Position numbers and translations under genes: made by a program. The notes under the pieces are model-generated. The model searched no databases, was not told the DNA's origin, and saw only the letters and a program-made list of their open reading frames with translations. Below are positions 1 through 64,000 of a DNA stretch of 64,000 bases, one piece after another. Position 1 is the stretch's first letter; every line of letters begins with the position of its first letter. Origin of the DNA: Burkholderiales bacterium (lineage in GTDB: Bacteria > Pseudomonadota > Gammaproteobacteria > Burkholderiales > SG8-41); the NCBI GenBank assembly GCA_035649495.1, contig DASRJL010000092.1, positions 3,588 to 67,587 on the forward strand. Direction: 5' to 3'.

Positions 1-118
1 GCCCTGTTCGACGGGCCGCGATCGCGCGTTTCTTCTCTGCGGTCAACGCCGGGTAACGCAGCGGGATGGCGTAACCTCCTGCAAGGCTGCCTCGGGGGGC
101 CGTGTTACAGGCAGCGCT

Positions 119-3100
119 TCAGGTTTCGCTTTCCTCCTCGCAATAGTCGATGTCTCCATCGGCATACGTAAAGAGCCAGTTCCTGATCGCGGCCAGCTTC
201 GCGTCATGCGGCCCGCGACTGGTAACAATGCGGGCGCCCGGCTCGCTGGACAGAAAGCCGTGCCGACGCAACTGCCTGATGTGCTCGGTCCGGGTCGACG
301 CGACAGAGCACGCGACGGAAACGGCCCCGCGCGCCCCGAAATCCCGCAGGGCCGCACTGACGAGAGCGTCGAAGGCCCGGGTATCCTCGCGGCTCACGAG
401 ATAGTCGACTATCCTGCCCCGAATCCCGCCTTTCCAGCGGGATTCGCGGGTCACCAGGTAGCCGACGACCTTGCCGTCCCGATCGGCGACGTATCGCGTA
501 TAGCCCCGGTTGGGGCAGCGATCAAAGCGCCAACTCAGAAACGCCTGATCGCGCACCATGATGCCTCGGTAGTCACGGGACGCCGTGCGCCACAACTCAT
601 CGAATCTGCCGTCGAAGTGGGGGATCTGCGAAACGGTGACGCTCCTGTCGGCGCGCAATCGAGCGCCGAAATCGAATGCCCTCGGAACGGGCCAGTAGAG
701 CAGACCGGAAACCCAGCAGAGCAGGGCATTCGCTCCCCGCGCCCTCAGCACTCCGCCCAGGTTGAGGCACGTCTTCAGGTCTTGCAATTGGTCGAGGTCA
801 ATCACCGATTCCATTGCCGACGCAATCGAATACATGGCTTCATTCGGCATCCCGAGCTTGATCCCGGGTGTATTTTCGTCGACCTGGTGAAGAAACCACC
901 CGGTGACCGTTCTGTGGTCGGGTGCGACGTGCGTATCGGTGCTCCACACGCCGGGCGTCGTTTCACCCTCGATCTTGAATCGTACGGGCAGAGCCCCGTT
1001 CCAGCCCACGATCTCGCCGCTGGATTCGAGAATGTCGACCAATGGGCCCTGGTCCGGACGATCCAGGTACTTCCACTCGAAAACCGCATCCAGAAGGCTT
1101 GCCGTCGTTGGTCCGAAGCACTTGGCGTACGAAGGCAATACGCCTCTCCTGTCGCCGTCCCGGTACCGTCGATACGTGTAAAGCGGGCCGTTCTTGGTCC
1201 GGTAGTGAGCCTCCTCGGTAGCTGCCAGGTCGCCAGGTGTCGACGAATCCGGCGCCCTTGAGGCCGATCCCGCACCTTGAGGCGGCTCCGCGCTGGCGAA
1301 ACTGCCGGGCGCCGCGCCAAACTCGCGGCCGACCGCCGCCGCCAATGCAGAGACGGTCGGGTTGTCGTAGATCAGCCGGGGGGTGAACTGGGTGTTTCTC
1401 AACCGGCGGCGCAGCCGGTTGATCAGGTCGACGGCCATCAGGGAATCGAGGCCGACCTCGAACAGGGAAGTCTCGTCCTCCAATGACTGCGGGTGCACGC
1501 CCAGGACCTGAGATATTTCCGTCCTGATCGTCGTAGCGAGCAATTGTATGCGCTCGACCTCAGGCGCGCTCGACAGACGTTCGAGTTCCGCGGCAAGCGA
1601 GGCATTCCGCCGGGACGCGCTGTCGTCTCCCGCAGTTTCAGTAGTCTGCCCCAGGCGCCCCAGCCAGGGGCAGGGACGCTGGGCCTCGGCGTGGACACGG
1701 AAAGTCGCCCAGTTCACGTCCGCCACTGCGGCGTGCGCGACGCGCTCCACCATCAGCGATTCCATCGCGTCGAGCGCCAGCGACGGGCCCAACAGGGACA
1801 GGCCGCGCCGGCGCAGCCAGGCGACGCCCTGCTCGGTCGAACTCGCCATCAATCCGAGTCCGGCCCAGGGGCCGTAGCTGATCGTCGTGACAGCTTCGCC
1901 CAGCGCCTTGCGCGACTCGGCGAGGCTTTCGAGGAAGGCGTTTGCAGCCGAGTAGGCAGCTTGGCTGACTGCCCCCCACGCGGAGGCGATCGAGGCCGTG
2001 CACACGAAGAACGACAGTTTGATGCCGCGTTCCCGGGTGATACGGTCGAGCAGCCAGCCGCCGATCACCTTGGGCCCCAGCGTTCGCTCCAGCTCTTCAG
2101 CATCGATGTTTTCGAGCGGAACGAGGCTTGCCACGCCCGCAGCGTGGATAATGCCTTTCAGCACAGGCAAGCCAGAGGCCTCGATCTCGCCGAACAGGCG
2201 CGAGACATCAGCCTCCCTGGACATGTCGGCGCGGATCACTCGAATCGTGCAATCATGGTTGTTCACGAGGTCCGCGATCGTTTCCTGCGCAGAATCCGAG
2301 GCCATGCGGCGGCTGGCCAGCACCAGGTTGCGGGCTCCCCGCGCGACGAGCCTGCGCGCCATTTGCAGACCCAGGTCGCCGAGGCCGCCGGTAATCAGAT
2401 AGGTACCATCCGCAGCCACCTCCAGGGGCTGGGCCGCGCCGGGCGGCTGCCTCCGTGTCACGCGCGCAACCCAGCGACGACCGTCGCGCAGGGCAATCTG
2501 GTCCTCGTCGTCCCCGGACTGGAGTGCTTGAGCCAGGCCGGAGGACACCGCTGCGGCATCGCCGTCGAGCGGCAGATCGATGAGCCCGCCCCACAGTTCC
2601 GGCTGCTCCATGGCGATAGCCCTGCCCAAACCCCACATCGGCCCCTGCGCCGGCTCGATCCGGTCCGACCCTGTGACCTGATGTACGCCGCGGGTTACCA
2701 CCCAGAGCTTCCCTCGCCAGCTAGACCCGATCAAAGCCTGTGCCAGTCGCAGCGTGCTCTCGATACCCAGCTTCTGCGCGAATCGCAATTCGTCGGTGCT
2801 TTCGACTCGTGTTCCATCGAGACTTCGCAAATGCACCACGTGCCCGAAGGGAGCCGATTCGTCAGCATTCGCTTCATCGAACAACCTGGCAAGGGTCTGC
2901 GGCGACCATGGAACCGGTTCATCGGCCGGCGCGCAAACGCACCGCTGACCGAGCCCCTCGAGCTGTCGGCAGAGCTCATGGGCGATGCCTTCGCGATCGC
3001 CCAGGACCAGCCAGGTTGCACGCCGCTGCTCGCGCGCGGCCGGCGGCAGAGCCTTTTGCTCCCAGACACTGTGGTACAAGCAGCTTTGCGGATTCGGCGC

Positions 3101-6100
3101 GGCGTCGACCCTGGGCTCGGGAGCGTCGATCCAGTAGCGCTGGCGCTGGAACGGATAGAAGGGCAGGGATACTCTACGGCGGGTGTCCCGCCACGGTGCG
3201 TCGACGGCCGCGAAGTCGACGTCCCCACCGCCGGCGTATATACGCGCTACCGCCGTCATGATCTGCTCCGCGTCGCTGCGGTTCCGGCGCAGGGTCTCAA
3301 CCCATACCGGTTCGCGGTCCGAGTCCCAGCAGCGCCGTCCCATGCCGAGAAGCACCGGCTGTGGCCCGAGCTCGATCACGAGATCGCAGGCCAGCTGCTG
3401 GAGCGCGCGGATGCTGCGCTCGAACTGGACCGGTTTCCTGATGTGCTCGGTCCAGTACGTCGCATCCAGGACCGTATCGTCGGAGACGACGTCCCCGCTC
3501 ACGTTGCTGATAAGGCGCTTCCGCGGGAGCTGGCAGGATATCCGGGATGCGAGAGCTTTGAACGGGTCGAGGATCGGGTCCATCCAGGCGCTATGAAACG
3601 CGCCCGAAGTCGCCAGCCGCCTGCAGCGCTGGCCGTCGGCCTCGAAGCGCTGCAGCAGTTCGTCCACCGCCTCCGAGGCACCGCTGATGACGGTCTCCGC
3701 GCCGTTATAAGCAGCTACACACACATCGGTTCCTGCGCGAAATGCGGCCGTGACCGTCTCAGCATCAACGGAGATCGCCCCCATTGCGCCGCCCGAGGGC
3801 AGCCCCTGCATCAATCGGCCGCGCTCCACCATCAGGGTCATGCCCTCTTCGAGGGTGAATACGCCGGCGGTGCATGCAGCTGCATACTCGCCTACGCTGT
3901 GACCGAGGACGATGTCCGGCTCTACGCCCCAACTGCGCAGCAGCGCAGCGAGGGAGGTCTCCAGTGCATAGAGCGCCGGCTGTGTGTATCGGGTTTCGTC
4001 GAGGCGGCCACTGCCATCATCTTCGAAAACAATCTCGTGCAATCCGGGCGCCCCGCCCTGCAGTCGGCTGAACTCCGCGGCGCAGCGGTCGAAATGATCG
4101 CGGAACACCGGCTCCGTCGAGTACAGGTCGCGTCCCATGCCCGCGAACTGCGAGCCCTGGCCCGTGAACAGGAATGCGATATGGCGCGTAGTTCGCAACG
4201 CGAGGCGGCCTTGATGAACGCCCGGATCGGTGAGTCCCTGCTGCAGACTGGTCAGCTGCGCCGTCAGCCGTTCGCGATCACCGAACACCAACGCCGCGCG
4301 CTGCTCGAAGTGATCGCGTCCGGTGTTGGCGGCATGGCACAAATCGGGCAACGGCACTTCGCTGTCCCGCACCAGTGCCTCCAGGTAGCGCCCAGCGAGT
4401 TCTCCCAGCGCGCCGTTCGTACGCGCCGACAGGGCGAGCACGCACGCACCCCGCTCGGGAATGCTTGCGCCGGTGCGAGCGGAAACGCGCCGGACCGGCG
4501 CCTCTTCGATCACCACGTGCGCATTTGTGCCCACGAATCCGAAAGAGCTCACGTCGGCGATGCGCCGCCGCTCTCCCGGGGGCCAGGGGACGGGTTCCGT
4601 CACGATGCGCAGGTTGAGCTGTTCCCAGGGAATGTGCGGGTTTGGCGTCCGGTAATGCAGGCTCTTGGGTATTCGCTCGTGGCGGAGCGCCAGGATGACC
4701 TTGATGACCCCGGCAATGCCGGCCGCGGTCTCCGTATGTCCGATGTTCGACTTCGCCGAGCCGACCAGAAGCGGATTGGACGGATCGCGTCCCCGCGACA
4801 GCACCGCATCCGCGGCCTGCACTTCTATCGGGTCGCCCAGCGGTGTGCCGGTTCCGTGCGCCTCGAGGTATTGAACGTCGGCCGGCGCGACACCCGCGTT
4901 CGCGAGCGCATCGGCAATCACCCGCTCCTGCGCTACACCATTCGGTACGGTCAAGCCGCTGCTGCGCCCGTCCTGGTTCACCGCGGAACCACGAATCAGC
5001 GCCAGAATCGGGTCGCCATCGCGCTCGGCATCGCGCAGCCGCTTCAAGGCGACCACGCCGCATCCTTCGCTGCGCACGTAGCCGTTGGCCGACGTATCGA
5101 ACGTCTTGCAGCGTCCGTCGGGGCTCAGCATGTGCGCACGGGAAAGAATCATGGATACCGCGGGGTTGAGCACTAAGCTGACGCCGCCAGCCAGCGCGAT
5201 ATCGCATTCGCCTGCGCGCAGGCTCGCGCACGCTTCATGCAGCGATACCAGCGAGGAACTGCATGCGGTATCGATGGCAAGAGCCGGCCCCTCCCAGCCG
5301 AGGGTGAATGCCAGCCGTCCGGCGGCCGCGCAGAGCGCGTTGCCCGTGCCGACGTAAGCGTCGAGCTGCCCGATGTCCTGGCGCGATACCCTCTCCGCGT
5401 AGTCCGATACGGAGATACCGATGAATACGCCACCGCGAACGCCTCGCAAGCGGCGTGGCGCCAAGCCGGCATTTTCCAGCGCCTCCCAGGCGACTTCGAG
5501 CAGTATTCGCTGCTGCGGGTCGAGGCTCAGTGCTTCCCGCGGCGAGATACCGAAGAAACCCGCGTCGAACATTTCGACGTCGGACAGAAATCCTCCCCAG
5601 CGGGTGTTCATCTTGCCGGGCATGTCCGGGTCGGCGTCGTAATGTGTTGCGGCGTCCCAGCGACTGGCCGGGATCTCGGTGATCTCGTCGCGTCCTTCGT
5701 CGAAAATGCGCCAGAAAGCCTCGGGATCGTTGGCGCCGGGATAGCGGCAGCTCAGGCCGATCACGGCTACCGGCTCGACGGTCCTCGATCGCAGCCGATC
5801 CACCTCGGACTGCAATGAGAGGATCGCAGCCAGCGCCTTGCGGTTGAACCTGTTCTCCTCGGATTCGTCGAGATCTGCGGACCAGCGCTGAGGATCCAGG
5901 ACCTCGCTGACGGCGCTGTCGATCGCCTGCGTCAGGCCGGTTGCGTCGCAGCTGAGCGCCTTGGCCTGAGCCTCGCTTGAATCGAGTATCCGGACCGGCA
6001 CCGGCGCGCGTTCCTCACCAGGGGACAGAGACGTCAAAAGGTAAGCGGCGATTCTGCGAACGGTTGGATGGTTGAAGATAATCGCAGCCTGCAGCTCGAC

Positions 6101-9100
6101 CGTATCGCCGATGTCGGCTTGCAGCGTGCTCCTCAATTCGACGGCCATGATCGAGTTCATGCCCAGGTCGAAGAAGCCGGCTTCCGGATCGACGCTTTCG
6201 GGCGTCAGCCCCAGCACGGCGCCGACTCGCCCTCGCATGTGCGTCTCGAGCGCTTCCCGGCGCTCGGCGGGACCCAGCGCGGCCAAGCGGCGAACGAGCT
6301 CACCGGGGCCGCGTTTCGCGCCGCGCCGGGCGGAATCCCCCGCGATGTCGCCCTCCACCCCGGCGAGGAGGAACAACTCCTCCAGGAACCTGAGCAGAAT
6401 CGGGGGTAGCCGCCCGGCGCGCGCCAGAGTGGCCCACCGCGCAACATTCATGGGCTGAACGCAGACTTGAGCAGCGCCGGAGCCGGCCAGGAGGTCGAAC
6501 GCTCGCAGCGCGAGCTTCGGGCGGATCAGGTGCGTTCCCATCTCCTCCCACCGCTCGGCTTCCATGCGGGTCGCCATGCCGTCCTCGGCCCAGGGGCCCC
6601 AGTTGATGGCAACTGCAGGGAGTCCCTTGCCGCGGCGGTAATGGGCGAGGCTGTCCAGGTACGCGTTGGCGGCGCTGTAATTGCCATGCCCGCGCAGTCC
6701 CAGCAGTGATGCGGCCGAGCTGAACAGCACGAAAAAATCGAGCTCGAGCTTATGCCTGCATGCCAGGTGGTGCAGGTTCCAGGCGCCCCAGACCTTCGGC
6801 GCCATCACGCTCGCAAGCAGATCCCGCGTCTGGCTCGCGATCGGGGCGCCTTCCAGGACGCCTGCGGCGTGGATAATCCCGCGCAGTGGAAGGGCGCCGG
6901 GCGCACCCCGAATCTGCTCCATCAACCGCTCGGCTTCCGCGTGCACCGATACGTCGGCGGTATAGACGTCGACCCGGCATCCGGAATCTGCCAGTGCCTT
7001 TATTACTGCGCCCGCGGCCTCGTTACCTCCTGATCTGCTCGTCAGGACGATCTGCCTGGCGCCGTGCCCGGCCAGGTGCCGTGCCAGCATCAGGCCCAGC
7101 GCGCCGGTGCCACCGGTTATCAGGTAGGCGGCGTCCGCCCTGACGCGCAACGGCGATTCATCGCGCACGGGCTCACGTCGGAAGCGCGCAGTCCAGGACT
7201 TGCCATCGCGCACGGCCACCTGATCGCCGCCGTCGTCGCGCAGCAGTGCGCCAGCGAGATCGGCTGCTGTCGCGGTGCTGTCCCGCCCGAGGGCGAGATC
7301 GATCAATCCGCCGTAGCGGTCCGGGTGCTCGACTGCGAACGTTCGACCGAAGCCCCACACGGGAGCATGGGTGGGCTCGACTTGCTCGTCGTCCAGCACC
7401 GCATGAACGCCGCGGGTCACGAGCCAGAGCCGCGTTGCCTCCCGTGTGGAAATCAGGGCTTGCGCGACGAGCAGGGCACTCATCACTCCCGAGGATTGTG
7501 CCTCTCGAACAGCGTCGCCGCCCCCGTCTGAATCGACGAATGACCCTGCGACATGCACGACGTGATCGACCGGTGCCTGCCGTCGTGCAGTCTCCAGCAT
7601 TGCGCGTATGGCAGCCGGCGAGGTCGCGTTGCCGTCGATGCGCTCGCTTCTCACGGACTCCTGTCCGCGAGCGCGCAGCGCCATTTCGAGCGCAGCGCCG
7701 AGATCCGCTTCGCCAGCCAGTATCAGCCAGCGCTGCTGCCGGGCGGCTGACGATGGCGGCAAGCCATCACTTGCCTTCCACCGGACCTGGTAGACGGAGT
7801 CTCCCAGCGCAGCGGCGATATCGCCGCCCATCGGGCCGGCCCAGTAGCGCTCGTGCTGGAAAGGGTAGGACGGGAGCGCAAACGTCCGGCGCGCGCGGGC
7901 GCCGGGCGCCATGACGGCAAAGTCGAGCGTGATTCCCCGTGCATGGATCTGTGCCGCGGCGGTCAATACCTGTTCGTAAGCGTTGCGGCCTTTTGCGAGT
8001 GAGCTCGCCCAGAGCACGGGATGCTCCGGGCGCCAGCTCATCTGCGCCAGCCAGACGAGCTCCGCCTGCGGCCCGAGCTCGAGCGCGATGTCGCATCCAA
8101 CCTCTTCGAACAGCGCCTGGATCCCCTGCGCAAACCGCACGGGTTGCCGAGCCTGGTTGCGCCAGTACACGGCGTCCGGCGTCTCGTCATTTGCGAGAGG
8201 CTTGCCGGTCAGGGTGCTGATCAGCCTGGTGTGGGGCGCGCTGTATTCTGTGCGACGCGCACACGCCTCGTAGTCGTCCAGGATGGGTTCGATGCTGGGA
8301 CTGTGGAAGGCATTGGACGCCGGCAGCTTGGCGTAGTAGAGCTCTTTCGAGTCGAATTGCTCCGCGAGGACGTCCAGGCGGCCAATCGGACCGCTGACTA
8401 CCGTGTTCAATCCGTTGTAGGCCGACACGTGCACGGTGTCGTCGCCGGCTATGGCCGCCTCGACCGTCTCGATGGGTGCGGTGACCGAGAGCATCGTTCC
8501 CTCCGGGAGCGTTTGCATCAGACGCGCCCGGTCGACGATCAGTCTCAGGCCGTCCTCGATACGAAATACTCCCGCAACACACGCGGCGGCGTACTCGCCT
8601 GCGCTATGGCCGAGAACGGCATCCGGCTTGACGCCCCAACTCTGCCAGAGCGCCGCCAACGACACCTGCAGCGCATAAAGGGCGGGTTGCACGTAGCGGG
8701 TCTGCTTGAGAAGCTGCGCGCTGTCCTGGTCGAACATCAGGCTCTTGAGCGGCGGCGAACCGTCCTCGCGGCCGAAGTCGTCGTACGCCGCGGCACAGCG
8801 GTCAAGACACTCGCGAAACGCCGGCGCACGCTCGTAGAGCTCTTGCGCCATACCTGTGTATTGCAGTCCCTGTCCTGGAAAGAGAAATGCGACCCGCGGG
8901 CGGCGCTCGCGCAGGGTTGTGCCCGCAATCAAGCCCGGCGCCGGCTTGCCTTGTGCCAGGGCGCCGAGCTTTTGCTGAGCCGCCTCGCGGCTGCCGCAAA
9001 TCAGCACTGCGCGCTGCTCGAAATGGTTGCGCCCCGTATTGGCGGCATGACAGATGTCGGAGATCGCCGCATCGTCCCGCGCGCGCAGCCACGCCGCGTA

Positions 9101-12100
9101 CCGCACGGCCAACTCCTTCACGCCGGACTGCGTTCGGGCGGACAGGGCCAGCAGCCACGGGCCGGACGCATCCACGATCGGCTCACCGGCATCGTTGGCT
9201 TCCTGCCGTGGCGCCTCCTCGAGCACGACGTGAGCATTGGTGCCCGCGAATCCGAAGGAGCTCACCCCGGCGATTCGAGTGCGCGAATCAGCGCGCGCCC
9301 ACGGCAGCGTCTCCGCTGCGACCTTGACGGGCATGGACGCCCAGGGAATGTGGGGGTTGGGTACTTTGAAATGCAAGCTCCGCGGGATCGCGCCGTGCTG
9401 CAGTGCCAGAACCACCTTGATGAGTCCTGCGATCCCGGCGGCGGCCTCCAGGTGACCCATGTTGGACTTGACCGATCCGATGATGAGGGCATCGGCGGGC
9501 TCGCGTCCCCGCGCGAGGACCGCGTTGGCGGCTTGAACCTCGATCGGATCGCCGAGCACGGTTGCGGTGCCATGACATTCGAGGTAATGCACGCTCGCCG
9601 GCTCGATGCCTGCAACGCTCAAGGCGTCGGCGATGACGCGCGTCTGCGAGGGACCGCTCGGGGCGGTGAGTCCGCTGCTGCGTCCGTCCTGGTTGACCGC
9701 GCTGCCCCGGATCACCGCCAGGATGCGGTCCCCATCGCGGCGCGCATCGCTCAGGCGTTTGAGGACGACTATCCCGCAGCCTTCGCTGCGCACATAACCA
9801 TCAGCCGACGCATCGAACGTCCTGCACCGGCCGTCGGGGCTGAGCAGTCGCGCCTTGCAGAACGCCACGGTAAGCTCCGGGCGCAGGATCGCGTTGACCC
9901 CGCCGGCCAACGCAATCTCGCACTCTCCCTGGCGCAGGCTTTGCACGGCCTGATGCACGGCCACCAGCGACGAGCTGCACGCCGTGTCCACGGCAACGCA
10001 GGGTCCCTGCAGGCCGAGCGCGAAGGATAGCCGCCCGACGGCTGCGCTGTGGGCGTTGCCCGTGGCCATGAACGCGTCGGTCGTTTCGGGGCCCCGGCCG
10101 GTCAGGATCCGCTCGTAGTCGCCGGTGGAAAGGCCCATGAAGACCCCGGCGGGTCTGCCGTCGAGCCGGCCGGGTGGGATACCCGCGTGCTCCAGCGCGA
10201 GCCATGCGACCTCAAGCAGGTGCCGATGCTGCGGGTCCATGCTGGTTGCTTCCCGCGGCGAGATATCGAAAAACGCCGCATCGAAGCCTTCGATGTCGTC
10301 GATGAAACCGCCGAACCGGGTGTTCATCTTGCCCACGGCACCAGCGTCCGGATCGAAGTAGGCTTCGATATTCCAGCGCTCCGGGGGCACCTCCCGGATC
10401 GCGTCGCGTCCCTCTTCCAGCAGCCGCCAGAATTCATCGGCATCGGCGGCGCCGGGAAAGCGGCAGGCCAAGCCGACGACAGCTACCGGTTCATCCGGCA
10501 GCCGATCCGCTCGCGCTGGCACGGGCGATCGCGCCGGTTCTCCGAACAGAACGTCCTCCAGGTAACGGGCAAGCGCTTCGATATTGGGCTGGTCGAACAG
10601 GAGCGTCGCGGGCAGGCTGACGTTGTTTCCGATCGCGTCCTGCAAGCGGTTGACGAGGGCGACGGCTCCAACCGAGTCGAGTCCCAATCGCTCGAAGCCG
10701 GTGCGCGGATCGGGCAACGCAGCGAGTTCCAGCGCGCGGGCGATTTCTCCCTGCACATGGGCGACGAGCACGCGGTGGCGGTCCGCCCGGGGCAGGGCAC
10801 GCAGCAGTTCGATCAGGCCTGCGACTGCCGCCGGGGCCGGACTGTCGCGCTCCTCGCTCGACTTCGCACGCCATTCCGAGAGCAACGCCAGACCGCCGGA
10901 CAGGTGCTCCAGGCGGCACGCATAGCGCATGATCTTGCCGCTCGAGGTTTTCGGAAGCCGGCCTGGCTGCACGAGCCCGAGCCAATGTACGGCAACGCCG
11001 AACTGCTCTCCAATCGCGGCGCGAACAGCCTCGAACACCTCATCCGAACTGATCCGCTGACGGCCCGAGCGCTTCACCTCCAACGCGATGCCCAGTTCCT
11101 CGCGGTCCTCGACCTCCAGGGGAAAAGCGGCACAGGCGTCGATCTGCAGTGCCTCATGGCTATGCTGCGCGGCCAGCTCGATATCCTGCGGATACAGATT
11201 GCGGCCGCGAATGATGATCATGTCCTTGAGTCGGCCGGTGACGTACAACTCACCATTGAGCAGGAACCCCAGATCGCCGGTTCGCAGGTAGGACTGTTCC
11301 CCTTCTCCGGCAATGTGCGCGTTGAAGGTTGCTTCGGTTTCATCCGGCCGTTTCCAGTAACCGCGGGCAACGCTGGGGCCTGAAACCCAGATCTCGCCGA
11401 CCCTGCTCTCGGGAAGACGCTGCAGGGTTTCGGGATCCGCGATGGCGACTTCCATGCTGCCGCCCATGATTCCGGAACTAACCAGGCGGATCGCCAGCGG
11501 CTCCTCGGGCGCGCAGGTTTCGGCTGCACCATGGTCGAGCCTGTCACGCCGGAAGCAGGTTACTACGGGGTCTTGGTCCAACCGGCCTGCAGTCGTGCAA
11601 AGCGTCGTTTCCGCCATGCCATAACATGGCAGGTGCGTGCGGCGGCGGAAACCATAAGGCTCGAAGGTCTCGCTGAAGCGGTCGAGCGTGTCCGCTCGAA
11701 CGGGTTCAGCGCCATTGATGGTCATCTCCCACGAACTGAGATCGAGCCCTTCGCGCTGACTGGGCGTGGTCCCTCTTACGCACAGGTCATACGCGAAATT
11801 GGGCGCGCTCGACCCGGTACCCCGGTAGTTGCTGATAGCCCTCAACCATCGGATCGGGCTTTGCAGGAACGCTGCCGGCGACATGACGACCGTCAACGCG
11901 CCGCAGAACGTAGGCCCCACGAGGCCCGCGATCAGGCCCATGTCGTGGAAAAATGGCTGCCAGCTGACCTCGGTCGAATGCACGTTGCACCGGGAGACCT
12001 CGCGCGCGTACTCGCACTGATGCAACAGATTGCCGTGGGTGATCATTACGCCCTTGGGGCTGCCGGTAGACCCCGAGGTATATTGAAGGTGTGCCACGGA

Positions 12101-12601
12101 CTCCGGTTCGATATACGTTGCCCGCCAGTCCTCTGACCGGTCGGCAAGTGCGTCGGTCGCCAGGACTTGCAGACCGCGGTCTCCGAGGCCGCGCGAGAGC
12201 TGTTCGGAGTCGGCAAGCACGCAAAGCGCGGCTCCCGGCGCGCAATCTTCCAGCATGGTCAACAGCCGGGGATCGGTGCGCCGGGGATGAGGCGGATAGG
12301 CCGGGACGGCAATCGCGCCCGCGTACAGGCAGCCAAGAAACCCGACGATGAAATCCAGTCCCGCGCGATAGGTCAGTATTACCGGTTTGCCGGCGAGTTC
12401 GCGCTCTTGCAGCCAGGCGGCCACCGAGCGGGCCTGGCGATCCAGTTCTCCGTAGGTGAGACGTGCGGATTCACGCTCGCCGTCCGCCAGGAAAATGAAT
12501 GCCGTGCGTTCGCTCTGGTGCTCGCCTCTCCAGTGCAGTACCGAATTGAAGGTACCCCACTCCCCAAGCTCCCGGCCCTCGAACTGGTCCATGTCGCGCA
12601 A
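119..12601 (-). CDS. Giant FAAL-initiated type I polyketide synthase (4160 aa): FAAL-ACP-KS-AT-KR-ACP-KS-AT-KR-ACP-tandem GNAT/FemAB-like C-terminal domain; no DH, ER or TE domain
   Basis: Single uninterrupted ORF. FAAL signatures are LTYGELD, GLDFIVGFLGCLYAGAIAVPAYPP, YTSGSTGSPKGV and PKTSSGKI. There are two KS (DTACSSSL, HGT, KSNxGH), two AT (GHSAGE, GHSVGE), two KR (YLITGGxGxLG, YSAAN) and three carrier domains (LGLDSV, LGMNSI, VGLDSL). No HxxxGxxxxP dehydratase motif was seen. Confidence 0.95.
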   Translation of the reverse strand: MRDMDQFEGRELGEWGTFNSVLHWRGEHQSERTAFIFLADGERESARLTYGELDRQARSVAAWLQERELAGKPVILTYRAGLDFIVGFLGCLYAGAIAVPAYPPHPRRTDPRLLTMLEDCAPGAALCVLADSEQLSRGLGDRGLQVLATDALADRSEDWRATYIEPESVAHLQYTSGSTGSPKGVMITHGNLLHQCEYAREVSRCNVHSTEVSWQPFFHDMGLIAGLVGPTFCGALTVVMSPAAFLQSPIRWLRAISNYRGTGSSAPNFAYDLCVRGTTPSQREGLDLSSWEMTINGAEPVRADTLDRFSETFEPYGFRRRTHLPCYGMAETTLCTTAGRLDQDPVVTCFRRDRLDHGAAETCAPEEPLAIRLVSSGIMGGSMEVAIADPETLQRLPESRVGEIWVSGPSVARGYWKRPDETEATFNAHIAGEGEQSYLRTGDLGFLLNGELYVTGRLKDMIIIRGRNLYPQDIELAAQHSHEALQIDACAAFPLEVEDREELGIALEVKRSGRQRISSDEVFEAVRAAIGEQFGVAVHWLGLVQPGRLPKTSSGKIMRYACRLEHLSGGLALLSEWRAKSSEERDSPAPAAVAGLIELLRALPRADRHRVLVAHVQGEIARALELAALPDPRTGFERLGLDSVGAVALVNRLQDAIGNNVSLPATLLFDQPNIEALARYLEDVLFGEPARSPVPARADRLPDEPVAVVGLACRFPGAADADEFWRLLEEGRDAIREVPPERWNIEAYFDPDAGAVGKMNTRFGGFIDDIEGFDAAFFDISPREATSMDPQHRHLLEVAWLALEHAGIPPGRLDGRPAGVFMGLSTGDYERILTGRGPETTDAFMATGNAHSAAVGRLSFALGLQGPCVAVDTACSSSLVAVHQAVQSLRQGECEIALAGGVNAILRPELTVAFCKARLLSPDGRCRTFDASADGYVRSEGCGIVVLKRLSDARRDGDRILAVIRGSAVNQDGRSSGLTAPSGPSQTRVIADALSVAGIEPASVHYLECHGTATVLGDPIEVQAANAVLARGREPADALIIGSVKSNMGHLEAAAGIAGLIKVVLALQHGAIPRSLHFKVPNPHIPWASMPVKVAAETLPWARADSRTRIAGVSSFGFAGTNAHVVLEEAPRQEANDAGEPIVDASGPWLLALSARTQSGVKELAVRYAAWLRARDDAAISDICHAANTGRNHFEQRAVLICGSREAAQQKLGALAQGKPAPGLIAGTTLRERRPRVAFLFPGQGLQYTGMAQELYERAPAFRECLDRCAAAYDDFGREDGSPPLKSLMFDQDSAQLLKQTRYVQPALYALQVSLAALWQSWGVKPDAVLGHSAGEYAAACVAGVFRIEDGLRLIVDRARLMQTLPEGTMLSVTAPIETVEAAIAGDDTVHVSAYNGLNTVVSGPIGRLDVLAEQFDSKELYYAKLPASNAFHSPSIEPILDDYEACARRTEYSAPHTRLISTLTGKPLANDETPDAVYWRNQARQPVRFAQGIQALFEEVGCDIALELGPQAELVWLAQMSWRPEHPVLWASSLAKGRNAYEQVLTAAAQIHARGITLDFAVMAPGARARRTFALPSYPFQHERYWAGPMGGDIAAALGDSVYQVRWKASDGLPPSSAARQQRWLILAGEADLGAALEMALRARGQESVRSERIDGNATSPAAIRAMLETARRQAPVDHVVHVAGSFVDSDGGGDAVREAQSSGVMSALLVAQALISTREATRLWLVTRGVHAVLDDEQVEPTHAPVWGFGRTFAVEHPDRYGGLIDLALGRDSTATAADLAGALLRDDGGDQVAVRDGKSWTARFRREPVRDESPLRVRADAAYLITGGTGALGLMLARHLAGHGARQIVLTSRSGGNEAAGAVIKALADSGCRVDVYTADVSVHAEAERLMEQIRGAPGALPLRGIIHAAGVLEGAPIASQTRDLLASVMAPKVWGAWNLHHLACRHKLELDFFVLFSSAASLLGLRGHGNYSAANAYLDSLAHYRRGKGLPAVAINWGPWAEDGMATRMEAERWEEMGTHLIRPKLALRAFDLLAGSGAAQVCVQPMNVARWATLARAGRLPPILLRFLEELFLLAGVEGDIAGDSARRGAKRGPGELVRRLAALGPAERREALETHMRGRVGAVLGLTPESVDPEAGFFDLGMNSIMAVELRSTLQADIGDTVELQAAIIFNHPTVRRIAAYLLTSLSPGEERAPVPVRILDSSEAQAKALSCDATGLTQAIDSAVSEVLDPQRWSADLDESEENRFNRKALAAILSLQSEVDRLRSRTVEPVAVIGLSCRYPGANDPEAFWRIFDEGRDEITEIPASRWDAATHYDADPDMPGKMNTRWGGFLSDVEMFDAGFFGISPREALSLDPQQRILLEVAWEALENAGLAPRRLRGVRGGVFIGISVSDYAERVSRQDIGQLDAYVGTGNALCAAAGRLAFTLGWEGPALAIDTACSSSLVSLHEACASLRAGECDIALAGGVSLVLNPAVSMILSRAHMLSPDGRCKTFDTSANGYVRSEGCGVVALKRLRDAERDGDPILALIRGSAVNQDGRSSGLTVPNGVAQERVIADALANAGVAPADVQYLEAHGTGTPLGDPIEVQAADAVLSRGRDPSNPLLVGSAKSNIGHTETAAGIAGVIKVILALRHERIPKSLHYRTPNPHIPWEQLNLRIVTEPVPWPPGERRRIADVSSFGFVGTNAHVVIEEAPVRRVSARTGASIPERGACVLALSARTNGALGELAGRYLEALVRDSEVPLPDLCHAANTGRDHFEQRAALVFGDRERLTAQLTSLQQGLTDPGVHQGRLALRTTRHIAFLFTGQGSQFAGMGRDLYSTEPVFRDHFDRCAAEFSRLQGGAPGLHEIVFEDDGSGRLDETRYTQPALYALETSLAALLRSWGVEPDIVLGHSVGEYAAACTAGVFTLEEGMTLMVERGRLMQGLPSGGAMGAISVDAETVTAAFRAGTDVCVAAYNGAETVISGASEAVDELLQRFEADGQRCRRLATSGAFHSAWMDPILDPFKALASRISCQLPRKRLISNVSGDVVSDDTVLDATYWTEHIRKPVQFERSIRALQQLACDLVIELGPQPVLLGMGRRCWDSDREPVWVETLRRNRSDAEQIMTAVARIYAGGGDVDFAAVDAPWRDTRRRVSLPFYPFQRQRYWIDAPEPRVDAAPNPQSCLYHSVWEQKALPPAAREQRRATWLVLGDREGIAHELCRQLEGLGQRCVCAPADEPVPWSPQTLARLFDEANADESAPFGHVVHLRSLDGTRVESTDELRFAQKLGIESTLRLAQALIGSSWRGKLWVVTRGVHQVTGSDRIEPAQGPMWGLGRAIAMEQPELWGGLIDLPLDGDAAAVSSGLAQALQSGDDEDQIALRDGRRWVARVTRRQPPGAAQPLEVAADGTYLITGGLGDLGLQMARRLVARGARNLVLASRRMASDSAQETIADLVNNHDCTIRVIRADMSREADVSRLFGEIEASGLPVLKGIIHAAGVASLVPLENIDAEELERTLGPKVIGGWLLDRITRERGIKLSFFVCTASIASAWGAVSQAAYSAANAFLESLAESRKALGEAVTTISYGPWAGLGLMASSTEQGVAWLRRRGLSLLGPSLALDAMESLMVERVAHAAVADVNWATFRVHAEAQRPCPWLGRLGQTTETAGDDSASRRNASLAAELERLSSAPEVERIQLLATTIRTEISQVLGVHPQSLEDETSLFEVGLDSLMAVDLINRLRRRLRNTQFTPRLIYDNPTVSALAAAVGREFGAAPGSFASAEPPQGAGSASRAPDSSTPGDLAATEEAHYRTKNGPLYTYRRYRDGDRRGVLPSYAKCFGPTTASLLDAVFEWKYLDRPDQGPLVDILESSGEIVGWNGALPVRFKIEGETTPGVWSTDTHVAPDHRTVTGWFLHQVDENTPGIKLGMPNEAMYSIASAMESVIDLDQLQDLKTCLNLGGVLRARGANALLCWVSGLLYWPVPRAFDFGARLRADRSVTVSQIPHFDGRFDELWRTASRDYRGIMVRDQAFLSWRFDRCPNRGYTRYVADRDGKVVGYLVTRESRWKGGIRGRIVDYLVSREDTRAFDALVSAALRDFGARGAVSVACSVASTRTEHIRQLRRHGFLSSEPGARIVTSRGPHDAKLAAIRNWLFTYADGDIDYCEEESET
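122..1207 (-). other. PKS C-terminal ~360-aa tandem GNAT / FemAB-like acyltransferase-type domain occupying the position of a release (TE) domain
   Basis: Starts after a Pro/Ser/Ala-rich linker at HYRTKNGPLYTYRRYRDGD. The first half reads ILESSGEIVGWNGALPVRF...THVAPDHR. The second half reads MVRDQAFLSWRFDRCPNRGYTRYVADRDGKVVGYLVTRE...IVDYLVSREDTRAFDALVSAALRDFGARGAVSV...QLRRHGF, the pattern of GNAT-fold acyltransferases common in EPS loci. No GxSxG/His thioesterase signature. Assigned from motifs and memory only. Confidence 0.55.
1307..1549 (-). other. PKS domain: terminal ACP (Ser3720, codon 1442-1444)
   Basis: LFEVGLDSLMAVDLINRLRRRL. Confidence 0.85.
1847..2401 (-). other. PKS domain: KR2 catalytic subdomain (predicted A-type)
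   Basis: YLITGGLGDLGLQMARRL and YSAANAFLE. HAAGVASL replaces LDD. Trp is present in PKVIGGWLL. Confidence 0.8.
3257..4168 (-). other. PKS domain: AT2 (Ser2902, codon 3896-3898; specificity motif G-A-F-H at nt 3593-3604)
   Basis: FLFTGQGSQF, GHSVGEYAAACTAG, and GAFH in place of the canonical HAFH/YASH. Confidence 0.85.
4497..5776 (-). other. PKS domain: KS2 (active-site Cys2447, codon 5261-5263)
   Basis: EPVAVIGLSCRYPGA, DTACSSSLVSLH, EAHGTGTPLGDPIE, GSAKSNIGHTETAAG, FGFVGTNAHVVIEEAP. Confidence 0.9.
6017..6259 (-). other. PKS domain: ACP of module 1 (Ser2150, codon 6152-6154)
   Basis: FFDLGMNSIMAVELRSTL. Confidence 0.85.
6572..7126 (-). other. PKS domain: KR1 catalytic subdomain (predicted A-type)
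   Basis: YLITGGTGALGLMLARHL Rossmann motif and catalytic YSAANAYLD. HAAGVLEG occupies the LDD position. Trp is present in PKVWGAWNL. The roughly 280 aa upstream resemble only the KR structural subdomain. Confidence 0.8.
7967..8875 (-). other. PKS domain: AT1 (Ser1333, codon 8603-8605; specificity motif N-A-F-H at nt 8303-8314)
   Basis: FLFPGQGLQY, GHSAGEYAAACVAG, and NAFH where malonyl-specific ATs canonically carry HAFH. Confidence 0.85.
9212..10495 (-). other. PKS domain: KS1 (active-site Cys875, codon 9977-9979)
   Basis: EPVAVVGLACRFPGA start, DTACSSSLVAVH, ECHGTATVLGDPIE, GSVKSNMGHLEAAAG, ends FGFAGTNAHVVLEEAP. Confidence 0.9.
10532..10774 (-). other. PKS domain: loading ACP (Ser643, codon 10673-10675)
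   Basis: Motif FERLGLDSVGAVALVNRL located by reverse-complementing the DNA. Boundaries approximate. Confidence 0.85.
10832..12601 (-). other. PKS domain: fatty acyl-AMP ligase (FAAL) loading domain, approx aa 1-590
   Basis: Adenylation core motifs plus the FAAL-typical N-terminal block AGLDFIVGFLGCLYAGAIAVPAYPP. Followed directly by a carrier domain rather than a CoA-ligase terminus. Boundaries approximate. Confidence 0.85.
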
Positions 12602-13074
12602 GTATATAGATATACGGAACTTTGTAGAGCGCCATCGTCGGATCTGGCGTGCGACGAGCTGTGACTATTGTCACACCGCGCGACTCGCCGGTCAGATATG
12701 GAGACAGCAAAGCCTGTGCCAGCTCTGCAAGTCTTCGAGAATGGAGGTCGCGCCCCATGTTGGCGCGGACGCGTGCCCTCAAATCGCGCCGAAATTCCAC
12801 CGCTCGGACAAATTCGGGGTTGGATCCATCCCGACAAGTGCTGTACACAGCTGTGCGACAAAACTGCGCAATTGACCGGTAGCCGGACCGGCGATATAGT
12901 TTTTCCCAGCGGGATAGCGGCGTTTTGATTTCTGCTTTGTGACTACGATCTGCCTTGATTTGAACAATTTCTACCGGTTGTCGCATGGTATGTGACCGGG
13001 CACTACGGATCCCTGTTCATGAATGCGGTTGAAAGCGGGGGTATTTGCAGTCCTATTGCCGGAGACAATCGATC

Positions 13075-13902
13075 ATGCCATCCCTGAACTACATCCAGAA
13101 ATTCAAAATCCTTCACATCGCCAATCACATTGTCGGCCTTGCAGCTGTGTACATGGCCTTTTCCGCAGGAGCCTATTGGTGGTTCGCACTGGGCTTCGTC
13201 TGTTTCCTGTGGACCGGTATCGTGGGAGTCAACGTTTCCCTGCATAGATACTACGCACACAGGGCATTTACCACGACTCCATTCAGAGAAAAGATCCTGT
13301 TGATTTCCAGCGTGGTTACCAGCCTCGGCAGTCCGGCCATGTGGTGCTCGATACACAGACTGCATCATTCGACCAGCGACACCGGCACGGATCCGCACAA
13401 TCCGAAAAATGGAGCCCTGAAGTGCTGGTTTACCATCTGGCCTGCCATTTGCATGCCAAAAAGATTTGTAGCGCCTTTTCTCGGTACCCGTGCATTAAGG
13501 TTTGTTCACGAGAATTATTTCCTGATGAATTTCACGATTCTGACAGTGCTATGTCTGATAGACATCAAGCTGGCAGGGTTCTTGTACGCCTTGCCGGCAA
13601 TCGGTTGCTTTCATGGTGCCGGTGCCATCGGCGTATTGCCGCACGTAACCGGACGAGCACAGATAGGCTATCGCAGATACGATGTCAGCGACCTGAGCCA
13701 CAACAACGTGCTGGCTGCGATTCTGAGCCTGGGAGAAGGTTGGCATAACAATCATCACGCAAACCCGGGTCGTTGGTGGCAAGGCGAAACATGGTGGGAA
13801 GTGGATCCGCCGGCATTCATGATCAAGCACTTTTTCATGACCGACGCAAATAGAGAAAGGCGAGCCGCCCCGGCCGTGTCTCACGGCATGTCGAACAAAT
13901 GA
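13075..13902 (+). CDS. Membrane fatty-acid desaturase, Delta9 (stearoyl-CoA desaturase-like) family
   Basis: Three His boxes in SCD-type context: SLHRYYAHRAF, CSIHRLHHSTSDTGTDPHNP and LGEGWHNNHHANP. Hydrophobic N-terminus. GGAGA lies 9 nt before ATG 13075 (the ORF track starts at TTG 13045). GC is visibly lower than in neighbouring genes. Confidence 0.85.
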   Translation: MPSLNYIQKFKILHIANHIVGLAAVYMAFSAGAYWWFALGFVCFLWTGIVGVNVSLHRYYAHRAFTTTPFREKILLISSVVTSLGSPAMWCSIHRLHHSTSDTGTDPHNPKNGALKCWFTIWPAICMPKRFVAPFLGTRALRFVHENYFLMNFTILTVLCLIDIKLAGFLYALPAIGCFHGAGAIGVLPHVTGRAQIGYRRYDVSDLSHNNVLAAILSLGEGWHNNHHANPGRWWQGETWWEVDPPAFMIKHFFMTDANRERRAAPAVSHGMSNK

Positions 13903-14492
13903 GGAGTCGGAAGATGTCAATGACTTCCGGACACCTCGGTCAGAAATCTGCAGGCAATTTCGCGTCTTCGTCAAGTCATGGCTCAAGGGTTTTCGGTAAG
14001 TTGATTTCGGTGACCGTCGGCAGCGCCGGGGCTCCCGGCGCTTGCAGCGCGCCGGGTTCGCTGGGTGGAGCGCCCGCAGCACCTGCGTGAGTTGCGCCTA
14101 CAGCGCGGCGCCGTTCCCGAAGTGCACACGTAGGTGGAAGTACTGCCGGCGGATCACGGCTCTTCAATCGATCCGGTCTCATTTCCGCGACCGCGGGTCG
14201 TACAACCTCCGCGACACCGACCGCCGCCTCGTCGGACGAGATCTTCCTTACTTTGACACTGTTCGCCTGCCTTTCGGGCGTACTTACGACGGCAGGTGTG
14301 TAAAGTTACATTGACACGAACGGGTTCTCGTGGAGACACTCGGGTAGCGGGCGGATAACATCGTCTTTCTTCCGAAACCTAACTACCGTATCGTTAGCTC
14401 CTTTCGCATTCGAGATGTCCGAACGGGCTGACCACGAAAGCCGCCGGATACCGCGGTGAATCGGTGAGGAATCGGAGATAGAGCAAGGGCAT

Positions 14493-15350
14493 ATGGAAAT
14501 AACAACAGTTGCAGTGGTCGGTGCGGGCACCATCGGCCGTGGTCTCGCCCTTGACCTGGCCATGCGCGAGTATCAAGTCATTCTGAACGATGTCGCCGAG
14601 GACCTGCTCGAACAAGCGAGAGCAGCGATGCGCTCCGACTTGAAGTCCTATCGCATGCTGGTGCCGGAGTACCGGGAAGTCGATGACGAGGCGCTGCTCG
14701 GTCGGATACGCTTCGCGGCCGACCTGGCGGCGGTGGCGGGCGCAGGTTTCGTCATCGAGAACATCATCGAGCAGTACGACGAGAAGGCGCGCCTGTATGC
14801 GCGGCTCTCGGCGATTTGCGGAAAGGAAACCGTTTACGGGGTGAACACGTCCTGCATTTCGATCACGAAGCTAGCCCAGCACGTGCCCGATCCGTCGAGG
14901 ATGATCGGCATGCACTTCATGAATCCGGTGCCGATGAAGAAATTCGTCGAGATGATCCGGGGCGAGCGCACGTCCGAGCAGACCGTCGAGACCGCGACCG
15001 CGCTGGTGACGCGGCTCGGAAAGGATCACGTGCTCGTCAAGGACTTTCCCGGTTTCGTGGCGAACCGCGTGATGATGCTGGCGGTCAACGAATGCGCGTT
15101 CATCGTTCAGGACGCCGTGGCAACACCAGCGGATGTGGACAAGGTTTTCAGGCTGGCGTTCGGCCACGGCATGGGGCCGCTGGCGACGGCCGATCTGATC
15201 GGCCTCGACACCGTACTGAATTCCATTCTGGTCCTTTTCGACGAATACAAGGACTCGAAATATCGTCCGTGTCCGCTCCTGCAGAAGATGGTAGATGCCG
15301 GGAAGCTGGGCAGGAAGAGCGGGCAGGGGTTCTTCAAATATTCCAGGTAG
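14493..15350 (+). CDS. 3-hydroxyacyl-CoA dehydrogenase family protein (FkbK/ZmaG-like step of hydroxymalonyl-ACP synthesis)
   Basis: N-terminal Rossmann VAVVGAGTIGRGLA and the HFMNPVP motif typical of 3-HADH. Positioned directly upstream of the FkbH-like gene. Confidence 0.8.
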   Translation: MEITTVAVVGAGTIGRGLALDLAMREYQVILNDVAEDLLEQARAAMRSDLKSYRMLVPEYREVDDEALLGRIRFAADLAAVAGAGFVIENIIEQYDEKARLYARLSAICGKETVYGVNTSCISITKLAQHVPDPSRMIGMHFMNPVPMKKFVEMIRGERTSEQTVETATALVTRLGKDHVLVKDFPGFVANRVMMLAVNECAFIVQDAVATPADVDKVFRLAFGHGMGPLATADLIGLDTVLNSILVLFDEYKDSKYRPCPLLQKMVDAGKLGRKSGQGFFKYSR

Positions 15351-15373
15351 CTGCGACGCGGCGGAGGGCGGGC

Positions 15374-16423
15374 ATGCAGGGTTCAACTGTGAAGTGCGTA
15401 GTGTGGGACCTCGACAATACGATCTGGGACGGCATTCTGATGGAGGATCCCGTCGTGCGCCTTAAGCCGCGCGTGCGCGACGTGCTCGATACGCTGGACC
15501 GACGCGGCATCCTGCATTCGATTGCGAGCCGTAACGATCGGGATCTGGCGCTGGCGAAACTGCGCGAGTTCGGAATTGCCGATTATTTTCTCTATCCGGA
15601 GATTCGCTGGGATGCCAAGTCCGCGTCCGTGACCAGGATCCAGAAGAACCTCAACGTCGGTTACGACACGATATTGTTCCTCGACGACCAGCCGTTCGAG
15701 CGCGACGAGGTCGCGAGTGTTCACGGCGAGATGTGGTGCCTCGACAGCTGCCGTTACCTCGACATCCTGGAGCATCCCCGCCTGCAGCCCAAGTACGTGA
15801 CCGACGAGTCGGCGATGCGCCGCCGCATGTATATCGAGGACATGGCGCGCCGCGAGGAGGAACAGGCGTACGCGGGGCCCAAGGAAAGCTTCCTGCGCCA
15901 GCTGAACATGGTGTTCGACATTGCCGAGGCGCAGGAGAGCGACCTGGTGCGGGCGGAAGAGCTGACCTACCGGACCAATCAGCTGAACGCCACCGGCGAG
16001 AGATATACCGTGGAGTCGCTGGATGCGATGCGGCGTGACCCACGGTATAAAATCCTCGTGTGCGAGCTAAAGGACAAATATGGCAGCCACGGCAAGATCG
16101 GGCTCGCGCTGATCGAGCAGTCGCCGCACACCTGGAACCTCAAGCTGATGCTGTTTTCTTGCCGCGTGCTTTCGACAGGTGTCGGAGCGGTGCTGCTGAC
16201 GTACCTGAGGAACGCGGCGCGGAATCACGGCATCCGGCTGCTCGCCGATTTCAGGGACACCGGCTACAATCGCATGATGCGGCTGTCCTATATGGTCGCC
16301 GGTTTTGCGGAAAAAGAGCAACGCGACGACGGACTCGTCGTGCTGGAAAACGATCTGAAGGACGTTCCGCACTTGCCGGACTTCCTCGAGATCCGGAGCA
16401 ACGTGAAGTGGAGCGCTTTGTGA
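15374..16423 (+). CDS. FkbH-like HAD-superfamily phosphatase/glyceryl-ACP loading enzyme
   Basis: HAD motif I VVWDLDNTIWDG, SRND, FLDDQPFERDEV, and a C-terminal GNAT-like half typical of the FkbH family. The in-frame upstream part of ORF 14816..16423 overlaps the previous gene, so I chose ATG 15374. Confidence 0.8.
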   Translation: MQGSTVKCVVWDLDNTIWDGILMEDPVVRLKPRVRDVLDTLDRRGILHSIASRNDRDLALAKLREFGIADYFLYPEIRWDAKSASVTRIQKNLNVGYDTILFLDDQPFERDEVASVHGEMWCLDSCRYLDILEHPRLQPKYVTDESAMRRRMYIEDMARREEEQAYAGPKESFLRQLNMVFDIAEAQESDLVRAEELTYRTNQLNATGERYTVESLDAMRRDPRYKILVCELKDKYGSHGKIGLALIEQSPHTWNLKLMLFSCRVLSTGVGAVLLTYLRNAARNHGIRLLADFRDTGYNRMMRLSYMVAGFAEKEQRDDGLVVLENDLKDVPHLPDFLEIRSNVKWSAL

Positions 16424-16671
16424 GAGAAAAGATCCGCGCGATGGTCGAGAGCAATCTCAACATCTTCCAATCCGACATTGTGTTCAGCGACGACGACAAT
16501 ATTTTCCGCAAGGGCTTCGTCGACTCGCTGTTCGCCGTCCAACTGATCGCTTATCTCGAGCAGGAATTCGGTATCAAGGTCGGCAACAAGGACCTCGACA
16601 TCAACAATTTCCACTCCGTGAGCAAGATGGTGAGCTTCGTCGAGCGCAAGAGCCAGGAGCGGGCCGGTTGA
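16420..16671 (+). CDS. Discrete acyl carrier protein (FkbJ/ZmaD-like)
   Basis: 83 aa with GFVDSLFAVQLIAYLEQEFG (DSL phosphopantetheine site). GTG start overlaps the FkbH stop (GTGA at 16420-16423), suggesting translational coupling. Confidence 0.75.
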   Translation: MREKIRAMVESNLNIFQSDIVFSDDDNIFRKGFVDSLFAVQLIAYLEQEFGIKVGNKDLDINNFHSVSKMVSFVERKSQERAG

Positions 16672-16681
16672 CGGTGGTCCG

Positions 16682-17827
16682 GTGAAGATCGGGCTGGATG
16701 AGCGCCAGGGCCGGATCGTAGACGAGGCGGCGGATTTTGCACGGACGGTGCTGAAACCGCGGGCGGGCAGCAGCGACGCGAGCGGTGTCTTTCCGCGGGA
16801 CGTACTGGCGCAGATGGCGGAGAGGGGCTACCTCGGTGCCACGCTGCCGCGTGAGCACGGCGGGCTCGGACTCGATCCGGTTGCGTACGGATTGCTGGTG
16901 GCAGCGGTGGAGAAGGGCGACTCCAGCGCGAGCCGGCTGTTGACGGCGCACGTCGCGCTGGTGGGCGAGACAATACTCAAGTGCGGCAGCGAGACCCAGA
17001 TCCGCAGGTGGCTACCGCGCCTGGCGCGCGGACAGACCCTCGGCGCGTTCTGCCTGACGGAACCCGAGCATGGGTCGGACGCGGCGGGCATCCAGACCGC
17101 GTACACAGTGCACGGTGACGCGTTCCGGTTGAACGGACGCAAGCGCTGGATCACGTTCTCCGGCATTGCGGACCTGCTGCTGGTGATGGCCCGCAGCGGC
17201 GAAGCCGTTTCCGCGTTCCTCGTGGAGCGTGACGCGGGCGGCCTATCTTTCGAGCCCCAGAGGGGCTTGATGGCTGGCCGGGCATGTCACATCGGCGAAG
17301 TCGTGCTGAACGATGTGGTCGTGGGGCAGGAAAGCCTGCTCGGCCAGGCCGGGCAGGGCTTCAGCTACGTGGCCAATACCGCTCTGGATCAGGGGCGCTA
17401 CTCGATTGCGTGGGGGGGGGTCGGATTGGCCGAAGCCGCGCTGGACGCAATGGTCGCCTATGCCCGGAACCGCAAGCAGTTTGGCGAGAGCATCGCCACC
17501 TTCCAGCTGGTTCGCGAAATGATCGCGGAGGCCGTGGCGCGGCTCTACGCCGCGAAGAGCCTGTGCTGCAGGGCAGGGGAAATGCGCCGGTCCGGCAGCC
17601 CGGAAGCAATCATCGAGACCACGATCGCGAAGCACTTTTCCGCCGGAGCGGCCTTCAAGACGGCATGCGACGCCGTGCAGGTTCACGGTGGAAATGGTAT
17701 CAGCAGCGAGTACCCCGTCGAGCGTTACATGCGCGAGGCCAAGGTCCTCGAGATCATCGAGGGCACGTCCCAGATCCAGCAGATCGTAATCTCGATGCAT
17801 GGGCTCCGACGTTACGGGCGCGCCTGA
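16682..17827 (+). CDS. Acyl-CoA (acyl-ACP) dehydrogenase family flavoprotein (FkbI/ZmaE-like)
   Basis: 381 aa. Typical ACAD blocks include GAFCLTEPEHGSDAAG, the C-terminal QVHGGNGISSEYPVERYMREAKVLEIIEGTSQIQ and the catalytic Glu context. Confidence 0.85.
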   Translation: MKIGLDERQGRIVDEAADFARTVLKPRAGSSDASGVFPRDVLAQMAERGYLGATLPREHGGLGLDPVAYGLLVAAVEKGDSSASRLLTAHVALVGETILKCGSETQIRRWLPRLARGQTLGAFCLTEPEHGSDAAGIQTAYTVHGDAFRLNGRKRWITFSGIADLLLVMARSGEAVSAFLVERDAGGLSFEPQRGLMAGRACHIGEVVLNDVVVGQESLLGQAGQGFSYVANTALDQGRYSIAWGGVGLAEAALDAMVAYARNRKQFGESIATFQLVREMIAEAVARLYAAKSLCCRAGEMRRSGSPEAIIETTIAKHFSAGAAFKTACDAVQVHGGNGISSEYPVERYMREAKVLEIIEGTSQIQQIVISMHGLRRYGRA

Positions 17828-17858
17828 GGCGTGCGTGCCGTCGCTCCGGCTCACGCGC

Positions 17859-18530
17859 ATGCCGGACGACACATATTGCCGGTTGTCGGGGCTTTTCGAC
17901 GATCCACGCGTGCACGTCCTGACGTGCACGATCAACGCTGCGGCGGTCGGTCTGCTTTCGGAAAAGGAGACCGCTGCGATGGCGGGTTTCGTTGAAAAAC
18001 GGCGCCGCGAGTACGCTACGGCGCGCGCGCTTGCGCGGGCAGGCCTGGAGCGTTTCTTCGGTGTGCGCGATTTCGACCTGCTGAATGCCGACGATCGGTC
18101 CCCGATCTGGCCGGAAGGAATCTGCGGAAGTATTGCTCACAGCGACACCCGTGCATGGGTCGCGCTCGTCGAAGCGGGCTATGGCACCATAGGTATCGAC
18201 GGAGAAGCGCGCACGGAGCTCGGGCGGGACCTGTGGCGCCTCACCTTGCGGGACGAGGAAAGGGCTGACGTCGAAGCACTTCCTGCGTCGAGCCGGGGCA
18301 GGCGCGCGCTCGCCCTGTTCTCGGCCAAGGAGGCGCTCTACAAGGCGCAGTACCCGCGGTCTGGTTTGTTCATGCAATATATGGCGTTGCGAGTTGAATC
18401 CGATGATGTAGGCGCACTACGCTGCATATTTCAGCAGGATGTCGGTCCGTTCCCCAGGGGTTTCGTCGCGCGCGGACGGAGTCTGGACGGCAACGAACTG
18501 GTTACCGCGGTCTGGATACCTGCGACATGA
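17859..18530 (+). CDS. 4'-phosphopantetheinyl transferase, EntD/Sfp-type
   Basis: RRREYATARALAR, WPEGICGSIAHSD, IGIDGE, and FSAKEALYKA (the W/FSxKEAxxK motif). Start uncertain: the ORF opens at 17799 and overlaps the ACAD stop. Confidence 0.75.
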   Translation: MPDDTYCRLSGLFDDPRVHVLTCTINAAAVGLLSEKETAAMAGFVEKRRREYATARALARAGLERFFGVRDFDLLNADDRSPIWPEGICGSIAHSDTRAWVALVEAGYGTIGIDGEARTELGRDLWRLTLRDEERADVEALPASSRGRRALALFSAKEALYKAQYPRSGLFMQYMALRVESDDVGALRCIFQQDVGPFPRGFVARGRSLDGNELVTAVWIPAT

Positions 18531-18633
18531 CTTTGTCCGTCCCTGACGTCTTCTTCCAGACAATCGCAAGCTGCGAGAGCCCGCGAAGCGAGGGACCGGG
18601 CCGGCGCCATACCAGTGGCCGACTGAGCCTCAA

Positions 18634-19422
18634 GTGAGCGCCACCGGCAGGCGAGATCGTTGGATTTATTGCCGCGTGGCGCGACCGGAGTGCCGGCTTC
18701 GCCTGTTCTGCTTACCGTTCGCCGGCGGTGGGGCGTCTGCCTTCAACGCGTGGCCCGGCGCTTTCCCGGATACGGTCGAACTGCATGCGGTGCAATTGCC
18801 GGGACGTGAGTCGCGGTATGGCGAAGCGTCGTTGAGCGACGTGCACGAGGCGGCCGGACTGATCGCCGACGCCATGCAGCCCTACCTAGACCGCCCGTAC
18901 GTGGTGTATGGGTACAGTATGGGCGCCCTGATCTCGTTCGAGGTGATTCGCGAGCTTCGCGGGCGGGGCGCGCCGCTGCCCGGCGGGCTGTTCGTGGGGG
19001 CGCGGCGTGCCCCGCACCTTGCTGCGAATTCGCGGCCGCTCGCCGAACTGCCGCGCGAGGAGTTTCTCGAGCAGGTGCGCCGCTATTACGATCCGCCGGT
19101 GGCGCTGTGGCAGGACCCGGACCTGCTCGGTCTCATTCTGCCGGTGCTGCGCGCGGACCTGTCCCTGTGCGAGCGTTACGTTTACCGGCCGGGGCCGCCC
19201 TTCGATTTCTGGATTCAAGCTTTTGGCGGATCGCAGGACCGTAGCGCCCCGCTACCGGTGGTGCAGGCGTGGCACGAGCAGACCACGGGAGAGTTCGCGC
19301 TGGAAGCGTTCGAAGGCGCGCACTTTTTCGTCAATACTCATCTGCGGAAAATGCAGCAGATCATGTTCTCCCGGCTCGAACCCTTAATGTCCGGAGCCGC
19401 ATCGTCGTTATTCCGCCGTTGA
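18634..19422 (+). CDS. Type II (discrete) thioesterase
   Basis: RLFCLPFAGGGASAF, nucleophile elbow GYSMGALISFE, and C-terminal GAHFF (GxH). Confidence 0.85.
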   Translation: MSATGRRDRWIYCRVARPECRLRLFCLPFAGGGASAFNAWPGAFPDTVELHAVQLPGRESRYGEASLSDVHEAAGLIADAMQPYLDRPYVVYGYSMGALISFEVIRELRGRGAPLPGGLFVGARRAPHLAANSRPLAELPREEFLEQVRRYYDPPVALWQDPDLLGLILPVLRADLSLCERYVYRPGPPFDFWIQAFGGSQDRSAPLPVVQAWHEQTTGEFALEAFEGAHFFVNTHLRKMQQIMFSRLEPLMSGAASSLFRR

Positions 19423-19514
19423 CGTTCCGGAATAGCATCGCTGCGCGCATGCCGTGCGTAAGAAACGCGGCAGGCCCGGTTGCCGGGCCCTTGTACGGCG
19501 CGCGCTCATAAGCA

Positions 19515-20951
19515 ATGTTCCAGGTCATCGCAAGAAATTTTTCGATCGTTACCGCGGCCCAGTTCATCGGTGCCGGGATCGCGTTTCTGTGGGTCGCGTT
19601 CGCAGCACGGCAACTCGGCCCGGCGCAGTTCGGTACCTTCCTGCTGGTCGTGGCCTACGTGCGCGTCGTCTCCGTGACCATCAACGCGGGGGTCGGGCCA
19701 ATTACCTTTCGCGAGCTGGCGCGCCGGAGGGATGACGCGCTGTCGCTGTTCGAGGACATCGTCTGCATGCGCCTGGTGCTGGGGCTTGCCGGGTACGTCG
19801 GCCTGATGGCCACGCTCTTCCTGTTTCAGCAGGACCTGGATCTGCTGGCGCTGGTGGCCATCTCGGCAATTACGCTTCTGCTCGATCCCCTCAGCGAAAC
19901 CTACGCCGCGTACTACCTGGCGCACGAGCGCGCGGAGGTCCCGAGCATATATACGGTCACTTCCATAGTTCTCTCATCCACGGCGAGCGCCGCGCTCCTG
20001 CTTGCCGGATACGGGCTCATGGCGGTCGTCGTGCTGGAAACCGTGTCTGCCTTCGTGATGACCCTTATCTGGACCAGCCTGTTTCGTGCCCGGAACTTCC
20101 GTTTTTCGATCCGGGCGCGGCCGGCGGAGTGGTGGCGTCTGTTTCTCCTGATTGTCCCGTTTGCTCCGATACACCTCAGCAACCAGCTGAACCGCGCGCT
20201 CAACGTGATTCTGCTTGGCCGCCTGAGCGGGCCGATTCCAATGCAGGAGGCGGTGGGATATTACGGACCCCCGCAGTCTGTCACCAACACCGTTGTGATG
20301 CTGGTCATGACCCTGCGCCGGGTCATGATACCGTCCGTAACCGTGCGGCTGAGCCAGGGACTTACCGTGACGCGCGAGCTGGATCTCGGCGTGAAACTGG
20401 TCATGGCCGTTTTTGCCCTGCCGCTGCTCCTGGGCAGTTCATTCATGGCGCCGGAGGTGATCTCGCTCCTGTTCGGGGAGCACTATGCACCCTCGGCGAT
20501 GGCTCTGGTAATACTCGGATGGGCTGGCGCGTTGCAGATCGCCGCGCTGGTTCCGGAGACGTTCCTCTTCGCTCATCCGAACCACAGATTGCAGGAATAC
20601 GTTGCCGGTGCGTTCGCGTCCGTGCTGCTCAACGCGGCTGTTTGCGTACTCCTTATCGGCGACTACGGTTTTCTCGGCGCTGCAGTCGGAGCGGTAGCTG
20701 GCCGGATCCTGTATCTGGTGTACGTGGTCCACTACTGCCGGCGCCAGTTGGGCGGGCAGGTTCTGCGTGTGCAGACGTTCGGGGACTCGACGCTGCTGCT
20801 GCTCGCCGCGTTCGGTCTGTGGCTCGTGACGTTCCAGGTGATCGGCAACGCCTGGATCGCCGGCGCGGCTGCGATTCTTCTCACGCTGCCGCTCATCGCG
20901 GGATTTGTCCTGTATCTCCGCCCGCAATTCATCGCCCGCCAGCAGGCTTGA
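19515..20951 (+). CDS. MOP-superfamily flippase (Wzx / polysaccharide-biosynthesis-protein family), multi-pass membrane protein
   Basis: 478 aa and almost entirely hydrophobic (about 12-14 predicted helices by eye). The N-terminus NFSIVTAAQFIGAGIAFLWVAFAARQLGPAQFG is typical of oligosaccharide flippases. Confidence 0.7.
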   Translation: MFQVIARNFSIVTAAQFIGAGIAFLWVAFAARQLGPAQFGTFLLVVAYVRVVSVTINAGVGPITFRELARRRDDALSLFEDIVCMRLVLGLAGYVGLMATLFLFQQDLDLLALVAISAITLLLDPLSETYAAYYLAHERAEVPSIYTVTSIVLSSTASAALLLAGYGLMAVVVLETVSAFVMTLIWTSLFRARNFRFSIRARPAEWWRLFLLIVPFAPIHLSNQLNRALNVILLGRLSGPIPMQEAVGYYGPPQSVTNTVVMLVMTLRRVMIPSVTVRLSQGLTVTRELDLGVKLVMAVFALPLLLGSSFMAPEVISLLFGEHYAPSAMALVILGWAGALQIAALVPETFLFAHPNHRLQEYVAGAFASVLLNAAVCVLLIGDYGFLGAAVGAVAGRILYLVYVVHYCRRQLGGQVLRVQTFGDSTLLLLAAFGLWLVTFQVIGNAWIAGAAAILLTLPLIAGFVLYLRPQFIARQQA

Positions 20952-21004
20952 GGTGCGGCGCGCCCTCGGGTCTGTCCCGCAGTAGAGGTTCCCTAGGGTT
21001 GCCG

Positions 21005-21862
21005 TCAGGACGTCGTCGCGGCCGAGGGCGCCGCATCGCGCGTCTGGTAGCCCCGAACGTCCTGCAGACCGCGGATTTCGGGAAAGAACTTGCGCATCAG
21101 ATCGGCGCACCTCGCCTCGACGCGATCCTGCAGATATCGCTCGTCCAGCTTGGAGAGCAGGCCGAATTTCGCTTCGGCCTTGAATTCGTGCGAGCGCCCC
21201 GCATCGAGCGTGTCCGCCGGGACCCCCATGAATTGAGCCAGTCGCGGAATATCGCTACGGATATCCTGCGTGCGCACAACCAGCAGCCGGTCGCTCGGAA
21301 CCATGGAAATAATTCGCGAATTGTGCTCGGTCCAGGCACGGAGCCATGAATCCAGCGGCCACAGGCCGCGCTCGGCGAGGACGCGATCTCCGGCCTGGTG
21401 CGATCCGGGCGAAAGTGAGCTCGCGTACCAGCGGTGAAAAGAAACCATGTAATCGGCGTGGGTCCGGCCAAGCATTTCGTTGAAGATGGAGTCGAGCCAC
21501 GAGTAACAATCTCGAATCGTAAGAACGATCTTCACCCGCGGGAATTCTTCGAGCATCATGTCCGTCAGCAGATAATTGGTCCACGACGAGTTGAGCTCGA
21601 GCCAGAGGTGGCGATCCAGCCGTTGAAGCTGGGCGCGCGCCGCCGTTTCCGAGATCTCCCCTTTCGTGCGCGCCATGATGAGTTCCATGAAGTGTATGCG
21701 CTCCGGCTCGTGCCATACCCGATACCGCTCGAACACGGCTGCAAGGGAGTGCGTACCGGTCTTGGGCATTCCGACGCCATAGGCGTGGAAGCGTCTGGGT
21801 TGGAGATATGGGCGCAGCCAGCTTTTGACGCGGGCCGTGAGATCTTGCTTGAATGTAAGCAT
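21005..21862 (-). CDS. PAPS-dependent sulfotransferase family protein
   Basis: 5'-phosphosulfate-binding loop GMPKTGTHSL near the N-terminus, and a 3'-phosphate-binding-like block VLTIRDCYSWLDS. I chose ATG 21862 (MLTFKQ...); the ORF track extends to 21955. Confidence 0.75.
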   Translation of the reverse strand: MLTFKQDLTARVKSWLRPYLQPRRFHAYGVGMPKTGTHSLAAVFERYRVWHEPERIHFMELIMARTKGEISETAARAQLQRLDRHLWLELNSSWTNYLLTDMMLEEFPRVKIVLTIRDCYSWLDSIFNEMLGRTHADYMVSFHRWYASSLSPGSHQAGDRVLAERGLWPLDSWLRAWTEHNSRIISMVPSDRLLVVRTQDIRSDIPRLAQFMGVPADTLDAGRSHEFKAEAKFGLLSKLDERYLQDRVEARCADLMRKFFPEIRGLQDVRGYQTRDAAPSAATTS

Positions 21863-22696
21863 AGTTGAACAGAAGGGCGGTTTTCTCGGTGGTTGAAATG
21901 TGTCAGTGGGACCGCAGCGTCTCGGCTCACGTGCCAGCCGCATACCGTGTTTCACGCTTCCGGTGCGCTTAGAGCTTGCGGCGAGCTGCGAAGTGGCAAC
22001 TGCTGAACATCATGATTTTCGTTCCTCGCATTTTTACACTATACCCTCCCGTTCGGCTAGAGCCGAAGACGCACACACTGGCCGACTGGGCAATAATTCA
22101 CATGTTCAACGTTGACGCGAATGGTCCCTCAAGGCGAGGGACGCTGCGCTACATTCGAAATTTTCCATGAATCGTGGTAGACCGCGAGAATGGTCGAGAT
22201 GCGCATCGAGCGTTCGCAGGTGCTTGACGCTCGATACCTCACGCCCAGTTCTCTCCCGAAGGGCGAGGGGAGAAGATCGCGAAATGCTTCGTCAAGCATT
22301 TTCACGAATGCTTAATAAAACGCTCCCTACCAGCGATGAGGTGAGCCGCCAGGAATGTCGCGCGAGGCGGGGCCGCTGGCAGTCGTTGCGGCAGAAAGGC
22401 TGAGAGGCGCTACCGCGACTCGATGTGCGCAACAGGACGTGCGGGAGCATAGTGCCACGCGGCAAGTTGACGCGTATGCGATCCATCGGTTTCTACTTCC
22501 CGTCCCGCGCCACCGTGGCGGAGGCCGAGGGTTGTCAGGAAATTTAACGAATCCGCGTGGTCGTTAAATATATGATTTTCTGATTAAATATCCATGACAG
22601 CTGGGCTTATGCAACGGAATGAGTGCCTCCGACTCGAATTATTGTCGAGAAAATTTACACTATTCCAGTAGACGAGCTGGCATACTCACCCAATTG

Positions 22697-22713
22697 ATTG
22701 ATTTATAATCAAT
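22697..22713. promoter_or_regulatory. Perfect inverted repeat ATTGATT-TAT-AATCAAT in an AT-rich intergenic island
   Basis: Read directly from the sequence. It sits 9 bp upstream of the sigma-54-like element and is a candidate protein-binding site. Confidence 0.4.
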
Positions 22714-22721
22714 GTTCTTGA

Positions 22722-22737
22722 AGGCTCGATTCTTGCT
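22722..22737 (+). promoter_or_regulatory. Sigma-54 (-24/-12)-like promoter upstream of the first PEP-CTERM gene
   Basis: AGGCTCGATTCTTGCT compared with the consensus TGGCACG-N4-TTGCW. GG and GC have the correct 10-nt spacing. It lies about 100 nt upstream of ATG 22838. Confidence 0.45.
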
Positions 22738-22837
22738 TGTGTCTGCGGCGAATCCTAGAAACAATCAGTCGAAGAGCTGAGAAAACTGATATCGGCAGGG
22801 CGCGGACAGGCGGATTGAATCCAGGGAGCGCTTGATT

Positions 22838-23608
22838 ATGAAGGGCAATCGTCGGTATTTTGGTTGGGTGGGGGCACTGCTGGCGTTCTTGGTGAGTAGC
22901 GCTGTCGGTGCTGTCCCGTTCAGTGTTACGTTCGACGGATTTACACCGGGCGCAGGTTATGGGACAGAGCCCACTGGGCTCCCCAGCCCCCCAGGTGAAG
23001 TGGTACCGGTTGGTTTCGGGCTTCCAGGAGAAGGGGTAAGTGGTCTGCTCGGCGGACAGGGCGGCACCCTGATCGATATACTTTTCTCTGCTGGAGGAGG
23101 GTCAGCGAGTTTTACCCTGTCCGGCGCAGGATCGTCCCTGGCCATTGGCATTGGCTTCATGACGCTTCGCGAACGTTTTATCGACGCTGCGGAACTCGAT
23201 GGCCTGGGAGTCACGGCAAGTTTCACGTTTGCGCTGCCCGGGGGAGTGGGAACAATCGCGGTCACTGGCAGTGGAACTGCAATAGCCGGTCCCGTGCCGA
23301 ACTACCCCGAACCACCCGGCCCGCCTACTGCAACTGAACCCCTTGGCACTGTCGATCTGACTATCGTGTGGGCACCGGTGGACGTGCCATTCGGCGATGG
23401 CGGCCTATTCCGGATCGAAATGAATACGCTCAACTTCGCAGGGCCGGACGGGTTTGCCAATTTGCTTGAATTTCAGACGCTCGTGCAGAACGCGACAATC
23501 ACGCTCTTGGCCGAGCCCCGCGTGGTGCCCTTGCCCGGCACGCTCGCGCTCCTCGGCCTCGGCCTCGCCGGACTCGGATTCAGCCGCCGCAGCAAACGCG
23601 CGAACTGA
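22838..23608 (+). CDS. PEP-CTERM sorting-domain protein (secreted, Gly/Pro-rich)
   Basis: Signal peptide MKGNRRYFGWVGALLAFLVSSAVGA. The C-terminus VPLPGTLALLGLGLAGLGFSRRSKRAN gives the PEP-CTERM motif, a TM helix and a basic tail. GGGAG RBS lies 9 nt upstream. Confidence 0.85.
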   Translation: MKGNRRYFGWVGALLAFLVSSAVGAVPFSVTFDGFTPGAGYGTEPTGLPSPPGEVVPVGFGLPGEGVSGLLGGQGGTLIDILFSAGGGSASFTLSGAGSSLAIGIGFMTLRERFIDAAELDGLGVTASFTFALPGGVGTIAVTGSGTAIAGPVPNYPEPPGPPTATEPLGTVDLTIVWAPVDVPFGDGGLFRIEMNTLNFAGPDGFANLLEFQTLVQNATITLLAEPRVVPLPGTLALLGLGLAGLGFSRRSKRAN

Positions 23609-23638
23609 AGGTCATTCCGGGCAGGCAGGGCAGCCGAC

Positions 23639-23661
23639 CCCGCTTCGGCGGGTTTTTTTTT
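23639..23661 (+). terminator. Rho-independent terminator after the PEP-CTERM gene
   Basis: CCCGC-TTCG-GCGGG hairpin followed by a run of 9 T. Confidence 0.6.
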
Positions 23662-23695
23662 GGCGCACGCGTGATCGTTTACGCCTTCACCAGCA

Positions 23696-24070
23696 TTACC
23701 AGAACACCCGCTCGACCTCCCACAACACGTTCGGCAGCCGCGGCGGCGCGAGGGCCCACCCGGCGGCCACACCAGCGGCATTAGCCACCATGTCGGCGAC
23801 CTCGAAACTGCGGTCACCGGTCCAGCCCTGGACGAATTCGAGCGCTATGCCCATGACCACGAAGCCGGCGGCGAACATTCCGCGCGGGGAGCGTTCGTTG
23901 TAGAGGTTCGCGAACCAGGCCATCAACGCGGAGTAAGCGAGTACATGCGAAATCTTGTCGCTTTCATCCGCTACAGGATCGATGGGCGCAGGCGCGACCG
24001 ACAGGTAGATCACTACGAGAACCAGCACCCAGCCGGCGACGATCCAAAAACGCCGCAATCGAAGATCCAT
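23696..24070 (-). CDS. VanZ-like family membrane protein
   Basis: 124 aa with four hydrophobic segments. DKISHVLAYSALMAWF and GDRSFEVADMVANAAGV are characteristic of the VanZ family. Confidence 0.65.
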   Translation of the reverse strand: MDLRLRRFWIVAGWVLVLVVIYLSVAPAPIDPVADESDKISHVLAYSALMAWFANLYNERSPRGMFAAGFVVMGIALEFVQGWTGDRSFEVADMVANAAGVAAGWALAPPRLPNVLWEVERVFW

Positions 24071-24080
24071 CTTCCGCCGT

Positions 24081-25991
24081 TCACTCGCGTTCGATCAACC
24101 CGATCCGGACCAGCGCGTCGTACACCTGTTGCGTCGCCTGTTCGACCGAATTGGCCACGGTATCGATCCGGATCTCGGGGTTTTCGGGGGCCTCGTAAGG
24201 CGAGTCGATTCCCGTGAAGTTCTTCAGCTCCCCGCGCCGCGCCTTGTGGTAAAGGCCCTTGGGGTCGCGGTCCTCCGCCACCTCCAGCGGTGTGTCCACG
24301 AAAACCTCGATGAACTCGCCCGGCTTCATCAGTTCACGCGCCATCCTGCGCTCCGCACGAAACGGCGAAATGAACGCGGTAATAACGATAACGCCCGCAT
24401 CGACCATCAGTCTGGCAACCTCGGCGATGCGGCGGATGTTCTCGACGCGGTCAGCCGCAGTAAATCCCAGGTCCTTGTTCAAGCCGTGCCGTACGTTATC
24501 GCCGTCCAGCAGATAGGTCCGCAAGCCGCGCGCATATAGGCGCTTCTCAAGCATGTTGGCGAGCGTCGACTTGCCGGCTCCCGACAAACCGGTCATCCAG
24601 ACGACGCCGCTGCGATGCCCGGCAAGCGCCTGGCGTGCGCTCTTGTCTACCTCGAGCGCCTGCCAGTGAACGTTGTCGGCTCGGCGCAGCGCGAAATGGA
24701 GCATACCCGCGCCGACCGTATCGTTCGTGATCCGGTCGATCAGGATGAAACCGCCCGTTTCGCGGTTTTCCCGGTACGGATCGAACGCGATTGCTCGATC
24801 GAGCTCCAGATTCACCACGCCGATTTCATTCAACTCGAGCTTGCTGGCCGCGACCTTCTCGAGCGTGGTCACGTTTATCTTGTGCTTGAGCGGTGCCACC
24901 GTGGCCATTGCCGTTCTCGCGCCGACCTTCAACAGATAGTTCCGCCCGCGCAGCAGCGGCTGTTCGCTCATCCACACGACCGTGGCTTCGAACTGGTCGG
25001 CAATCGCCGCCGGGGCATCGGCCGCGGAAATCACGTCTCCACGGGAGACGTCGATTTCGTCGGCAAGTGTCAGCGTGATCGCCTGATTGGGGAACGCGGC
25101 CTCCAGATCGCCGTCGGCAGTCACGATACGCGAGATGCTGCTCTCGTGGCCTGACGGCTGAACGCGTATGCGCTGTCCCCGGCGAACGGAGCCGCTCGCG
25201 ATAGTTCCTGCGAAACCACGGAAATTCTGGTCCGGCCGGCTGACCCATTGCACGGGCATGCGGAACGGCGCCTTCTGCAGGCGTTGTTCGTCGATTTCCA
25301 CCGATTCCAGCACGTCCATGATCGTCGGTCCGTGGTACCACGGGGTGCGCGGGCCGGGCGCCATGATGTTGTCGCCATTCACGGCCGATACCGGAACGCA
25401 TGCAATCTCGGTCAGCCCGATCTGCTCCGCGAACGCCCGGTAGTCGCGCTCGATGGTTTCGAATACCTCCCGCGAGTAGCCGACGAGATCCATCTTGTTG
25501 ACCGCAACCACGACGCTGCGGATTCCCAGCAGGGAGACGAGGTAAGTATGGCGCCTCGTCTGGACCAGCACGCCCTTACGGGCGTCGATCAGGATGATCG
25601 CCAGGTCGGCCGTCGAGGCGCCGGTGGCCATGTTGCGCGTGTACTGCTCACGTCCCGGGGTATCGGCGACGATATAGGTGCGCCGATCGGTGGAAAAGTA
25701 TCGGTACGCCACGTCGATGGTAATGCCCTGTTCGCGCTCTGCGGAGAGCCCGTCGAGGAGCAGCGCATAGTCGAGCAATTCACCGCGAGTGCCGACTTTT
25801 TTCGAGTCCGCCTCGAGCGCGGCGAGCTGGTCCTCGAAAAGGGACTTTGATTCGTACAACAGGCGCCCGAGCAGAGTGCTCTTGCCGTCATCGACGCTGC
25901 CGCAGGCGATGAAGCGCAGCAGGTTCTTGCGCTGATGCGCCTGCAAATAACGCCCGATGTCGGTCGCAAGCAGCGTGTTGCCGGTATCCAT
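24081..25991 (-). CDS. cysN: Bifunctional sulfate adenylyltransferase subunit 1 / adenylylsulfate kinase (CysN-CysC fusion, NodQ-like)
   Basis: GTPase motifs [16 protein letters not shown] and NKMD. The C-terminal APS-kinase P-loop is [20 protein letters not shown] 25991 overlaps the cysD stop (ATGA). Confidence 0.9.
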
Positions 25992-26947
25992 CAGAAGTAC
26001 CCCTCTTGCTTCTTCTTTTCCATCGAGGCGGCGCCGTCGTGGTCGATCGCGCGTCCCTGCCGCTCGGAGGTCCTCGCCAGGATCAGCTCGCGTATGATTT
26101 CCAACAGCGTGGCCGCGCTCGACTCCACTGCGCCGGTCAGCGGGTAACATCCCAGGGTGCGAAAGCGCACGGACTTCGACATCGGCCGTTCACCGGGACG
26201 CAGGCGCATGCGGTCATCGTCTACCATCACCAGCATGCCGTCCCGGTCCACGACCGGCCGCTCTTTGGCGAAGTAGAGCGGCACTATCGGTATGTTCTCG
26301 GCGTAGATGTACAGCCACACGTCGAGCTCGGTCCAGTTCGAGATCGGAAAGACGCGCATGCTCTCGCCCTTCCTCTTCCGGGCGTTGTACAGGCGCCAGA
26401 GCTCGGGCCGCTGGTTCTTGGGGTCCCACCGGTGCTGGGCGCTGCGGAAGGAGAAGATCCGCTCCTTGGCGCGCGACTTCTCCTCGTCGCGGCGCGCACC
26501 GCCGAACGCGGCGTCGAAAGCGTGCTGATCGAGCGCCTGGCGCAGCCCCTGCGTCTTCCACATGTCCGTGTGCACCTGGGAGCCGTGATCGAAGGGATTG
26601 ATGTTCAGCGCTTTTGCTTCGGGATTCTGGTGTACGAGAAGCTCGATTCCCGCCTGGCGCGCGGCCCGCTCACGCATGGCGTACATGTCGCGGAACTTCC
26701 AGGTGGTATCCACGTGGAGCAGCGGAAACGGAGGCAGCGCGGGAAAGAATGCCTTGCGCGCAAGGTGCAACATTACAGAGCTGTCCTTGCCGATCGAGTA
26801 CAGCATGACCGGGTTGTCGGTCTCGGCGACCACTTCCCGCATGATGTGGATACTTTCCGCTTCCAGGCGCTGAAGATGCGTAAGGGCGGGGCCGAGGTCT
26901 GTTACGTCGAGTGGCATCAATGCATTCCGGAGGTCACTCGATTGCAT
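25991..26947 (-). CDS. cysD: Sulfate adenylyltransferase subunit 2 (CysD / NodP-like)
   Basis: PAPS-reductase-fold blocks [34 protein letters not shown] and [15 protein letters not shown]. Confidence 0.9.
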
Positions 26948-27088
26948 CGCCGATCGTGGTGCTCCCGGTCATTTCGCAAGCAGGTGATCTCGAACCGGCG
27001 CTCGCACGCGCACAGAATGTCCGACCGGTCAGGAAGATCGGACTCCCGAAAACTCTCCTGCTCGATAACAGGTTGCCGCGTCGAGCCG

Positions 27089-27838
27089 TCACCGATACGA
27101 TGTACTGCTCTGGGAGATATCCGCGGGATAGCGGTCGCTCGCCATCAGCTTCGAATGGTCGTGATGCTGCGCGAACTCCAGCATCTCGGTCAGGAAATTC
27201 TCATACAGCGTGAAAGTGCCGTCGATCAGGCGGATGCCTTTCTCGAGCTCGTCCGCCGTCAACTCGATGACCTCGAGTTTCCTTTCGATGTCGGCCGTGC
27301 CCATGTGATGTCCGGTTTCGCAATCCAGGTGGTGCTGCCCGAAATACAGGTAATCCGGTTGATTGCTCAACTGACGGCTCACTTCCGCTGTTTGCGCGAG
27401 AAACACGCTACCGGTCTTCTCGATCACCTCCACCAGAATCACTTTGCAGATAGGCGAGGCCTGTTTGGCGAGACCTACCATATCGTAGGTCAGCATGCGT
27501 GAACGGATGCCGTGGTCGCTCCAGATGAAATATAGCAATTCGGAGAGAGTCCCAGACTTGTCCATCTGCAGTTTCTTCAAGTCGTTCAGGTACCAGGGCC
27601 AGTGATGGCTGTCCTCGTCGGTGTGGATGTTGACCAAATGCTGATACTGGTCGTTGGAACTCAAATCGCGCAAGACGAACCGGTTGATGTCCATGAACGA
27701 AAAAACGAAATGCGCCATGTACGGTGCAAACACCAGTCGTTGTTTTGCCGGTATGGATTCGTTTTTCAGATAGTCCAACATCGGGTGCCGCGCGAACGCG
27801 GCGCTTTTCCGTTCGATGTAGGCGAGTGCTCTTTTCAT
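27089..27838 (-). CDS. Heme-oxygenase-like fold protein, candidate diiron oxidase/oxygenase (HDO-like); function unknown
   Basis: 249 aa, all-helical by composition. The opening HPMLDYL...FAPYMAHFVFSFMD resembles HO-like families. Two ExxH motifs (EDSHH, ETGHH) plus EVIEKTG resemble carboxylate/His diiron ligands. Lower GC than the PKS. Assigned from motifs only. Confidence 0.45.
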   Translation of the reverse strand: MKRALAYIERKSAAFARHPMLDYLKNESIPAKQRLVFAPYMAHFVFSFMDINRFVLRDLSSNDQYQHLVNIHTDEDSHHWPWYLNDLKKLQMDKSGTLSELLYFIWSDHGIRSRMLTYDMVGLAKQASPICKVILVEVIEKTGSVFLAQTAEVSRQLSNQPDYLYFGQHHLDCETGHHMGTADIERKLEVIELTADELEKGIRLIDGTFTLYENFLTEMLEFAQHHDHSKLMASDRYPADISQSSTSYR

Positions 27839-27839
27839 G

Positions 27840-36645: not shown

Positions 36646-38251
36646 AAGGCTCGTGCTTGCCCATTTCTGGGTCGCGTTCGTCGCGTTCGCGGCCGCGCTC
36701 GTGCTGGGCGAGTGGCAGATGTACGTGCGCAGCCCTCTCTCCGCCTGGGTCGGGAATCCCGAGCACTACTACCGCTCGGTCACCGGCCATGGCACCGTGA
36801 TGGGCTATGTCCTGCCGACGCTCGTTGCAATGGGCTTCGGCTACGCGATCACCGAGCTGTCACTCAAGCGGCCGCTGATCGGGCTCAAATGGGCGTGGGG
36901 TGGTTTCTGGCTGGTGGTGACGGGGGCCGTGATGGCGGCTACGCCCGTCGCGCTCGGCCGCGCGTCGGTGCTCTTCACGTTCTACCCGCCGATGGTCGGC
37001 AGCGTCTTCTATTATCTCGGCGTGGTGCTGGTCGTGGTCGGCTCGTGGGTGTGGGTCGCGTTGATGGCCGTGAACCTGCGCGCGTGGAAGAAAGAGCATC
37101 CGGGCGCCACGATTCCGCTCGCGATGTTCGGCAACGTCGCCGGGGCGTACCTCTGGGCGTGGACTGCCGTCGGCGCGGCGATCGAGATTCTCGTGCTCAT
37201 CCTGCCGGTCGCGCTCGGCTTCAAGGACACGATCGACGCGGGGCTCGCGCGCGTCTTCTTCTCCTGGACGCTGCACGCGATCGTGTATTTCTGGCTGATG
37301 CCCGCCTACATCGCGTTCTACACGATCGTGCCGCGCGCGATCGGCGGCCGGCTCTATAGCGACACGATGGGGCGCGTCGCGTTCGTGCTGTTCCTCGTGT
37401 TCTCGATGCCGATCGGGATCCACCATCTCTTTGCCGATCCGCATGTCGGCTCGGGCTTCAAGTTCGTGCACGCGGTCTTCACGGCGATGGTGGCAGTGCC
37501 GACGTTCCTCACGGTGTTCACGATCGTCGCCTCGGTCGAGATCGCGGCGCGACTGCGCGGCGGTAAAGGCCTGATCGGGTGGGTGAAGGCGCTGCCCTGG
37601 GACAACGCCATGATGCTCGCCGTGACGTTCTCGTTCATCATGCTCGGCTTCGGCGGCGCGGGCGGCATCATCAACATGAGCTACCAGCTGAACGAGACGG
37701 TGCACAACACGCAGTGGATCACCGGGCATTTCCACCTCATCTTCGCCGGCGCGATCGTGATCATGTATTTCATGGTCGCCTATGATTTGTGGCCGCAGCT
37801 CACGAAATGCCGGCCGCTTTCAACCGGCCTCATCAAGGTGCAACTCTGGACGTGGTTCCTGGGCATGCTCGTGCTGACGATGCCGTGGCACCTCGTCGGG
37901 CTGCTGGGCATGCCGCGCCGCATGGCGTATTTCGACTACACGCACCCCGATCTCCAGGCGCAGGCGTGGACGGTGACGGTCTCGACGATCGGCGGTTTCG
38001 TGGTGATGGTCTCGGGCCTCCTCTTCATCTACATCCTGGCGGTGGCGCGCAAAGGCGCCGCCGACCCCGCGCCGTTCACGTTCAGCGCGTCCGCGCATCC
38101 GGTCGAGCGAACGCCGCTCGCGCTCAACGGCTTCGCGATCTGGGTGACGATGATGATTGCGCTGACGGTCGTGAACTACGGCTTCCCGATCGCTCAGCTC
38201 GCGATGCTGAAGGAGACCTCCGTGCCCGCCGTGCGCATCGGAGGGCAGTGA
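36632..38251 (+). CDS. Cytochrome c oxidase subunit I, B-family (ba3-type)
   Basis: Long blocks closely resemble Thermus ba3 subunit I as I remember it: LFTFYPP, TLHAIVYFWLMPAYI (His-Tyr pair), PIGIHHLFADP, ALPWDN, HNTQWITGHFHL and GMPRR. Confidence 0.9.
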   Translation: MFLARRLVLAHFWVAFVAFAAALVLGEWQMYVRSPLSAWVGNPEHYYRSVTGHGTVMGYVLPTLVAMGFGYAITELSLKRPLIGLKWAWGGFWLVVTGAVMAATPVALGRASVLFTFYPPMVGSVFYYLGVVLVVVGSWVWVALMAVNLRAWKKEHPGATIPLAMFGNVAGAYLWAWTAVGAAIEILVLILPVALGFKDTIDAGLARVFFSWTLHAIVYFWLMPAYIAFYTIVPRAIGGRLYSDTMGRVAFVLFLVFSMPIGIHHLFADPHVGSGFKFVHAVFTAMVAVPTFLTVFTIVASVEIAARLRGGKGLIGWVKALPWDNAMMLAVTFSFIMLGFGGAGGIINMSYQLNETVHNTQWITGHFHLIFAGAIVIMYFMVAYDLWPQLTKCRPLSTGLIKVQLWTWFLGMLVLTMPWHLVGLLGMPRRMAYFDYTHPDLQAQAWTVTVSTIGGFVVMVSGLLFIYILAVARKGAADPAPFTFSASAHPVERTPLALNGFAIWVTMMIALTVVNYGFPIAQLAMLKETSVPAVRIGGQ

Positions 38252-39060
38252 TGGCCGCGCCGCACGATCCGGCCAGCCGCCGCTACGTGCAGTGGAGCGT
38301 GATCTCGCTCGTCGTCCTGACGCTCGTCACGCTGCTCGTCGGGTTCGTATGGCTGCCGTCGGCGCACCCCGACTTCAGTGCGCAGGGCATCTGGGCGGCG
38401 ATTTGCCGGGCGGCCGGTGTCCCGACGAAGTGGAGCGAAACTGCCGAGCCCGTGAAAGCACGGGTGTCGACGCGCGTCATCCTGCCGGATGCCGCGAACA
38501 GCGGGACTTCACAGGCCTCGATCGGCCTCGGCGCTACGCTTGCGCTCCAGCAATGCACGATGTGCCACGGAGCGCAGGGGGTCACCGCGGCCGACACGCC
38601 CAATCTGGCCGGCCAGTATCGAGAAGTGATCATGAAGCAGCTGGTCGATTACAAGAACGGGGACCGCGCGCATTCGGTCATGCAGGCCCTGGCGGCGAAC
38701 CTCGCGGACGACGACATACACAACCTAGCCGCCTACTACGCGTCGCTACCCAAGCCGCGGCTCGAACCCGCGGCTGACGATTCACCCGCGCCCGCCCTCG
38801 TGCGCGTCGGCGATCCGGTCAGGAACATCGCGCCGTGCGCCTCCTGCCACGGCGGCATCGACCGCAAGCTTGGCACGCCGTGGCTGGAGCACATGCCGAA
38901 GCGCTATCTCGAGGATCAACTGCACGCGTTCGCCACAGGCGCCCGCCGCAACGATATCCACGCCCAGATGCGCAACGTCGTGAGGCAGATGACGAAGAGG
39001 GAGATCGCGGAGGTATCGGAGTTCTACGCTCGGCGCGGCGTGCCCACGGGGCACCGCTGA
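38251..39060 (+). CDS. Membrane-anchored di-heme cytochrome c (c4-like)
   Basis: ATG 38251 overlaps the subunit I stop (TGATG). TM helix WSVISLVVLTLVTLLVGFVW. CTMCH and CASCH motifs, plus NLAGQYREVIMKQLVDYKNGDR. The in-frame upstream part of ORF 37789..39060 lies inside subunit I and was rejected. Confidence 0.85.
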   Translation: MAAPHDPASRRYVQWSVISLVVLTLVTLLVGFVWLPSAHPDFSAQGIWAAICRAAGVPTKWSETAEPVKARVSTRVILPDAANSGTSQASIGLGATLALQQCTMCHGAQGVTAADTPNLAGQYREVIMKQLVDYKNGDRAHSVMQALAANLADDDIHNLAAYYASLPKPRLEPAADDSPAPALVRVGDPVRNIAPCASCHGGIDRKLGTPWLEHMPKRYLEDQLHAFATGARRNDIHAQMRNVVRQMTKREIAEVSEFYARRGVPTGHR

Positions 39061-39093
39061 TCCGGGCTAAACTAGCTTCAAAGGAGGTGTCAC

Positions 39094-39876
39094 GTGAATG
39101 ACATGACCGTAAGGCCCAAGTCCGAGTACCACGAGAAAATGAAGAGCGACATGGAGAAATTCCTGCGCGGCCCGGACTGGACGCCCGCGCAACGCGTCGC
39201 GCTTTCCTGCCGCATCCTGGATGCGGACGGGCACGAGTCGGCGCTCGCCGGCCAGATTACGCTGCGTGGCGAGAAGCCCGGCACCTACTGGGGCCTGTCC
39301 TTCGGCCTCGGCCTGGACGAAGCAAAGGCGAGCAACATCCTTCTGTTCGACAACGACCTCAACGTGCTTGAAGGCGATGGCATGGCCAACCCGGCGAACC
39401 GCTTTCACCTGTGGATCTACCAGGAGCGGCCGCAGGTCAATTCCATCGTGCACACGCATCCGCCGCATGCATCAGCTCTGTCGATGATCGCCGAACCGCT
39501 GATCGTGTCGCACATGGATACCTGCGTGCTGTACGAAAACTGCGCCTACCTGCCGGAATGGCCCGGCGTGCCGATCGGCGACGAGGAAGGGCGCATCATT
39601 TCCGAGGGTCTGGGCGACAAAGAGGCCATCCTGCTCGCGCATCACGGCGTGCTCACCGCCTGCAAGACGATGGAGGCGGCGACTATCCTCGGCTTCTACA
39701 TGGAGCGCGCGGCCAAGCTGCAACTGATGGCGCGCGCCGTCGGTCCGATCAAGGCGGTAAAGCGCGAGCACGCGCTGGAAGCTCGTGGTTATCGCGGCTC
39801 GCCGAAGTACATCAGCGCCACGTTCAATTACCTGGCGCGCGAGGTGATACGAAATTCACCCGAAGTACTGAACTAG
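39094..39876 (+). CDS. Class II aldolase/adducin-family protein
   Basis: 260 aa with VHTHPPHASALS (metal-binding His cluster) and ILLAHHGVLT. Confidence 0.75.
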   Translation: MNDMTVRPKSEYHEKMKSDMEKFLRGPDWTPAQRVALSCRILDADGHESALAGQITLRGEKPGTYWGLSFGLGLDEAKASNILLFDNDLNVLEGDGMANPANRFHLWIYQERPQVNSIVHTHPPHASALSMIAEPLIVSHMDTCVLYENCAYLPEWPGVPIGDEEGRIISEGLGDKEAILLAHHGVLTACKTMEAATILGFYMERAAKLQLMARAVGPIKAVKREHALEARGYRGSPKYISATFNYLAREVIRNSPEVLN

Positions 39877-39940
39877 GGCCGGCCGCCGGGGAACAGGTAC
39901 GCTCGTCCCGCAATTCGGGCGGTTACTGCCGTTGCTGTGT

Positions 39941-40939
39941 TCACTCAGCGCGAATGCCGGCGAGCGTGACCACCTTGCGGGCTGTCTCGACTTTGGCGCG
40001 GACGAACCTGGTGAACTCCTCTGGCGTACTGGGTGTTGCCTCTTCGCCTTGGTTCAGCATCTGCTTCTTGATGTCCGGCAGATTGACGATTCGCGCGATC
40101 TCCTTGCTTATTTTATCGATGACCGGCTTCGACATCCCTGCGGGCGCGAACGCTCCCCACCAATCCTGGTACTCGTAACCCGGCAGCGCAGCCTCCGCGA
40201 CCGTTGGCACGTCCGGCAGAACCGGCGTGCGCTGCGCGGTGGTTACAGCCAGCGCCAGCAATCTCCGGTCTTTGATGAACGGCAGCGCGGGCACAAGAGG
40301 CGCTAGGAGATACTGGATGCGCCCCGTCATCGTGTCGAGTAGTGCTTCGGGTGGTCCCTTGTACGGGACATGCACGACCTCGATCCCGGCGGCAATTTTG
40401 AACTGCTCTCCGGCGAAATGGGTGCTGCTGCCGACACCGGAAGAGCCGTAGGTGATCTGTCCCGGCTTCTGCCTGGCGAGCGCGACGAGGTCCTTGACTG
40501 ATTTCGCACCGAGCGAAGGCGCTGCCACCAGAATGATCGGCGCGATCGCAATCTGGCTCACGGGCGAGAAGTCTTTGAGCGAGTCGTACGGGAGCTTCGA
40601 ATATAGCGCTGCACTCACCGCAAAAGCGGCCGAATTGACGAGGAGCGTGTAGCCGTCGGGCGTAGCTTTGGCTACGATACTTGTTCCCAAAGTTGTGCCA
40701 GCGCCGGGCCGATTGTCGACCACCACTTGCTGACCCCAGTTCTCGCTCATCTTCACGGCGAGCCTGCGCGCGAGCAGGTCGGCGGCGCTGCCAGCCGTCA
40801 GCGGCACGATGATCCGGACCGGTCTCGTTGGAAAATCCTGCGTTGACTGCGCAAGACCTGGTGCGGCAGTGCTCGCCATGACGGTCGCGATCAAGGCAGT
40901 GAACGTTATTCTTTGCAAAGCAGGCATCGCGCCTCCCAC
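39941..40939 (-). CDS. Bug-family (TctC-like) tripartite tricarboxylate transporter substrate-binding protein
   Basis: Signal peptide followed by DFPTRPVRIIVPLTAGSAADLLARRLA, YGSSGVGSSTHFAGE and VHVPYKGPPEAL. No TctA/TctB gene adjacent. Confidence 0.85.
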   Translation of the reverse strand: MGGAMPALQRITFTALIATVMASTAAPGLAQSTQDFPTRPVRIIVPLTAGSAADLLARRLAVKMSENWGQQVVVDNRPGAGTTLGTSIVAKATPDGYTLLVNSAAFAVSAALYSKLPYDSLKDFSPVSQIAIAPIILVAAPSLGAKSVKDLVALARQKPGQITYGSSGVGSSTHFAGEQFKIAAGIEVVHVPYKGPPEALLDTMTGRIQYLLAPLVPALPFIKDRRLLALAVTTAQRTPVLPDVPTVAEAALPGYEYQDWWGAFAPAGMSKPVIDKISKEIARIVNLPDIKKQMLNQGEEATPSTPEEFTRFVRAKVETARKVVTLAGIRAE

Positions 40940-41208
40940 ATGCGAAATCGTCGGGGCAGTTTCTCCTATTTTTTGCTGAATGTGAACATGACGGCAGGAT
41001 CACCCGTTGCACTAAGGACTCAGAGAGGGTCGCGGTAATCTGGAAAATTCCCACCGCTGCCGGTAGCGCCGAATGCTGATTGTGGGCGTTGGAGTTTTCC
41101 AAAGGATGGACGAAAATAATTGCAGGATCAAACATTTAGCGGGGTTTGAACCCTATTCACCTCAAGACCCTGGCAGGTTTCTCACTCATCGGCAGATGAG
41201 AGCAGCTG

Positions 41209-44043
41209 TTACCGGCCAACGACGTAAGTCGCGCGCTGCTCTATCGCCTGCTTCGCCGCCTGCATGAGCGGGCCGCACTGCACATCCTGATTTCCGCCCA
41301 TCTGTATGAATGGCACGAGCGCAGCAAGGGGTGTCGCAACCGTAGCCAGTACTACCGCGCCCCCTGCGCGCGCGGCCAGTCTCCCCAGGTCAGGCATCAC
41401 TGCCGGCTGCGCGAACGAACCCTTTACATTGATCGGGCCGCGCAGCGAAAGCAGGCTCGCGCTCTTGGGTTTGGCGACCAAGCGCAGATCGAGCGTCTCG
41501 TCCGCGAAATTCGCCTTTCCTTCGCCGACCAGCGTCGTGTGTGCCGTGTCAAACACGAATTGCCGCGGCTGCATGACGCCGTTCTCGAAGGCGAGGTCGG
41601 CCACCACGCATCGGATTGGAATGTCGCGATCGCCCCGCATAAGCACGACCAGCGAGTTCGCCAGGTCGAGGTTCGAAAGCCGCAGCATGAGATCGCTGAC
41701 TTTGCCTTCCCCGATCACCAGTGTCGTATCGCCCGTCGCCGTGCCGAGCATCGCTGCCACCGAGTTGCCACGCCCGGCCAACTTCACGCTCCCGTCGATT
41801 TCGCCCACGCTCGCTTTCGCGATCCTGAGTTGTGGCAGCAGCTGCGAGAGCTGCAGTGACTGCACGCGGATGTCGGCGCGCGATGCGATGATCGAGCCGC
41901 GCCCGTCGAGCGTGATTTGAGAAAAGAGATTGCCGCCCGCTACGCCGAAGTTGAGCGGCGAGAGTGTGAGAACGCCGTCCTTGAGAACCAGATGTGTAAT
42001 CATGCTTCGTACCGGCAGGCGCTCTGTCAGGATCTGTTTCCCTTCGAACTTCACGTCCGCGTCGGCGGCCTTGAGCTTCTCGAGGTTGTAGGGCGAATCC
42101 GGTAACACGCGGTTCGGATTCGGCGTCGTGACGTTGCCGCCCGGAGTTTTTTCCGCGCCAATGAAGCCGGAGAGGTCCGCGAGCGCGAGGCGGTTCGACT
42201 TCAAGTCGGCTTTCATGAATTGCGGCGTGCGGCCGCGGTCGACAAGGAAGTCGCCCGACAGATCGCTATCACCTACGGCGCCGGTGAATTGCCGGAACTG
42301 CCAGAGGTCGCCGCGCTGAACGAGGCGGCCGGCGATGCGATACGGCGGGGTGGGCGGTAGCGGCACCCCGACGATCCTGTAGAGCTCGGCCATGCTTCCT
42401 CCAGCGAGTGTCAGCTGCATATCCACCGAGCGGGCGTCGGCAGGGTCGCGCACGATGCCTTTAGCGCTTGCCCGCGTGTCGCCCACGCGCAACGTCGCGT
42501 CAATGCTGACGTCGGGATGGTCGGTACGCTGCGATTTGAAGGTACCATTCGCCGTCGCGGGCAGACCGTAAAGCTTGCTGTCCGTCACGCTTACGTTCGC
42601 CGCAACTTGAAGCACCGGTTCGACGTGTCCTTTCAGCTCGAAGCGACCGTTGACCAGTTGACTCTGGAAGGCGCCGAATTTCGCTGGATCGAAGTTGCGG
42701 AGCTGCCCTGCGAGGTTGAATGACCGTTGCGTATCGAACGCGACGCGCCCACGCGTCGCAAGCTCGGCCGCACCCGCGCGGGCGTAGGCTTCGTCGATCG
42801 TCACGATACCCTCGACCAGCGTGCCCGCGAAGCGCACGTGGTACTGCTGCTGGATGAGATTGAAACGCACCCGCTGCGCCGCCGTATTGCCGCCCAGCGC
42901 GACCTTGCCGGCGAGGTTTGTCTGGTGCAGCCGCTTCTGAACGCCGCGCAGGTTGAAATTCCGCGTGTCGAGGTTCAGATCGAGAGCGCCGCCGCGCCAT
43001 GCACCCGCCCCGGCGAAGCGGCCTGCGCCCGCGAGATCGAGCCTGATATTCGTCAGCAAGAGTTCTTCAAGCGTACCCTGCAAAGCGGCCGACAGCTGTG
43101 CGAAGGGCAGTTTCTTATCGTCGATCGTGCCCGGTTCGGTGTTCTTGACGTCGAGCGTTCCGTCGAGCCGGCGCCCTTCACGCGCAGCGAGACGACCTTC
43201 GCCGCTCAGCTTCGCGCCCGGCGCGTTCGCCACCCAGGCTCGCGGATCGAAATCCTTCGTGGTGAATTCGAGCTGTGTAAGCGGCTGCGCATCGTACGGC
43301 GCCACGGCGAGCTTCGCGGAGGCGATCGCATCGTACGCTTTCGCATCGATCGCGACCTCTGCGTTCAGCAGACTCCCGCCGAGCCTCGCGGTGGCAACGT
43401 ACACACGCGGATCGGGCCCCGTCAGCTCGACATTTCCGTCGAGAGCAAAGGGGCTTTCAGCGCCGATCTTTAGCTCGCCTTTGAGAGCGCCGTATTGCGT
43501 CGCCAGCGACTTCACTTCGGCTTTGAGCTGCTTTCTGTTGCCCGAAAACGCCGCGCGCAAACCGCGGATTTCCTGCGCGGCATCGGGCCGGACGATCGAC
43601 AGCGCGGCAATCTGAAAATCGGTCACGGCAAACGATATCGGCGCGGCGAGCGATTCGGGGGGCCTGCGCGATTCGTCCTCCGATTCGGCAAACTCGAGCG
43701 TGACGGTTTTCGCGGTCATCGCGCCGACCGCCACCTGCCCGATCAGCAGCCGGATGGGCCGCCACTCGAGGTGCGCGTCCTTGATCGCGATCCTGCCGAA
43801 GCGGTCCTGATAGTGGAGTTCAGCGGCAGTGATCGTTCCCAGCAGTGAACCGCGGAGATCCACCGTCTGGAGACGGCCATCGAGGCGTTGCGACAGTGCG
43901 TTTGCCGCATGGATCAATGTCGTCTCGCGTGAGAGCAGCCACAGCCCGCAACCGCCCAGCGTTACGAGGAGCAGGATCGCCATGATGGCCGTTTTCGTTC
44001 GCCTGGAACGAACATTACGCGAGAACACGCCGGTTTCAGCCAT
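41209..44043 (-). CDS. AsmA-family outer-membrane-biogenesis protein
   Basis: 944 aa with an N-terminal anchor. The body is long, repetitive and beta-rich. The C-terminal block IRCVVADLAFENGVMQPRQFVFDTAHTTLVGEGKANFADETLDLRLVAKPK...LRGPINVKGSFAQP is typical of AsmA C-terminal regions. Confidence 0.65.
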   Translation of the reverse strand: MAETGVFSRNVRSRRTKTAIMAILLLVTLGGCGLWLLSRETTLIHAANALSQRLDGRLQTVDLRGSLLGTITAAELHYQDRFGRIAIKDAHLEWRPIRLLIGQVAVGAMTAKTVTLEFAESEDESRRPPESLAAPISFAVTDFQIAALSIVRPDAAQEIRGLRAAFSGNRKQLKAEVKSLATQYGALKGELKIGAESPFALDGNVELTGPDPRVYVATARLGGSLLNAEVAIDAKAYDAIASAKLAVAPYDAQPLTQLEFTTKDFDPRAWVANAPGAKLSGEGRLAAREGRRLDGTLDVKNTEPGTIDDKKLPFAQLSAALQGTLEELLLTNIRLDLAGAGRFAGAGAWRGGALDLNLDTRNFNLRGVQKRLHQTNLAGKVALGGNTAAQRVRFNLIQQQYHVRFAGTLVEGIVTIDEAYARAGAAELATRGRVAFDTQRSFNLAGQLRNFDPAKFGAFQSQLVNGRFELKGHVEPVLQVAANVSVTDSKLYGLPATANGTFKSQRTDHPDVSIDATLRVGDTRASAKGIVRDPADARSVDMQLTLAGGSMAELYRIVGVPLPPTPPYRIAGRLVQRGDLWQFRQFTGAVGDSDLSGDFLVDRGRTPQFMKADLKSNRLALADLSGFIGAEKTPGGNVTTPNPNRVLPDSPYNLEKLKAADADVKFEGKQILTERLPVRSMITHLVLKDGVLTLSPLNFGVAGGNLFSQITLDGRGSIIASRADIRVQSLQLSQLLPQLRIAKASVGEIDGSVKLAGRGNSVAAMLGTATGDTTLVIGEGKVSDLMLRLSNLDLANSLVVLMRGDRDIPIRCVVADLAFENGVMQPRQFVFDTAHTTLVGEGKANFADETLDLRLVAKPKSASLLSLRGPINVKGSFAQPAVMPDLGRLAARAGGAVVLATVATPLAALVPFIQMGGNQDVQCGPLMQAAKQAIEQRATYVVGR

Positions 44044-44244
44044 GATTGCCTCGCTCGCCGTTTTTCAGCCGCCGAATAGCTTTGGAACGGGAGGTCGCTA
44101 AAAGTTGCACACCATGGCCGCAGGAAGTACCAGCAGCAGTAAAATTGTGCCGCGACGCTTTTAGATGACCGGCTGGAGAATCCTCTCCGCTCCGCCCGGC
44201 CCCGGTTGTCGCTTAGGGACGACCGGGCATATGTCTTGCTGCAG

Positions 44245-44862
44245 TCAGCGCACCTTGATTTCGACGCGCCGGTTGCGAGGCTCAGGAATGCCGTCAGCGG
44301 TGGGGACGATCGGCTCGCGCTCTCCGCGCGCCGCGACTTCGATGACCTCAGGTGGCACGCCCGACGACACGAGCCGCCGGGCAACCATCTGTGCCCGCTG
44401 CAGCGACAGCCTATCGTTGTACTCGAGGGTCCCTAAACGGTCCGCGTGGCCAATCACCACTATCTCGGCGGCTAACCACGATGCGACCTGCCTTCTCGCA
44501 TCTTCGAAAGCAGCCTTCGACGCCGGTGTGAGCTCGTCGGTACCTAGTACGAAATACATGGTGAAGGGCTGCGGTTTCTTCGGCTGCGCCGAAAGCAGTC
44601 CGCTGTAGCGGCGTTGGACTTCGTCGGCCGTGGTTGCGCTCGATACGAGCGCGCCGCCGCGGATCTCGACGCTTGTGTAGGTCATGTTCAAAAGCACTTC
44701 CGCATCCCGGGTTTTCACGATGACGGCCGACGGCGTGGCCGTCTCCGAAGGCAGCAGGATGACACGCTCCGACACGCGCGCTGACCGCTGCACAACGGGC
44801 TGCGACCCGCAGCCGGCCAGCACGACAGCAAGAGCGACAATGACAGCAGCTCTCGTGATCAT
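44245..44862 (-). CDS. OmpA-family lipoprotein
   Basis: Lipobox LAGCGS. C-terminal OmpA-like domain VVIGHADRLGTLEYNDRLSLQRAQMVARRL...NRRVEIKV. Confidence 0.8.
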   Translation of the reverse strand: MITRAAVIVALAVVLAGCGSQPVVQRSARVSERVILLPSETATPSAVIVKTRDAEVLLNMTYTSVEIRGGALVSSATTADEVQRRYSGLLSAQPKKPQPFTMYFVLGTDELTPASKAAFEDARRQVASWLAAEIVVIGHADRLGTLEYNDRLSLQRAQMVARRLVSSGVPPEVIEVAARGEREPIVPTADGIPEPRNRRVEIKVR

Positions 44863-45338
44863 TCTTCCCGCTCCAAGTCGACGATGAAGTCCGTGCCGCG
44901 TATGCCGATCGTCGCCGTCGGTGTATTGAAAGTGACGCGGTCAGGCGTGTGTTTGGCAATGATGCCTGTGATGACCCGTGCCGTACCTTTGATGAACGAA
45001 ATGGCGAGGCCGCCGGCATACGAGTTCGGGTTGAATTCGAATTCGCGAATCAGCACCTCGCTTCCTGGTCCAATCGTTAACCGCGTGTCGTCGTGCAGCG
45101 TGACGCCGACATAGCTTCCTGCCGCCGCCGAGATGCGGTCTCCCGGAAAAATGCGCTGCCCCGGTGCGGCAGGTAGCGCTGATGAATCGCGGGTCACTGT
45201 TGCCGAGCCAGTCAGAGTCTTTACCGTCCCTGCGCTTTGCGCCCCCCAAGCGCCGCAGGTGTACGCCAAAAAGACTACTACCGCGACCAGACTTACGGAC
45301 GTTTTCCAAACTCGTGCTGCTCGAATCATCCACCGCAT
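44859..45338 (-). CDS. FecR-domain protein (secreted)
   Basis: I chose ATG 45338 (MRWMIRAARVW..., signal peptide). GTVKTLTGSATVTR...RIFPGDRISAAAGSYVGVTLHDDTRLTIGPGSEVLI is the FecR fold pattern. Its stop overlaps the OmpA start by 4 nt. Confidence 0.7.
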   Translation of the reverse strand: MRWMIRAARVWKTSVSLVAVVVFLAYTCGAWGAQSAGTVKTLTGSATVTRDSSALPAAPGQRIFPGDRISAAAGSYVGVTLHDDTRLTIGPGSEVLIREFEFNPNSYAGGLAISFIKGTARVITGIIAKHTPDRVTFNTPTATIGIRGTDFIVDLEREE

Positions 45339-45812
45339 TGTGGCCTCCAGGTACGTGACCGACACAGGCAGGCAGTTTCCGAAGTACGTGGAAACGCCCG
45401 GGCTATTGGCAACGCGCGATCGAATGGGAGGCAAAGTGCGGTTATTGCGAAGTGCAGACAGGATCAGCATCCGCACCATTTCGGCAATCCCGCTGTCGTA
45501 GGGCCCTAGCCCCTTAGACCGGTAACTTTGCGCCCCCGCCTTTCGGTCGGGTTTGCCTTTTCGAACGACCATTGCGCAGCAAGATCTATGCCACTCACCG
45601 GGCATAATCATTTCAGAGACTTACAGCGGCGGGCCGGTGCCTGGGATCGCCTGAATTCCGACTGAATTACGACATAACCGACGCCGCGCTGACAGTGCGC
45701 CTCTCACATGGCGTGATCCTGGAGAGCGATTGGGTACTCGAAGCCTCCGAATCGGAGACATTTGACCTCATCGAGCTACCCGCCCGTTTCAACCCATTCA
45801 TTCAAAGCGTAA

Positions 45813-45828
45813 TGGCATGGTTCGTGCA
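45813..45828 (+). promoter_or_regulatory. Sigma-54 (-24/-12)-like promoter, copy 1 (inside repeat unit 1)
   Basis: TGGCATGGTTCGTGCA compared with the consensus TGGCACG-N4-TTGCW. Confidence 0.5.
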
Positions 45829-45871
45829 TTAGCTTGCAGCACGGGGACTACAAGCGGGCTTTCAAACGTAC

Positions 45872-45887
45872 TGGCATGGTTCGTGCG
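45872..45887 (+). promoter_or_regulatory. Sigma-54 (-24/-12)-like promoter, copy 2 (inside repeat unit 2)
   Basis: TGGCATGGTTCGTGCG, about 50 nt upstream of ATG 45939. Confidence 0.5.
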
Positions 45888-45938
45888 TTAGCTTTCAGCA
45901 CGGGGGCTACAAGCGGGCCTTTTATGGAGGTTGTTGCA

Positions 45939-46547
45939 ATGAAGATGGTTCGTACTAAAGCACTACTGGCGGTAGCGGTTGTATCGGCGTTGTGCGCTGC
46001 TGCCCCGGCTGGCGCAATTCCGGTCACCGATACGGTCAATCCGACGGACACGCTCATCACGTTTGGCAGCACGCCGACATGTCCCGCGTTGTTCTCCTGC
46101 ACCACCAGCGCTCTCACTTTCGTACACGACATCACGGACAATGGCTTCTCTGTGGGGGACACCATCACTGGCGCGACGATAGATATCCACCTGACAGAAC
46201 AGGTGGTGACGGGGGTGAACCACGAGACGTTTCGCTATGACATCGGAACCCAGACATTCAGTTGTATTTCCGGCAACTGCGTCCCGAACCCGGGTGTTAC
46301 GAACAATATCGCTCTGGTTGCCTCGCTTGCCGATCTTGAGGCCGACGGGACGATCAGCATCACGGTTCGTTCATTGAGTGGGAATTTTCTGTTCGCGGAC
46401 TCCGTCTTGACGGCAGAAGTCACCCCACAAGTTACGTCTCAAATTACGTCTCGAATTGATGCCGCCGCTGTCCCGGTCCCATCGACCGCACTTCTCTTTG
46501 GGGCCGGCTTGGCAGCGTTTGGGTGGCGTTTCCGTCGGCCCAGCTAA
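45939..46547 (+). CDS. PEP-CTERM sorting-domain protein
   Basis: GGAGG lies 8 nt before ATG 45939. Signal peptide MKMVRTKALLAVAVVSALCAAAPAGA. C-terminus VPVPSTALLFGAGLAAFGWRFRRPS. Confidence 0.85.
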   Translation: MKMVRTKALLAVAVVSALCAAAPAGAIPVTDTVNPTDTLITFGSTPTCPALFSCTTSALTFVHDITDNGFSVGDTITGATIDIHLTEQVVTGVNHETFRYDIGTQTFSCISGNCVPNPGVTNNIALVASLADLEADGTISITVRSLSGNFLFADSVLTAEVTPQVTSQITSRIDAAAVPVPSTALLFGAGLAAFGWRFRRPS

Positions 46548-46611
46548 CCGCGCCACTCAGAGGCCACTAGAACCGAATAGCTAAACAACCCTTACGACTC
46601 CCCCCGGAGTG

Positions 46612-46646
46612 CGGACCGGGCCCTCATGGCCGGTCCGTATTTTTTT
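46612..46646 (+). terminator. Rho-independent terminator after the second PEP-CTERM gene
   Basis: CGGACCGG...CCGGTCCG 8-bp stem followed by TATTTTTTT. Confidence 0.65.
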
Positions 46647-46681
46647 GGCCGTTGCCGCGCCCAGAGGCGACGCGTCCTGGC

Positions 46682-46858
46682 TCATGCGCAAGCCTCGGAA
46701 AAGGCCGCATCGCTGCCGATCATCTCGCCGCACATTACCTTCACGTGCTTCCAGTCGGCTGTCGAACATTCGACAAAGTGTCGAGCGCAAGAGCGGTAGA
46801 CGTCACCCCAAGTGAGAACCAGTTGGCATTCCGCTGGCGGTGCAGCGAACCTGTTCAT
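46682..46858 (-). CDS. Small (58 aa) cysteine-rich hypothetical protein; below the ORF-track cutoff
   Basis: ATG 46858 preceded by GGAG at 6-nt spacing. Translation is MNRFAAPPAECQLVLTWGDVYRSCARHFVECSTADWKHVKVMCGEMIGSDAAFSEACA (5 Cys). No family recognised. Confidence 0.35.
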   Translation of the reverse strand: MNRFAAPPAECQLVLTWGDVYRSCARHFVECSTADWKHVKVMCGEMIGSDAAFSEACA

Positions 46859-46947
46859 ACCGATCTCCGTGGATCCGCGATGGCTCTTGGCGGAGGACGC
46901 TGCAGAACTTCCCCTTCCGCGGGCGTGTCAGTCACGCAAATCCGACA

Positions 46948-47499
46948 TCAACTCATGCGGCGGCTTTCGAGCGCTGCCTTGCGCCCCCATATCCAAACAT
47001 ACTGCGCTCCCGACGCGAGAACCGTCGCCAACACGAGCAGGAAGACGGTCGAAAGCCAAGTGCCGATATCGACCACTTCTGCTGCGGTTGCCATCACGAG
47101 CAGCAGCGCAGTGAACTCGATGAACGTATTCACTTTAGAGAGCATGGTGGGCGCCATCTCAACATGGCCGAGCGCCAGACGATAGGCGAGGGCGCCACCA
47201 ACGATAACGATATCCCGCGCAACGATCGCGATTGCGAGCCAGATCGGCATGAGCCCCTGCCAGGCGAGGAGGACCGTAGCGACGAACATGTTGAGCTTGT
47301 CCGCGATCGGATCGAGCGTTGCGCCCAGGGTTGAAGTCAGCCTGAAGATACGCGCGATGAAGCCGTCGATCAGATCGGTAACGGCCGCCGCCAGAAAGAC
47401 GATCAGTGCAACGCTATATGCGCCGACGGTGAGAAAATAGGCCATCACCGGGACGAGAATGAGCCGCGCAAGCGTAATAGCATTTGGCACATTGAGCAT
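46948..47499 (-). CDS. pgsA: CDP-alcohol phosphatidyltransferase (PgsA-like phosphatidylglycerophosphate synthase)
   Basis: I chose ATG 47499 (MLNVPNAITLARL...). Signature DLIDGFIARIFRLTSTLGATLDPIADK matches D-x2-DG-x2-AR-x8-G-x3-D-x3-D. The size (183 aa) fits PgsA. Confidence 0.8.
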   Translation of the reverse strand: MLNVPNAITLARLILVPVMAYFLTVGAYSVALIVFLAAAVTDLIDGFIARIFRLTSTLGATLDPIADKLNMFVATVLLAWQGLMPIWLAIAIVARDIVIVGGALAYRLALGHVEMAPTMLSKVNTFIEFTALLLVMATAAEVVDIGTWLSTVFLLVLATVLASGAQYVWIWGRKAALESRRMS

Positions 47500-47905
47500 G
47501 ACGTAATGAATGTAGCATAAGGCTTCCCCGAAAAGTCCGGACTGGTCGAACGCCATAGACTTTGCCGGTATGCGCGTAGCAGCTGCAGGCTTCGCTAAAC
47601 TGAATTTATGCAGTATCCGCTCAGGCGCCCATTCGATCGTCACCCCTCGCCTGCGAGGAGCCGCTTCACGATGTTGACGAACTAGCGGGAGGTGCTCGAG
47701 CGGTCGTGCGTACGCAATGCCGTAGCGCCCTTCGACAGCGGGCGCGTGACTCGGACCCACGCCAGGTTGTCGTCAACCAGAGCACTGGATAGGTGGGCGC
47801 TGCACCGGTCCACTACCAAAACACTTATTCGGGAATTGCTGCATAATATTCTTGGTCAAAAGCAGTGAATCACGGCAAGAGAATCGATATCCTGGGAGTT
47901 GAGCG

Positions 47906-50206
47906 ATGAACGACGTTGCCACGGAAGGCTTGACTCAGCGCGAGTTCAAGGTGGTGGGTACCCGGCCGCTGCGTCCCGACGGTGCGGACAAAGTCACTGG
48001 CCGTGCCAGGTTCGGCGCCGATCTCTACATGGCGAACATGCTGGTGGGCAAGGTGCTGCGCAGCCCCCACGCGCACGCGCGCATCAAATCGATCGACACC
48101 TCGAAAGCCCTGGCCTTACAGGGCGTAAAGGCGGTTATCACTGCCGGCGATCTAAGCGATCTGCCCTCGGAGTTCATTCCGGCAGGCGAGATGATGGTGA
48201 ACTACCGCGACATGACGCGCAATATCATGGCACGCGAAAAGGCACTCTATGAAGGCCACGCGGTCGCGGCAGTGGCGGCGACCACCGAGGCGGTGGCCGT
48301 ACAGGCGCTCGATCTCATCGACGTCGACTACGAAGTGCTGCCGCATGTGATCGACGTGGCGGAAGCAATGGCTCCCGGCGCACCCGTGCTTCACGACAAC
48401 ATGTATACGATTGGCGTGGATCCCAAGCCGGCGCAACCCTCCAACGTCGCCAAGCGTGTCGAGTTCAATCTCGGAGACATCGCGGCCGGCTTCGCGAAAG
48501 CGGACGTCGTTATCGAGCGGGAGTTCACCACCGCACCCGTGCATCAGGGTTACATTGAGCCGCACGCCTGCCTCGCGAGCGTGTCCGAGGATGGTCAGGC
48601 AGAGCTGTGGTGCACGACGCAAGGGCAGTTCATCGTGCGCAGCTTCTGCGCGAAACTGCTCGGCATGGATCTCGCAAAGCTGCGCGTGACCCCCTCCGAG
48701 ATCGGCGGCGGCTTCGGAGGCAAGACCGTTGTCTACCTCGAGCCGCTCGCGCTCGTGCTATCGCGCAAGTCGGGGCAGCCGGTGAAGATGGTCATGTCGC
48801 GCACCGAAGTGTTCCAGTCGACCGGCCCGACCTCCGGCTCGAAGGTCTGGGTCAAGATCGGCGCCACCCGCGAGGGCAGGATCACCGCGGCCGATGCCCT
48901 ACTCAAGTACCAGGCGGGCGCGTTCCAGGGCTCCCCCGTAGGGCCCGGATGCATGTGCGCATTTGCTCCGTACGAACTGGAAAACGTGCACGTGCTCGGT
49001 TTCGACGTGGTGTCGAACCGGCCCAAGGTCGCCGCGTATCGGGCCCCAGGCGCCCCCATCTCCGAATACGCGGTCGAGTCGGTGATCGACGAGCTCGCGA
49101 AGCGACTTGAAATCGATCCGATCGAGTTCCGCCTGAAGAACGCGGCAAAGGAAGGCACCAAAACGGCGTATGGACCGAAATTCGGTCAGATAGGCCTGGT
49201 GCAGACGCTGGAGGCAGCCCGTGCCCATCCCCATTACCGCGCTCCGCTCAAGGCCAACCAGGGCCGCGGCGTCGCGTCGGGATTCTGGTTCAACATCGGC
49301 GGAGAGACCTGTGCGACGCTCAACCTGAGCGAGGACGGCGGCGTGACGCTGGTCGCTGGCACCCCGGATATCGGCGGGTCGCGTGCCTCGCTCGCCATGA
49401 TGGCGGCAGAAGAGCTCGGTATCGCGCTCGACAAGGTGCGTCCGCTGATCGGGGACACGAGCAGCCTGGGCTTCAACTTTCTCACCGGTGGCAGTCGCGT
49501 CACGTTTTCCAGCGGATTGGCGGTCATCGAGGCGGCCCGCGACATGGTGCGCCAGTTGCGCGAACGGGCGGCGATGATCTGGGAGATCGCGCCTGACCAG
49601 GTGATCTGGGAGGACGGCCGCGCGAGCACGATCAGCGGGGACGGACGCAGGGAGCTATCGTTTGCCGAGATCGCGAAGACCGCAGGCAAGACCGGCGGCC
49701 CGATCGTAGGCAACGCCGCCATCAACGCGCAGGGTGCGGGTCCCAGCTTCGCCACACACCTCGTCGATGTCGAGGTTGATCGCGAAACCGGCAGGGCCAG
49801 CATTGTGCGCTACACCGCCATCCAGGATGCCGGAAAGGCAGTGCATCCGGCCTATGTCGAAGGGCAGATGCAAGGCGGCGCCGTACAGGGCATCGGCTGG
49901 GCGCTCAACGAGGAGTACATCTATGACGCCGACGGACGGATCGAGAACCCGGGTTTTCTCGACTACCGGATCCCGGTGTGCTCCGACGTACCCATGATCG
50001 ACACCGTCATCGTCGAAGCCCCTAATCCCCGCCACCCCTATGGCGTGCGCGGCGTGGGCGAGACTCCGATCGTGCCTCCGATGGCCGCCATCGCGAACGC
50101 GATGGAGAATGCGCTGGGTATCCGCTTCACGCAACTGCCGATGTCGCCGCCACGCGTACTCCAGGCGATCGAGGGTACAGGCACGGCCGCGAAAGCCGGG
50201 GGCTGA
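47906..50206 (+). CDS. Xanthine dehydrogenase/aldehyde oxidase-family molybdopterin-binding large subunit
   Basis: 766 aa. The N-terminal a/b-hammerhead block is KVVGTRPLRPDGADKVTGRARFGADL. Other blocks: GGGFGGK, and C-terminal GVGETPIVPPMAAIANA. No 2Fe-2S or FAD subunit genes adjacent. Confidence 0.85.
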   Translation: MNDVATEGLTQREFKVVGTRPLRPDGADKVTGRARFGADLYMANMLVGKVLRSPHAHARIKSIDTSKALALQGVKAVITAGDLSDLPSEFIPAGEMMVNYRDMTRNIMAREKALYEGHAVAAVAATTEAVAVQALDLIDVDYEVLPHVIDVAEAMAPGAPVLHDNMYTIGVDPKPAQPSNVAKRVEFNLGDIAAGFAKADVVIEREFTTAPVHQGYIEPHACLASVSEDGQAELWCTTQGQFIVRSFCAKLLGMDLAKLRVTPSEIGGGFGGKTVVYLEPLALVLSRKSGQPVKMVMSRTEVFQSTGPTSGSKVWVKIGATREGRITAADALLKYQAGAFQGSPVGPGCMCAFAPYELENVHVLGFDVVSNRPKVAAYRAPGAPISEYAVESVIDELAKRLEIDPIEFRLKNAAKEGTKTAYGPKFGQIGLVQTLEAARAHPHYRAPLKANQGRGVASGFWFNIGGETCATLNLSEDGGVTLVAGTPDIGGSRASLAMMAAEELGIALDKVRPLIGDTSSLGFNFLTGGSRVTFSSGLAVIEAARDMVRQLRERAAMIWEIAPDQVIWEDGRASTISGDGRRELSFAEIAKTAGKTGGPIVGNAAINAQGAGPSFATHLVDVEVDRETGRASIVRYTAIQDAGKAVHPAYVEGQMQGGAVQGIGWALNEEYIYDADGRIENPGFLDYRIPVCSDVPMIDTVIVEAPNPRHPYGVRGVGETPIVPPMAAIANAMENALGIRFTQLPMSPPRVLQAIEGTGTAAKAGG

Positions 50207-50209
50207 CGC

Positions 50210-50455
50210 TTGGCGCGCGTCGTCCTCAGCGGCACCCTCAAGCAACTAGCCGGCGGAGCGTCGGAGATCGAACTCGATGCGCGCGACGTGCGCCAGCTGT
50301 TACGCGTACTGAGCGAGCGTTACCCGGAACTCGCTCCTCACCTCGAGAGCGGCTACGCCATCGCCATCGATGGTGAGATCTTCCAGGACGCATGGTTCGC
50401 CCCGATCCGTCCAGACAGCGAGGTTCATCTGGTGCCAGCGATTCGCGGGGGGTGA
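50210..50455 (+). CDS. MoaD/ThiS-family ubiquitin-like small protein (C-terminal Gly-Gly)
   Basis: 81 aa ending ...VHLVPAIRGG. TTG start lies 3 nt after the XDH-family stop. Confidence 0.65.
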   Translation: MARVVLSGTLKQLAGGASEIELDARDVRQLLRVLSERYPELAPHLESGYAIAIDGEIFQDAWFAPIRPDSEVHLVPAIRGG

Positions 50456-50528
50456 CCGCCTCCTTGGCCCCGCTTGCTGAGCCAGCCTGAGTGCCGATGG
50501 TCGTGATCCTTGACAAGGACGGATCAAA

Positions 50529-50546
50529 ATATGATACTTATCATAT
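50529..50546. promoter_or_regulatory. Palindromic operator ATATGAT-N4-ATCATAT overlapping the tetR start codon
   Basis: The sequence atatgatacttatcatat ends in the ATG at 50545. A near-identical site lies at 51153-51170. Confidence 0.6.
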
Positions 50547-51135
50547 GCCCGAAGTCAAGACGATCTCCAAGAAGGAGCAGACGCGGGAGCGAATCCTGCG
50601 TGCCGCCGCGCGCGCCATACGCAAGCACGGCTACGAGGGTGTCGCTGTTGCCGATGTGATGAAACAGGCGGGGCTCACGCATGGCGGGTTCTACGCTCAC
50701 TTCGAGTCGCGTGAGGCGCTCCTTGCCGCGGCGGCCGAACAGACCGCTCTCGAGTCCGCGCAGGCACTGGCAGGCGCGTTGGCGAAAGCTTCTGCGGGTG
50801 AGGAATTCATGGCGCTCGTGGACACCTACCTCGCCGACAATCACGTTACTGCAGCGGAGCAGGGCCTGGGCTGTGCCATAGCGGCGGCGGGCAGCGAGGT
50901 GCCGCGCCAGGGTCCGGGCGTGCGCCGGGCTGTAACCCGGCGCATCAAGGATCTCATAGGGCTGGTAGAGCGCCAGTTGCCCGACTGGGGCAAGGAAGCG
51001 GCGCACGAGAAGGCGATGGGCACGGTGGCGACGCTGGTCGGGGCGCTCATGCTGGCGCGCGCGTCCGATGATGCAGAGCTTTCCAAGTCGATTCGCAAGG
51101 CGGCGCGTGAGCTTGTCCGCGGGAACCGTGGGTGA
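50545..51135 (+). CDS. TetR-family transcriptional regulator
   Basis: HTH block TRERILRAAARAIRKHGYEGVAVADVMKQAGLTHGGFYAHFESREAL. Confidence 0.9.
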   Translation: MPEVKTISKKEQTRERILRAAARAIRKHGYEGVAVADVMKQAGLTHGGFYAHFESREALLAAAAEQTALESAQALAGALAKASAGEEFMALVDTYLADNHVTAAEQGLGCAIAAAGSEVPRQGPGVRRAVTRRIKDLIGLVERQLPDWGKEAAHEKAMGTVATLVGALMLARASDDAELSKSIRKAARELVRGNRG

Positions 51136-51152
51136 GTTTTTTTTGGCCAATA

Positions 51153-51170
51153 ATATGATATACATCATAT
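51153..51170. promoter_or_regulatory. Second copy of the ATATGAT-N4-ATCATAT operator, overlapping the MFS transporter start codon
   Basis: The sequence atatgatatacatcatat ends in the ATG at 51169. Confidence 0.6.
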
Positions 51171-52368
51171 GAATCGAAAACAGCTGGGCATCATCGCTGT
51201 AGCTGCCCTGGTATTCGCGCTGATCTTCGGCGTACGCCAGTCGGTAGCGCTCTTCATCGGACCTATCAACACCGCGACCGGGCTTGGCATCGCCGCGATC
51301 AGTCTCGCGTTCGCCTGCGCCCAGCTCATGTGGGGGATCACGCAGCCGATCGCCGGCGCATTCGCGGACAAATACGGTACTGGGCGCGTGATTGCCACCG
51401 GCGCCGTCCTCGTCATGCTGGGAACGGTGCTCACGCCCCACGCGAGTACGACGTGGATGCTGGTCATCCTGATAGGCGTCGTCGCGGCCGGCGGTGCCGG
51501 CATGACGGGTCTCGGGGTGCTGATGTCGACGGTTTCTCGTGTCGTGCCCGCCGAAAAACGCGGGCTCGCAACCGGGATGGTCAACGCCGGCGGGTCGTTC
51601 GGTCAGTTCGTGCTCGCACCGCTGGCCGTACTGCTCACCGGGATACTGGGCTGGGTCGGCGCGCTGACAGCGCTCGGTCTGCTGTCGCTCGCCATCGTGC
51701 CCCTTGCCTGGGTATTGCGAGGTCTGCATCCCTCCGCACCGCAGGGCGCGCCTCTGGAGAAGTCGATGCGTCACGCAGTGCGCGACGCGTGGCACGATCC
51801 GAGCTTCCTGCTGCTCACCGCCGGTTTCTTCGTCTGCGGCTTCCACGTCGCGTTCATCGCGACGCATCTTCCCGGTGTGGTCGCCCTCTGCGGACTGCCG
51901 CCGGAGGTCGGAGCCTGGGCGCTGTCGCTCATTGGTCTTTTCAACATCGCGGGCAGCTTCGCCTCCGGCTGGGCGATCGGCCGCTGGCGCATGAAGCGTG
52001 TCCTCTCGCTCCTCTACGCTGCGCGCGCGCTCGCGGTGCTGGTTTTCGTATTCGCTCCGAAGACGGCGACGACTTTCATGATTTTCGCCGTGGTGCTCGG
52101 CTTCACCTATCTCTCCACCGTGCCGCCGACCGTCGGCCTCGTCGGCAAGCTGCTCGGTGTGCGCTATGTGGCAACGCTCTTCGGCATAGTCATGTTCTCG
52201 CACCAGATTGGTGGCTTCCTGGGTGCCTGGCTCGGCGGCCAGCTTTTCGAGCGCACCGGCAGTTACGACTGGGTCTGGTACATCGACATCATGCTCGCGG
52301 TCGGTGCCGCGCTCATTCACATGCCGATCAAGGAAGCGCCGCGGCTCAAGCCCGCGCTGGCGGCCTAG
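51169..52368 (+). CDS. MFS transporter
   Basis: 399 aa, about 12 hydrophobic helices, with the loop motif FADKYGTGRV. Confidence 0.85.
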   Translation: MNRKQLGIIAVAALVFALIFGVRQSVALFIGPINTATGLGIAAISLAFACAQLMWGITQPIAGAFADKYGTGRVIATGAVLVMLGTVLTPHASTTWMLVILIGVVAAGGAGMTGLGVLMSTVSRVVPAEKRGLATGMVNAGGSFGQFVLAPLAVLLTGILGWVGALTALGLLSLAIVPLAWVLRGLHPSAPQGAPLEKSMRHAVRDAWHDPSFLLLTAGFFVCGFHVAFIATHLPGVVALCGLPPEVGAWALSLIGLFNIAGSFASGWAIGRWRMKRVLSLLYAARALAVLVFVFAPKTATTFMIFAVVLGFTYLSTVPPTVGLVGKLLGVRYVATLFGIVMFSHQIGGFLGAWLGGQLFERTGSYDWVWYIDIMLAVGAALIHMPIKEAPRLKPALAA

Positions 52369-53763
52369 ATGGATCCGCGCACCCGCATGCTCCTCGAGGC
52401 GCCGATCGCGCCGACGCTCCTGCGCCTGGCCGCGCCGAACGTGCTGACGCTCATGGCGCAGACGGCGGCGGGGCTCATCGAGACCTATTTCATCGGAAAG
52501 CTGGGCACCGACGCGCTCGCTGGCGTGGCGCTCGTCTTCCCCGTGGTGATGTTGATGCAGATGATGTCTGGTGGCGCTATGGGGGGTGGTATCGCCTCTT
52601 CGATCGCGCGGGCATTGGGCGGGGGGCGCCGCGCTGATGCCGATGCGCTCGCCGTGCATGCGCTCGTGATCGCACTCGTCTTCGGTCTTGCGTTTACGCT
52701 CGGCCTGCTGGGTGGGGGGCGCTGGCTTTACTCGGCAATGGGCGGCAGCGGCCCTGCGCTGAGCGCAGCCCTCGTTTACTCAGGCTGGATATTCGCGGGC
52801 GCAGTGCTCGTGTGGCTCTTCAACTCCTTCGCCGCCGTGATCCGCGGGAGCGGCAATATGGTGCTGCCCGCCCTCGTTACGTGCCTCGGTGTCGTTTTCC
52901 TGGTACCGCTGTCGGCCGCGCTCATCTTCGGCTGGGGACCGTTCCCGGCGCTGGGCATCGCGGGCGGTGCGCTGGCGTTCCTCTGCTACTACGGCGTCGG
53001 AGTTGCCGCGTTGGCGGCGTACCTGTGGTCCGGGAAAGGGGTTGTGCGGCCATCGCTCGGGGGTGCGGGCTTTCGCTGGCCGCTCTTCCACGAAATCCTG
53101 CGCGTCGGGCTGGTCGCCGCGCTCGTGACGGTTGCAACCAACGTTACGATCATCATCGGCACCGCGCTTGTGGGCGAGTTCGGCCCTGCTGCCATCGCCG
53201 GCTACGGCACCGCCGTGCGGCTCGAATATCTGCTGGTGCCGCTCGTCTTCGGGTTGGGCTCCCCGCTCGTCACCATGGTCGGCACGGCGATCGGCGCGGG
53301 CAGGCGAGAGCGCGCCTTACGTACCGCCTGGATTGGCGCCGGCATTGCCGTCGTTCTCACCGAAGCCATCGGCATTTGCGCCGCTGCCTTCCCGAACGCA
53401 TGGCTCACCCTCTTCGACACGAATCCGGCCATGCTGGAGGCCGGCGCTCGCTACCTGAGGATCGTCGGCCCGTTCTACGGGATGTTCGGACTGGCGCTCT
53501 CGCTTTACTTCGCTTCGCAGGGCGCGGGGCGGCTGTTCTGGCCGGTCATCGGCAACCTGACGCGTCTCGGCATCGCCGCACTCTGCGGCTGGCTGGCGCT
53601 CCGTTGGAGCGGTGATCTCTCGTATGTGTTTCTCGCGCAGAGCCTCGCGCTCGTGGCGTTCGGCCTGATCAACGCCGGGGCGACCGCTTCTGGCGCGTGG
53701 TTCGGGCCGGTCACATGGCCGTGGGGCCCTGCAGGGGCGACCCAGGGGAGATCGGCACGGTGA
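52369..53763 (+). CDS. MATE-family efflux transporter
   Basis: 464 aa. The N-terminus APIAPTLLRLAAPNVLTLMAQTAAGLIETYFIGKLGTDALAG is typical of MATE/NorM. The start abuts the MFS stop (TAGATG). Confidence 0.85.
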   Translation: MDPRTRMLLEAPIAPTLLRLAAPNVLTLMAQTAAGLIETYFIGKLGTDALAGVALVFPVVMLMQMMSGGAMGGGIASSIARALGGGRRADADALAVHALVIALVFGLAFTLGLLGGGRWLYSAMGGSGPALSAALVYSGWIFAGAVLVWLFNSFAAVIRGSGNMVLPALVTCLGVVFLVPLSAALIFGWGPFPALGIAGGALAFLCYYGVGVAALAAYLWSGKGVVRPSLGGAGFRWPLFHEILRVGLVAALVTVATNVTIIIGTALVGEFGPAAIAGYGTAVRLEYLLVPLVFGLGSPLVTMVGTAIGAGRRERALRTAWIGAGIAVVLTEAIGICAAAFPNAWLTLFDTNPAMLEAGARYLRIVGPFYGMFGLALSLYFASQGAGRLFWPVIGNLTRLGIAALCGWLALRWSGDLSYVFLAQSLALVAFGLINAGATASGAWFGPVTWPWGPAGATQGRSAR

Positions 53764-53921
53764 TCGAAAAGTTGTCTTGTCCGTAGGCGCGGGTTCAGGG
53801 TGGAGCCATTTATATGTCATCGAAACTATCTCCCTCCAACAATGTCCCTACACAACTCCTCGAGGTGAAAGGAGGGGCGCACTACGCCTACGGGGACCTC
53901 CCGCGGCGTTGACAAGCTACT

Positions 53922-54509
53922 GTGGAAGGTCGAGGCTCGCAACTACGGCAAGGTATAGGAACGCAAGTGAGTCACGCCCATACACCCGATCTCGCCGTGC
54001 CGGTCAGCCCCGTAGACCACGTGCTGGGCGCCGCGCGTGCTCCTGTTACGATCGTCGAATACGGGGACTTCGAGTGCCCTAACTGCAAGCAGGCGGCGCC
54101 GGCCCTGAAGCATCTTGTCGCGAGCTTCGAAGGACAGGTGCGGCTCGTTTTCCGGCACTTCCCGCTGGAGGAGGTCCATCCGCACGCTCTGCACGCCGCG
54201 CTGGCGGCGGAAGCGGCCGGCGCCCAGGGGAAGTTCTGGCAAATGCACGATCTGCTGTTCGACAACCAGGCCCATCTCAGGCTCAGCCAGTTGCGCTCGT
54301 ACGCAGCGCAGTTGGAACTCGACATGGAGAAGTACGATTCCGAGATGCACGATGAGCTGTACCTGCAGCGGGTGCGCGAAGAAATCGAGGGCGGCCGGTT
54401 GAGCGGCGTGAGGTCCACCCCCGGGATCTTCATCGAGGGGAGGCGCCACGACGTTTCGTTCGGACTGGGCTCGCTCGCGGACGCGGTTTCCGCCGCGCTC
54501 CGGGGCTGA
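53922..54509 (+). CDS. DsbA-family thioredoxin-fold protein
   Basis: APVTIVEYGDFECPNCKQAAP (CxxC) and GVRSTPGIFIEG (cis-Pro loop). No obvious signal peptide. Start uncertain (alternative GTG at about 53967). Confidence 0.75.
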   Translation: MEGRGSQLRQGIGTQVSHAHTPDLAVPVSPVDHVLGAARAPVTIVEYGDFECPNCKQAAPALKHLVASFEGQVRLVFRHFPLEEVHPHALHAALAAEAAGAQGKFWQMHDLLFDNQAHLRLSQLRSYAAQLELDMEKYDSEMHDELYLQRVREEIEGGRLSGVRSTPGIFIEGRRHDVSFGLGSLADAVSAALRG

Positions 54510-54524
54510 GCGTGAGGGGTGCAG

Positions 54525-54722
54525 ATGGCGGCGACCGAGCCCATCCTGGACGTGCGCGGTACCGTGCTGGGCTCCATCGAGACCGAGGCCAACGGCGGCC
54601 AGGTGCTGCGCGACGCGAATGGTCGGATCAGAGGCTACTACGATCCAGAGACCGATCACACCCGCGGACCGGACCAGCGAATACTCGCCAAGGGCAACGT
54701 GCTGCGCACCCTCATCTGCTGA
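54525..54722 (+). CDS. Small hypothetical protein (65 aa)
   Basis: GAGGGG RBS lies 5 nt before ATG 54525. The ORF follows the DsbA-like gene closely. No family recognised. Confidence 0.3.
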   Translation: MAATEPILDVRGTVLGSIETEANGGQVLRDANGRIRGYYDPETDHTRGPDQRILAKGNVLRTLIC

Positions 54723-54748
54723 AGGGGCAGAGCACTGAACTGGCATCG

Positions 54749-55303
54749 TCACGCGGGCGGTGACGGAGTAAGGTCGACCGTCAAGTTGGTGATGGTCGCC
54801 GAGGCAGGGTCTGGCGCAAGCTTGAACCCCAGCTTGCGCCCCAGTTCCAGCATTCCGCGGTTTTCCGACATCGTCATGCCGAACAATCGCCGCACACCAT
54901 GGTTCTTCGCTGCAGCAAGCAGACTGGCGAGTAGTCTGGTTCCCAGCCCGCGCCGCTGCCAGTCGTCGCTCAGCACGATCGCGAACTCGGCGTCGCCGGG
55001 TGAGGACTCCTCCTTGACGTAGCGAGCCACGCCGATCTGACGCTCTCTTCCCTGGACCAGGGTTGTCGCGATCAGCGCGCCTTCACGCTCGTGGTCGATG
55101 TCGGTGAAGCGCCTGAGCTCCGCGAGCGAGGGACGCCGGGCTGACATCAATCGCTGATATCCGGTGGACGCCGAGAGACCCTCGACGAACTCCTGCTCGA
55201 GAGCCAGGTCGGTCGCAGAAATGGGGCGGATGGTGATGACGGTCCCATCGGCGGCTAACCACGTTTCAACCATCGGCTGGTGGTCTCCTTTATGGGCGGT
55301 CAT
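54749..55303 (-). CDS. GNAT-family N-acetyltransferase (Pat-type GNAT domain-like)
   Basis: IRPISATDLALEQEF...RYVKEESSPGDAEFAIVLSDDWQRRGLGTRLLASLLAAAKNHGVRRLFGMTMSENRGMLELGRKLGF, containing the Q/RxxGxG/A motif. Confidence 0.85.
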   Translation of the reverse strand: MTAHKGDHQPMVETWLAADGTVITIRPISATDLALEQEFVEGLSASTGYQRLMSARRPSLAELRRFTDIDHEREGALIATTLVQGRERQIGVARYVKEESSPGDAEFAIVLSDDWQRRGLGTRLLASLLAAAKNHGVRRLFGMTMSENRGMLELGRKLGFKLAPDPASATITNLTVDLTPSPPA

Positions 55304-55399
55304 TCAGGATCGTCGATACAATCAGCTGGTAGACCACCCCAACGCAATCATGCCGGTTGATGGCTGTCGACCTGGCAATCTTAGACTGTTGGAGGGATC

Positions 55400-55677
55400 G
55401 TGAAAATCATCGAGACAATGCTGGCGCTGTGCGCAACCGCTTTCCTGAGTACGGCATTCGCGCAAGCGCCGCAAAGCAAGTTCGCCGAAGTCAACGGGAT
55501 TCGCATCCACTACCTCGACAAGAGCATCGGAATCGTCGGTCACGATATCGGGCTGATGGTCGCCTGCTAGTGAATAGCAACGTCGAGGGCGTCATCGTGA
55601 CAGGATCCGGGCACTGGCTCATGGAGGAGGCCCCTGGCAAGGTCATACCCAAGCTCGTCGAGTTCCTGAACCGCTAA
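55400..55677 (+). pseudogene. Remnant of a secreted alpha/beta hydrolase (epoxide hydrolase/haloalkane dehalogenase-like) with internal deletions and a frame change
   Basis: Frame 2 encodes a signal peptide, FAEVNGIRIHYLD and IGIVGHDIGLMVAC, then stops at 55568. Frame 1 encodes VEGVIVTGSGHWLMEEAPGKVIPKLVEFLNR (C-terminal His block). Only about 90 of roughly 290 expected residues remain. Confidence 0.6.
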
Positions 55678-55760
55678 GCTTGCATCAGTTTTGCGGACTG
55701 CACATCCGCAACGGTTTCGGATAGGCTCCTGACTGGACCGTGGCGAATGGAGGTATGCAC

Positions 55761-58064
55761 GTGACTCAACGATTCCCGTCCCTCTGCCATTGGGGCGCAT
55801 TCACCGCAGTCGTCGAGCAAGGGCGTTTCGTGCGCGCCGATCCGTTTGCGCTCGATCCATCGCCCTCAGCGTTGCTCGGTGCCTTGCCTGAGGTGGTGTA
55901 TTCCAAGTCGCGCGTCGCGCGGCCGTCGGTGCGTGAGGGATGGCTGAAGCATCGCGACCGGCGGCGCACGGGACACGACGCTTATGTCGAAGTGGACTGG
56001 GACACGGCGCTCGAGCTCGTCGACGCCGAGCTGAAGCGGGTGCGCGCGCAACACGGGGCCGGAGGCATCTTCGGCGGCTCGCAAGGCTGGGCGTCGGCCG
56101 GTCGAATGCATCACGCCGGCTCGCAGCTGAAGCGATTCCTGTTCAGCGGCGGCGGCTGCGTCGACAAGAAAGGCAATTACAGCTTCGGCACTGCGATGTT
56201 CCTGTTGCCGCACGTCGTCGGCACTGCAGGTCCGGTGACGGGCCACGTCACCGACTGGACGAACGTCTGCGGCCATACGCGCCTCATGGTCGCGTTCGGC
56301 GGGCTCGCGCTCAAGAACGGGCAAGTCTCGTCCGGCGGGCCCGGAGAGCATGGCATGGAGACGTGGCTGCGCCGTGCCAGGGATGCGGGCATCGAATTCG
56401 TGGTCGTGAGCCCGAACCGCGGCGATGCCCCCGATTTCCTGAACGCGCACTGGATCTCGATCCGGCCGGGAACCGATACGGCGTTTCTGCTCGGCATGGC
56501 GCACGTGCTGGTGAGCGAAAAACTCGAAGACCGCACTTTCCTCGCCCGGTATTGCACCGGATACGAGCGGTTCGAGCGCTATCTCACGGGACGCGACGAC
56601 GGCCAGCCGAAGAGTCCGGAATGGGCGGCGCCGATCTGTGGCGTTGACGCGGCGGAAATCCGCGCGCTTGCCCGCAAGCTCGCCGTGACGCGCAATCTAT
56701 TGACGATGAGCTGGTCGATCCAGCGTGCGCACCACGGCGAGCAACCGTACTGGATGCTGATCACGCTCGCCGCGATGCTCGGTCAGATCGGCCTGCCGGG
56801 CGGCGGCTTCGGGTTCGGGCACGGCTCGCAGGGCGGCGTCGGCAGTCCCCGCCCGGCGGGTGCGGCCACGCCCGAGCTGCCGACCGGCAAGAACCCTGCG
56901 GGCACCGCGGTCCCGTCGGCGCGCCTGACCGAAATGCTCGAGCATCCGGGCGGCGAGTATGACTTCAACGGCGAACGGTCGCGCTATCCCGATATTCGTC
57001 TGGTCTATTGGGCCGGCGGTAATCCATTTCATCATCACCAGGATCTGAATCGTTTGCGACAAGCCTGGCAGCGCCCGGATACGGTGGTCGTCCACGAAAC
57101 GCACTGGACGCCGACGGCGCGCCACGCGGACATCGTCCTGCCGGCGACGACGACGCTCGAGCGCAACGACCTGGGCGGCTCGGCGCGCGATCGGTTCCTG
57201 TTCGCGATGCATCGCGCGATCGATCCGATCGCCGCGGCACGCAATGACCGCGATATCTTCTGCGAGCTTGCTGCGCGCGGCGGCTTCGAGGCTCGCTATA
57301 CGGACGGGCTGGACGAAACCGGCTGGATCCGCAGGCTTTACGACGGCGCGCGCGCAAAGAATCTGACGGCCGGCGTCGAGATGCCGCCGTTCGAGGTCTT
57401 CTGGGAGCGCGGCCACTTCGAGCTGCCGCTGCCGCAACGCGCGTTCGTGCTGTTCGAGGACTTTCGCAGCGATCCGGCGGCACATCCGCTGGAAACACCG
57501 AGCGGCAGGATCGAGATCTATTCGGCGAGAATCGCCGGCTTCAACTACGACGACTGTCCGCCGCACCCGACCTGGCTGCCGCCGAGCGAATGGCTCGGCG
57601 CTTCACAGGCGCGCGTCTACCCCCTGCATCTCATCACCACGCAGCCGCCCGACAAGCTGCACAGCCAGGCCGATTACGGCCCTGTCGCGCGCGCGGCCAA
57701 ACGCGCCGGTCACGAGCGCATCCGCTTGAGCGCCGCAGACGCGAGCATGCGTTCGCTTGCCGACGGCGTGGTCGTCCGCGTGTTCAATGCGCGCGGCGCC
57801 TGCCTGGCGACGGTCGAAGTCGATGCGGGTCTGCGCACCGGTGTCGCCATCATGTCCACCGGTGCCTGGTACGATCCCGCCGATGCGAGCGACCGCGCGC
57901 TCGAACGCCATGGGAATCCGAACGTGCTTTCGCTGGATCAAGGTACATCGAAGCTCAGTCAAGGACCGAGCGCGCTCTCGATGCTTGTCGAAGTGGAGCG
58001 CTGGGACGGCGATCACGCCGCATCCGCACATACGCCGCCGCGTATCGTGGCAAGCGTGGGTTAG
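55761..58064 (+). CDS. Molybdopterin (bis-MGD) S-/N-oxide reductase, BisC/TorZ-like, cytoplasmic
   Basis: The N-terminus SLCHWGAFTAVVEQGRF...SRVARPSVREGWL parallels E. coli BisC. About 770 aa, with no twin-arginine signal. GGAGG lies 7 nt before GTG 55761; alternative starts are at 55740 and 55755. Confidence 0.8.
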   Translation: MTQRFPSLCHWGAFTAVVEQGRFVRADPFALDPSPSALLGALPEVVYSKSRVARPSVREGWLKHRDRRRTGHDAYVEVDWDTALELVDAELKRVRAQHGAGGIFGGSQGWASAGRMHHAGSQLKRFLFSGGGCVDKKGNYSFGTAMFLLPHVVGTAGPVTGHVTDWTNVCGHTRLMVAFGGLALKNGQVSSGGPGEHGMETWLRRARDAGIEFVVVSPNRGDAPDFLNAHWISIRPGTDTAFLLGMAHVLVSEKLEDRTFLARYCTGYERFERYLTGRDDGQPKSPEWAAPICGVDAAEIRALARKLAVTRNLLTMSWSIQRAHHGEQPYWMLITLAAMLGQIGLPGGGFGFGHGSQGGVGSPRPAGAATPELPTGKNPAGTAVPSARLTEMLEHPGGEYDFNGERSRYPDIRLVYWAGGNPFHHHQDLNRLRQAWQRPDTVVVHETHWTPTARHADIVLPATTTLERNDLGGSARDRFLFAMHRAIDPIAAARNDRDIFCELAARGGFEARYTDGLDETGWIRRLYDGARAKNLTAGVEMPPFEVFWERGHFELPLPQRAFVLFEDFRSDPAAHPLETPSGRIEIYSARIAGFNYDDCPPHPTWLPPSEWLGASQARVYPLHLITTQPPDKLHSQADYGPVARAAKRAGHERIRLSAADASMRSLADGVVVRVFNARGACLATVEVDAGLRTGVAIMSTGAWYDPADASDRALERHGNPNVLSLDQGTSKLSQGPSALSMLVEVERWDGDHAASAHTPPRIVASVG

Positions 58065-58083
58065 CTCCGGGATCGCTTCGGTT

Positions 58084-59214
58084 ATGGGCCCACTGAAGGG
58101 CGTGAAGATCGTCGAGCTTGCCGGAATCGGTCCCGGACCGATGTGCGCGATGCTGCTCGCGGATCTCGGCGCGACGGTGCTGCGCGTCGATCGCAAGGAG
58201 CAGGTCGATCTTGGCACGCCGCGGCCGCTCGAGTTCAACCTGCTGCTGCGTAACCGCAAATCGATTGCCCTCGATCTCAAGCAGCGGGCGGCCGTTGACC
58301 TGGTGCTGGGGCTCGTCGGAAAGGCGGACGCACTGATCGAAGGCTTTCGGCCGGGCGTCACCGAGCGCCTCGGCCTCGGCCCGACCGAGTGTCTTCGGCG
58401 CAACCCGAAGCTCGTCTACGGGCGCATGACAGGCTGGGGCCAGAGCGGTCCGCTCGCGCACGCGGCGGGTCACGATCTCAACTACATCGCGCTGACGGGC
58501 GCGTTGCATGCGATCGGACGCAGGGGCGCGGCGCCGACCCCGCCGCTGAATCTCCTCGGCGACTACGCCGGCGGATCGCTCTACCTCGCGATGGGAATTC
58601 TTGCAGCCATCATCGAGGCGCGCCGGTCCGGGCACGGGCAGGTCGTCGACTCAGCGATCGTAGACGGCACGGCATCGCTTCTGACTTCGGCGTTTGGCAT
58701 GTACGGCGCGGGGCTCTTCTCTCTCGAGCGGGGAACGAATTCGCTCGATTCAGGAGCGCACTACTACGACGTCTACGAATGCGCCGACGGCGAGTGGATC
58801 TCCGTGGCGGCGATCGAAGAGCGCTTTTATGCCGAGCTTCTGCGTATCCTCGGTATATCGCCCGGGGAAATCGGGACACAGCGGGACAGGAAGAACTGGG
58901 CGCGCGGCAAAGAGCTTTTCGCGCGCGCTTTCAGGTCGAAGACGCGTGACGAATGGTGCAGGCTCCTCGAAGGTACCGATGCGTGCTTCGCGCCCGTGCT
59001 CAGCATGGCCGAGGCGCCGCTCCACGCGCAGGTCAAGGCGCGGAAGACGTTAATCGAGGTGGGCGGTATCGAGCAGCCGGCGCCGGCGCCGCGCTTCAGC
59101 CGCACCCCCCCTGACAAGCCGACGCCGCCCGAGGCGCCGGACGCCGACCGCGCACTCGAAGGCTGGCTCGCGCCGGAGGAGATCGGTGCACTGAAGAGCT
59201 CGGGCGTCTTGTAG
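58084..59214 (+). CDS. Family III CoA-transferase fold protein, alpha-methylacyl-CoA racemase-like
   Basis: MGPLKGVKIVELAGIGPGPMCAMLLADLGATVLRVDR, ADALIEGFRPGVTERLGLGP, GHDLNYIALTG and PAPRFSRTP closely parallel M. tuberculosis Mcr as I remember it. The upstream in-frame part of ORF 57757..59214 overlaps the previous gene. Confidence 0.85.
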   Translation: MGPLKGVKIVELAGIGPGPMCAMLLADLGATVLRVDRKEQVDLGTPRPLEFNLLLRNRKSIALDLKQRAAVDLVLGLVGKADALIEGFRPGVTERLGLGPTECLRRNPKLVYGRMTGWGQSGPLAHAAGHDLNYIALTGALHAIGRRGAAPTPPLNLLGDYAGGSLYLAMGILAAIIEARRSGHGQVVDSAIVDGTASLLTSAFGMYGAGLFSLERGTNSLDSGAHYYDVYECADGEWISVAAIEERFYAELLRILGISPGEIGTQRDRKNWARGKELFARAFRSKTRDEWCRLLEGTDACFAPVLSMAEAPLHAQVKARKTLIEVGGIEQPAPAPRFSRTPPDKPTPPEAPDADRALEGWLAPEEIGALKSSGVL

Positions 59215-59217
59215 CGC

Positions 59218-59668
59218 ATGGCGAGGTGGCTCAAGCGAACCCCCGCGCACACGTTCTTCCTGTGCCCTCTGATCGTCGTTGCATTCGAGCTCGCGCTCAA
59301 CCAGGGAGGACTGACCGTGGTGCCCTGGGGCATCCCGCTGCTGGGGTTATCTGCAATATCTTCTCGTGGGGAGTTACCGGTTGCCGCGTGCAGGCGGAAC
59401 TGCCGGCATGGATGCCATGCCGGAGCGTATCGTCGCCGCAGGCCCGTATCGCTACACGCGGAATCCGATGTACCTCGGCCACCTCATCTTCATGACGGGA
59501 CTCGTCGTTACGTTCTGGTCGTGGTTCGCGCTCATTCTGCTGGTTGCCCGCGCAATCTGGTTCCAGCGACGGGTTCTGCACGACGAGGCGCGGCTCGAGC
59601 GGGTATTTGGCGTCGAATATTCCGCCTATCGCGCGCGGGTAAAGCGCTGGATCCCGTTCGTCTTGTAG
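59218..59668 (+). pseudogene. Isoprenylcysteine carboxyl methyltransferase (ICMT)/phospholipid methyltransferase-family gene, apparently frameshifted near 59340-59350
   Basis: Frame A (59218-) encodes a TM N-terminus, MARWLKRTPAHTFFLCPLIVVAFELALNQGGLTVVPWGIPLLG. Frame B (open from 59315, ending 59668) encodes ...YLQYLLVGSYRL...GPYRYTRNPMYLGHLIFMTGLVVTFWSW...VLHDEARLERVFGVEYSAYRARVKRWIP, the family core. Neither frame alone gives a full-length protein. Confidence 0.55.
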
Positions 59669-59697
59669 TAATACCTGACGCGACGTTCGATCGGGTC

Positions 59698-59994
59698 CTA
59701 TAAGTCCAGCACGAGCGTCGGGGTCTTCGCCCGCGAGCAGCAGATCATCATGGTCTTCCCCGCTGCCTTCTCGGCGTCGTTCAGGACCAGGTCGCGGTGA
59801 TCGGGGACGCCCTCGAGTACGCGCGTCTCGCACGTCCCGCACACGCCTTCCATGCAGGAGTACGAGGGATTGAAGCCCTCGTCGATCAACGTCTCGAGGA
59901 TGGTCCTGCCTTCCTCGACGAACACGGTGCGGTTCGATTTCGCGAGCACGACCGTGAAGCCGCCGGCGTGCACCGGCTCTTCGGTGACACTCAC
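59698..59994 (-). CDS. Plant-type [2Fe-2S] ferredoxin
   Basis: 98 aa with SYSCMEGVCGTCETRV...MICCSRA (Cx4Cx2C...C). GTG 59994 overlaps the RidA stop (GTGA). Confidence 0.8.
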   Translation of the reverse strand: MSVTEEPVHAGGFTVVLAKSNRTVFVEEGRTILETLIDEGFNPSYSCMEGVCGTCETRVLEGVPDHRDLVLNDAEKAAGKTMMICCSRAKTPTLVLDL

Positions 59995-60365
59995 GACGCT
60001 CGAACGATGAAATCCATCTCGACCAGCGCGCCGCGCGTAAGGCTCGTCACGCCTACCACGGTACGCGCCGGGAGCGACGCCTCGCCCAGGCACGCGAGGT
60101 ACGCCTGGTCCACGCGCTCGATAAGCCGCTCGAAATCGACGAGATGGATCCGCACGAAAGCGAGGTTCCGGCGTGCGAGACCGGCGGATTGAAGAATCGC
60201 GTCTAGGTTGGCAAAGATCCTGCGTACTTGCGCTTCGACTTTCTCGGGCAGAGGCACGCGCTCGTTCGTGGGATCGACGGGACCCAGGCCCGAGACGAAG
60301 GCCAGTCCTCCCGCGACGACGAGTTCTGCCGCGAGCTTCGTCCCGGCGCCTGCGGAAACGGTCAC
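59991..60365 (-). CDS. RidA/YjgF/L-PSP-family protein
   Basis: 124 aa: LVVAGGLAFVSGLGPVDP...VRRIFANLDAILQSAGLARRNLAFVRIHLVDF...PARTVVGVTSLTRGALVEMDFIV. GTG 60365 overlaps the Rieske gene stop (GTGA). Confidence 0.8.
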   Translation of the reverse strand: MTVSAGAGTKLAAELVVAGGLAFVSGLGPVDPTNERVPLPEKVEAQVRRIFANLDAILQSAGLARRNLAFVRIHLVDFERLIERVDQAYLACLGEASLPARTVVGVTSLTRGALVEMDFIVRAS

Positions 60366-61789
60366 GCCTTGACCGCCGTTTTCTGCTCTGCCGCCCCGCC
60401 CTTGACGCAGCATTCCTGCAGGATCTCGATGATGCGCGAGCGCGCTTTCTCGTCCCGCTGGCCGGGTGAGAGCCCTTCGATCTCGATGATCGCCTTCGCC
60501 GCGCGGTTCCCGAATTCCCCCAGCACCTGGCGATCGGTGAGCGCGGCCGCATCGGGCAGCTTGAGGATCACTTCGTGACAGTACGTCTGAACCGGCTTGC
60601 CGTCTTGCGGGTGCCGCGGTATCGCCGGCACCTTCCCTTCGCGCATCGCGTTGATCGCGTGCGCCAGCATGCGGCGGATCAGCGCCACGCCGCGGTCGGT
60701 CGTGCCGAGGTGCTCGGCCTTGCGATTGACGATCGCCCCGGCGCTGACCATGGCATCGTAGTCCCCGGGCTCGCGCTGGCGCTCCTTGTACGGGCGCTCC
60801 GCGGTCTGACCGATGAGGGGCAGTTTGTCGACGCCGTAGTCGTCGAGCGACCTGCTGCGCGGGGCGGAGCGCTCGTCCCAGTGCCCGGCGCCGATGTAGA
60901 ACGCGCTGTGGTCGTCGATCGGCACCGCCCAGCGGGTGGTCGTCGCATGCGCGCGCACCGTCTCCGTCAGCGCCTTCCCCGCGCCCGAGGTGAACTGGGC
61001 GACGTTCGGCAGCATCAGCTCGCCCGCGCGGATGAAGACCACGTCGTTCACCTTGCGCGTGGCCATCGACAGCATGCCGATCGGCGTCTCCGGAAAGTCG
61101 AGCACGGGCAGCACCTTGAAGGCCTCGCCGAACTGCTCGCCGCTTTCGCTCATGATGGCGTGCAGGAACGCGTTGTGGATCGGGTCCGCCGCGTTCTCGA
61201 CGATCTGGAGCCAGTTGCACGGCACGGTGATCCTGAACGGCGCGATGGTCGCGTCGGGATAACAGAGCGTGTCGTAGACCGGAAGCTCGGGCACCTCCTC
61301 GGGCGGGCCCATGCAGGCGAAGATGAGGCCGTGCTGCTCGCGGACCTGGTAGGCGCCCTGGCAGAAATTCGCCTTGATGCGGCTCGATGCGGGCTCGCCG
61401 GGCGTGTCGAGGATCGTGCCGTCGACGTCGAAGTGCCAGCCGTGATAGCAGCAGCGGATCCCGCGCTCGGCAGGTATCCCGAACTCGAGGGATGCGCCGC
61501 GGTGCGGGCAATGCCGGTGGAGCAGCCCGAGGCGGCCGGACTTGTCGCGGAACGCGACGAGGTCCTCCCCGAGCAGCCGCACGGCGACCGGCAGCTCTTT
61601 CAGCTCGGACGACAGCAGGAAAGGATGCCAGTAGCGGCGCAGGTACTCGCCGCACGGCGTGCCCGGACCGACGTGCGTGAGGAGCGTCTCGTCGCCGGCT
61701 TGCGGCCGGTTGTAATAACCGCCGTAGGGCAGCTTCTTCTGGGCCGCCGAGGGCGGTTTCTGTTCCTGTGTCATGGCAGCTCCTTCCAT
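60362..61789 (-). CDS. Rieske [2Fe-2S] non-heme-iron oxygenase, alpha subunit (phthalate-family-like)
   Basis: Rieske motif CPHRGASLEFGIPAERGIRCCYHGWHF. Mononuclear iron block NAADPIHNAFLHAIM. 475 aa. Confidence 0.85.
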   Translation of the reverse strand: MEGAAMTQEQKPPSAAQKKLPYGGYYNRPQAGDETLLTHVGPGTPCGEYLRRYWHPFLLSSELKELPVAVRLLGEDLVAFRDKSGRLGLLHRHCPHRGASLEFGIPAERGIRCCYHGWHFDVDGTILDTPGEPASSRIKANFCQGAYQVREQHGLIFACMGPPEEVPELPVYDTLCYPDATIAPFRITVPCNWLQIVENAADPIHNAFLHAIMSESGEQFGEAFKVLPVLDFPETPIGMLSMATRKVNDVVFIRAGELMLPNVAQFTSGAGKALTETVRAHATTTRWAVPIDDHSAFYIGAGHWDERSAPRSRSLDDYGVDKLPLIGQTAERPYKERQREPGDYDAMVSAGAIVNRKAEHLGTTDRGVALIRRMLAHAINAMREGKVPAIPRHPQDGKPVQTYCHEVILKLPDAAALTDRQVLGEFGNRAAKAIIEIEGLSPGQRDEKARSRIIEILQECCVKGGAAEQKTAVKA

Positions 61790-61920
61790 ACCCGGCCGAC
61801 GATAGTGCCTGCCAGTTTAAGTGGGGAGCGCATCCCGCGCCAGAGGCACCGGGCGCGCACACGGCAGCGATCGCGCGAAACGTCTACAATCGAACCCTCT
61901 GCCCCTGCACCCGGAAACCG

Positions 61921-62676
61921 ATGAAGAGACCGCTGAAGATCGCGCACACCTCCGATGTCCACCTGCACGACGGGGACGATGGCCAGCCCGTGCGCGATGC
62001 GTTTGCTCGCGTGATCGATACCGTACTCGACTCCCGGTCCGATCTGTTCCTCATCGCCGGCGACCTGTTCGACCACAACCGCATCCAGGGCGACGTAATC
62101 GATTTCGTCTACGAGCAGCTCTCGCGCGTGCCCTGTCCCACCGTCATCATCGCCGGCAACCACGATTGCTGGGAGGAGCGCTCCGTGCTGCAGCGCATGG
62201 ACTTCCGTCACGCCGGACATCACGTCACGCTGCTCGACGAAATCGAGGGCGTGCAGGTGGAATTCCCGGAGCTGCACGCGACGGTGTGGGGACGCTGCAT
62301 GCTCGATCACGACCGCACCAACAAGCCGCTCGCCGGGGCTCCGAAACGCAGGGGAAGCCTGTGGCACATCGGCATGGCGCACGGCCTTTACATGGACGAG
62401 CCGGAGTCGGACCGCTCCTCGCTCATCACGCCCCAGGAGATCGCGGATTCAGGCTTCGATTACCTGGCGCTCGGGCACGTGCACGTTCATCGGCAGATGC
62501 GTCACGGCAATACGCTCGCCTGCTATCCCGGCGTGCCCGCCGCCTATTACGGAACGGAGCAAAGCGGGTGCATGACCCTGGTGGAGCTGACGCCGGGCGC
62601 GGGCGCGCGCGCCGTTCTCCATGAGCTCAAGCCACCAGCCGCGCGCAGGCGCAAGGCCAAAGCCGCGGGAAGCTGA
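61921..62676 (+). CDS. Calcineurin-like metallophosphoesterase
   Basis: LKIAHTSDVHL, LFLIAGDLFDH, IIAGNHD and LALGHVHVH. I chose ATG 61921; the ORF track extends to 61768. Confidence 0.8.
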   Translation: MKRPLKIAHTSDVHLHDGDDGQPVRDAFARVIDTVLDSRSDLFLIAGDLFDHNRIQGDVIDFVYEQLSRVPCPTVIIAGNHDCWEERSVLQRMDFRHAGHHVTLLDEIEGVQVEFPELHATVWGRCMLDHDRTNKPLAGAPKRRGSLWHIGMAHGLYMDEPESDRSSLITPQEIADSGFDYLALGHVHVHRQMRHGNTLACYPGVPAAYYGTEQSGCMTLVELTPGAGARAVLHELKPPAARRRKAKAAGS

Positions 62677-62682
62677 ATTCCC

Positions 62683-63534
62683 TCAGGCTGGAGCGGGGGT
62701 AGCCGCGAGGAAGCGCTCTACGCTCTCCGCGAAGGCTTCAGGCTGATCGGTAAATAGACCGTGGCCGGCGCCTTCGATGCGCTCCACCGTGCAACGAGGC
62801 ATGATCTCGGCCATGCGCGCGGCCAGTTCGGGGCTTACCACGTTGCTGTGGCTGCCGTACTGGAGCAGCGTCGGCGTGGGAATGGACTTCACCATGCTCC
62901 ACAAATCCACGCCAGTCGACCTTGACCTCGCCCCGCTCAGAAACCCGGGATCGTACTTCCAGGTGTAGCGCCCGTTGCCGGTCTCGCGCAGGCCGTGGCG
63001 CACGCTTTCCTCGACGAGGTGACCGGGCGCGCGCGGCATCAGGCGCCTGAGATGGGCGAGGGCGGCCTCGCGGCTGTCGAATTCCCCGACGGACGTCCGC
63101 GAGTCATCAGGGATCTCGCCAGGCGCGGCGGCCGCAGGGCGTCCCGGTGTGATGTCGACCAGCACCAGGCGCTCCAGCAGTTCGGGGTGACGGTGGGCAA
63201 ACAGCATGGAGACCCTGCCGCCCAGGGAATGCCCGATCAGGGTGAAGCGCGACAAACCCCGCTTTTCGACTACGGCACGCAGGTCGTCGTAGAAATTCTC
63301 CATCTGGTAGCCGTCCGCCGCTCCCCACCCGCTTTCCCCGTGTCCGCGCTGGTCGAGCGCGATGATGTGATAGCGGTCGCTGAACCTGCGGCTGAAATGG
63401 CTCCAGACATGGGCGTGCAGCCGGCTGCCGTGCACCAGCACCAGCGGGTGCCGCCCGTGATTGCCCCAATCCAGATGATGGAGCTTGACGGCGTCGCGGA
63501 CTACGTAGTGGCTTTGGGGGGAGATCGATGTCAT
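62683..63534 (-). CDS. Alpha/beta-fold hydrolase
   Basis: I chose ATG 63534. PLVLVHGSRLHAHVW, DQRGHGESGW, the nucleophile elbow LIGHSLGGRV, and C-terminal GAGHGLFTDQPEAF. Confidence 0.85.
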   Translation of the reverse strand: MTSISPQSHYVVRDAVKLHHLDWGNHGRHPLVLVHGSRLHAHVWSHFSRRFSDRYHIIALDQRGHGESGWGAADGYQMENFYDDLRAVVEKRGLSRFTLIGHSLGGRVSMLFAHRHPELLERLVLVDITPGRPAAAAPGEIPDDSRTSVGEFDSREAALAHLRRLMPRAPGHLVEESVRHGLRETGNGRYTWKYDPGFLSGARSRSTGVDLWSMVKSIPTPTLLQYGSHSNVVSPELAARMAEIMPRCTVERIEGAGHGLFTDQPEAFAESVERFLAATPAPA

Positions 63535-63753
63535 GGTTTGGGAGGGCGGCTTGTCTGCGCCGGACGATGTGTCAGCATGCAGTATCTGCCGGCGACGGCA
63601 AGCTGGCAACTGATGACCGCGGGCTTCCACGACGGTTTCGCGACGGCGCACCGGCTGGCCGCCAGGCTCGTCTGCAGGGACGTTCGCTCTGCTAGTCTGG
63701 CAATGGCTCGACGGGCGCGATCTAGCCCGGAGCACGCATGCGTGCGGCGACGC

Positions 63754-64000
63754 TCAGTAAGCGAGCTGATACCGTCGCAGATGTCTGGAGAAGTCGCGCA
63801 GCGCAGCGATGCCGCTCGCCTCCGCGCGCTGGCACCAGTCTTCCAGCTGACTGACCAGTTGCTCCTTTGTGCTGCTCGAGCGCTGCCACAGTGCTGTCAG
63901 CTCGAGGCGCATTGAATGGACGGTGTATAGCGTCTTGCTGACCTTCAACGCTCCGGCAAGACGTTCGCGATCTGCCGGCGATAGCCTGTCCTCGTCGCTA
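63754..64000 (-). mobile_element. ISL3-family-like transposase C-terminal fragment (remnant; the reading frame stays open to the window edge)
   Basis: Translation ...LSPADRERLAGALKVSKTLYTVHSMRLELTALWQRSSSTKEQLVSQLEDWCQRAEASGIAALRDFSRHLRRYQLAY*. It follows the ISL3 pattern (L-x-AY-x-LKE-x-L-x-LW ... W ... A-x-x-SGI-x-x-L-x-x-F). It stops about 40 aa before the usual C-terminus. Assigned from memory of the family. Confidence 0.4.

Follow-up and report, generated by a model that had tools for sequence, protein, structure and literature searches.

The window, i.e. the whole 64,000-nt stretch of Burkholderiales DNA considered here, encodes a polyketide synthase (PKS) megasynthase whose C-terminal tail is predicted, from sequence profiles and a structural model, to be a two-halved domain of the tandem GNAT fold, located where a thioesterase (TE), reductase (R) or condensation (C) domain would sit. 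We consider it rather likely that this tail is an acyltransferase similar to N-myristoyltransferase (NMT) and terminates the chain in cis, both its catalysis and its acceptor being putative. Given the position of the tail and its genomic context, release of the chain by acyl transfer to an amine or a sugar is the best explanation.

Architecture and integrity of the megasynthase

In the megasynthase, Pfam detected an AMP-binding domain of the fatty acyl-AMP ligase (FAAL) type, three PP-binding, two KS, two AT, and two KR domains (Table 1). The only ATG start codon, at 12592, yields 4157 aa, and the same length has been called in independent ENA assemblies. In a protein search, the FAALs nearest to the N-terminus came from Burkholderiales MAGs (73 and 63% identity), with no match longer than ∼1,000 aa. 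The megasynthase ORF also runs uninterrupted through the JGI contig L009 (99.7% identity over 8340 nt) and through three ENA contigs. Hence, the PKS–GNAT fusion is real, and an assembly artefact as its source has been ruled out. The ENA copies of the PKS differ by a few residues.

Table 1. Features of the megasynthase and of the genes around it (positions in the window)
Feature	Position	Strand	Remarks
Megasynthase ORF	119..12601	minus	4160 aa from TTG; FAAL-ACP-KS-AT-KR-ACP-KS-AT-KR-ACP-tandem GNAT
FAAL loading domain, aa 24-570	10892..12532	minus	Pfam AMP-binding and AMP-dom_DIP2-like; closest proteins named fatty acyl-AMP ligases or AMP-binding proteins
Terminal ACP, aa 3691-3757	1331..1531	minus	Pfam; phosphopantetheine Ser3720 (GLDSL) at nt 1442-1444
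ACP-to-GNAT linker, aa 3758-3796	1214..1330	minus	Ala/Pro/Ser/Gly-rich by composition; low pLDDT at the model start
N-terminal GNAT half, aa 3797-3955	737..1213	minus	Acetyltransf_9 and NMT N-terminal half matches; putative acyl-donor (pantetheine) site
N-half β4-α3 loop, aa 3894-3902	896..922	minus	PDHRTVTGW; GNAT P-loop position; glycines gone in 13/13 megasynthase tails
Helical connector between GNAT halves, aa 3956-3985	647..736	minus	Model secondary structure
C-terminal GNAT half, aa 3986-4146	164..646	minus	Most conserved part of the family; lacks a P-loop; putative acceptor side
Acidic C-terminal end, aa 4147-4160	122..163	minus	Bears conserved D4148-x-D4150 of the W-x-x-T-x-x-D-x-D motif
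Fatty acid desaturase-family protein	13045..13902	plus	Divergent from the PKS
3-hydroxyacyl-CoA dehydrogenase	14493..15350	plus	In putative extender cassette 14493..17827
HAD-family protein	15374..16423	plus	In putative extender cassette 14493..17827
Discrete ACP	16408..16671	plus	In putative extender cassette 14493..17827
Acyl-CoA dehydrogenase	16682..17827	plus	In putative extender cassette 14493..17827
Sfp-type phosphopantetheinyl transferase	17799..18530	plus	
Discrete thioesterase	18634..19422	plus	PF00975
Wzx-type polysaccharide flippase	19515..20951	plus	
Sulfotransferase	21005..21955	minus	Sulfotransfer_4
PEP-CTERM protein	22832..23608	plus	
CysN/CysC fusion and CysD	24081..26947	minus	Sulfate activation to PAPS

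Downstream of aa 3757, a motif scan found none of the canonical release signatures GxSxG, HHxxxDG, GxGxxG, and GxxGxxG, and Pfam reported no Thioesterase, NAD-binding or Condensation match in the tail, so that its identity as a TE, terminal reductase or terminal condensation domain was rejected. This bears out the sequence-only reading, which had reported the lack of such signatures. That reading had also correctly placed the last ACP serine at Ser3720 and a Pro/Ser-rich linker, which is in fact Ala- and Gly-rich as well, after it. Its segment 122-1207 corresponds to aa 3800-4160, and the motifs it quoted lie at aa 3862-3875, 4021-4050, 4064-4073, 4084-4096, and 4112-4116.

Sequence models and predicted fold of the tail

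Both halves of the tail are matched by Pfam GNAT models. Acetyltransf_9 covers aa 43-130 of the tail in the N-half (E = 3.8e-4, 20.9 bits, below the 25-bit cut-off), and Acetyltransf_1 covers aa 258-305 in the C-half (E = 1.6e-5, 25.6-25.9 bits, above the 20.7-bit cut-off). The AlphaFold model of the tail (pLDDT 78, pTM 0.80), moderately confident in the N-half (pLDDT 52-75), contains two β-α-α-β3-α-β-α-β units. The top Foldseek matches of this model were the N-myristoyltransferases 2nmt, 1nmt, and 6pau (E∼3e-12, TM 0.5-0.59); the Eis-like double GNATs 2hv2 and 2ozg were matched too (E∼5e-12), with probability 1.00 for NMT and Eis-like proteins, and these two groups comprise the best 50 matches, none being Fem. 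The two GNAT-like halves discerned earlier in the letters alone are thus recovered by profiles and by the modelled double-GNAT fold.

At the level of sequence, the profile of the tail family matches the NMT structure 1iyk in the N-half with E = 2e-4, the best among solved structures. The Pfam NMT model matches two of 60 family members at E∼2e-3 and not the tail itself, and phmmer with the tail alone against PDB yielded chance-level matches only. With the tail and ten stand-alone relatives as queries, the only NCBIfam match was a sub-threshold one to rimI, in a single relative.

The family assignment made in the sequence-only reading, FemAB-like or N-acyl-amino-acid-synthase-like, did not hold, as no model matched and, among solved structures, those of NMT and Eis-like proteins are the closest. 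The tail had no match at E ≤ 1 to FemAB (PF02388), Acetyltransf_6, Acetyltransf_5, TIGR03019, or TIGR03694 (Pfam, NCBIfam); none of 60 family members matched the Pfam models of the FemAB or N-acyl-amino-acid-synthase type at E ≤ 0.01, nor did ten stand-alone relatives match NCBIfam models of the FemAB type. We therefore reject FemAB-like membership (PF02388, PF13480, TIGR03019), both the tail and its relatives being profile-negative, as well as the N-acyl amino acid synthase/OlsB type (PF13444, TIGR03694), as the ∼355 aa of the tail make up two halves rather than a single domain of ∼250 aa.

The tail family and its stand-alone members

An exhaustive HMM search retrieved 12,727 cluster representatives of the tail family at E ≤ 1e-3, mostly stand-alone proteins of ∼355 aa; a word-indexed protein search had given 11 relatives and no long megasynthases. 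Acetyltransf_9 was found in 51 of 60 family members, and Acetyltransf_1 in 48 of 60. In the source databases, the relatives are named merely “GNAT acetyltransferase-like.”

The stand-alone relatives lie in glycan loci, with dedicated ACPs and sugar N-deacetylases as their neighbors. The gene order in L016 is GT9, GT2, ABC transporter, GT2, the tandem GNAT (GNAT2), KR, KS, ACP, DH, KS, and, further on, radical SAM and PIG-L deacetylase. L003 contains GT4, GT4, polysaccharide deacetylase, ACP, exosortase-type AMP ligase, amidotransferase, and GNAT2, and in L005 EpsH, EpsI, and PrsT are followed by GNAT2 and ACP. Sugar deacetylases were seen in three of seven distinct locus types examined, some ORFs in these loci being unannotated. 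One relative, P0055, is a fusion of a GT2 glycosyltransferase with GNAT2; the stand-alone member P0011 directly follows EpsH-EpsI-PrsT. The association with PEP-CTERM/exosortase systems proposed earlier is hence real for the relatives. In the window itself, tblastn with one exosortase, EpsI, and PrsT produced no match, while the PEP-CTERM gene and the discrete thioesterase noted there earlier are both real.

Megasynthase-borne tails

The tails borne by megasynthases, the one in the window and 12 relatives, form a single clade, and their genomes are Burkholderiales-like, Gammaproteobacteria, and Krumholzibacteriia. This answers the question, raised by the sequence-only reading, of whether such termini recur: they were found in other FAAL-PKS and in PKS-NRPS megasynthases, after an ACP or a PCP. 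In none of the 13 proteins does another domain follow the tail, and none has a TE, R or terminal C domain; in all nine cases with upstream sequence examined, the tail comes directly after the terminal carrier, be it an ACP or an NRPS PCP.

The fused tails retain the residues conserved in ∼125 stand-alone relatives. In the C-half, the conserved residues are W4024, R4025, P4030, Y4034, G4047, Y4048, G4062, D4066, L4080, G4115, W4142, and T4145, and a conserved W-x-x-T-x-x-D-x-D motif lies near the C-terminus of the tail. The identity of the tail to P0016 and L002 is 45%, as compared to 46-48% for the catalytic PKS domains. As the family residues are kept and the conservation is about equal to that of catalytic domains, degeneration of the tail was rejected.

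The N-half P-loop is a different matter. A loop of the R/Q-x-x-G type is present in 87 of 126 stand-alone relatives and in none of the 13 fused tails, where this position reads HR-x-[VA]-[ST] and is conserved within the clade. The complete pyrophosphate-binding loop, Q/R-x-x-G-x-G/A, is missing from both halves of all 13 tails, and no C-half of the family has one. Loss of the acyl-CoA/pantetheine-binding features in a degenerate tail, which the sequence-only reading had named as a finding that would refute it, is thus borne out in part: the canonical P-loop is absent, but the clade-conserved loop does not look decayed. A carrier-tethered donor accounts for this conserved, clade-specific replacement of the loop better than a dead domain does, and loss of the P-loop would be expected if tethered pantetheine has replaced CoA as the donor.

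Genes around the PKS

Judging from gene content only, the set at 14493..17827 resembles a hydroxymalonyl/methoxymalonyl-ACP extender cassette; no confirmation was obtained that its HAD-family gene is FkbH. Beyond the stop codon of the PKS, outside the window, the 99.7% identical L009 carries genes for a radical SAM protein, a WcaJ-type transferase, polysaccharide deacetylase, GT9, methyltransferase, and GT4. The WcaJ-type undecaprenyl-phosphate glucose phosphotransferase scored 464 bits against the 411-bit cut-off. Sulfotransferases directly follow the PKS in L001, L002, L013, and L014, and a sulfotransferase is present at every fused locus having flanking sequence.

Proposed mechanism and alternatives

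We propose that FAAL would load a fatty acid, and the two KS-AT-KR modules would elongate it, leaving a 3,5-dihydroxyacyl thioester attached to Ser3720 in the last ACP, with extra hydroxyls on the chain if the neighboring HAD/ACP/dehydrogenase cassette supplies hydroxymalonyl units. The flexible linker would let the pantetheine arm reach the cleft of the N-terminal GNAT half, and a nucleophile held by the highly conserved C-half would attack the thioester, freeing holo-ACP; that the tail uses an ACP-bound donor is what we infer. The likeliest acceptor would be an undecaprenyl-diphosphate-linked saccharide with a de-N-acetylated hexosamine, whose free amine would take the chain; GT9, GT4, and the sugar transferase encoded nearby could make this saccharide. 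The product may then be sulfated by the sulfotransferase with CysDNC and flipped by Wzx, leaving the discrete thioesterase as an editing enzyme. The scheme parallels the Nod factor and lipid A systems (see below), and the chain would probably end up on the amine of a sugar within a sulfated glycolipid of the cell surface.

Several observations weigh against this scheme. With the canonical pyrophosphate-binding loop missing, the donor site could be inactive. The discrete TE in the window, or the A-PCP-TE protein that adjoins the relative in L001, could release the chain hydrolytically. The Acetyltransf_9 match on the tail is below the cut-off and the N-half model is moderately confident, and sugar deacetylases occur in some locus types, not in all. 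In addition, the glycan genes downstream of the PKS come from the near-identical contig L009 and not from the window.

Of the other explanations, the one that survives best, although we regard it as unlikely, is that the tail is an ordinary CoA-dependent tailoring acetyl- or acyltransferase fused to the PKS, e.g., one N-acetylating the glycan or the product, with the chain freed by the discrete TE, spontaneous hydrolysis or lactonisation. Acetyl-CoA is the donor of most GNATs, a CoA-type P-loop is kept by most stand-alone relatives, the PF00975 thioesterase lies ∼6 kb from the PKS, and the relative in L001 has the A-PCP-TE protein as a neighbor. Still, the P-loop glycines are lost in every fused tail, and the domain always comes directly after the terminal carrier where the upstream sequence is known, and the polypeptide contains no release domain besides it. 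No thioesterase was seen in the 10 kb following L002 and L013, nor in the ∼4.4 kb beyond L014. As is usual for an editing TE II, the thioesterase in the window is next to the phosphopantetheinyl transferase gene; it is probably an editing type II TE.

That the tail frees the chain with no external acceptor, either by hydrolysis or by attack of the 5-hydroxyl giving a δ-lactone, seems improbable. The tail does occupy the position of a TE, and a 3,5-dihydroxyacyl thioester is prone to lactonise, but in L001, P0014, P0017, and P0019 the tail is preceded by a Gly-specific NRPS module, which offers no such hydroxyl geometry. The placement of stand-alone relatives in glycan loci and the glycosyltransferase fusion argue for intermolecular transfer, and the strongly conserved second half resembles an acceptor-binding half as in NMT.

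We give similarly little credence to a non-catalytic, GNAT-derived scaffold serving docking, dimerisation, or recruitment to the membrane or a partner. Family-invariant polar and aromatic residues (R, D, W, Y, and D-x-D) are all kept in the fused clade, and the remodelled loop is itself conserved there, which speaks against a scaffold. In favor of one are the absence of a canonical P-loop and the fact that inactive halves are common among tandem GNATs (PMC13060382).

Finally, it is very improbable that the tail is a Fem-type transferase that uses aminoacyl-tRNA to attach an amino acid to a glycan or lipid and has no part in release: FemX and FemA share the tandem GNAT fold and FemAB-like proteins are known in PEP-CTERM loci (TIGR03019), but the tail and 60 relatives are unmatched by the FemAB, Acetyltransf_6, and TIGR03019 models, the best 50 structural matches are NMT- or Eis-like, and the fusion to a carrier protein and the adjoining dedicated ACPs point to thioester donors.

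Comparison with known systems

Like the tail, NMT has two GNAT-like halves in one chain, and it is the best match both by structure and by profile against solved structures. NMT moves a long fatty acyl chain to an amine, the N-half binding the donor and the C-half the acceptor, and its base is the C-terminal carboxylate, which the W-x-x-T-x-x-D-x-D motif near the end of the tail recalls, although this parallel is suggestive only. Unlike the tail, NMT is eukaryotic and free-standing, uses myristoyl-CoA, and acylates the N-terminal glycine of proteins, whereas the tail is bacterial, fused to a carrier, and devoid of the CoA P-loop glycines, the identity being only ∼12%. Eis-like GNAT-GNAT(-SCP2) proteins share Acetyltransf_9 on the N-half with most of the tail family and are structurally close to the tail. 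Eis proteins have a third, SCP2-like domain, which the tail lacks, and use acetyl-CoA to acetylate aminoglycosides or proteins. FemABX/TIGR03019/Acetyltransf_6 proteins have the same tandem GNAT fold class as the tail family and are likewise linked to exopolysaccharide/exosortase loci (cf. P0011), but no sequence model connects them with the tail; Fem enzymes use aminoacyl-tRNA. A relationship of the tail to bacterial ceramide synthase (bCerS), which one paper describes simply as an acyltransferase, was considered as well.

In the NodB/NodA/NodH/NodPQ and LpxC/LpxD systems, a sugar N-deacetylase frees an amine, which is then N-acylated by an acyl-ACP-dependent transferase; in the Nod system, a sulfotransferase and PAPS synthesis of the CysDN/C type come after N-acylation. 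The Nod-type functions, i.e., deacetylase, sulfotransferase, and PAPS synthesis, are all encoded around the PKS; the proposed analogy is one of function, not of homology. NodA and LpxD have other folds and take free-standing ACPs as donors, unlike the tail, a tandem GNAT fused to a modular PKS.

GNAT domains have been described in loading modules of PKSs such as CurA, saxitoxin SxtA, and gephyronic acid, where they are single, located at the start of the line, and decarboxylate malonyl-type units into starters (bioRxiv 10.1101/2025.03.07.642089). These share with the tail the GNAT fold within a modular PKS and act on carrier- or CoA-bound acyl groups. The tail is double and stands at the very end, downstream of the last ACP, so that its identity as a loading GNAT of the CurA GNAT_L type was rejected.

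Release by transfer to an external alcohol or amine is known for the carnitine-acyltransferase domain of fungal PKSs, LovD, and mycobacterial PapA5 and PapA1-2, and the sulfolipid-1 system (Pks2/FadD23/Stf0) brings together a FAAL, a PKS, acyltransferases, and a sulfotransferase. These off-loading acyltransferases differ from the tail in having carnitine acyltransferase, α/β hydrolase or condensation-like folds, none being GNAT. Conversely, FeeM-type N-acyl amino acid synthases, AHL synthases, OlsB, and RTX-toxin acyltransferases have GNAT-type folds, take acyl-ACP, and form amides; unlike the tail, which has no Acetyltransf_5/TIGR03694 match, they are single-domain and free-standing.

Implications

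Our literature searches yielded no PKS or NRPS with a GNAT at the C-terminus and no case of off-loading by a GNAT, and a 2025 review of FAALs does not mention GNATs. Chain release decides the final product of an assembly line; it is known to be carried out by thioesterases, reductases, and terminal condensation domains as well as by a small number of transferases whose folds are different. If true, termination by a GNAT-fold domain would be a new release logic, in which an amide or ester bond joins the chain directly to an external acceptor, and might serve as a tool for linking polyketide or lipopeptide chains to amines or sugars. A wider and clearly more tentative possibility is that NMT-like tandem GNATs constitute an undescribed class of PKS/NRPS termination domains that couple the chain in cis to a de-N-acetylated, lipid-linked sugar, with the products being sulfated lipoglycans across several phyla and the thousands of stand-alone relatives being ACP-dependent glycan N-acyltransferases of exopolysaccharide and exosortase loci. 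A GNAT-fold terminator would also offer an initial way to approach the function of a very large uncharacterised family, whose members lie in exopolysaccharide, capsule, and exosortase loci beside dedicated ACPs, and would suggest that environmental Proteobacteria and Krumholzibacteriota make sulfated, PKS-derived lipoglycans of a class that has gone unrecognised.

A Tandem GNAT Domain at the End of the PKS

The PKS of the window is a single ORF of 4160 aa, with the Pfam domain order AMP-binding (FAAL type), ACP, KS-AT-KR-ACP, KS-AT-KR-ACP. Its AT motifs, NAFH and GAFH, look malonyl-like, and a Burkholderiales FAAL fragment is 73% identical to its FAAL. The last ACP has its phosphopantetheine serine at Ser3720, within GLDSL, and is followed by an Ala/Pro/Ser/Gly-rich linker and then by ~355 aa up to the stop codon (the tail). 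As the sequence-only reading had stated, no conventional release domain closes the PKS: GxSxG, HHxxxDG and Rossmann glycine motifs are absent from the tail, and no thioesterase, reductase or condensation model matches it. The peptides quoted in that reading all lie in the tail where it had placed them. The ACP-tail fusion is real, since the ORF is likewise continuous in the JGI metagenome contig L009 (99.7% identity across 8340 nt) and three ENA assemblies carry the same ORF, called there as a 4157-aa product.

Scanned alone, the tail matched Acetyltransf_9 in its first half (E=3.8e-4, under the Pfam cut-off) and Acetyltransf_1 in its second (E=1.6e-5, over the cut-off). An AlphaFold2 model from an 11-sequence input (mean pLDDT 78, pTM 0.80; pLDDT 85-95 in the C-half and a lower 52-75 in the N-half) has the GNAT strand/helix order twice. 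With this model, Foldseek retrieved from the PDB N-myristoyltransferases (NMTs; E~3e-12, TM 0.5-0.59) and also the Eis-like double GNATs 2hv2 and 2ozg; by sequence, using a profile of 60 family members, NMT was the best solved relative (E=2e-4, alignment on the N-half). Of these 60 members, 51 had a Pfam match to Acetyltransf_9, 48 to Acetyltransf_1 and 28 to Acetyltransf_7; none matched FemAB, Acetyltransf_6 (FemAB-like) or Acetyltransf_5 (N-acyl amino acid synthase). NCBIfam had no model for the tail, nor for nine of ten stand-alone relatives, the tenth having only a sub-threshold rimI match. Given these profile results, the two GNAT-like halves proposed earlier are confirmed as a tandem GNAT by Pfam, the AlphaFold2 model and Foldseek, and the suggested FemAB-like and N-acyl-amino-acid-synthase-like characters do not hold as family memberships.

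Relatives of the Tail

Searched exhaustively with an HMM, a set of 1.84 billion cluster representatives contained 12,727 relatives at E<=1e-3, of which 908 reached E<=1e-30. The best 150 are nearly all stand-alone proteins of ~350-370 aa, labeled in the source databases simply "GNAT acetyltransferase-like"; the strongest matches are megasynthase C-termini. The ACP-GNAT terminus, whose recurrence had been raised earlier, does recur in other FAAL megasynthases. The window's PKS has colinear counterparts in P0016 (4085 aa), P0023 (4122 aa) and the Krumholzibacteriia locus L002, and the ORF of locus L013 also terminates in the tail. In L001, a Gammaproteobacteria MAG locus, the order is FAAL-ACP-KS-AT-KR-ACP-C-A-PCP-tail (3660 aa); P0014 has KS-AT-KR-ACP-C-A-PCP-tail, P0017 two KS-AT-KR-ACP modules and then C-A-PCP-tail, and P0019 is a fragment, A-PCP-tail. 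The adenylation specificity residues of these four, read by hand, are DILQLG(V/L)IW, which we take to be a glycine code; the donor in these proteins would be an N-acyl-glycyl thioester. In every case with upstream sequence, the tail comes last, right after the terminal carrier, and the polypeptide has no further release domain. A neighbour-joining tree groups the 13 megasynthase tails in a single clade that includes no stand-alone member.

Compared with ~125 stand-alone members, conserved residues kept in the tail include R21, D27, W53, P59, G76, D99, P104, R107, F206, W214, R227, W234, R235, P240, Y244, G257, Y258, G272, D276, L290, G325, W352, T355, D358 and D360 (numbered within the tail; PKS position = tail position + 3790). 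The tail shares 45% identity with P0016 and L002, and the catalytic PKS domains 46-48%. Judging from the retained residues and from an identity on par with the catalytic domains, the tail is not decaying. In family alignments, a W-x-x-T-x-x-D-x-D motif is conserved family-wide, ~5-20 residues from the C-terminus.

Genomic Context

The PKS is embedded in a glycan-assembly and sulfation island, as follows from the gene content of both flanks (table). Since the window starts 118 nt beyond the PKS stop, one flank was read from L009, the same locus bar a ~40-nt intergenic indel. This flank carries, besides a radical SAM gene, a WcaJ-type undecaprenyl-phosphate glucose phosphotransferase (464.6 bits; cut-off 410.75), a polysaccharide deacetylase, GT9, a methyltransferase and GT4. 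The indel lies just beyond the PKS stop in copies otherwise 99.7% identical, and the ENA contig L007 stops at about the same point, so the site may vary or be difficult to assemble. The PEP-CTERM gene noticed earlier is present in the island; tblastn with one EpsH, EpsI, PrsT query set found no exosortase homologue in the 64-kb window.

Features of the window locus and of related loci (window coordinates unless a locus is named)
Feature	Position	Strand	Remark
PKS ORF	119..12601	minus	
Tail region	122-1207	minus	3' end of PKS ORF
W-x-x-T-x-x-D-x-D motif	122-181	minus	
Last PP-binding domain	aa 3691-3757	minus	Pfam
Indel	17-60		L009 8382-8384
Region of lower G+C	12601-14493		
Fatty-acid desaturase-family protein			upstream side of PKS
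3-hydroxyacyl-CoA dehydrogenase, HAD-family protein, 87-aa ACP, acyl-CoA dehydrogenase	14493-17827	plus	HAD 15374-16423; ACP 16408-16671
Sfp-type PPTase, PF00975 thioesterase			same side as desaturase
Wzx flippase			same side
Sulfotransferase	21005-21955	minus	
PEP-CTERM protein	22832-23608	plus	
VanZ			same side
CysNC, CysD	24081-26947	minus	PAPS supply
1103-aa ORF and adjoining 249-aa ORF	27089-31151	minus	
Housekeeping-like genes	33861-39060	plus	
Housekeeping-like genes	39941-44862	minus	
PEP-CTERM protein	45834-46547	plus	
Housekeeping-like genes	47906-50206	plus	
Radical SAM protein	L009 8410-9975	minus	
Radical SAM gene	L016 18516-19571	plus	
Region with the C-A-PCP module	L001 6737-11119		
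Sulfotransferase	L001 11143-12024		
Sulfotransferases	L002 11098-13909		
Sulfotransferases	L013 11155-13973		
Sulfotransferases	L014 1687-4491		

The HAD/ACP/dehydrogenase set resembles the FkbK/FkbH/FkbJ/FkbI hydroxymalonyl/methoxymalonyl-ACP extender cassette without the O-methyltransferase, and by gene content may be a hydroxymalonyl-ACP cassette. In the PDB, the HAD-family protein matched only 3slr, which is uncharacterised, and MDP-1; the ACPs beside the stand-alone GNATs of loci L003 and L005 are the ones that the discrete ACP resembles most. G+C is lower, at 0.56, in the divergent PKS/desaturase intergenic region and in the desaturase gene than in the flanks (~0.65). Between the sulfate-activation genes and a DUF72 gene lie an 1103-aa ORF with a weak beta-propeller (lactonase) Pfam match and no PDB sequence match, and an adjoining 249-aa ORF with no Pfam match. 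The remaining genes have a housekeeping look (cytochrome c proteins, cytochrome oxidase, class II aldolase, a TctC (Bug) receptor, AsmA, OmpA, molybdopterin oxidoreductase). Together with the 73% match to the Burkholderiales FAAL fragment, the TctC receptor points to a betaproteobacterial origin.

Sulfotransferases accompany every tail-ended megasynthase with an examined flank (one in the window, one in L001, two found in L002, three each in L013 and L014), directly following the PKS stop in the four relatives and lying elsewhere in the window. Wzy_C and MurJ-type genes are found further on in L002, L013 and L014. The neighbourhoods of stand-alone members are more informative still. In L016, the GNAT gene is flanked on one side by glycosyltransferases, an ABC exporter and a capsule-synthesis protein and, on the other, by a dedicated KR-KS-ACP-dehydratase-KS set, then GT2, radical SAM and a PIG-L-family deacetylase. 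In L003 (Azospirillum) it is accompanied by two GT4s, a polysaccharide deacetylase, an ACP, an AMP ligase with an exosortase-A-associated ligase as its best match, and an XrtA-type amidotransferase homologue. P0011 (L005) comes directly after the genes for exosortase EpsH, EpsI and PrsT and has an ACP gene 1.2 kb away, and the L004 member lies between a sulfotransferase and a GT4. An ACP is within 5 kb in three of four stand-alone loci, and three of seven distinct locus types encode sugar N-deacetylases, which belong to two unrelated families. The metagenome protein P0055 (690 aa) joins a chondroitin-synthase-like GT2 glycosyltransferase (E=8e-35), at its N-terminus, to a family member with an intact canonical QRQG loop, a Rosetta-stone fusion that ties the family to glycan synthesis. 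A radical SAM gene is near the tandem GNAT both in the window locus and in the unrelated L016, and GT9 genes are common to the two.

Proposed Role of the Tail

GNATs hold the CoA diphosphate by a Q/R-x-x-G-x-G/A loop between beta4 and alpha3 (PMC13060382). An R/Q-x-x-G type loop, typically HP-x-x-RG-x-G, is present in the N-half of 87 of 126 stand-alone members; no such loop was seen in the C-halves of these 126 or of the 13 tails. From this, we infer that the N-half is the donor-binding one, as in NMT. In all 13 tails the N-half lacks the P-loop glycines and has HR-x-[VA]-[ST] instead. The fused clade appears to have remodelled its CoA-specific loop, as expected with a pantetheine donor tethered to the adjacent carrier. 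Taken alone, the glycine loss could also mean loss of function, and the sequence-only reading had named loss of the acyl-CoA/pantetheine-binding features as a mark of a degenerate tail; the glycines are indeed gone, but the tail is otherwise conserved.

The tail is best read as a probable carrier-protein-dependent acyltransferase that acts as an off-loading domain. FAAL would load a fatty acid, and two KS-AT-KR modules would convert it to a 3,5-dihydroxyacyl-S-ACP, which may carry additional hydroxyls should the HAD/ACP/dehydrogenase set be a hydroxymalonyl-ACP cassette. The pantetheine arm would go into the N-half, and an acceptor held by the conserved C-half would attack the thioester. As the catalytic base of NMT is its C-terminal carboxylate, the acidic C-terminal strand of the tail may, by analogy, be catalytic. 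The discrete thioesterase beside the PPTase would then be an editing TE II. The likeliest acceptor at the window locus, suggested tentatively by the gene neighbourhoods of a handful of loci, is a de-N-acetylated hexosamine on an undecaprenyl-diphosphate-linked saccharide; sulfation and then Wzx flipping would follow acyl transfer. Such a scheme would parallel the logic of NodB/NodA/NodH/NodPQ and LpxC/LpxD.

A CoA-dependent tailoring acetyltransferase, with the chain released by a TE, is rather unlikely, as the P-loop is gone in all fused tails and no TE lies in the downstream sequence of L002 and L013 (10 kb each) or of L014 (~4.4 kb). Acceptor-free hydrolysis or lactonisation by the tail is improbable, since glycine NRPS modules, too, are followed by this domain and its relatives are associated with glycan genes. 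Equally improbable is a non-catalytic scaffold, with which the lost glycines would agree, as all family-invariant polar residues are kept. A Fem-type tRNA-dependent transferase is hardly credible, given the lack of any match to a FemAB-type model and the association with carrier proteins.

GNATs known in modular PKSs, for instance those of CurA, saxitoxin and gephyronic acid, are decarboxylases making starter units (bioRxiv 10.1101/2025.03.07.642089), in agreement with the earlier description of PKS GNATs as N-terminal loading domains. Those domains are single and N-terminal, whereas the tail is tandem and C-terminal. In full-text literature searches no C-terminal GNAT terminator came up, and GNATs go unmentioned in a 2025 review of FAAL pathways. 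Release by acyl transfer is itself known with other folds, for example the fungal carnitine-acyltransferase domain, LovD and PapA5. What would be new is therefore a GNAT fold serving as an off-loading transferase, together with an uncharacterised family.

What the first reader, a model, noticed from the sequence alone, without database searches (positions are those of the whole stretch)
14493..17827. Complete FkbH/ACP/3-HADH/ACAD cassette without an O-methyltransferase, paired with cis-AT domains carrying non-canonical NAFH/GAFH motifs
The four consecutive genes are a 3-hydroxyacyl-CoA dehydrogenase, an FkbH-like HAD enzyme, an ACP whose start overlaps the FkbH stop, and an acyl-CoA dehydrogenase. 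These are the established set for converting a glycolytic intermediate into ACP-linked hydroxymalonate (fkbGHIJK, zmaD/E/G/N). No FkbG-type methyltransferase is present in the island, so the predicted product is hydroxymalonyl-ACP rather than methoxymalonyl-ACP.

Both in-line AT domains deviate from the malonyl (HAFH) and methylmalonyl (YASH) codes at the diagnostic position: N1430-AFH (nt 8303-8314) and G3000-AFH (nt 3593-3604). That fits one or both modules taking an ACP-linked extender, which would add 2-hydroxyl groups to the chain.
Basis: partly seen in the sequence, partly recalled or inferred. Interest (0 to 1): 0.6.

Follow-up and report, generated by a model that had tools for sequence, protein, structure and literature searches.

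The report
Hydroxymalonyl-ACP cassette beside a lipid PKS
Four tightly packed genes that make a rare hydroxylated polyketide building block sit next to a fatty-acid-primed polyketide synthase in an uncultured gammaproteobacterium. Probably only the first of the synthase's two loading domains uses that block, so this is a new example of a known pathway, not a new kind.

Summary
The window encodes a 3-hydroxyacyl-CoA dehydrogenase (14493-15350), an FkbH (15374-16423), an ACP (16420-16671, GTGA overlap with the FkbH stop) and an acyl-CoA dehydrogenase (16682-17827). Each is 45-53% identical to ZmaG, ZmaN, ZmaD and ZmaE of the zwittermicin hydroxymalonyl-ACP pathway. No FkbG-family methyltransferase is in the island or the genome.

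NAFH and GAFH lie exactly where stated, but they do not mean the same thing.
- **AT2:** GAFH is the motif of the malonyl-CoA FabD of S. coelicolor. 12 of 13 orthologues of AT2 read HAFH and all keep the basic "RXR" residue. AT2 is an ordinary malonyl-CoA domain.
- **AT1:** This is a distinct, conserved lineage (13/13). It has Tyr instead of Arg/Lys at the FabD-R190 position (1 of 386 background ATs), never has His in the YASH motif, and reads NAAH in three orthologues (ZmaA reads GAAH). A related synthase has AT1 as its only AT and still carries the cassette.
- **Against AT1:** It lacks the GYS signature of ZmaA/ZmaF and descends from malonyl-type ATs.

Best reading: hydroxymalonyl-ACP enters once, at module 1. 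This gives a vicinal-diol acyl chain that is later transferred and probably sulfated. It is a new member of a known kind.

The parts
14493..15350 (+). 3-hydroxyacyl-CoA dehydrogenase homologue (ZmaG/FkbK role: oxidises glyceryl-ACP to 2-hydroxy-3-oxopropionyl-ACP)
   Evidence: PF02737 and PF00725. 48% identical to ZmaG over 278 aa.
15374..16423 (+). FkbH-like HAD-IIIC enzyme (ZmaN role: loads a glyceryl unit from 1,3-bisphosphoglycerate onto the ACP)
   Evidence: TIGR01686 253.7 bits, cut-off 146.65. 53% identical to ZmaN. D12/D14/T16, D104/D105 and C263 are conserved in at least 98% of 122 homologues, ZmaN included. It is the only FkbH in the genome.
16420..16671 (+). Discrete acyl carrier protein of the cassette (ZmaD role)
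   Evidence: PF00550. DSL motif with Ser36, and GTGA start/stop overlap with FkbH. 45% identical to ZmaD.
16682..17827 (+). Acyl-CoA dehydrogenase homologue (ZmaE/FkbI role: oxidises to hydroxymalonyl-ACP)
   Evidence: PF02771, PF02770 and PF00441. 51% identity and 368 bits to ZmaE, against 242 bits to ZmaI of the aminomalonyl branch and 255 bits to the best PDB ACAD.
17799..18530 (+). Sfp-type 4'-phosphopantetheinyl transferase
   Evidence: PF17837 and PF01648. Conserved next to the cassette in L003 and in the P0008 contig.
18634..19422 (+). Type II thioesterase
   Evidence: PF00975. A thioesterase also flanks the cassette in L003, L009, L010 and the P0008 contig and in the butyrolactol cluster.
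119..12601 (-). PKS: FAAL-ACP-KS-AT1-KR-ACP-KS-AT2-KR-ACP-C-terminal tandem-GNAT-like domain
   Evidence: Pfam domains. Weak GNAT hits on the last 370 aa.
7922..8914 (-). AT1 domain (module 1), the candidate hydroxymalonyl-ACP acyltransferase
   Evidence: GQGLQ 8861-8875, GHSAGE 8594-8611, YYA 8330-8338, NAFH 8303-8314. Forms a monophyletic AT1 clade of 13 orthologues.
8303..8338 (-). AT1 'RXR(X)5YASH' stretch, reading YYAKLPASNAFH
   Evidence: Translation. Tyr at position 1 in 13 of 13 orthologues against 1 of 386 background ATs.
3197..4189 (-). AT2 domain (module 2), a canonical malonyl-CoA type
   Evidence: GQGSQ 4148-4162, GHSVGE 3887-3904, RCR 3620-3628, GAFH 3593-3604. Orthologues read HAFH in 12 of 13 cases.
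19515..20951 (+). Wzx/MOP-type flippase (context)
   Evidence: PF01943 and PF13440. Conserved in L003, L011 and the P0008 contig.
21005..21955 (-). Sulfotransferase (context)
   Evidence: PF17784. Sulfotransferases accompany the cassette in L003, L009, L010 and the P0008 contig.
24081..26947 (-). CysN-CysC fusion and CysD, the PAPS supply (context)
   Evidence: PF00009, PF01583 and PF01507.

Best explanation
The four genes form a ZmaG/ZmaN/ZmaD/ZmaE-type pathway.
1. FkbH takes a glyceryl unit from 1,3-bisphosphoglycerate and puts it on the discrete ACP.
2. The 3-hydroxyacyl-CoA dehydrogenase homologue and then the acyl-CoA dehydrogenase homologue oxidise C3. The product is hydroxymalonyl-ACP.
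3. No O-methyltransferase follows, so the unit stays hydroxylated.

The divergently transcribed synthase (FAAL-ACP-KS-AT1-KR-ACP-KS-AT2-KR-ACP-tandem GNAT) most likely uses this unit once. AT1 of module 1 would move hydroxymalonate from the discrete ACP to the module ACP. This gives a 2,3-dihydroxyacyl intermediate after KR1. AT2 then adds an ordinary malonyl-CoA unit, and KR2 gives a 3,4,5-trihydroxyacyl chain. The C-terminal GNAT-like domain would hand that chain to an acceptor. The neighbouring sulfotransferase, PAPS genes and flippase suggest a sulfated envelope lipid.

What is shown: the identity, integrity and conservation of the cassette; the absence of FkbG; and the sequence differences between AT1 and AT2.

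What is inferred: the ACP-bound product, the choice of AT1, and everything downstream.
For: **The cassette**
- The family and Pfam hits are clear.
- Its proteins are 48%, 53%, 45% and 51% identical to ZmaG, ZmaN, ZmaD and ZmaE. Those come from the zwittermicin cluster on pBMB422, recognised by its annotated zmaJ and its gene order.
- The ACAD is nearer to ZmaE than to ZmaI, 368 against 242 bits.
- The FkbH catalytic residues are conserved.
- The same four genes stand together in 59 of 80 related genome loci.
- The FkbH lies in a six-member clade (SH-aLRT 98) whose members all have the partner genes in their own locus except L009, which has no ACAD there. A 61%-identical ACAD lies on L097 from the same sample.
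- No PF01596 match exists in the genome and no methyltransferase among the scanned island ORFs.

**Link between cassette and synthase**
- The genome holds one FkbH, one PKS and only three AT domains: AT1, AT2 and FabD. No trans-AT exists.
- The PKS family and the cassette are adjacent in the window, the P0008 contig, L003, L011 and, by matching contig length and source, P0125/P0032.
- In two apparently PKS-less cassette loci, a family PKS lies on another contig of the same sample or assembly with the best-matching tetranucleotide profile. L009 pairs with L097 (r = 0.91), and L097 carries a 61%-identical cassette-type ACAD beside the PKS. L010 pairs with L100 (r = 0.98).

**AT1**
- In all 13 orthologues it has Tyr at the position of E. 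coli FabD R190 and a non-basic residue two places on. It never has His at YASH position 1, and it has Ile/Val for the Met after HSxx. AT2 has Arg/Lys at the first position in 13 of 13.
- PMC4207774 Table 3 lists a basic residue at that position in 5 of 5 CoA-using ATs, and Met or Ile in the two ACP-using ATs.
- The background is 313 of 386 basic and 1 of 386 Tyr.
- Three orthologues read NAAH, compared with ZmaA GAAH.
- The related synthase of G001 is FAAL-ACP-KS-AT1-KR-ACP-C-A-PCP-GNAT. AT1 is its only PKS AT, and the cassette is next door.
- A discrete variant (L004/L005) joins a stand-alone homologue of the C-terminal domain, a KR, a KS, an ACP, the cassette and a FabH-like enzyme, with no AT at all. 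This fits direct use of the cassette ACP as extender carrier.
Against: - AT1 keeps GHS, not the GYS of ZmaA and ZmaF. GYS marks 22 of 70 ATs found within 10 kb of other FkbH cassettes and 0 of 386 background ATs.
- AT1 keeps Phe in NAFH in this genome, which is usually read as malonyl-type.
- AT1 is nested with AT2 inside malonyl-type ATs and not with ZmaA.
- A Tyr at RXR position 1 also occurs in presumed methylmalonyl-CoA ATs (YAR...YASH) of a Streptomyces plasmid.
- The RXR rule rests on few characterised enzymes.
- The assignment of L009/L097 and L010/L100 to single genomes rests on composition only.
- No genome with this PKS family but without the cassette was found to serve as a control.
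- FkbI (1R2J) is not among the best PDB hits of the ACAD.
Confidence: 0.55

Rival explanations
1. Both ATs load malonyl-CoA and the cassette serves something other than chain extension. Its ACP-bound C3 acid (glyceryl, 2-hydroxy-3-oxopropionyl or hydroxymalonyl) could be a donor or acceptor for the tandem-GNAT domain or another transferase. Alternatively the thioesterase could release it to become a head group or glycan substituent that is then sulfated.
For: - Cassettes with a thioesterase, sulfotransferases and glycosyltransferases but no PKS within 10 kb exist among close relatives (L009, L010).
- A stand-alone homologue of the C-terminal domain sits in one operon with the cassette (L004/L005).
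- Neither AT has the GYS signature, and both are of malonyl-type descent.
That note is unchecked.
Against: - Both PKS-less loci have a PKS of the same family in the same sample or assembly with matching composition. In one, the missing ACAD sits beside that PKS.
- The GNAT-like domain always follows a carrier domain in cis. A stand-alone homologue occurs with an ACP but no cassette (L114). So the domain is not tied to the cassette.
- This rival leaves the conserved peculiarities of AT1 unexplained.
- The HADH and ACAD make a malonate-type unit whose known use is decarboxylative condensation.
Confidence: 0.2
2. One reading: AT2, alone or together with AT1, also takes hydroxymalonyl-ACP, so that two 2-hydroxyl groups are introduced.
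For: GAFH departs from HAFH and shares its Gly with ZmaA GAAH and ZmaF GPFH.
Against: - GAFH is the motif of the malonyl-CoA FabD of S. coelicolor.
- AT2 has RCR(X)5, GHSVGE, GQGSQ and ETRYTQPALYA, all canonical for malonyl-CoA.
- 12 of 13 AT2 orthologues read HAFH, although at least four of them accompany the same cassette.
- AT2 scores 228-229 bits to other PKS ATs of the PDB (6iyo, the GfsA chimera) but 173 bits to ZmaA.
Confidence: 0.08
3. The extender is methoxymalonyl-ACP after all, methylated by an unlinked methyltransferase that is not of the FkbG type.
For: The genome is 92.5% complete in 238 contigs. Other methyltransferase families were not searched genome-wide.
Against: No PF01596 anywhere in the genome. 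No methyltransferase among the scanned island ORFs, nor in the related clusters L003 and the P0008 contig.
Confidence: 0.05
4. The FkbH/ACP pair works as in tetronate-type pathways. Glyceryl-ACP is the end product and is condensed with the polyketide chain to form a ring.
For: One related operon (L004/L005) contains a weak FabH-like protein after the cassette.
Against: - The window shows no FabH-like gene among the island ORFs scanned.
- HADH and ACAD are translationally packed around FkbH and the ACP, and are conserved.
- The FkbH is of the short ZmaN type and 53% identical to ZmaN.
Confidence: 0.03

Closest known systems
Zwittermicin A hydroxymalonyl-ACP pathway (ZmaN, ZmaD, ZmaG, ZmaE) with the cis-AT of ZmaA, Bacillus cereus/thuringiensis
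   Same: The same four enzyme types, at 45-53% identity each. No O-methyltransferase. A discrete ACP whose load must be moved to a module ACP by an in-line AT. In AT1, a non-basic residue at the FabD-R190 position.
   Different: - The genes are contiguous and translationally coupled here, but scattered over about 20 kb in zma.
- AT1 keeps GHS where ZmaA has GYS, and reads NAFH rather than GAAH.
- The host assembly line is a FAAL-primed, fully KR-reducing lipid PKS that ends in a tandem GNAT, not an NRPS/PKS aminopolyol line.
- There is no aminomalonyl branch.
Butyrolactol A cluster, Streptomyces (hydroxymalonyl-ACP extender giving a contiguous polyol)
   Same: Zma-type cassette, no O-methyltransferase and an adjacent thioesterase. 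The glycolate units give vicinal hydroxyls after ketoreduction (PMC5355916).
   Different: Actinomycete, with gene order HADH-ACP-ACAD-FkbH and four hydroxymalonyl modules. Here the order is HADH-FkbH-ACP-ACAD and probably only one module uses the unit.
FkbGHIJK methoxymalonyl-ACP pathway (FK520 and related macrolides)
   Same: Homologous FkbH, ACP, HADH and ACAD steps.
   Different: No FkbG here. The window's ACAD scores 148 bits to FkbI (1R2J) but 368 bits to ZmaE.
Sulfated glyceric acid caps of cyanobacterial peptides (FkbH-like plus sulfotransferase domains, e.g. the cyanopeptolin OciA). Recalled from memory, not tested here.
   Same: FkbH chemistry occurs together with a sulfotransferase, as in the window, L003, L009, L010 and the P0008 contig.
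   Different: Those systems stop at glycerate and have no HADH or ACAD. There the FkbH is a domain of an NRPS.

Membership tests
Hydroxymalonyl-ACP biosynthesis cassette (ZmaN/D/G/E type) | FkbH-like HAD-IIIC enzyme with a DxDxT phosphatase motif and a C-terminal catalytic Cys | tested here: met
   TIGR01686 253.7 bits against a cut-off of 146.65. D12, D14, T16, D104, D105 and C263 are conserved in at least 98% of 122 homologues, ZmaN included. 53% identical to ZmaN.
Hydroxymalonyl-ACP biosynthesis cassette (ZmaN/D/G/E type) | Dedicated discrete ACP with a phosphopantetheine serine | tested here: met
   PF00550. DSL motif with Ser36 and start/stop overlap with FkbH. 45% identical to ZmaD. A PPTase gene lies 130 nt downstream of the cassette's last gene region.
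Hydroxymalonyl-ACP biosynthesis cassette (ZmaN/D/G/E type) | 3-hydroxyacyl-CoA dehydrogenase homologue (ZmaG/FkbK) | tested here: met
   PF02737 and PF00725. 48% identical to ZmaG.
Hydroxymalonyl-ACP biosynthesis cassette (ZmaN/D/G/E type) | Acyl-CoA dehydrogenase homologue of the ZmaE/FkbI type | tested here: met
   51% identity and 368 bits to ZmaE, against 242 bits to ZmaI and 255 bits to the best PDB ACAD.
Hydroxymalonyl-ACP biosynthesis cassette (ZmaN/D/G/E type) | No FkbG-type O-methyltransferase (this separates hydroxy- from methoxymalonyl) | tested here: met
   PF01596 finds nothing in the whole genome but is found in 13 of 14 control genomes. No methyltransferase among the scanned island ORFs.
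Hydroxymalonyl-ACP biosynthesis cassette (ZmaN/D/G/E type) | Hydroxymalonyl thioester actually formed on the ACP | not testable with these tools
   Needs in vitro reconstitution and intact-protein MS.
ATs specific for ACP-linked extender units (ZmaA-AT, ZmaF, methoxymalonyl ATs) | Non-basic, hydrophobic residue at the FabD-R190 position (first residue of 'RXR') | tested here: met
   - AT1 meets it: Tyr in 13 of 13 orthologues.
- AT2 does not: Arg/Lys in 13 of 13.
- The rule comes from PMC4207774 Table 3.
- Background: 313 of 386 basic and 1 of 386 Tyr.
ATs specific for ACP-linked extender units (ZmaA-AT, ZmaF, methoxymalonyl ATs) | GYSxG in place of GHSxG (ZmaA, ZmaF) | tested here: not met
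   AT1 reads GHSAGE and AT2 reads GHSVGE. GYS occurs in 22 of 70 ATs near other FkbH cassettes and in 0 of 386 background ATs. By the ZmaA paper's description this signature is not shared by actinomycete methoxymalonyl ATs.
ATs specific for ACP-linked extender units (ZmaA-AT, ZmaF, methoxymalonyl ATs) | Altered YASH motif lacking the bulky Phe/Ser pattern (ZmaA reads GAAH) | tested here: inconclusive
   AT1 reads NAFH here and NAAH in three orthologues. Its first residue varies among N, T, S, A and R but is never H. AT2's GAFH equals the motif of S. coelicolor FabD, a malonyl-CoA enzyme.
ATs specific for ACP-linked extender units (ZmaA-AT, ZmaF, methoxymalonyl ATs) | Phylogenetic grouping with characterised ACP-extender ATs | tested here: not met
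   AT1 and AT2 form their own clade (SH-aLRT 100) within HAFH-type ATs. The test is weak, because ZmaA pairs with the malonyl-CoA AT of ZmaK in the same tree.
Methoxymalonyl-ACP pathway (FkbGHIJK) | FkbG O-methyltransferase | tested here: not met
Tetronate-type glyceryl-ACP set (FkbH, ACP, FabH-like condensing enzyme) | FabH-like enzyme beside FkbH and the ACP, with no HADH or ACAD | tested here: not met
   No ACP_syn_III hit among the island ORFs scanned. HADH and ACAD are present. No labelled tetronate FkbH was available for a tree.

The most novel reading that the evidence does not exclude
AT1 represents an independent, second origin of selectivity for an ACP-linked extender. It would be a GHS-type acyltransferase that arose by duplication of the malonyl-CoA AT inside this PKS family and swapped the CoA-binding Arg for Tyr. 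With it, a family of FAAL-primed PKS and PKS-NRPS lines in uncultured Gammaproteobacteria would build vicinal-diol or vicinal-triol acyl chains. A tandem-GNAT domain would transfer these chains to an envelope acceptor, where they are then sulfated. That would be an undescribed class of sulfated polyhydroxy lipids.
Probability: 0.4. Interest if true: 0.55.

Novelty: new member of a known kind. Interest (0 to 1): 0.38.

Why it matters
A 2017 paper listed hydroxymalonyl-ACP as an extender only for Bacillus, Paenibacillus, Xenorhabdus and Streptomyces (PMC5355916). This locus, and at least a dozen metagenomic relatives, place the same cassette beside a fatty-acid-primed lipid synthase in uncultured Gammaproteobacteria.

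The two ATs descend from one ancestor within a single protein, and only one carries the carrier-recognition change. This gives a clean natural pair for asking which residues switch an AT from a CoA-linked to an ACP-linked substrate. That question is open for PKS engineering.

The practical correction is that GAFH should not be read as a sign of an unusual extender.

Tried and rejected
- **FkbH against PDB.** Only a HAD-domain hit (3SLR) came back, with no solved FkbH to compare.
- **ACAD against PDB.** Generic ACADs outrank FkbI, so PDB ranking says nothing about the role. Comparison with ZmaE and ZmaI was informative instead.
- **Class-level search for a natural control.** I searched 400 genomes for AT1 orthologues, looking for a PKS without a cassette. 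Nothing was above 47% identity, so no control was found.
- **Context of P0149 and P0122.** DNA of the P0008 contig was not available.
- **L098 and L099.** The contigs end at the PKS, so they are uninformative about the cassette.
- **Strict fixed differences between AT1 and AT2.** Only 7 were found, none in the known motifs. The informative differences are class-level, such as Tyr against Arg/Lys.
- **Search for stand-alone relatives of the C-terminal domain.** This returned mostly PKS fragments and one exosortase-linked homologue without a cassette.
- **Tetronate reading.** Rejected on gene content.
- **PKS-less use of the cassette.** Weakened by the paired contigs.
- **Literature search.** Searching for FkbH, sulfotransferase, fatty acyl-AMP ligase and hydroxymalonyl together found no description of this cluster type.

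Full report
**1. The observation**

The plus strand from 14493 to 17827 carries four intact ORFs in the stated order.
- **HADH, 14493-15350.** Pfam gives 3HCDH_N and 3HCDH.
- **FkbH, 15374-16423.** NCBIfam gives the FkbH domain model TIGR01686 at 253.7 bits, cut-off 146.65. The most likely start is ATG 15374, behind a GGAGG.
- **ACP, 16420-16671.** Pfam gives PP-binding. The FkbH TGA stop overlaps the ACP GTG start as GTGA, and the ACP has its DSL serine at residue 36.
- **ACAD, 16682-17827.** Pfam gives the three ACAD domains.

NAFH is at 8303-8314 (N1430) and GAFH at 3593-3604 (G3000) of the minus-strand PKS 119-12601.

No FkbG-family methyltransferase (PF01596) is found in the whole 5.9-Mb, 92.5%-complete assembly, while the same search finds one in 13 of 14 control genomes. 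None of the island ORFs I scanned is a methyltransferase.

**2. What the cassette is**

A tblastn against plasmids found the zwittermicin A cluster on B. thuringiensis plasmid pBMB422, which carries an annotated zmaJ. I named the other zma genes from gene order and my knowledge of the published cluster.

| Window protein | Zma counterpart | Identity |
|---|---|---|
| HADH | ZmaG | 48% |
| FkbH | ZmaN | 53% |
| ACP | ZmaD | 45% |
| ACAD | ZmaE | 51% |

- The ACAD scores 368 bits to ZmaE (hydroxymalonyl branch). It scores 242 bits to ZmaI (aminomalonyl branch) and 255 bits to the best PDB ACAD.
- The HAD motifs and the C-terminal Cys263 of FkbH are conserved in at least 98% of 122 homologues, ZmaN included.
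- Among 80 related loci from species-representative genomes, 59 carry all four genes together.
- The window's FkbH sits in a six-member clade (SH-aLRT 98). All members have the partner genes in their own locus except L009, whose ACAD is on L097 of the same sample.
- The literature draws the same conclusion from the same evidence for butyrolactol: Zma homologues plus no O-methyltransferase means hydroxymalonyl-ACP. There a thioesterase also sits beside the cassette (PMC5355916).

I take hydroxymalonyl-ACP as the product with about 85% confidence.

**3. The surroundings**

The PKS reads FAAL-ACP-KS-AT-KR-ACP-KS-AT-KR-ACP plus about 370 aa with weak GNAT hits.
- **Downstream of the cassette:** a PPTase, a type II thioesterase, a Wzx-type flippase, a sulfotransferase, a PEP-CTERM protein, VanZ, CysNC and CysD.
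- **Upstream of the window on the same contig:** a Bac_transf phosphoglycosyl transferase and a radical SAM protein.
- **Elsewhere:** the same set recurs in the P0008 contig and L003, and partly in L011, a Gammaproteobacteria MAG.
- **Genome census:** one FkbH, one PKS and only three AT domains (AT1, AT2 and FabD). No trans-AT is available.

**4. The two ATs are not alike**

The ZmaA-AT structure paper gives the reference motifs (PMC4207774).

| AT | Substrate | GHSxG | RXR | YASH |
|---|---|---|---|---|
| ZmaA | hydroxymalonyl-ACP | GYSFG | MCM | GAAH |
| ZmaF | aminomalonyl-ACP | GYSLG | IAI | GPFH |
| S. coelicolor FabD | malonyl-CoA | GHSVG | KVV | GAFH |

All five CoA-using ATs in that paper's Table 3 have Arg or Lys at the first RXR position, which corresponds to E. 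coli FabD R190.

I collected 13 PKSs of the window's family from metagenomes and one MAG, and compared their ATs.
- **AT2** has Arg/Lys at that position in 13 of 13 and reads HAFH in 12 of 13. GAFH occurs only in the window. AT2 also has a GQG(S/A)Q motif where one could be read (11 of 13), a TxYTQPAL motif and GHS(V/L)GE. It is a canonical malonyl-CoA AT with one trivial substitution.
- **AT1** has Tyr at that position in 13 of 13 and A, S, Q, T or M two residues on.
- Its YASH first residue is N, T, S, A or R but never H, and three orthologues read NAAH.
- It has Ile/Val instead of the Met after HSxx.
- In the window's subclade it also reads GxG(L/M)Q and QTR(Y/H/F)(V/I).

Among 386 ATs of 108 other modular PKSs, 313 are basic and 1 is Tyr at that position. 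NAFH, GAFH, NAAH and GYS are all absent.

In trees, AT1 is monophyletic (SH-aLRT 100, stem 0.40). It is nested with AT2 in one family clade (SH-aLRT 100) inside HAFH-type ATs. AT1 therefore arose from a malonyl-type AT within this PKS family.

That does not argue against a changed substrate, because ZmaA-AT and the malonyl-CoA AT of ZmaK are also sisters in the same tree.

**5. Is the cassette tied to the PKS?**
- In G001 (the genome of L011) the family PKS is FAAL-ACP-KS-AT1-KR-ACP-C-A-PCP-GNAT. AT1 is its only PKS AT and the cassette lies next door.
- Two close cassette loci (L009, L010) have a thioesterase, sulfotransferases and glycosyltransferases but no PKS within 10 kb. This suggested a non-PKS use.
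- L097, from the same sample as L009, carries a family PKS with a PPTase and an ACAD 61% identical to the window's. That ACAD is exactly the gene L009 lacks.
- L100, from the same assembly as L010, carries another family PKS.
- Each pair is the other's best tetranucleotide match, r = 0.91 and r = 0.98.
- L004/L005 is a discrete version: a stand-alone homologue of the C-terminal domain, then KR, KS, ACP, the cassette and a FabH-like protein, with no AT. That fits hydroxymalonyl-ACP serving a free KS directly.

**6. Weaknesses**
- AT1 lacks the GYS signature found in ZmaA and ZmaF. GYS marks 22 of 70 ATs near other cassettes.
- AT1 keeps Phe in NAFH here.
- Tyr at the first RXR position also occurs in presumed methylmalonyl-CoA ATs of a Streptomyces plasmid.
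- The RXR rule rests on few enzymes.
- I found no family PKS in a genome that lacks the cassette.
- The pairing of contigs rests on composition only.
- An earlier, unchecked note of this scan reports PKS-free FkbH cassettes coupled to tandem GNATs. This keeps alive the rival that the cassette's ACP feeds the GNAT directly.
- Against that rival, the GNAT-like domain here always follows a carrier domain in cis. A stand-alone homologue (L114) sits with an exosortase and an ACP but no cassette.

**7. Verdict**
- The gene set is a known kind in a new host and context.
- The AT argument needs correcting. GAFH carries no signal. AT1 is the only credible entry point, at moderate confidence.
- The expected chemistry is one glycolate unit at the first extension. 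With both KRs this gives a 3,4,5-trihydroxyacyl chain.
- Transfer by the GNAT-like domain and sulfation of the product are inferences from the neighbouring genes.

Noticed in passing
window 12602-14492: The DesA-like desaturase gene (13045-13902) and about 590 bp of non-coding DNA lie between the PKS and the cassette in this genome only. In L003 and the P0008 contig the HADH gene starts 150-360 bp from the divergent PKS start.
   Followed up: partly
contig upstream of the window (L113:369-3575): A Bac_transf/CoA_binding_3 phosphoglycosyl transferase and a 534-aa radical SAM protein lie just beyond the PKS 3' end. The same two genes accompany the cluster in the P0008 contig, so the island probably extends beyond window position 1.
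   Followed up: partly
L096:2223-13247 (genome G001, same locus as L011): A sister cluster is a PKS-NRPS hybrid: FAAL-ACP-KS-AT1-KR-ACP-C-A-PCP-tandem GNAT. It has one PKS module only, and the same cassette and flippase.
   Followed up: yes
L004/L005:5623-14502: A discrete 'type II' version. A stand-alone homologue (25% identity) of the PKS C-terminal domain is followed by KR, KS, ACP, HADH, FkbH, ACP, ACAD, a weak FabH-like protein and a radical SAM-like protein. There is no AT.
   Followed up: partly
L012-L090 (ATs within 10 kb of FkbH cassettes): 22 of 70 such ATs read GYSxGE like ZmaA and ZmaF, against 0 of 386 ATs of other modular PKSs. Most of them (18) still read HAFH and form one clade of N-terminal or stand-alone ATs. 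GYS looks like a better marker of cassette-associated ATs than the YASH motif.
   Followed up: partly
L008 (Streptomyces genisteinicus plasmid NZ_CP060826.1, 338706-379713): A type I PKS cluster with HADH-ACP-ACAD-FkbH, a GYS-type AT inside a protein annotated as an FkbM-family methyltransferase, a sulfotransferase and cysC/cysD/cysN. This is a second, unrelated pairing of the cassette with sulfation.
   Followed up: no
L009 with L097, and L010 with L100: The cassette and the family PKS appear to be unlinked in two organisms. In one the ACAD and PPTase stay with the PKS while TE-HADH-FkbH-ACP sit in a glycan and sulfotransferase locus.
   Followed up: partly
L114:6038-12590: A stand-alone 374-aa homologue (27% identity) of the PKS C-terminal domain lies directly after exosortase EpsH, EpsI and a TPR protein, near a 90-aa ACP. 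The window itself encodes PEP-CTERM proteins (for example 22832-23608).
   Followed up: no
window 17799-17827: The annotated PPTase start overlaps the ACAD end by 29 nt. The true start may be further downstream, since homologues are 206-223 aa against 243 aa here.
   Followed up: no
L006/L007 (pBMB422): In the AT tree, ZmaA-AT (hydroxymalonyl-ACP) and ZmaK-AT (malonyl-CoA) are sisters (SH-aLRT 100). Both have unusual amino-acid composition, so the pairing may be partly compositional.
   Followed up: no
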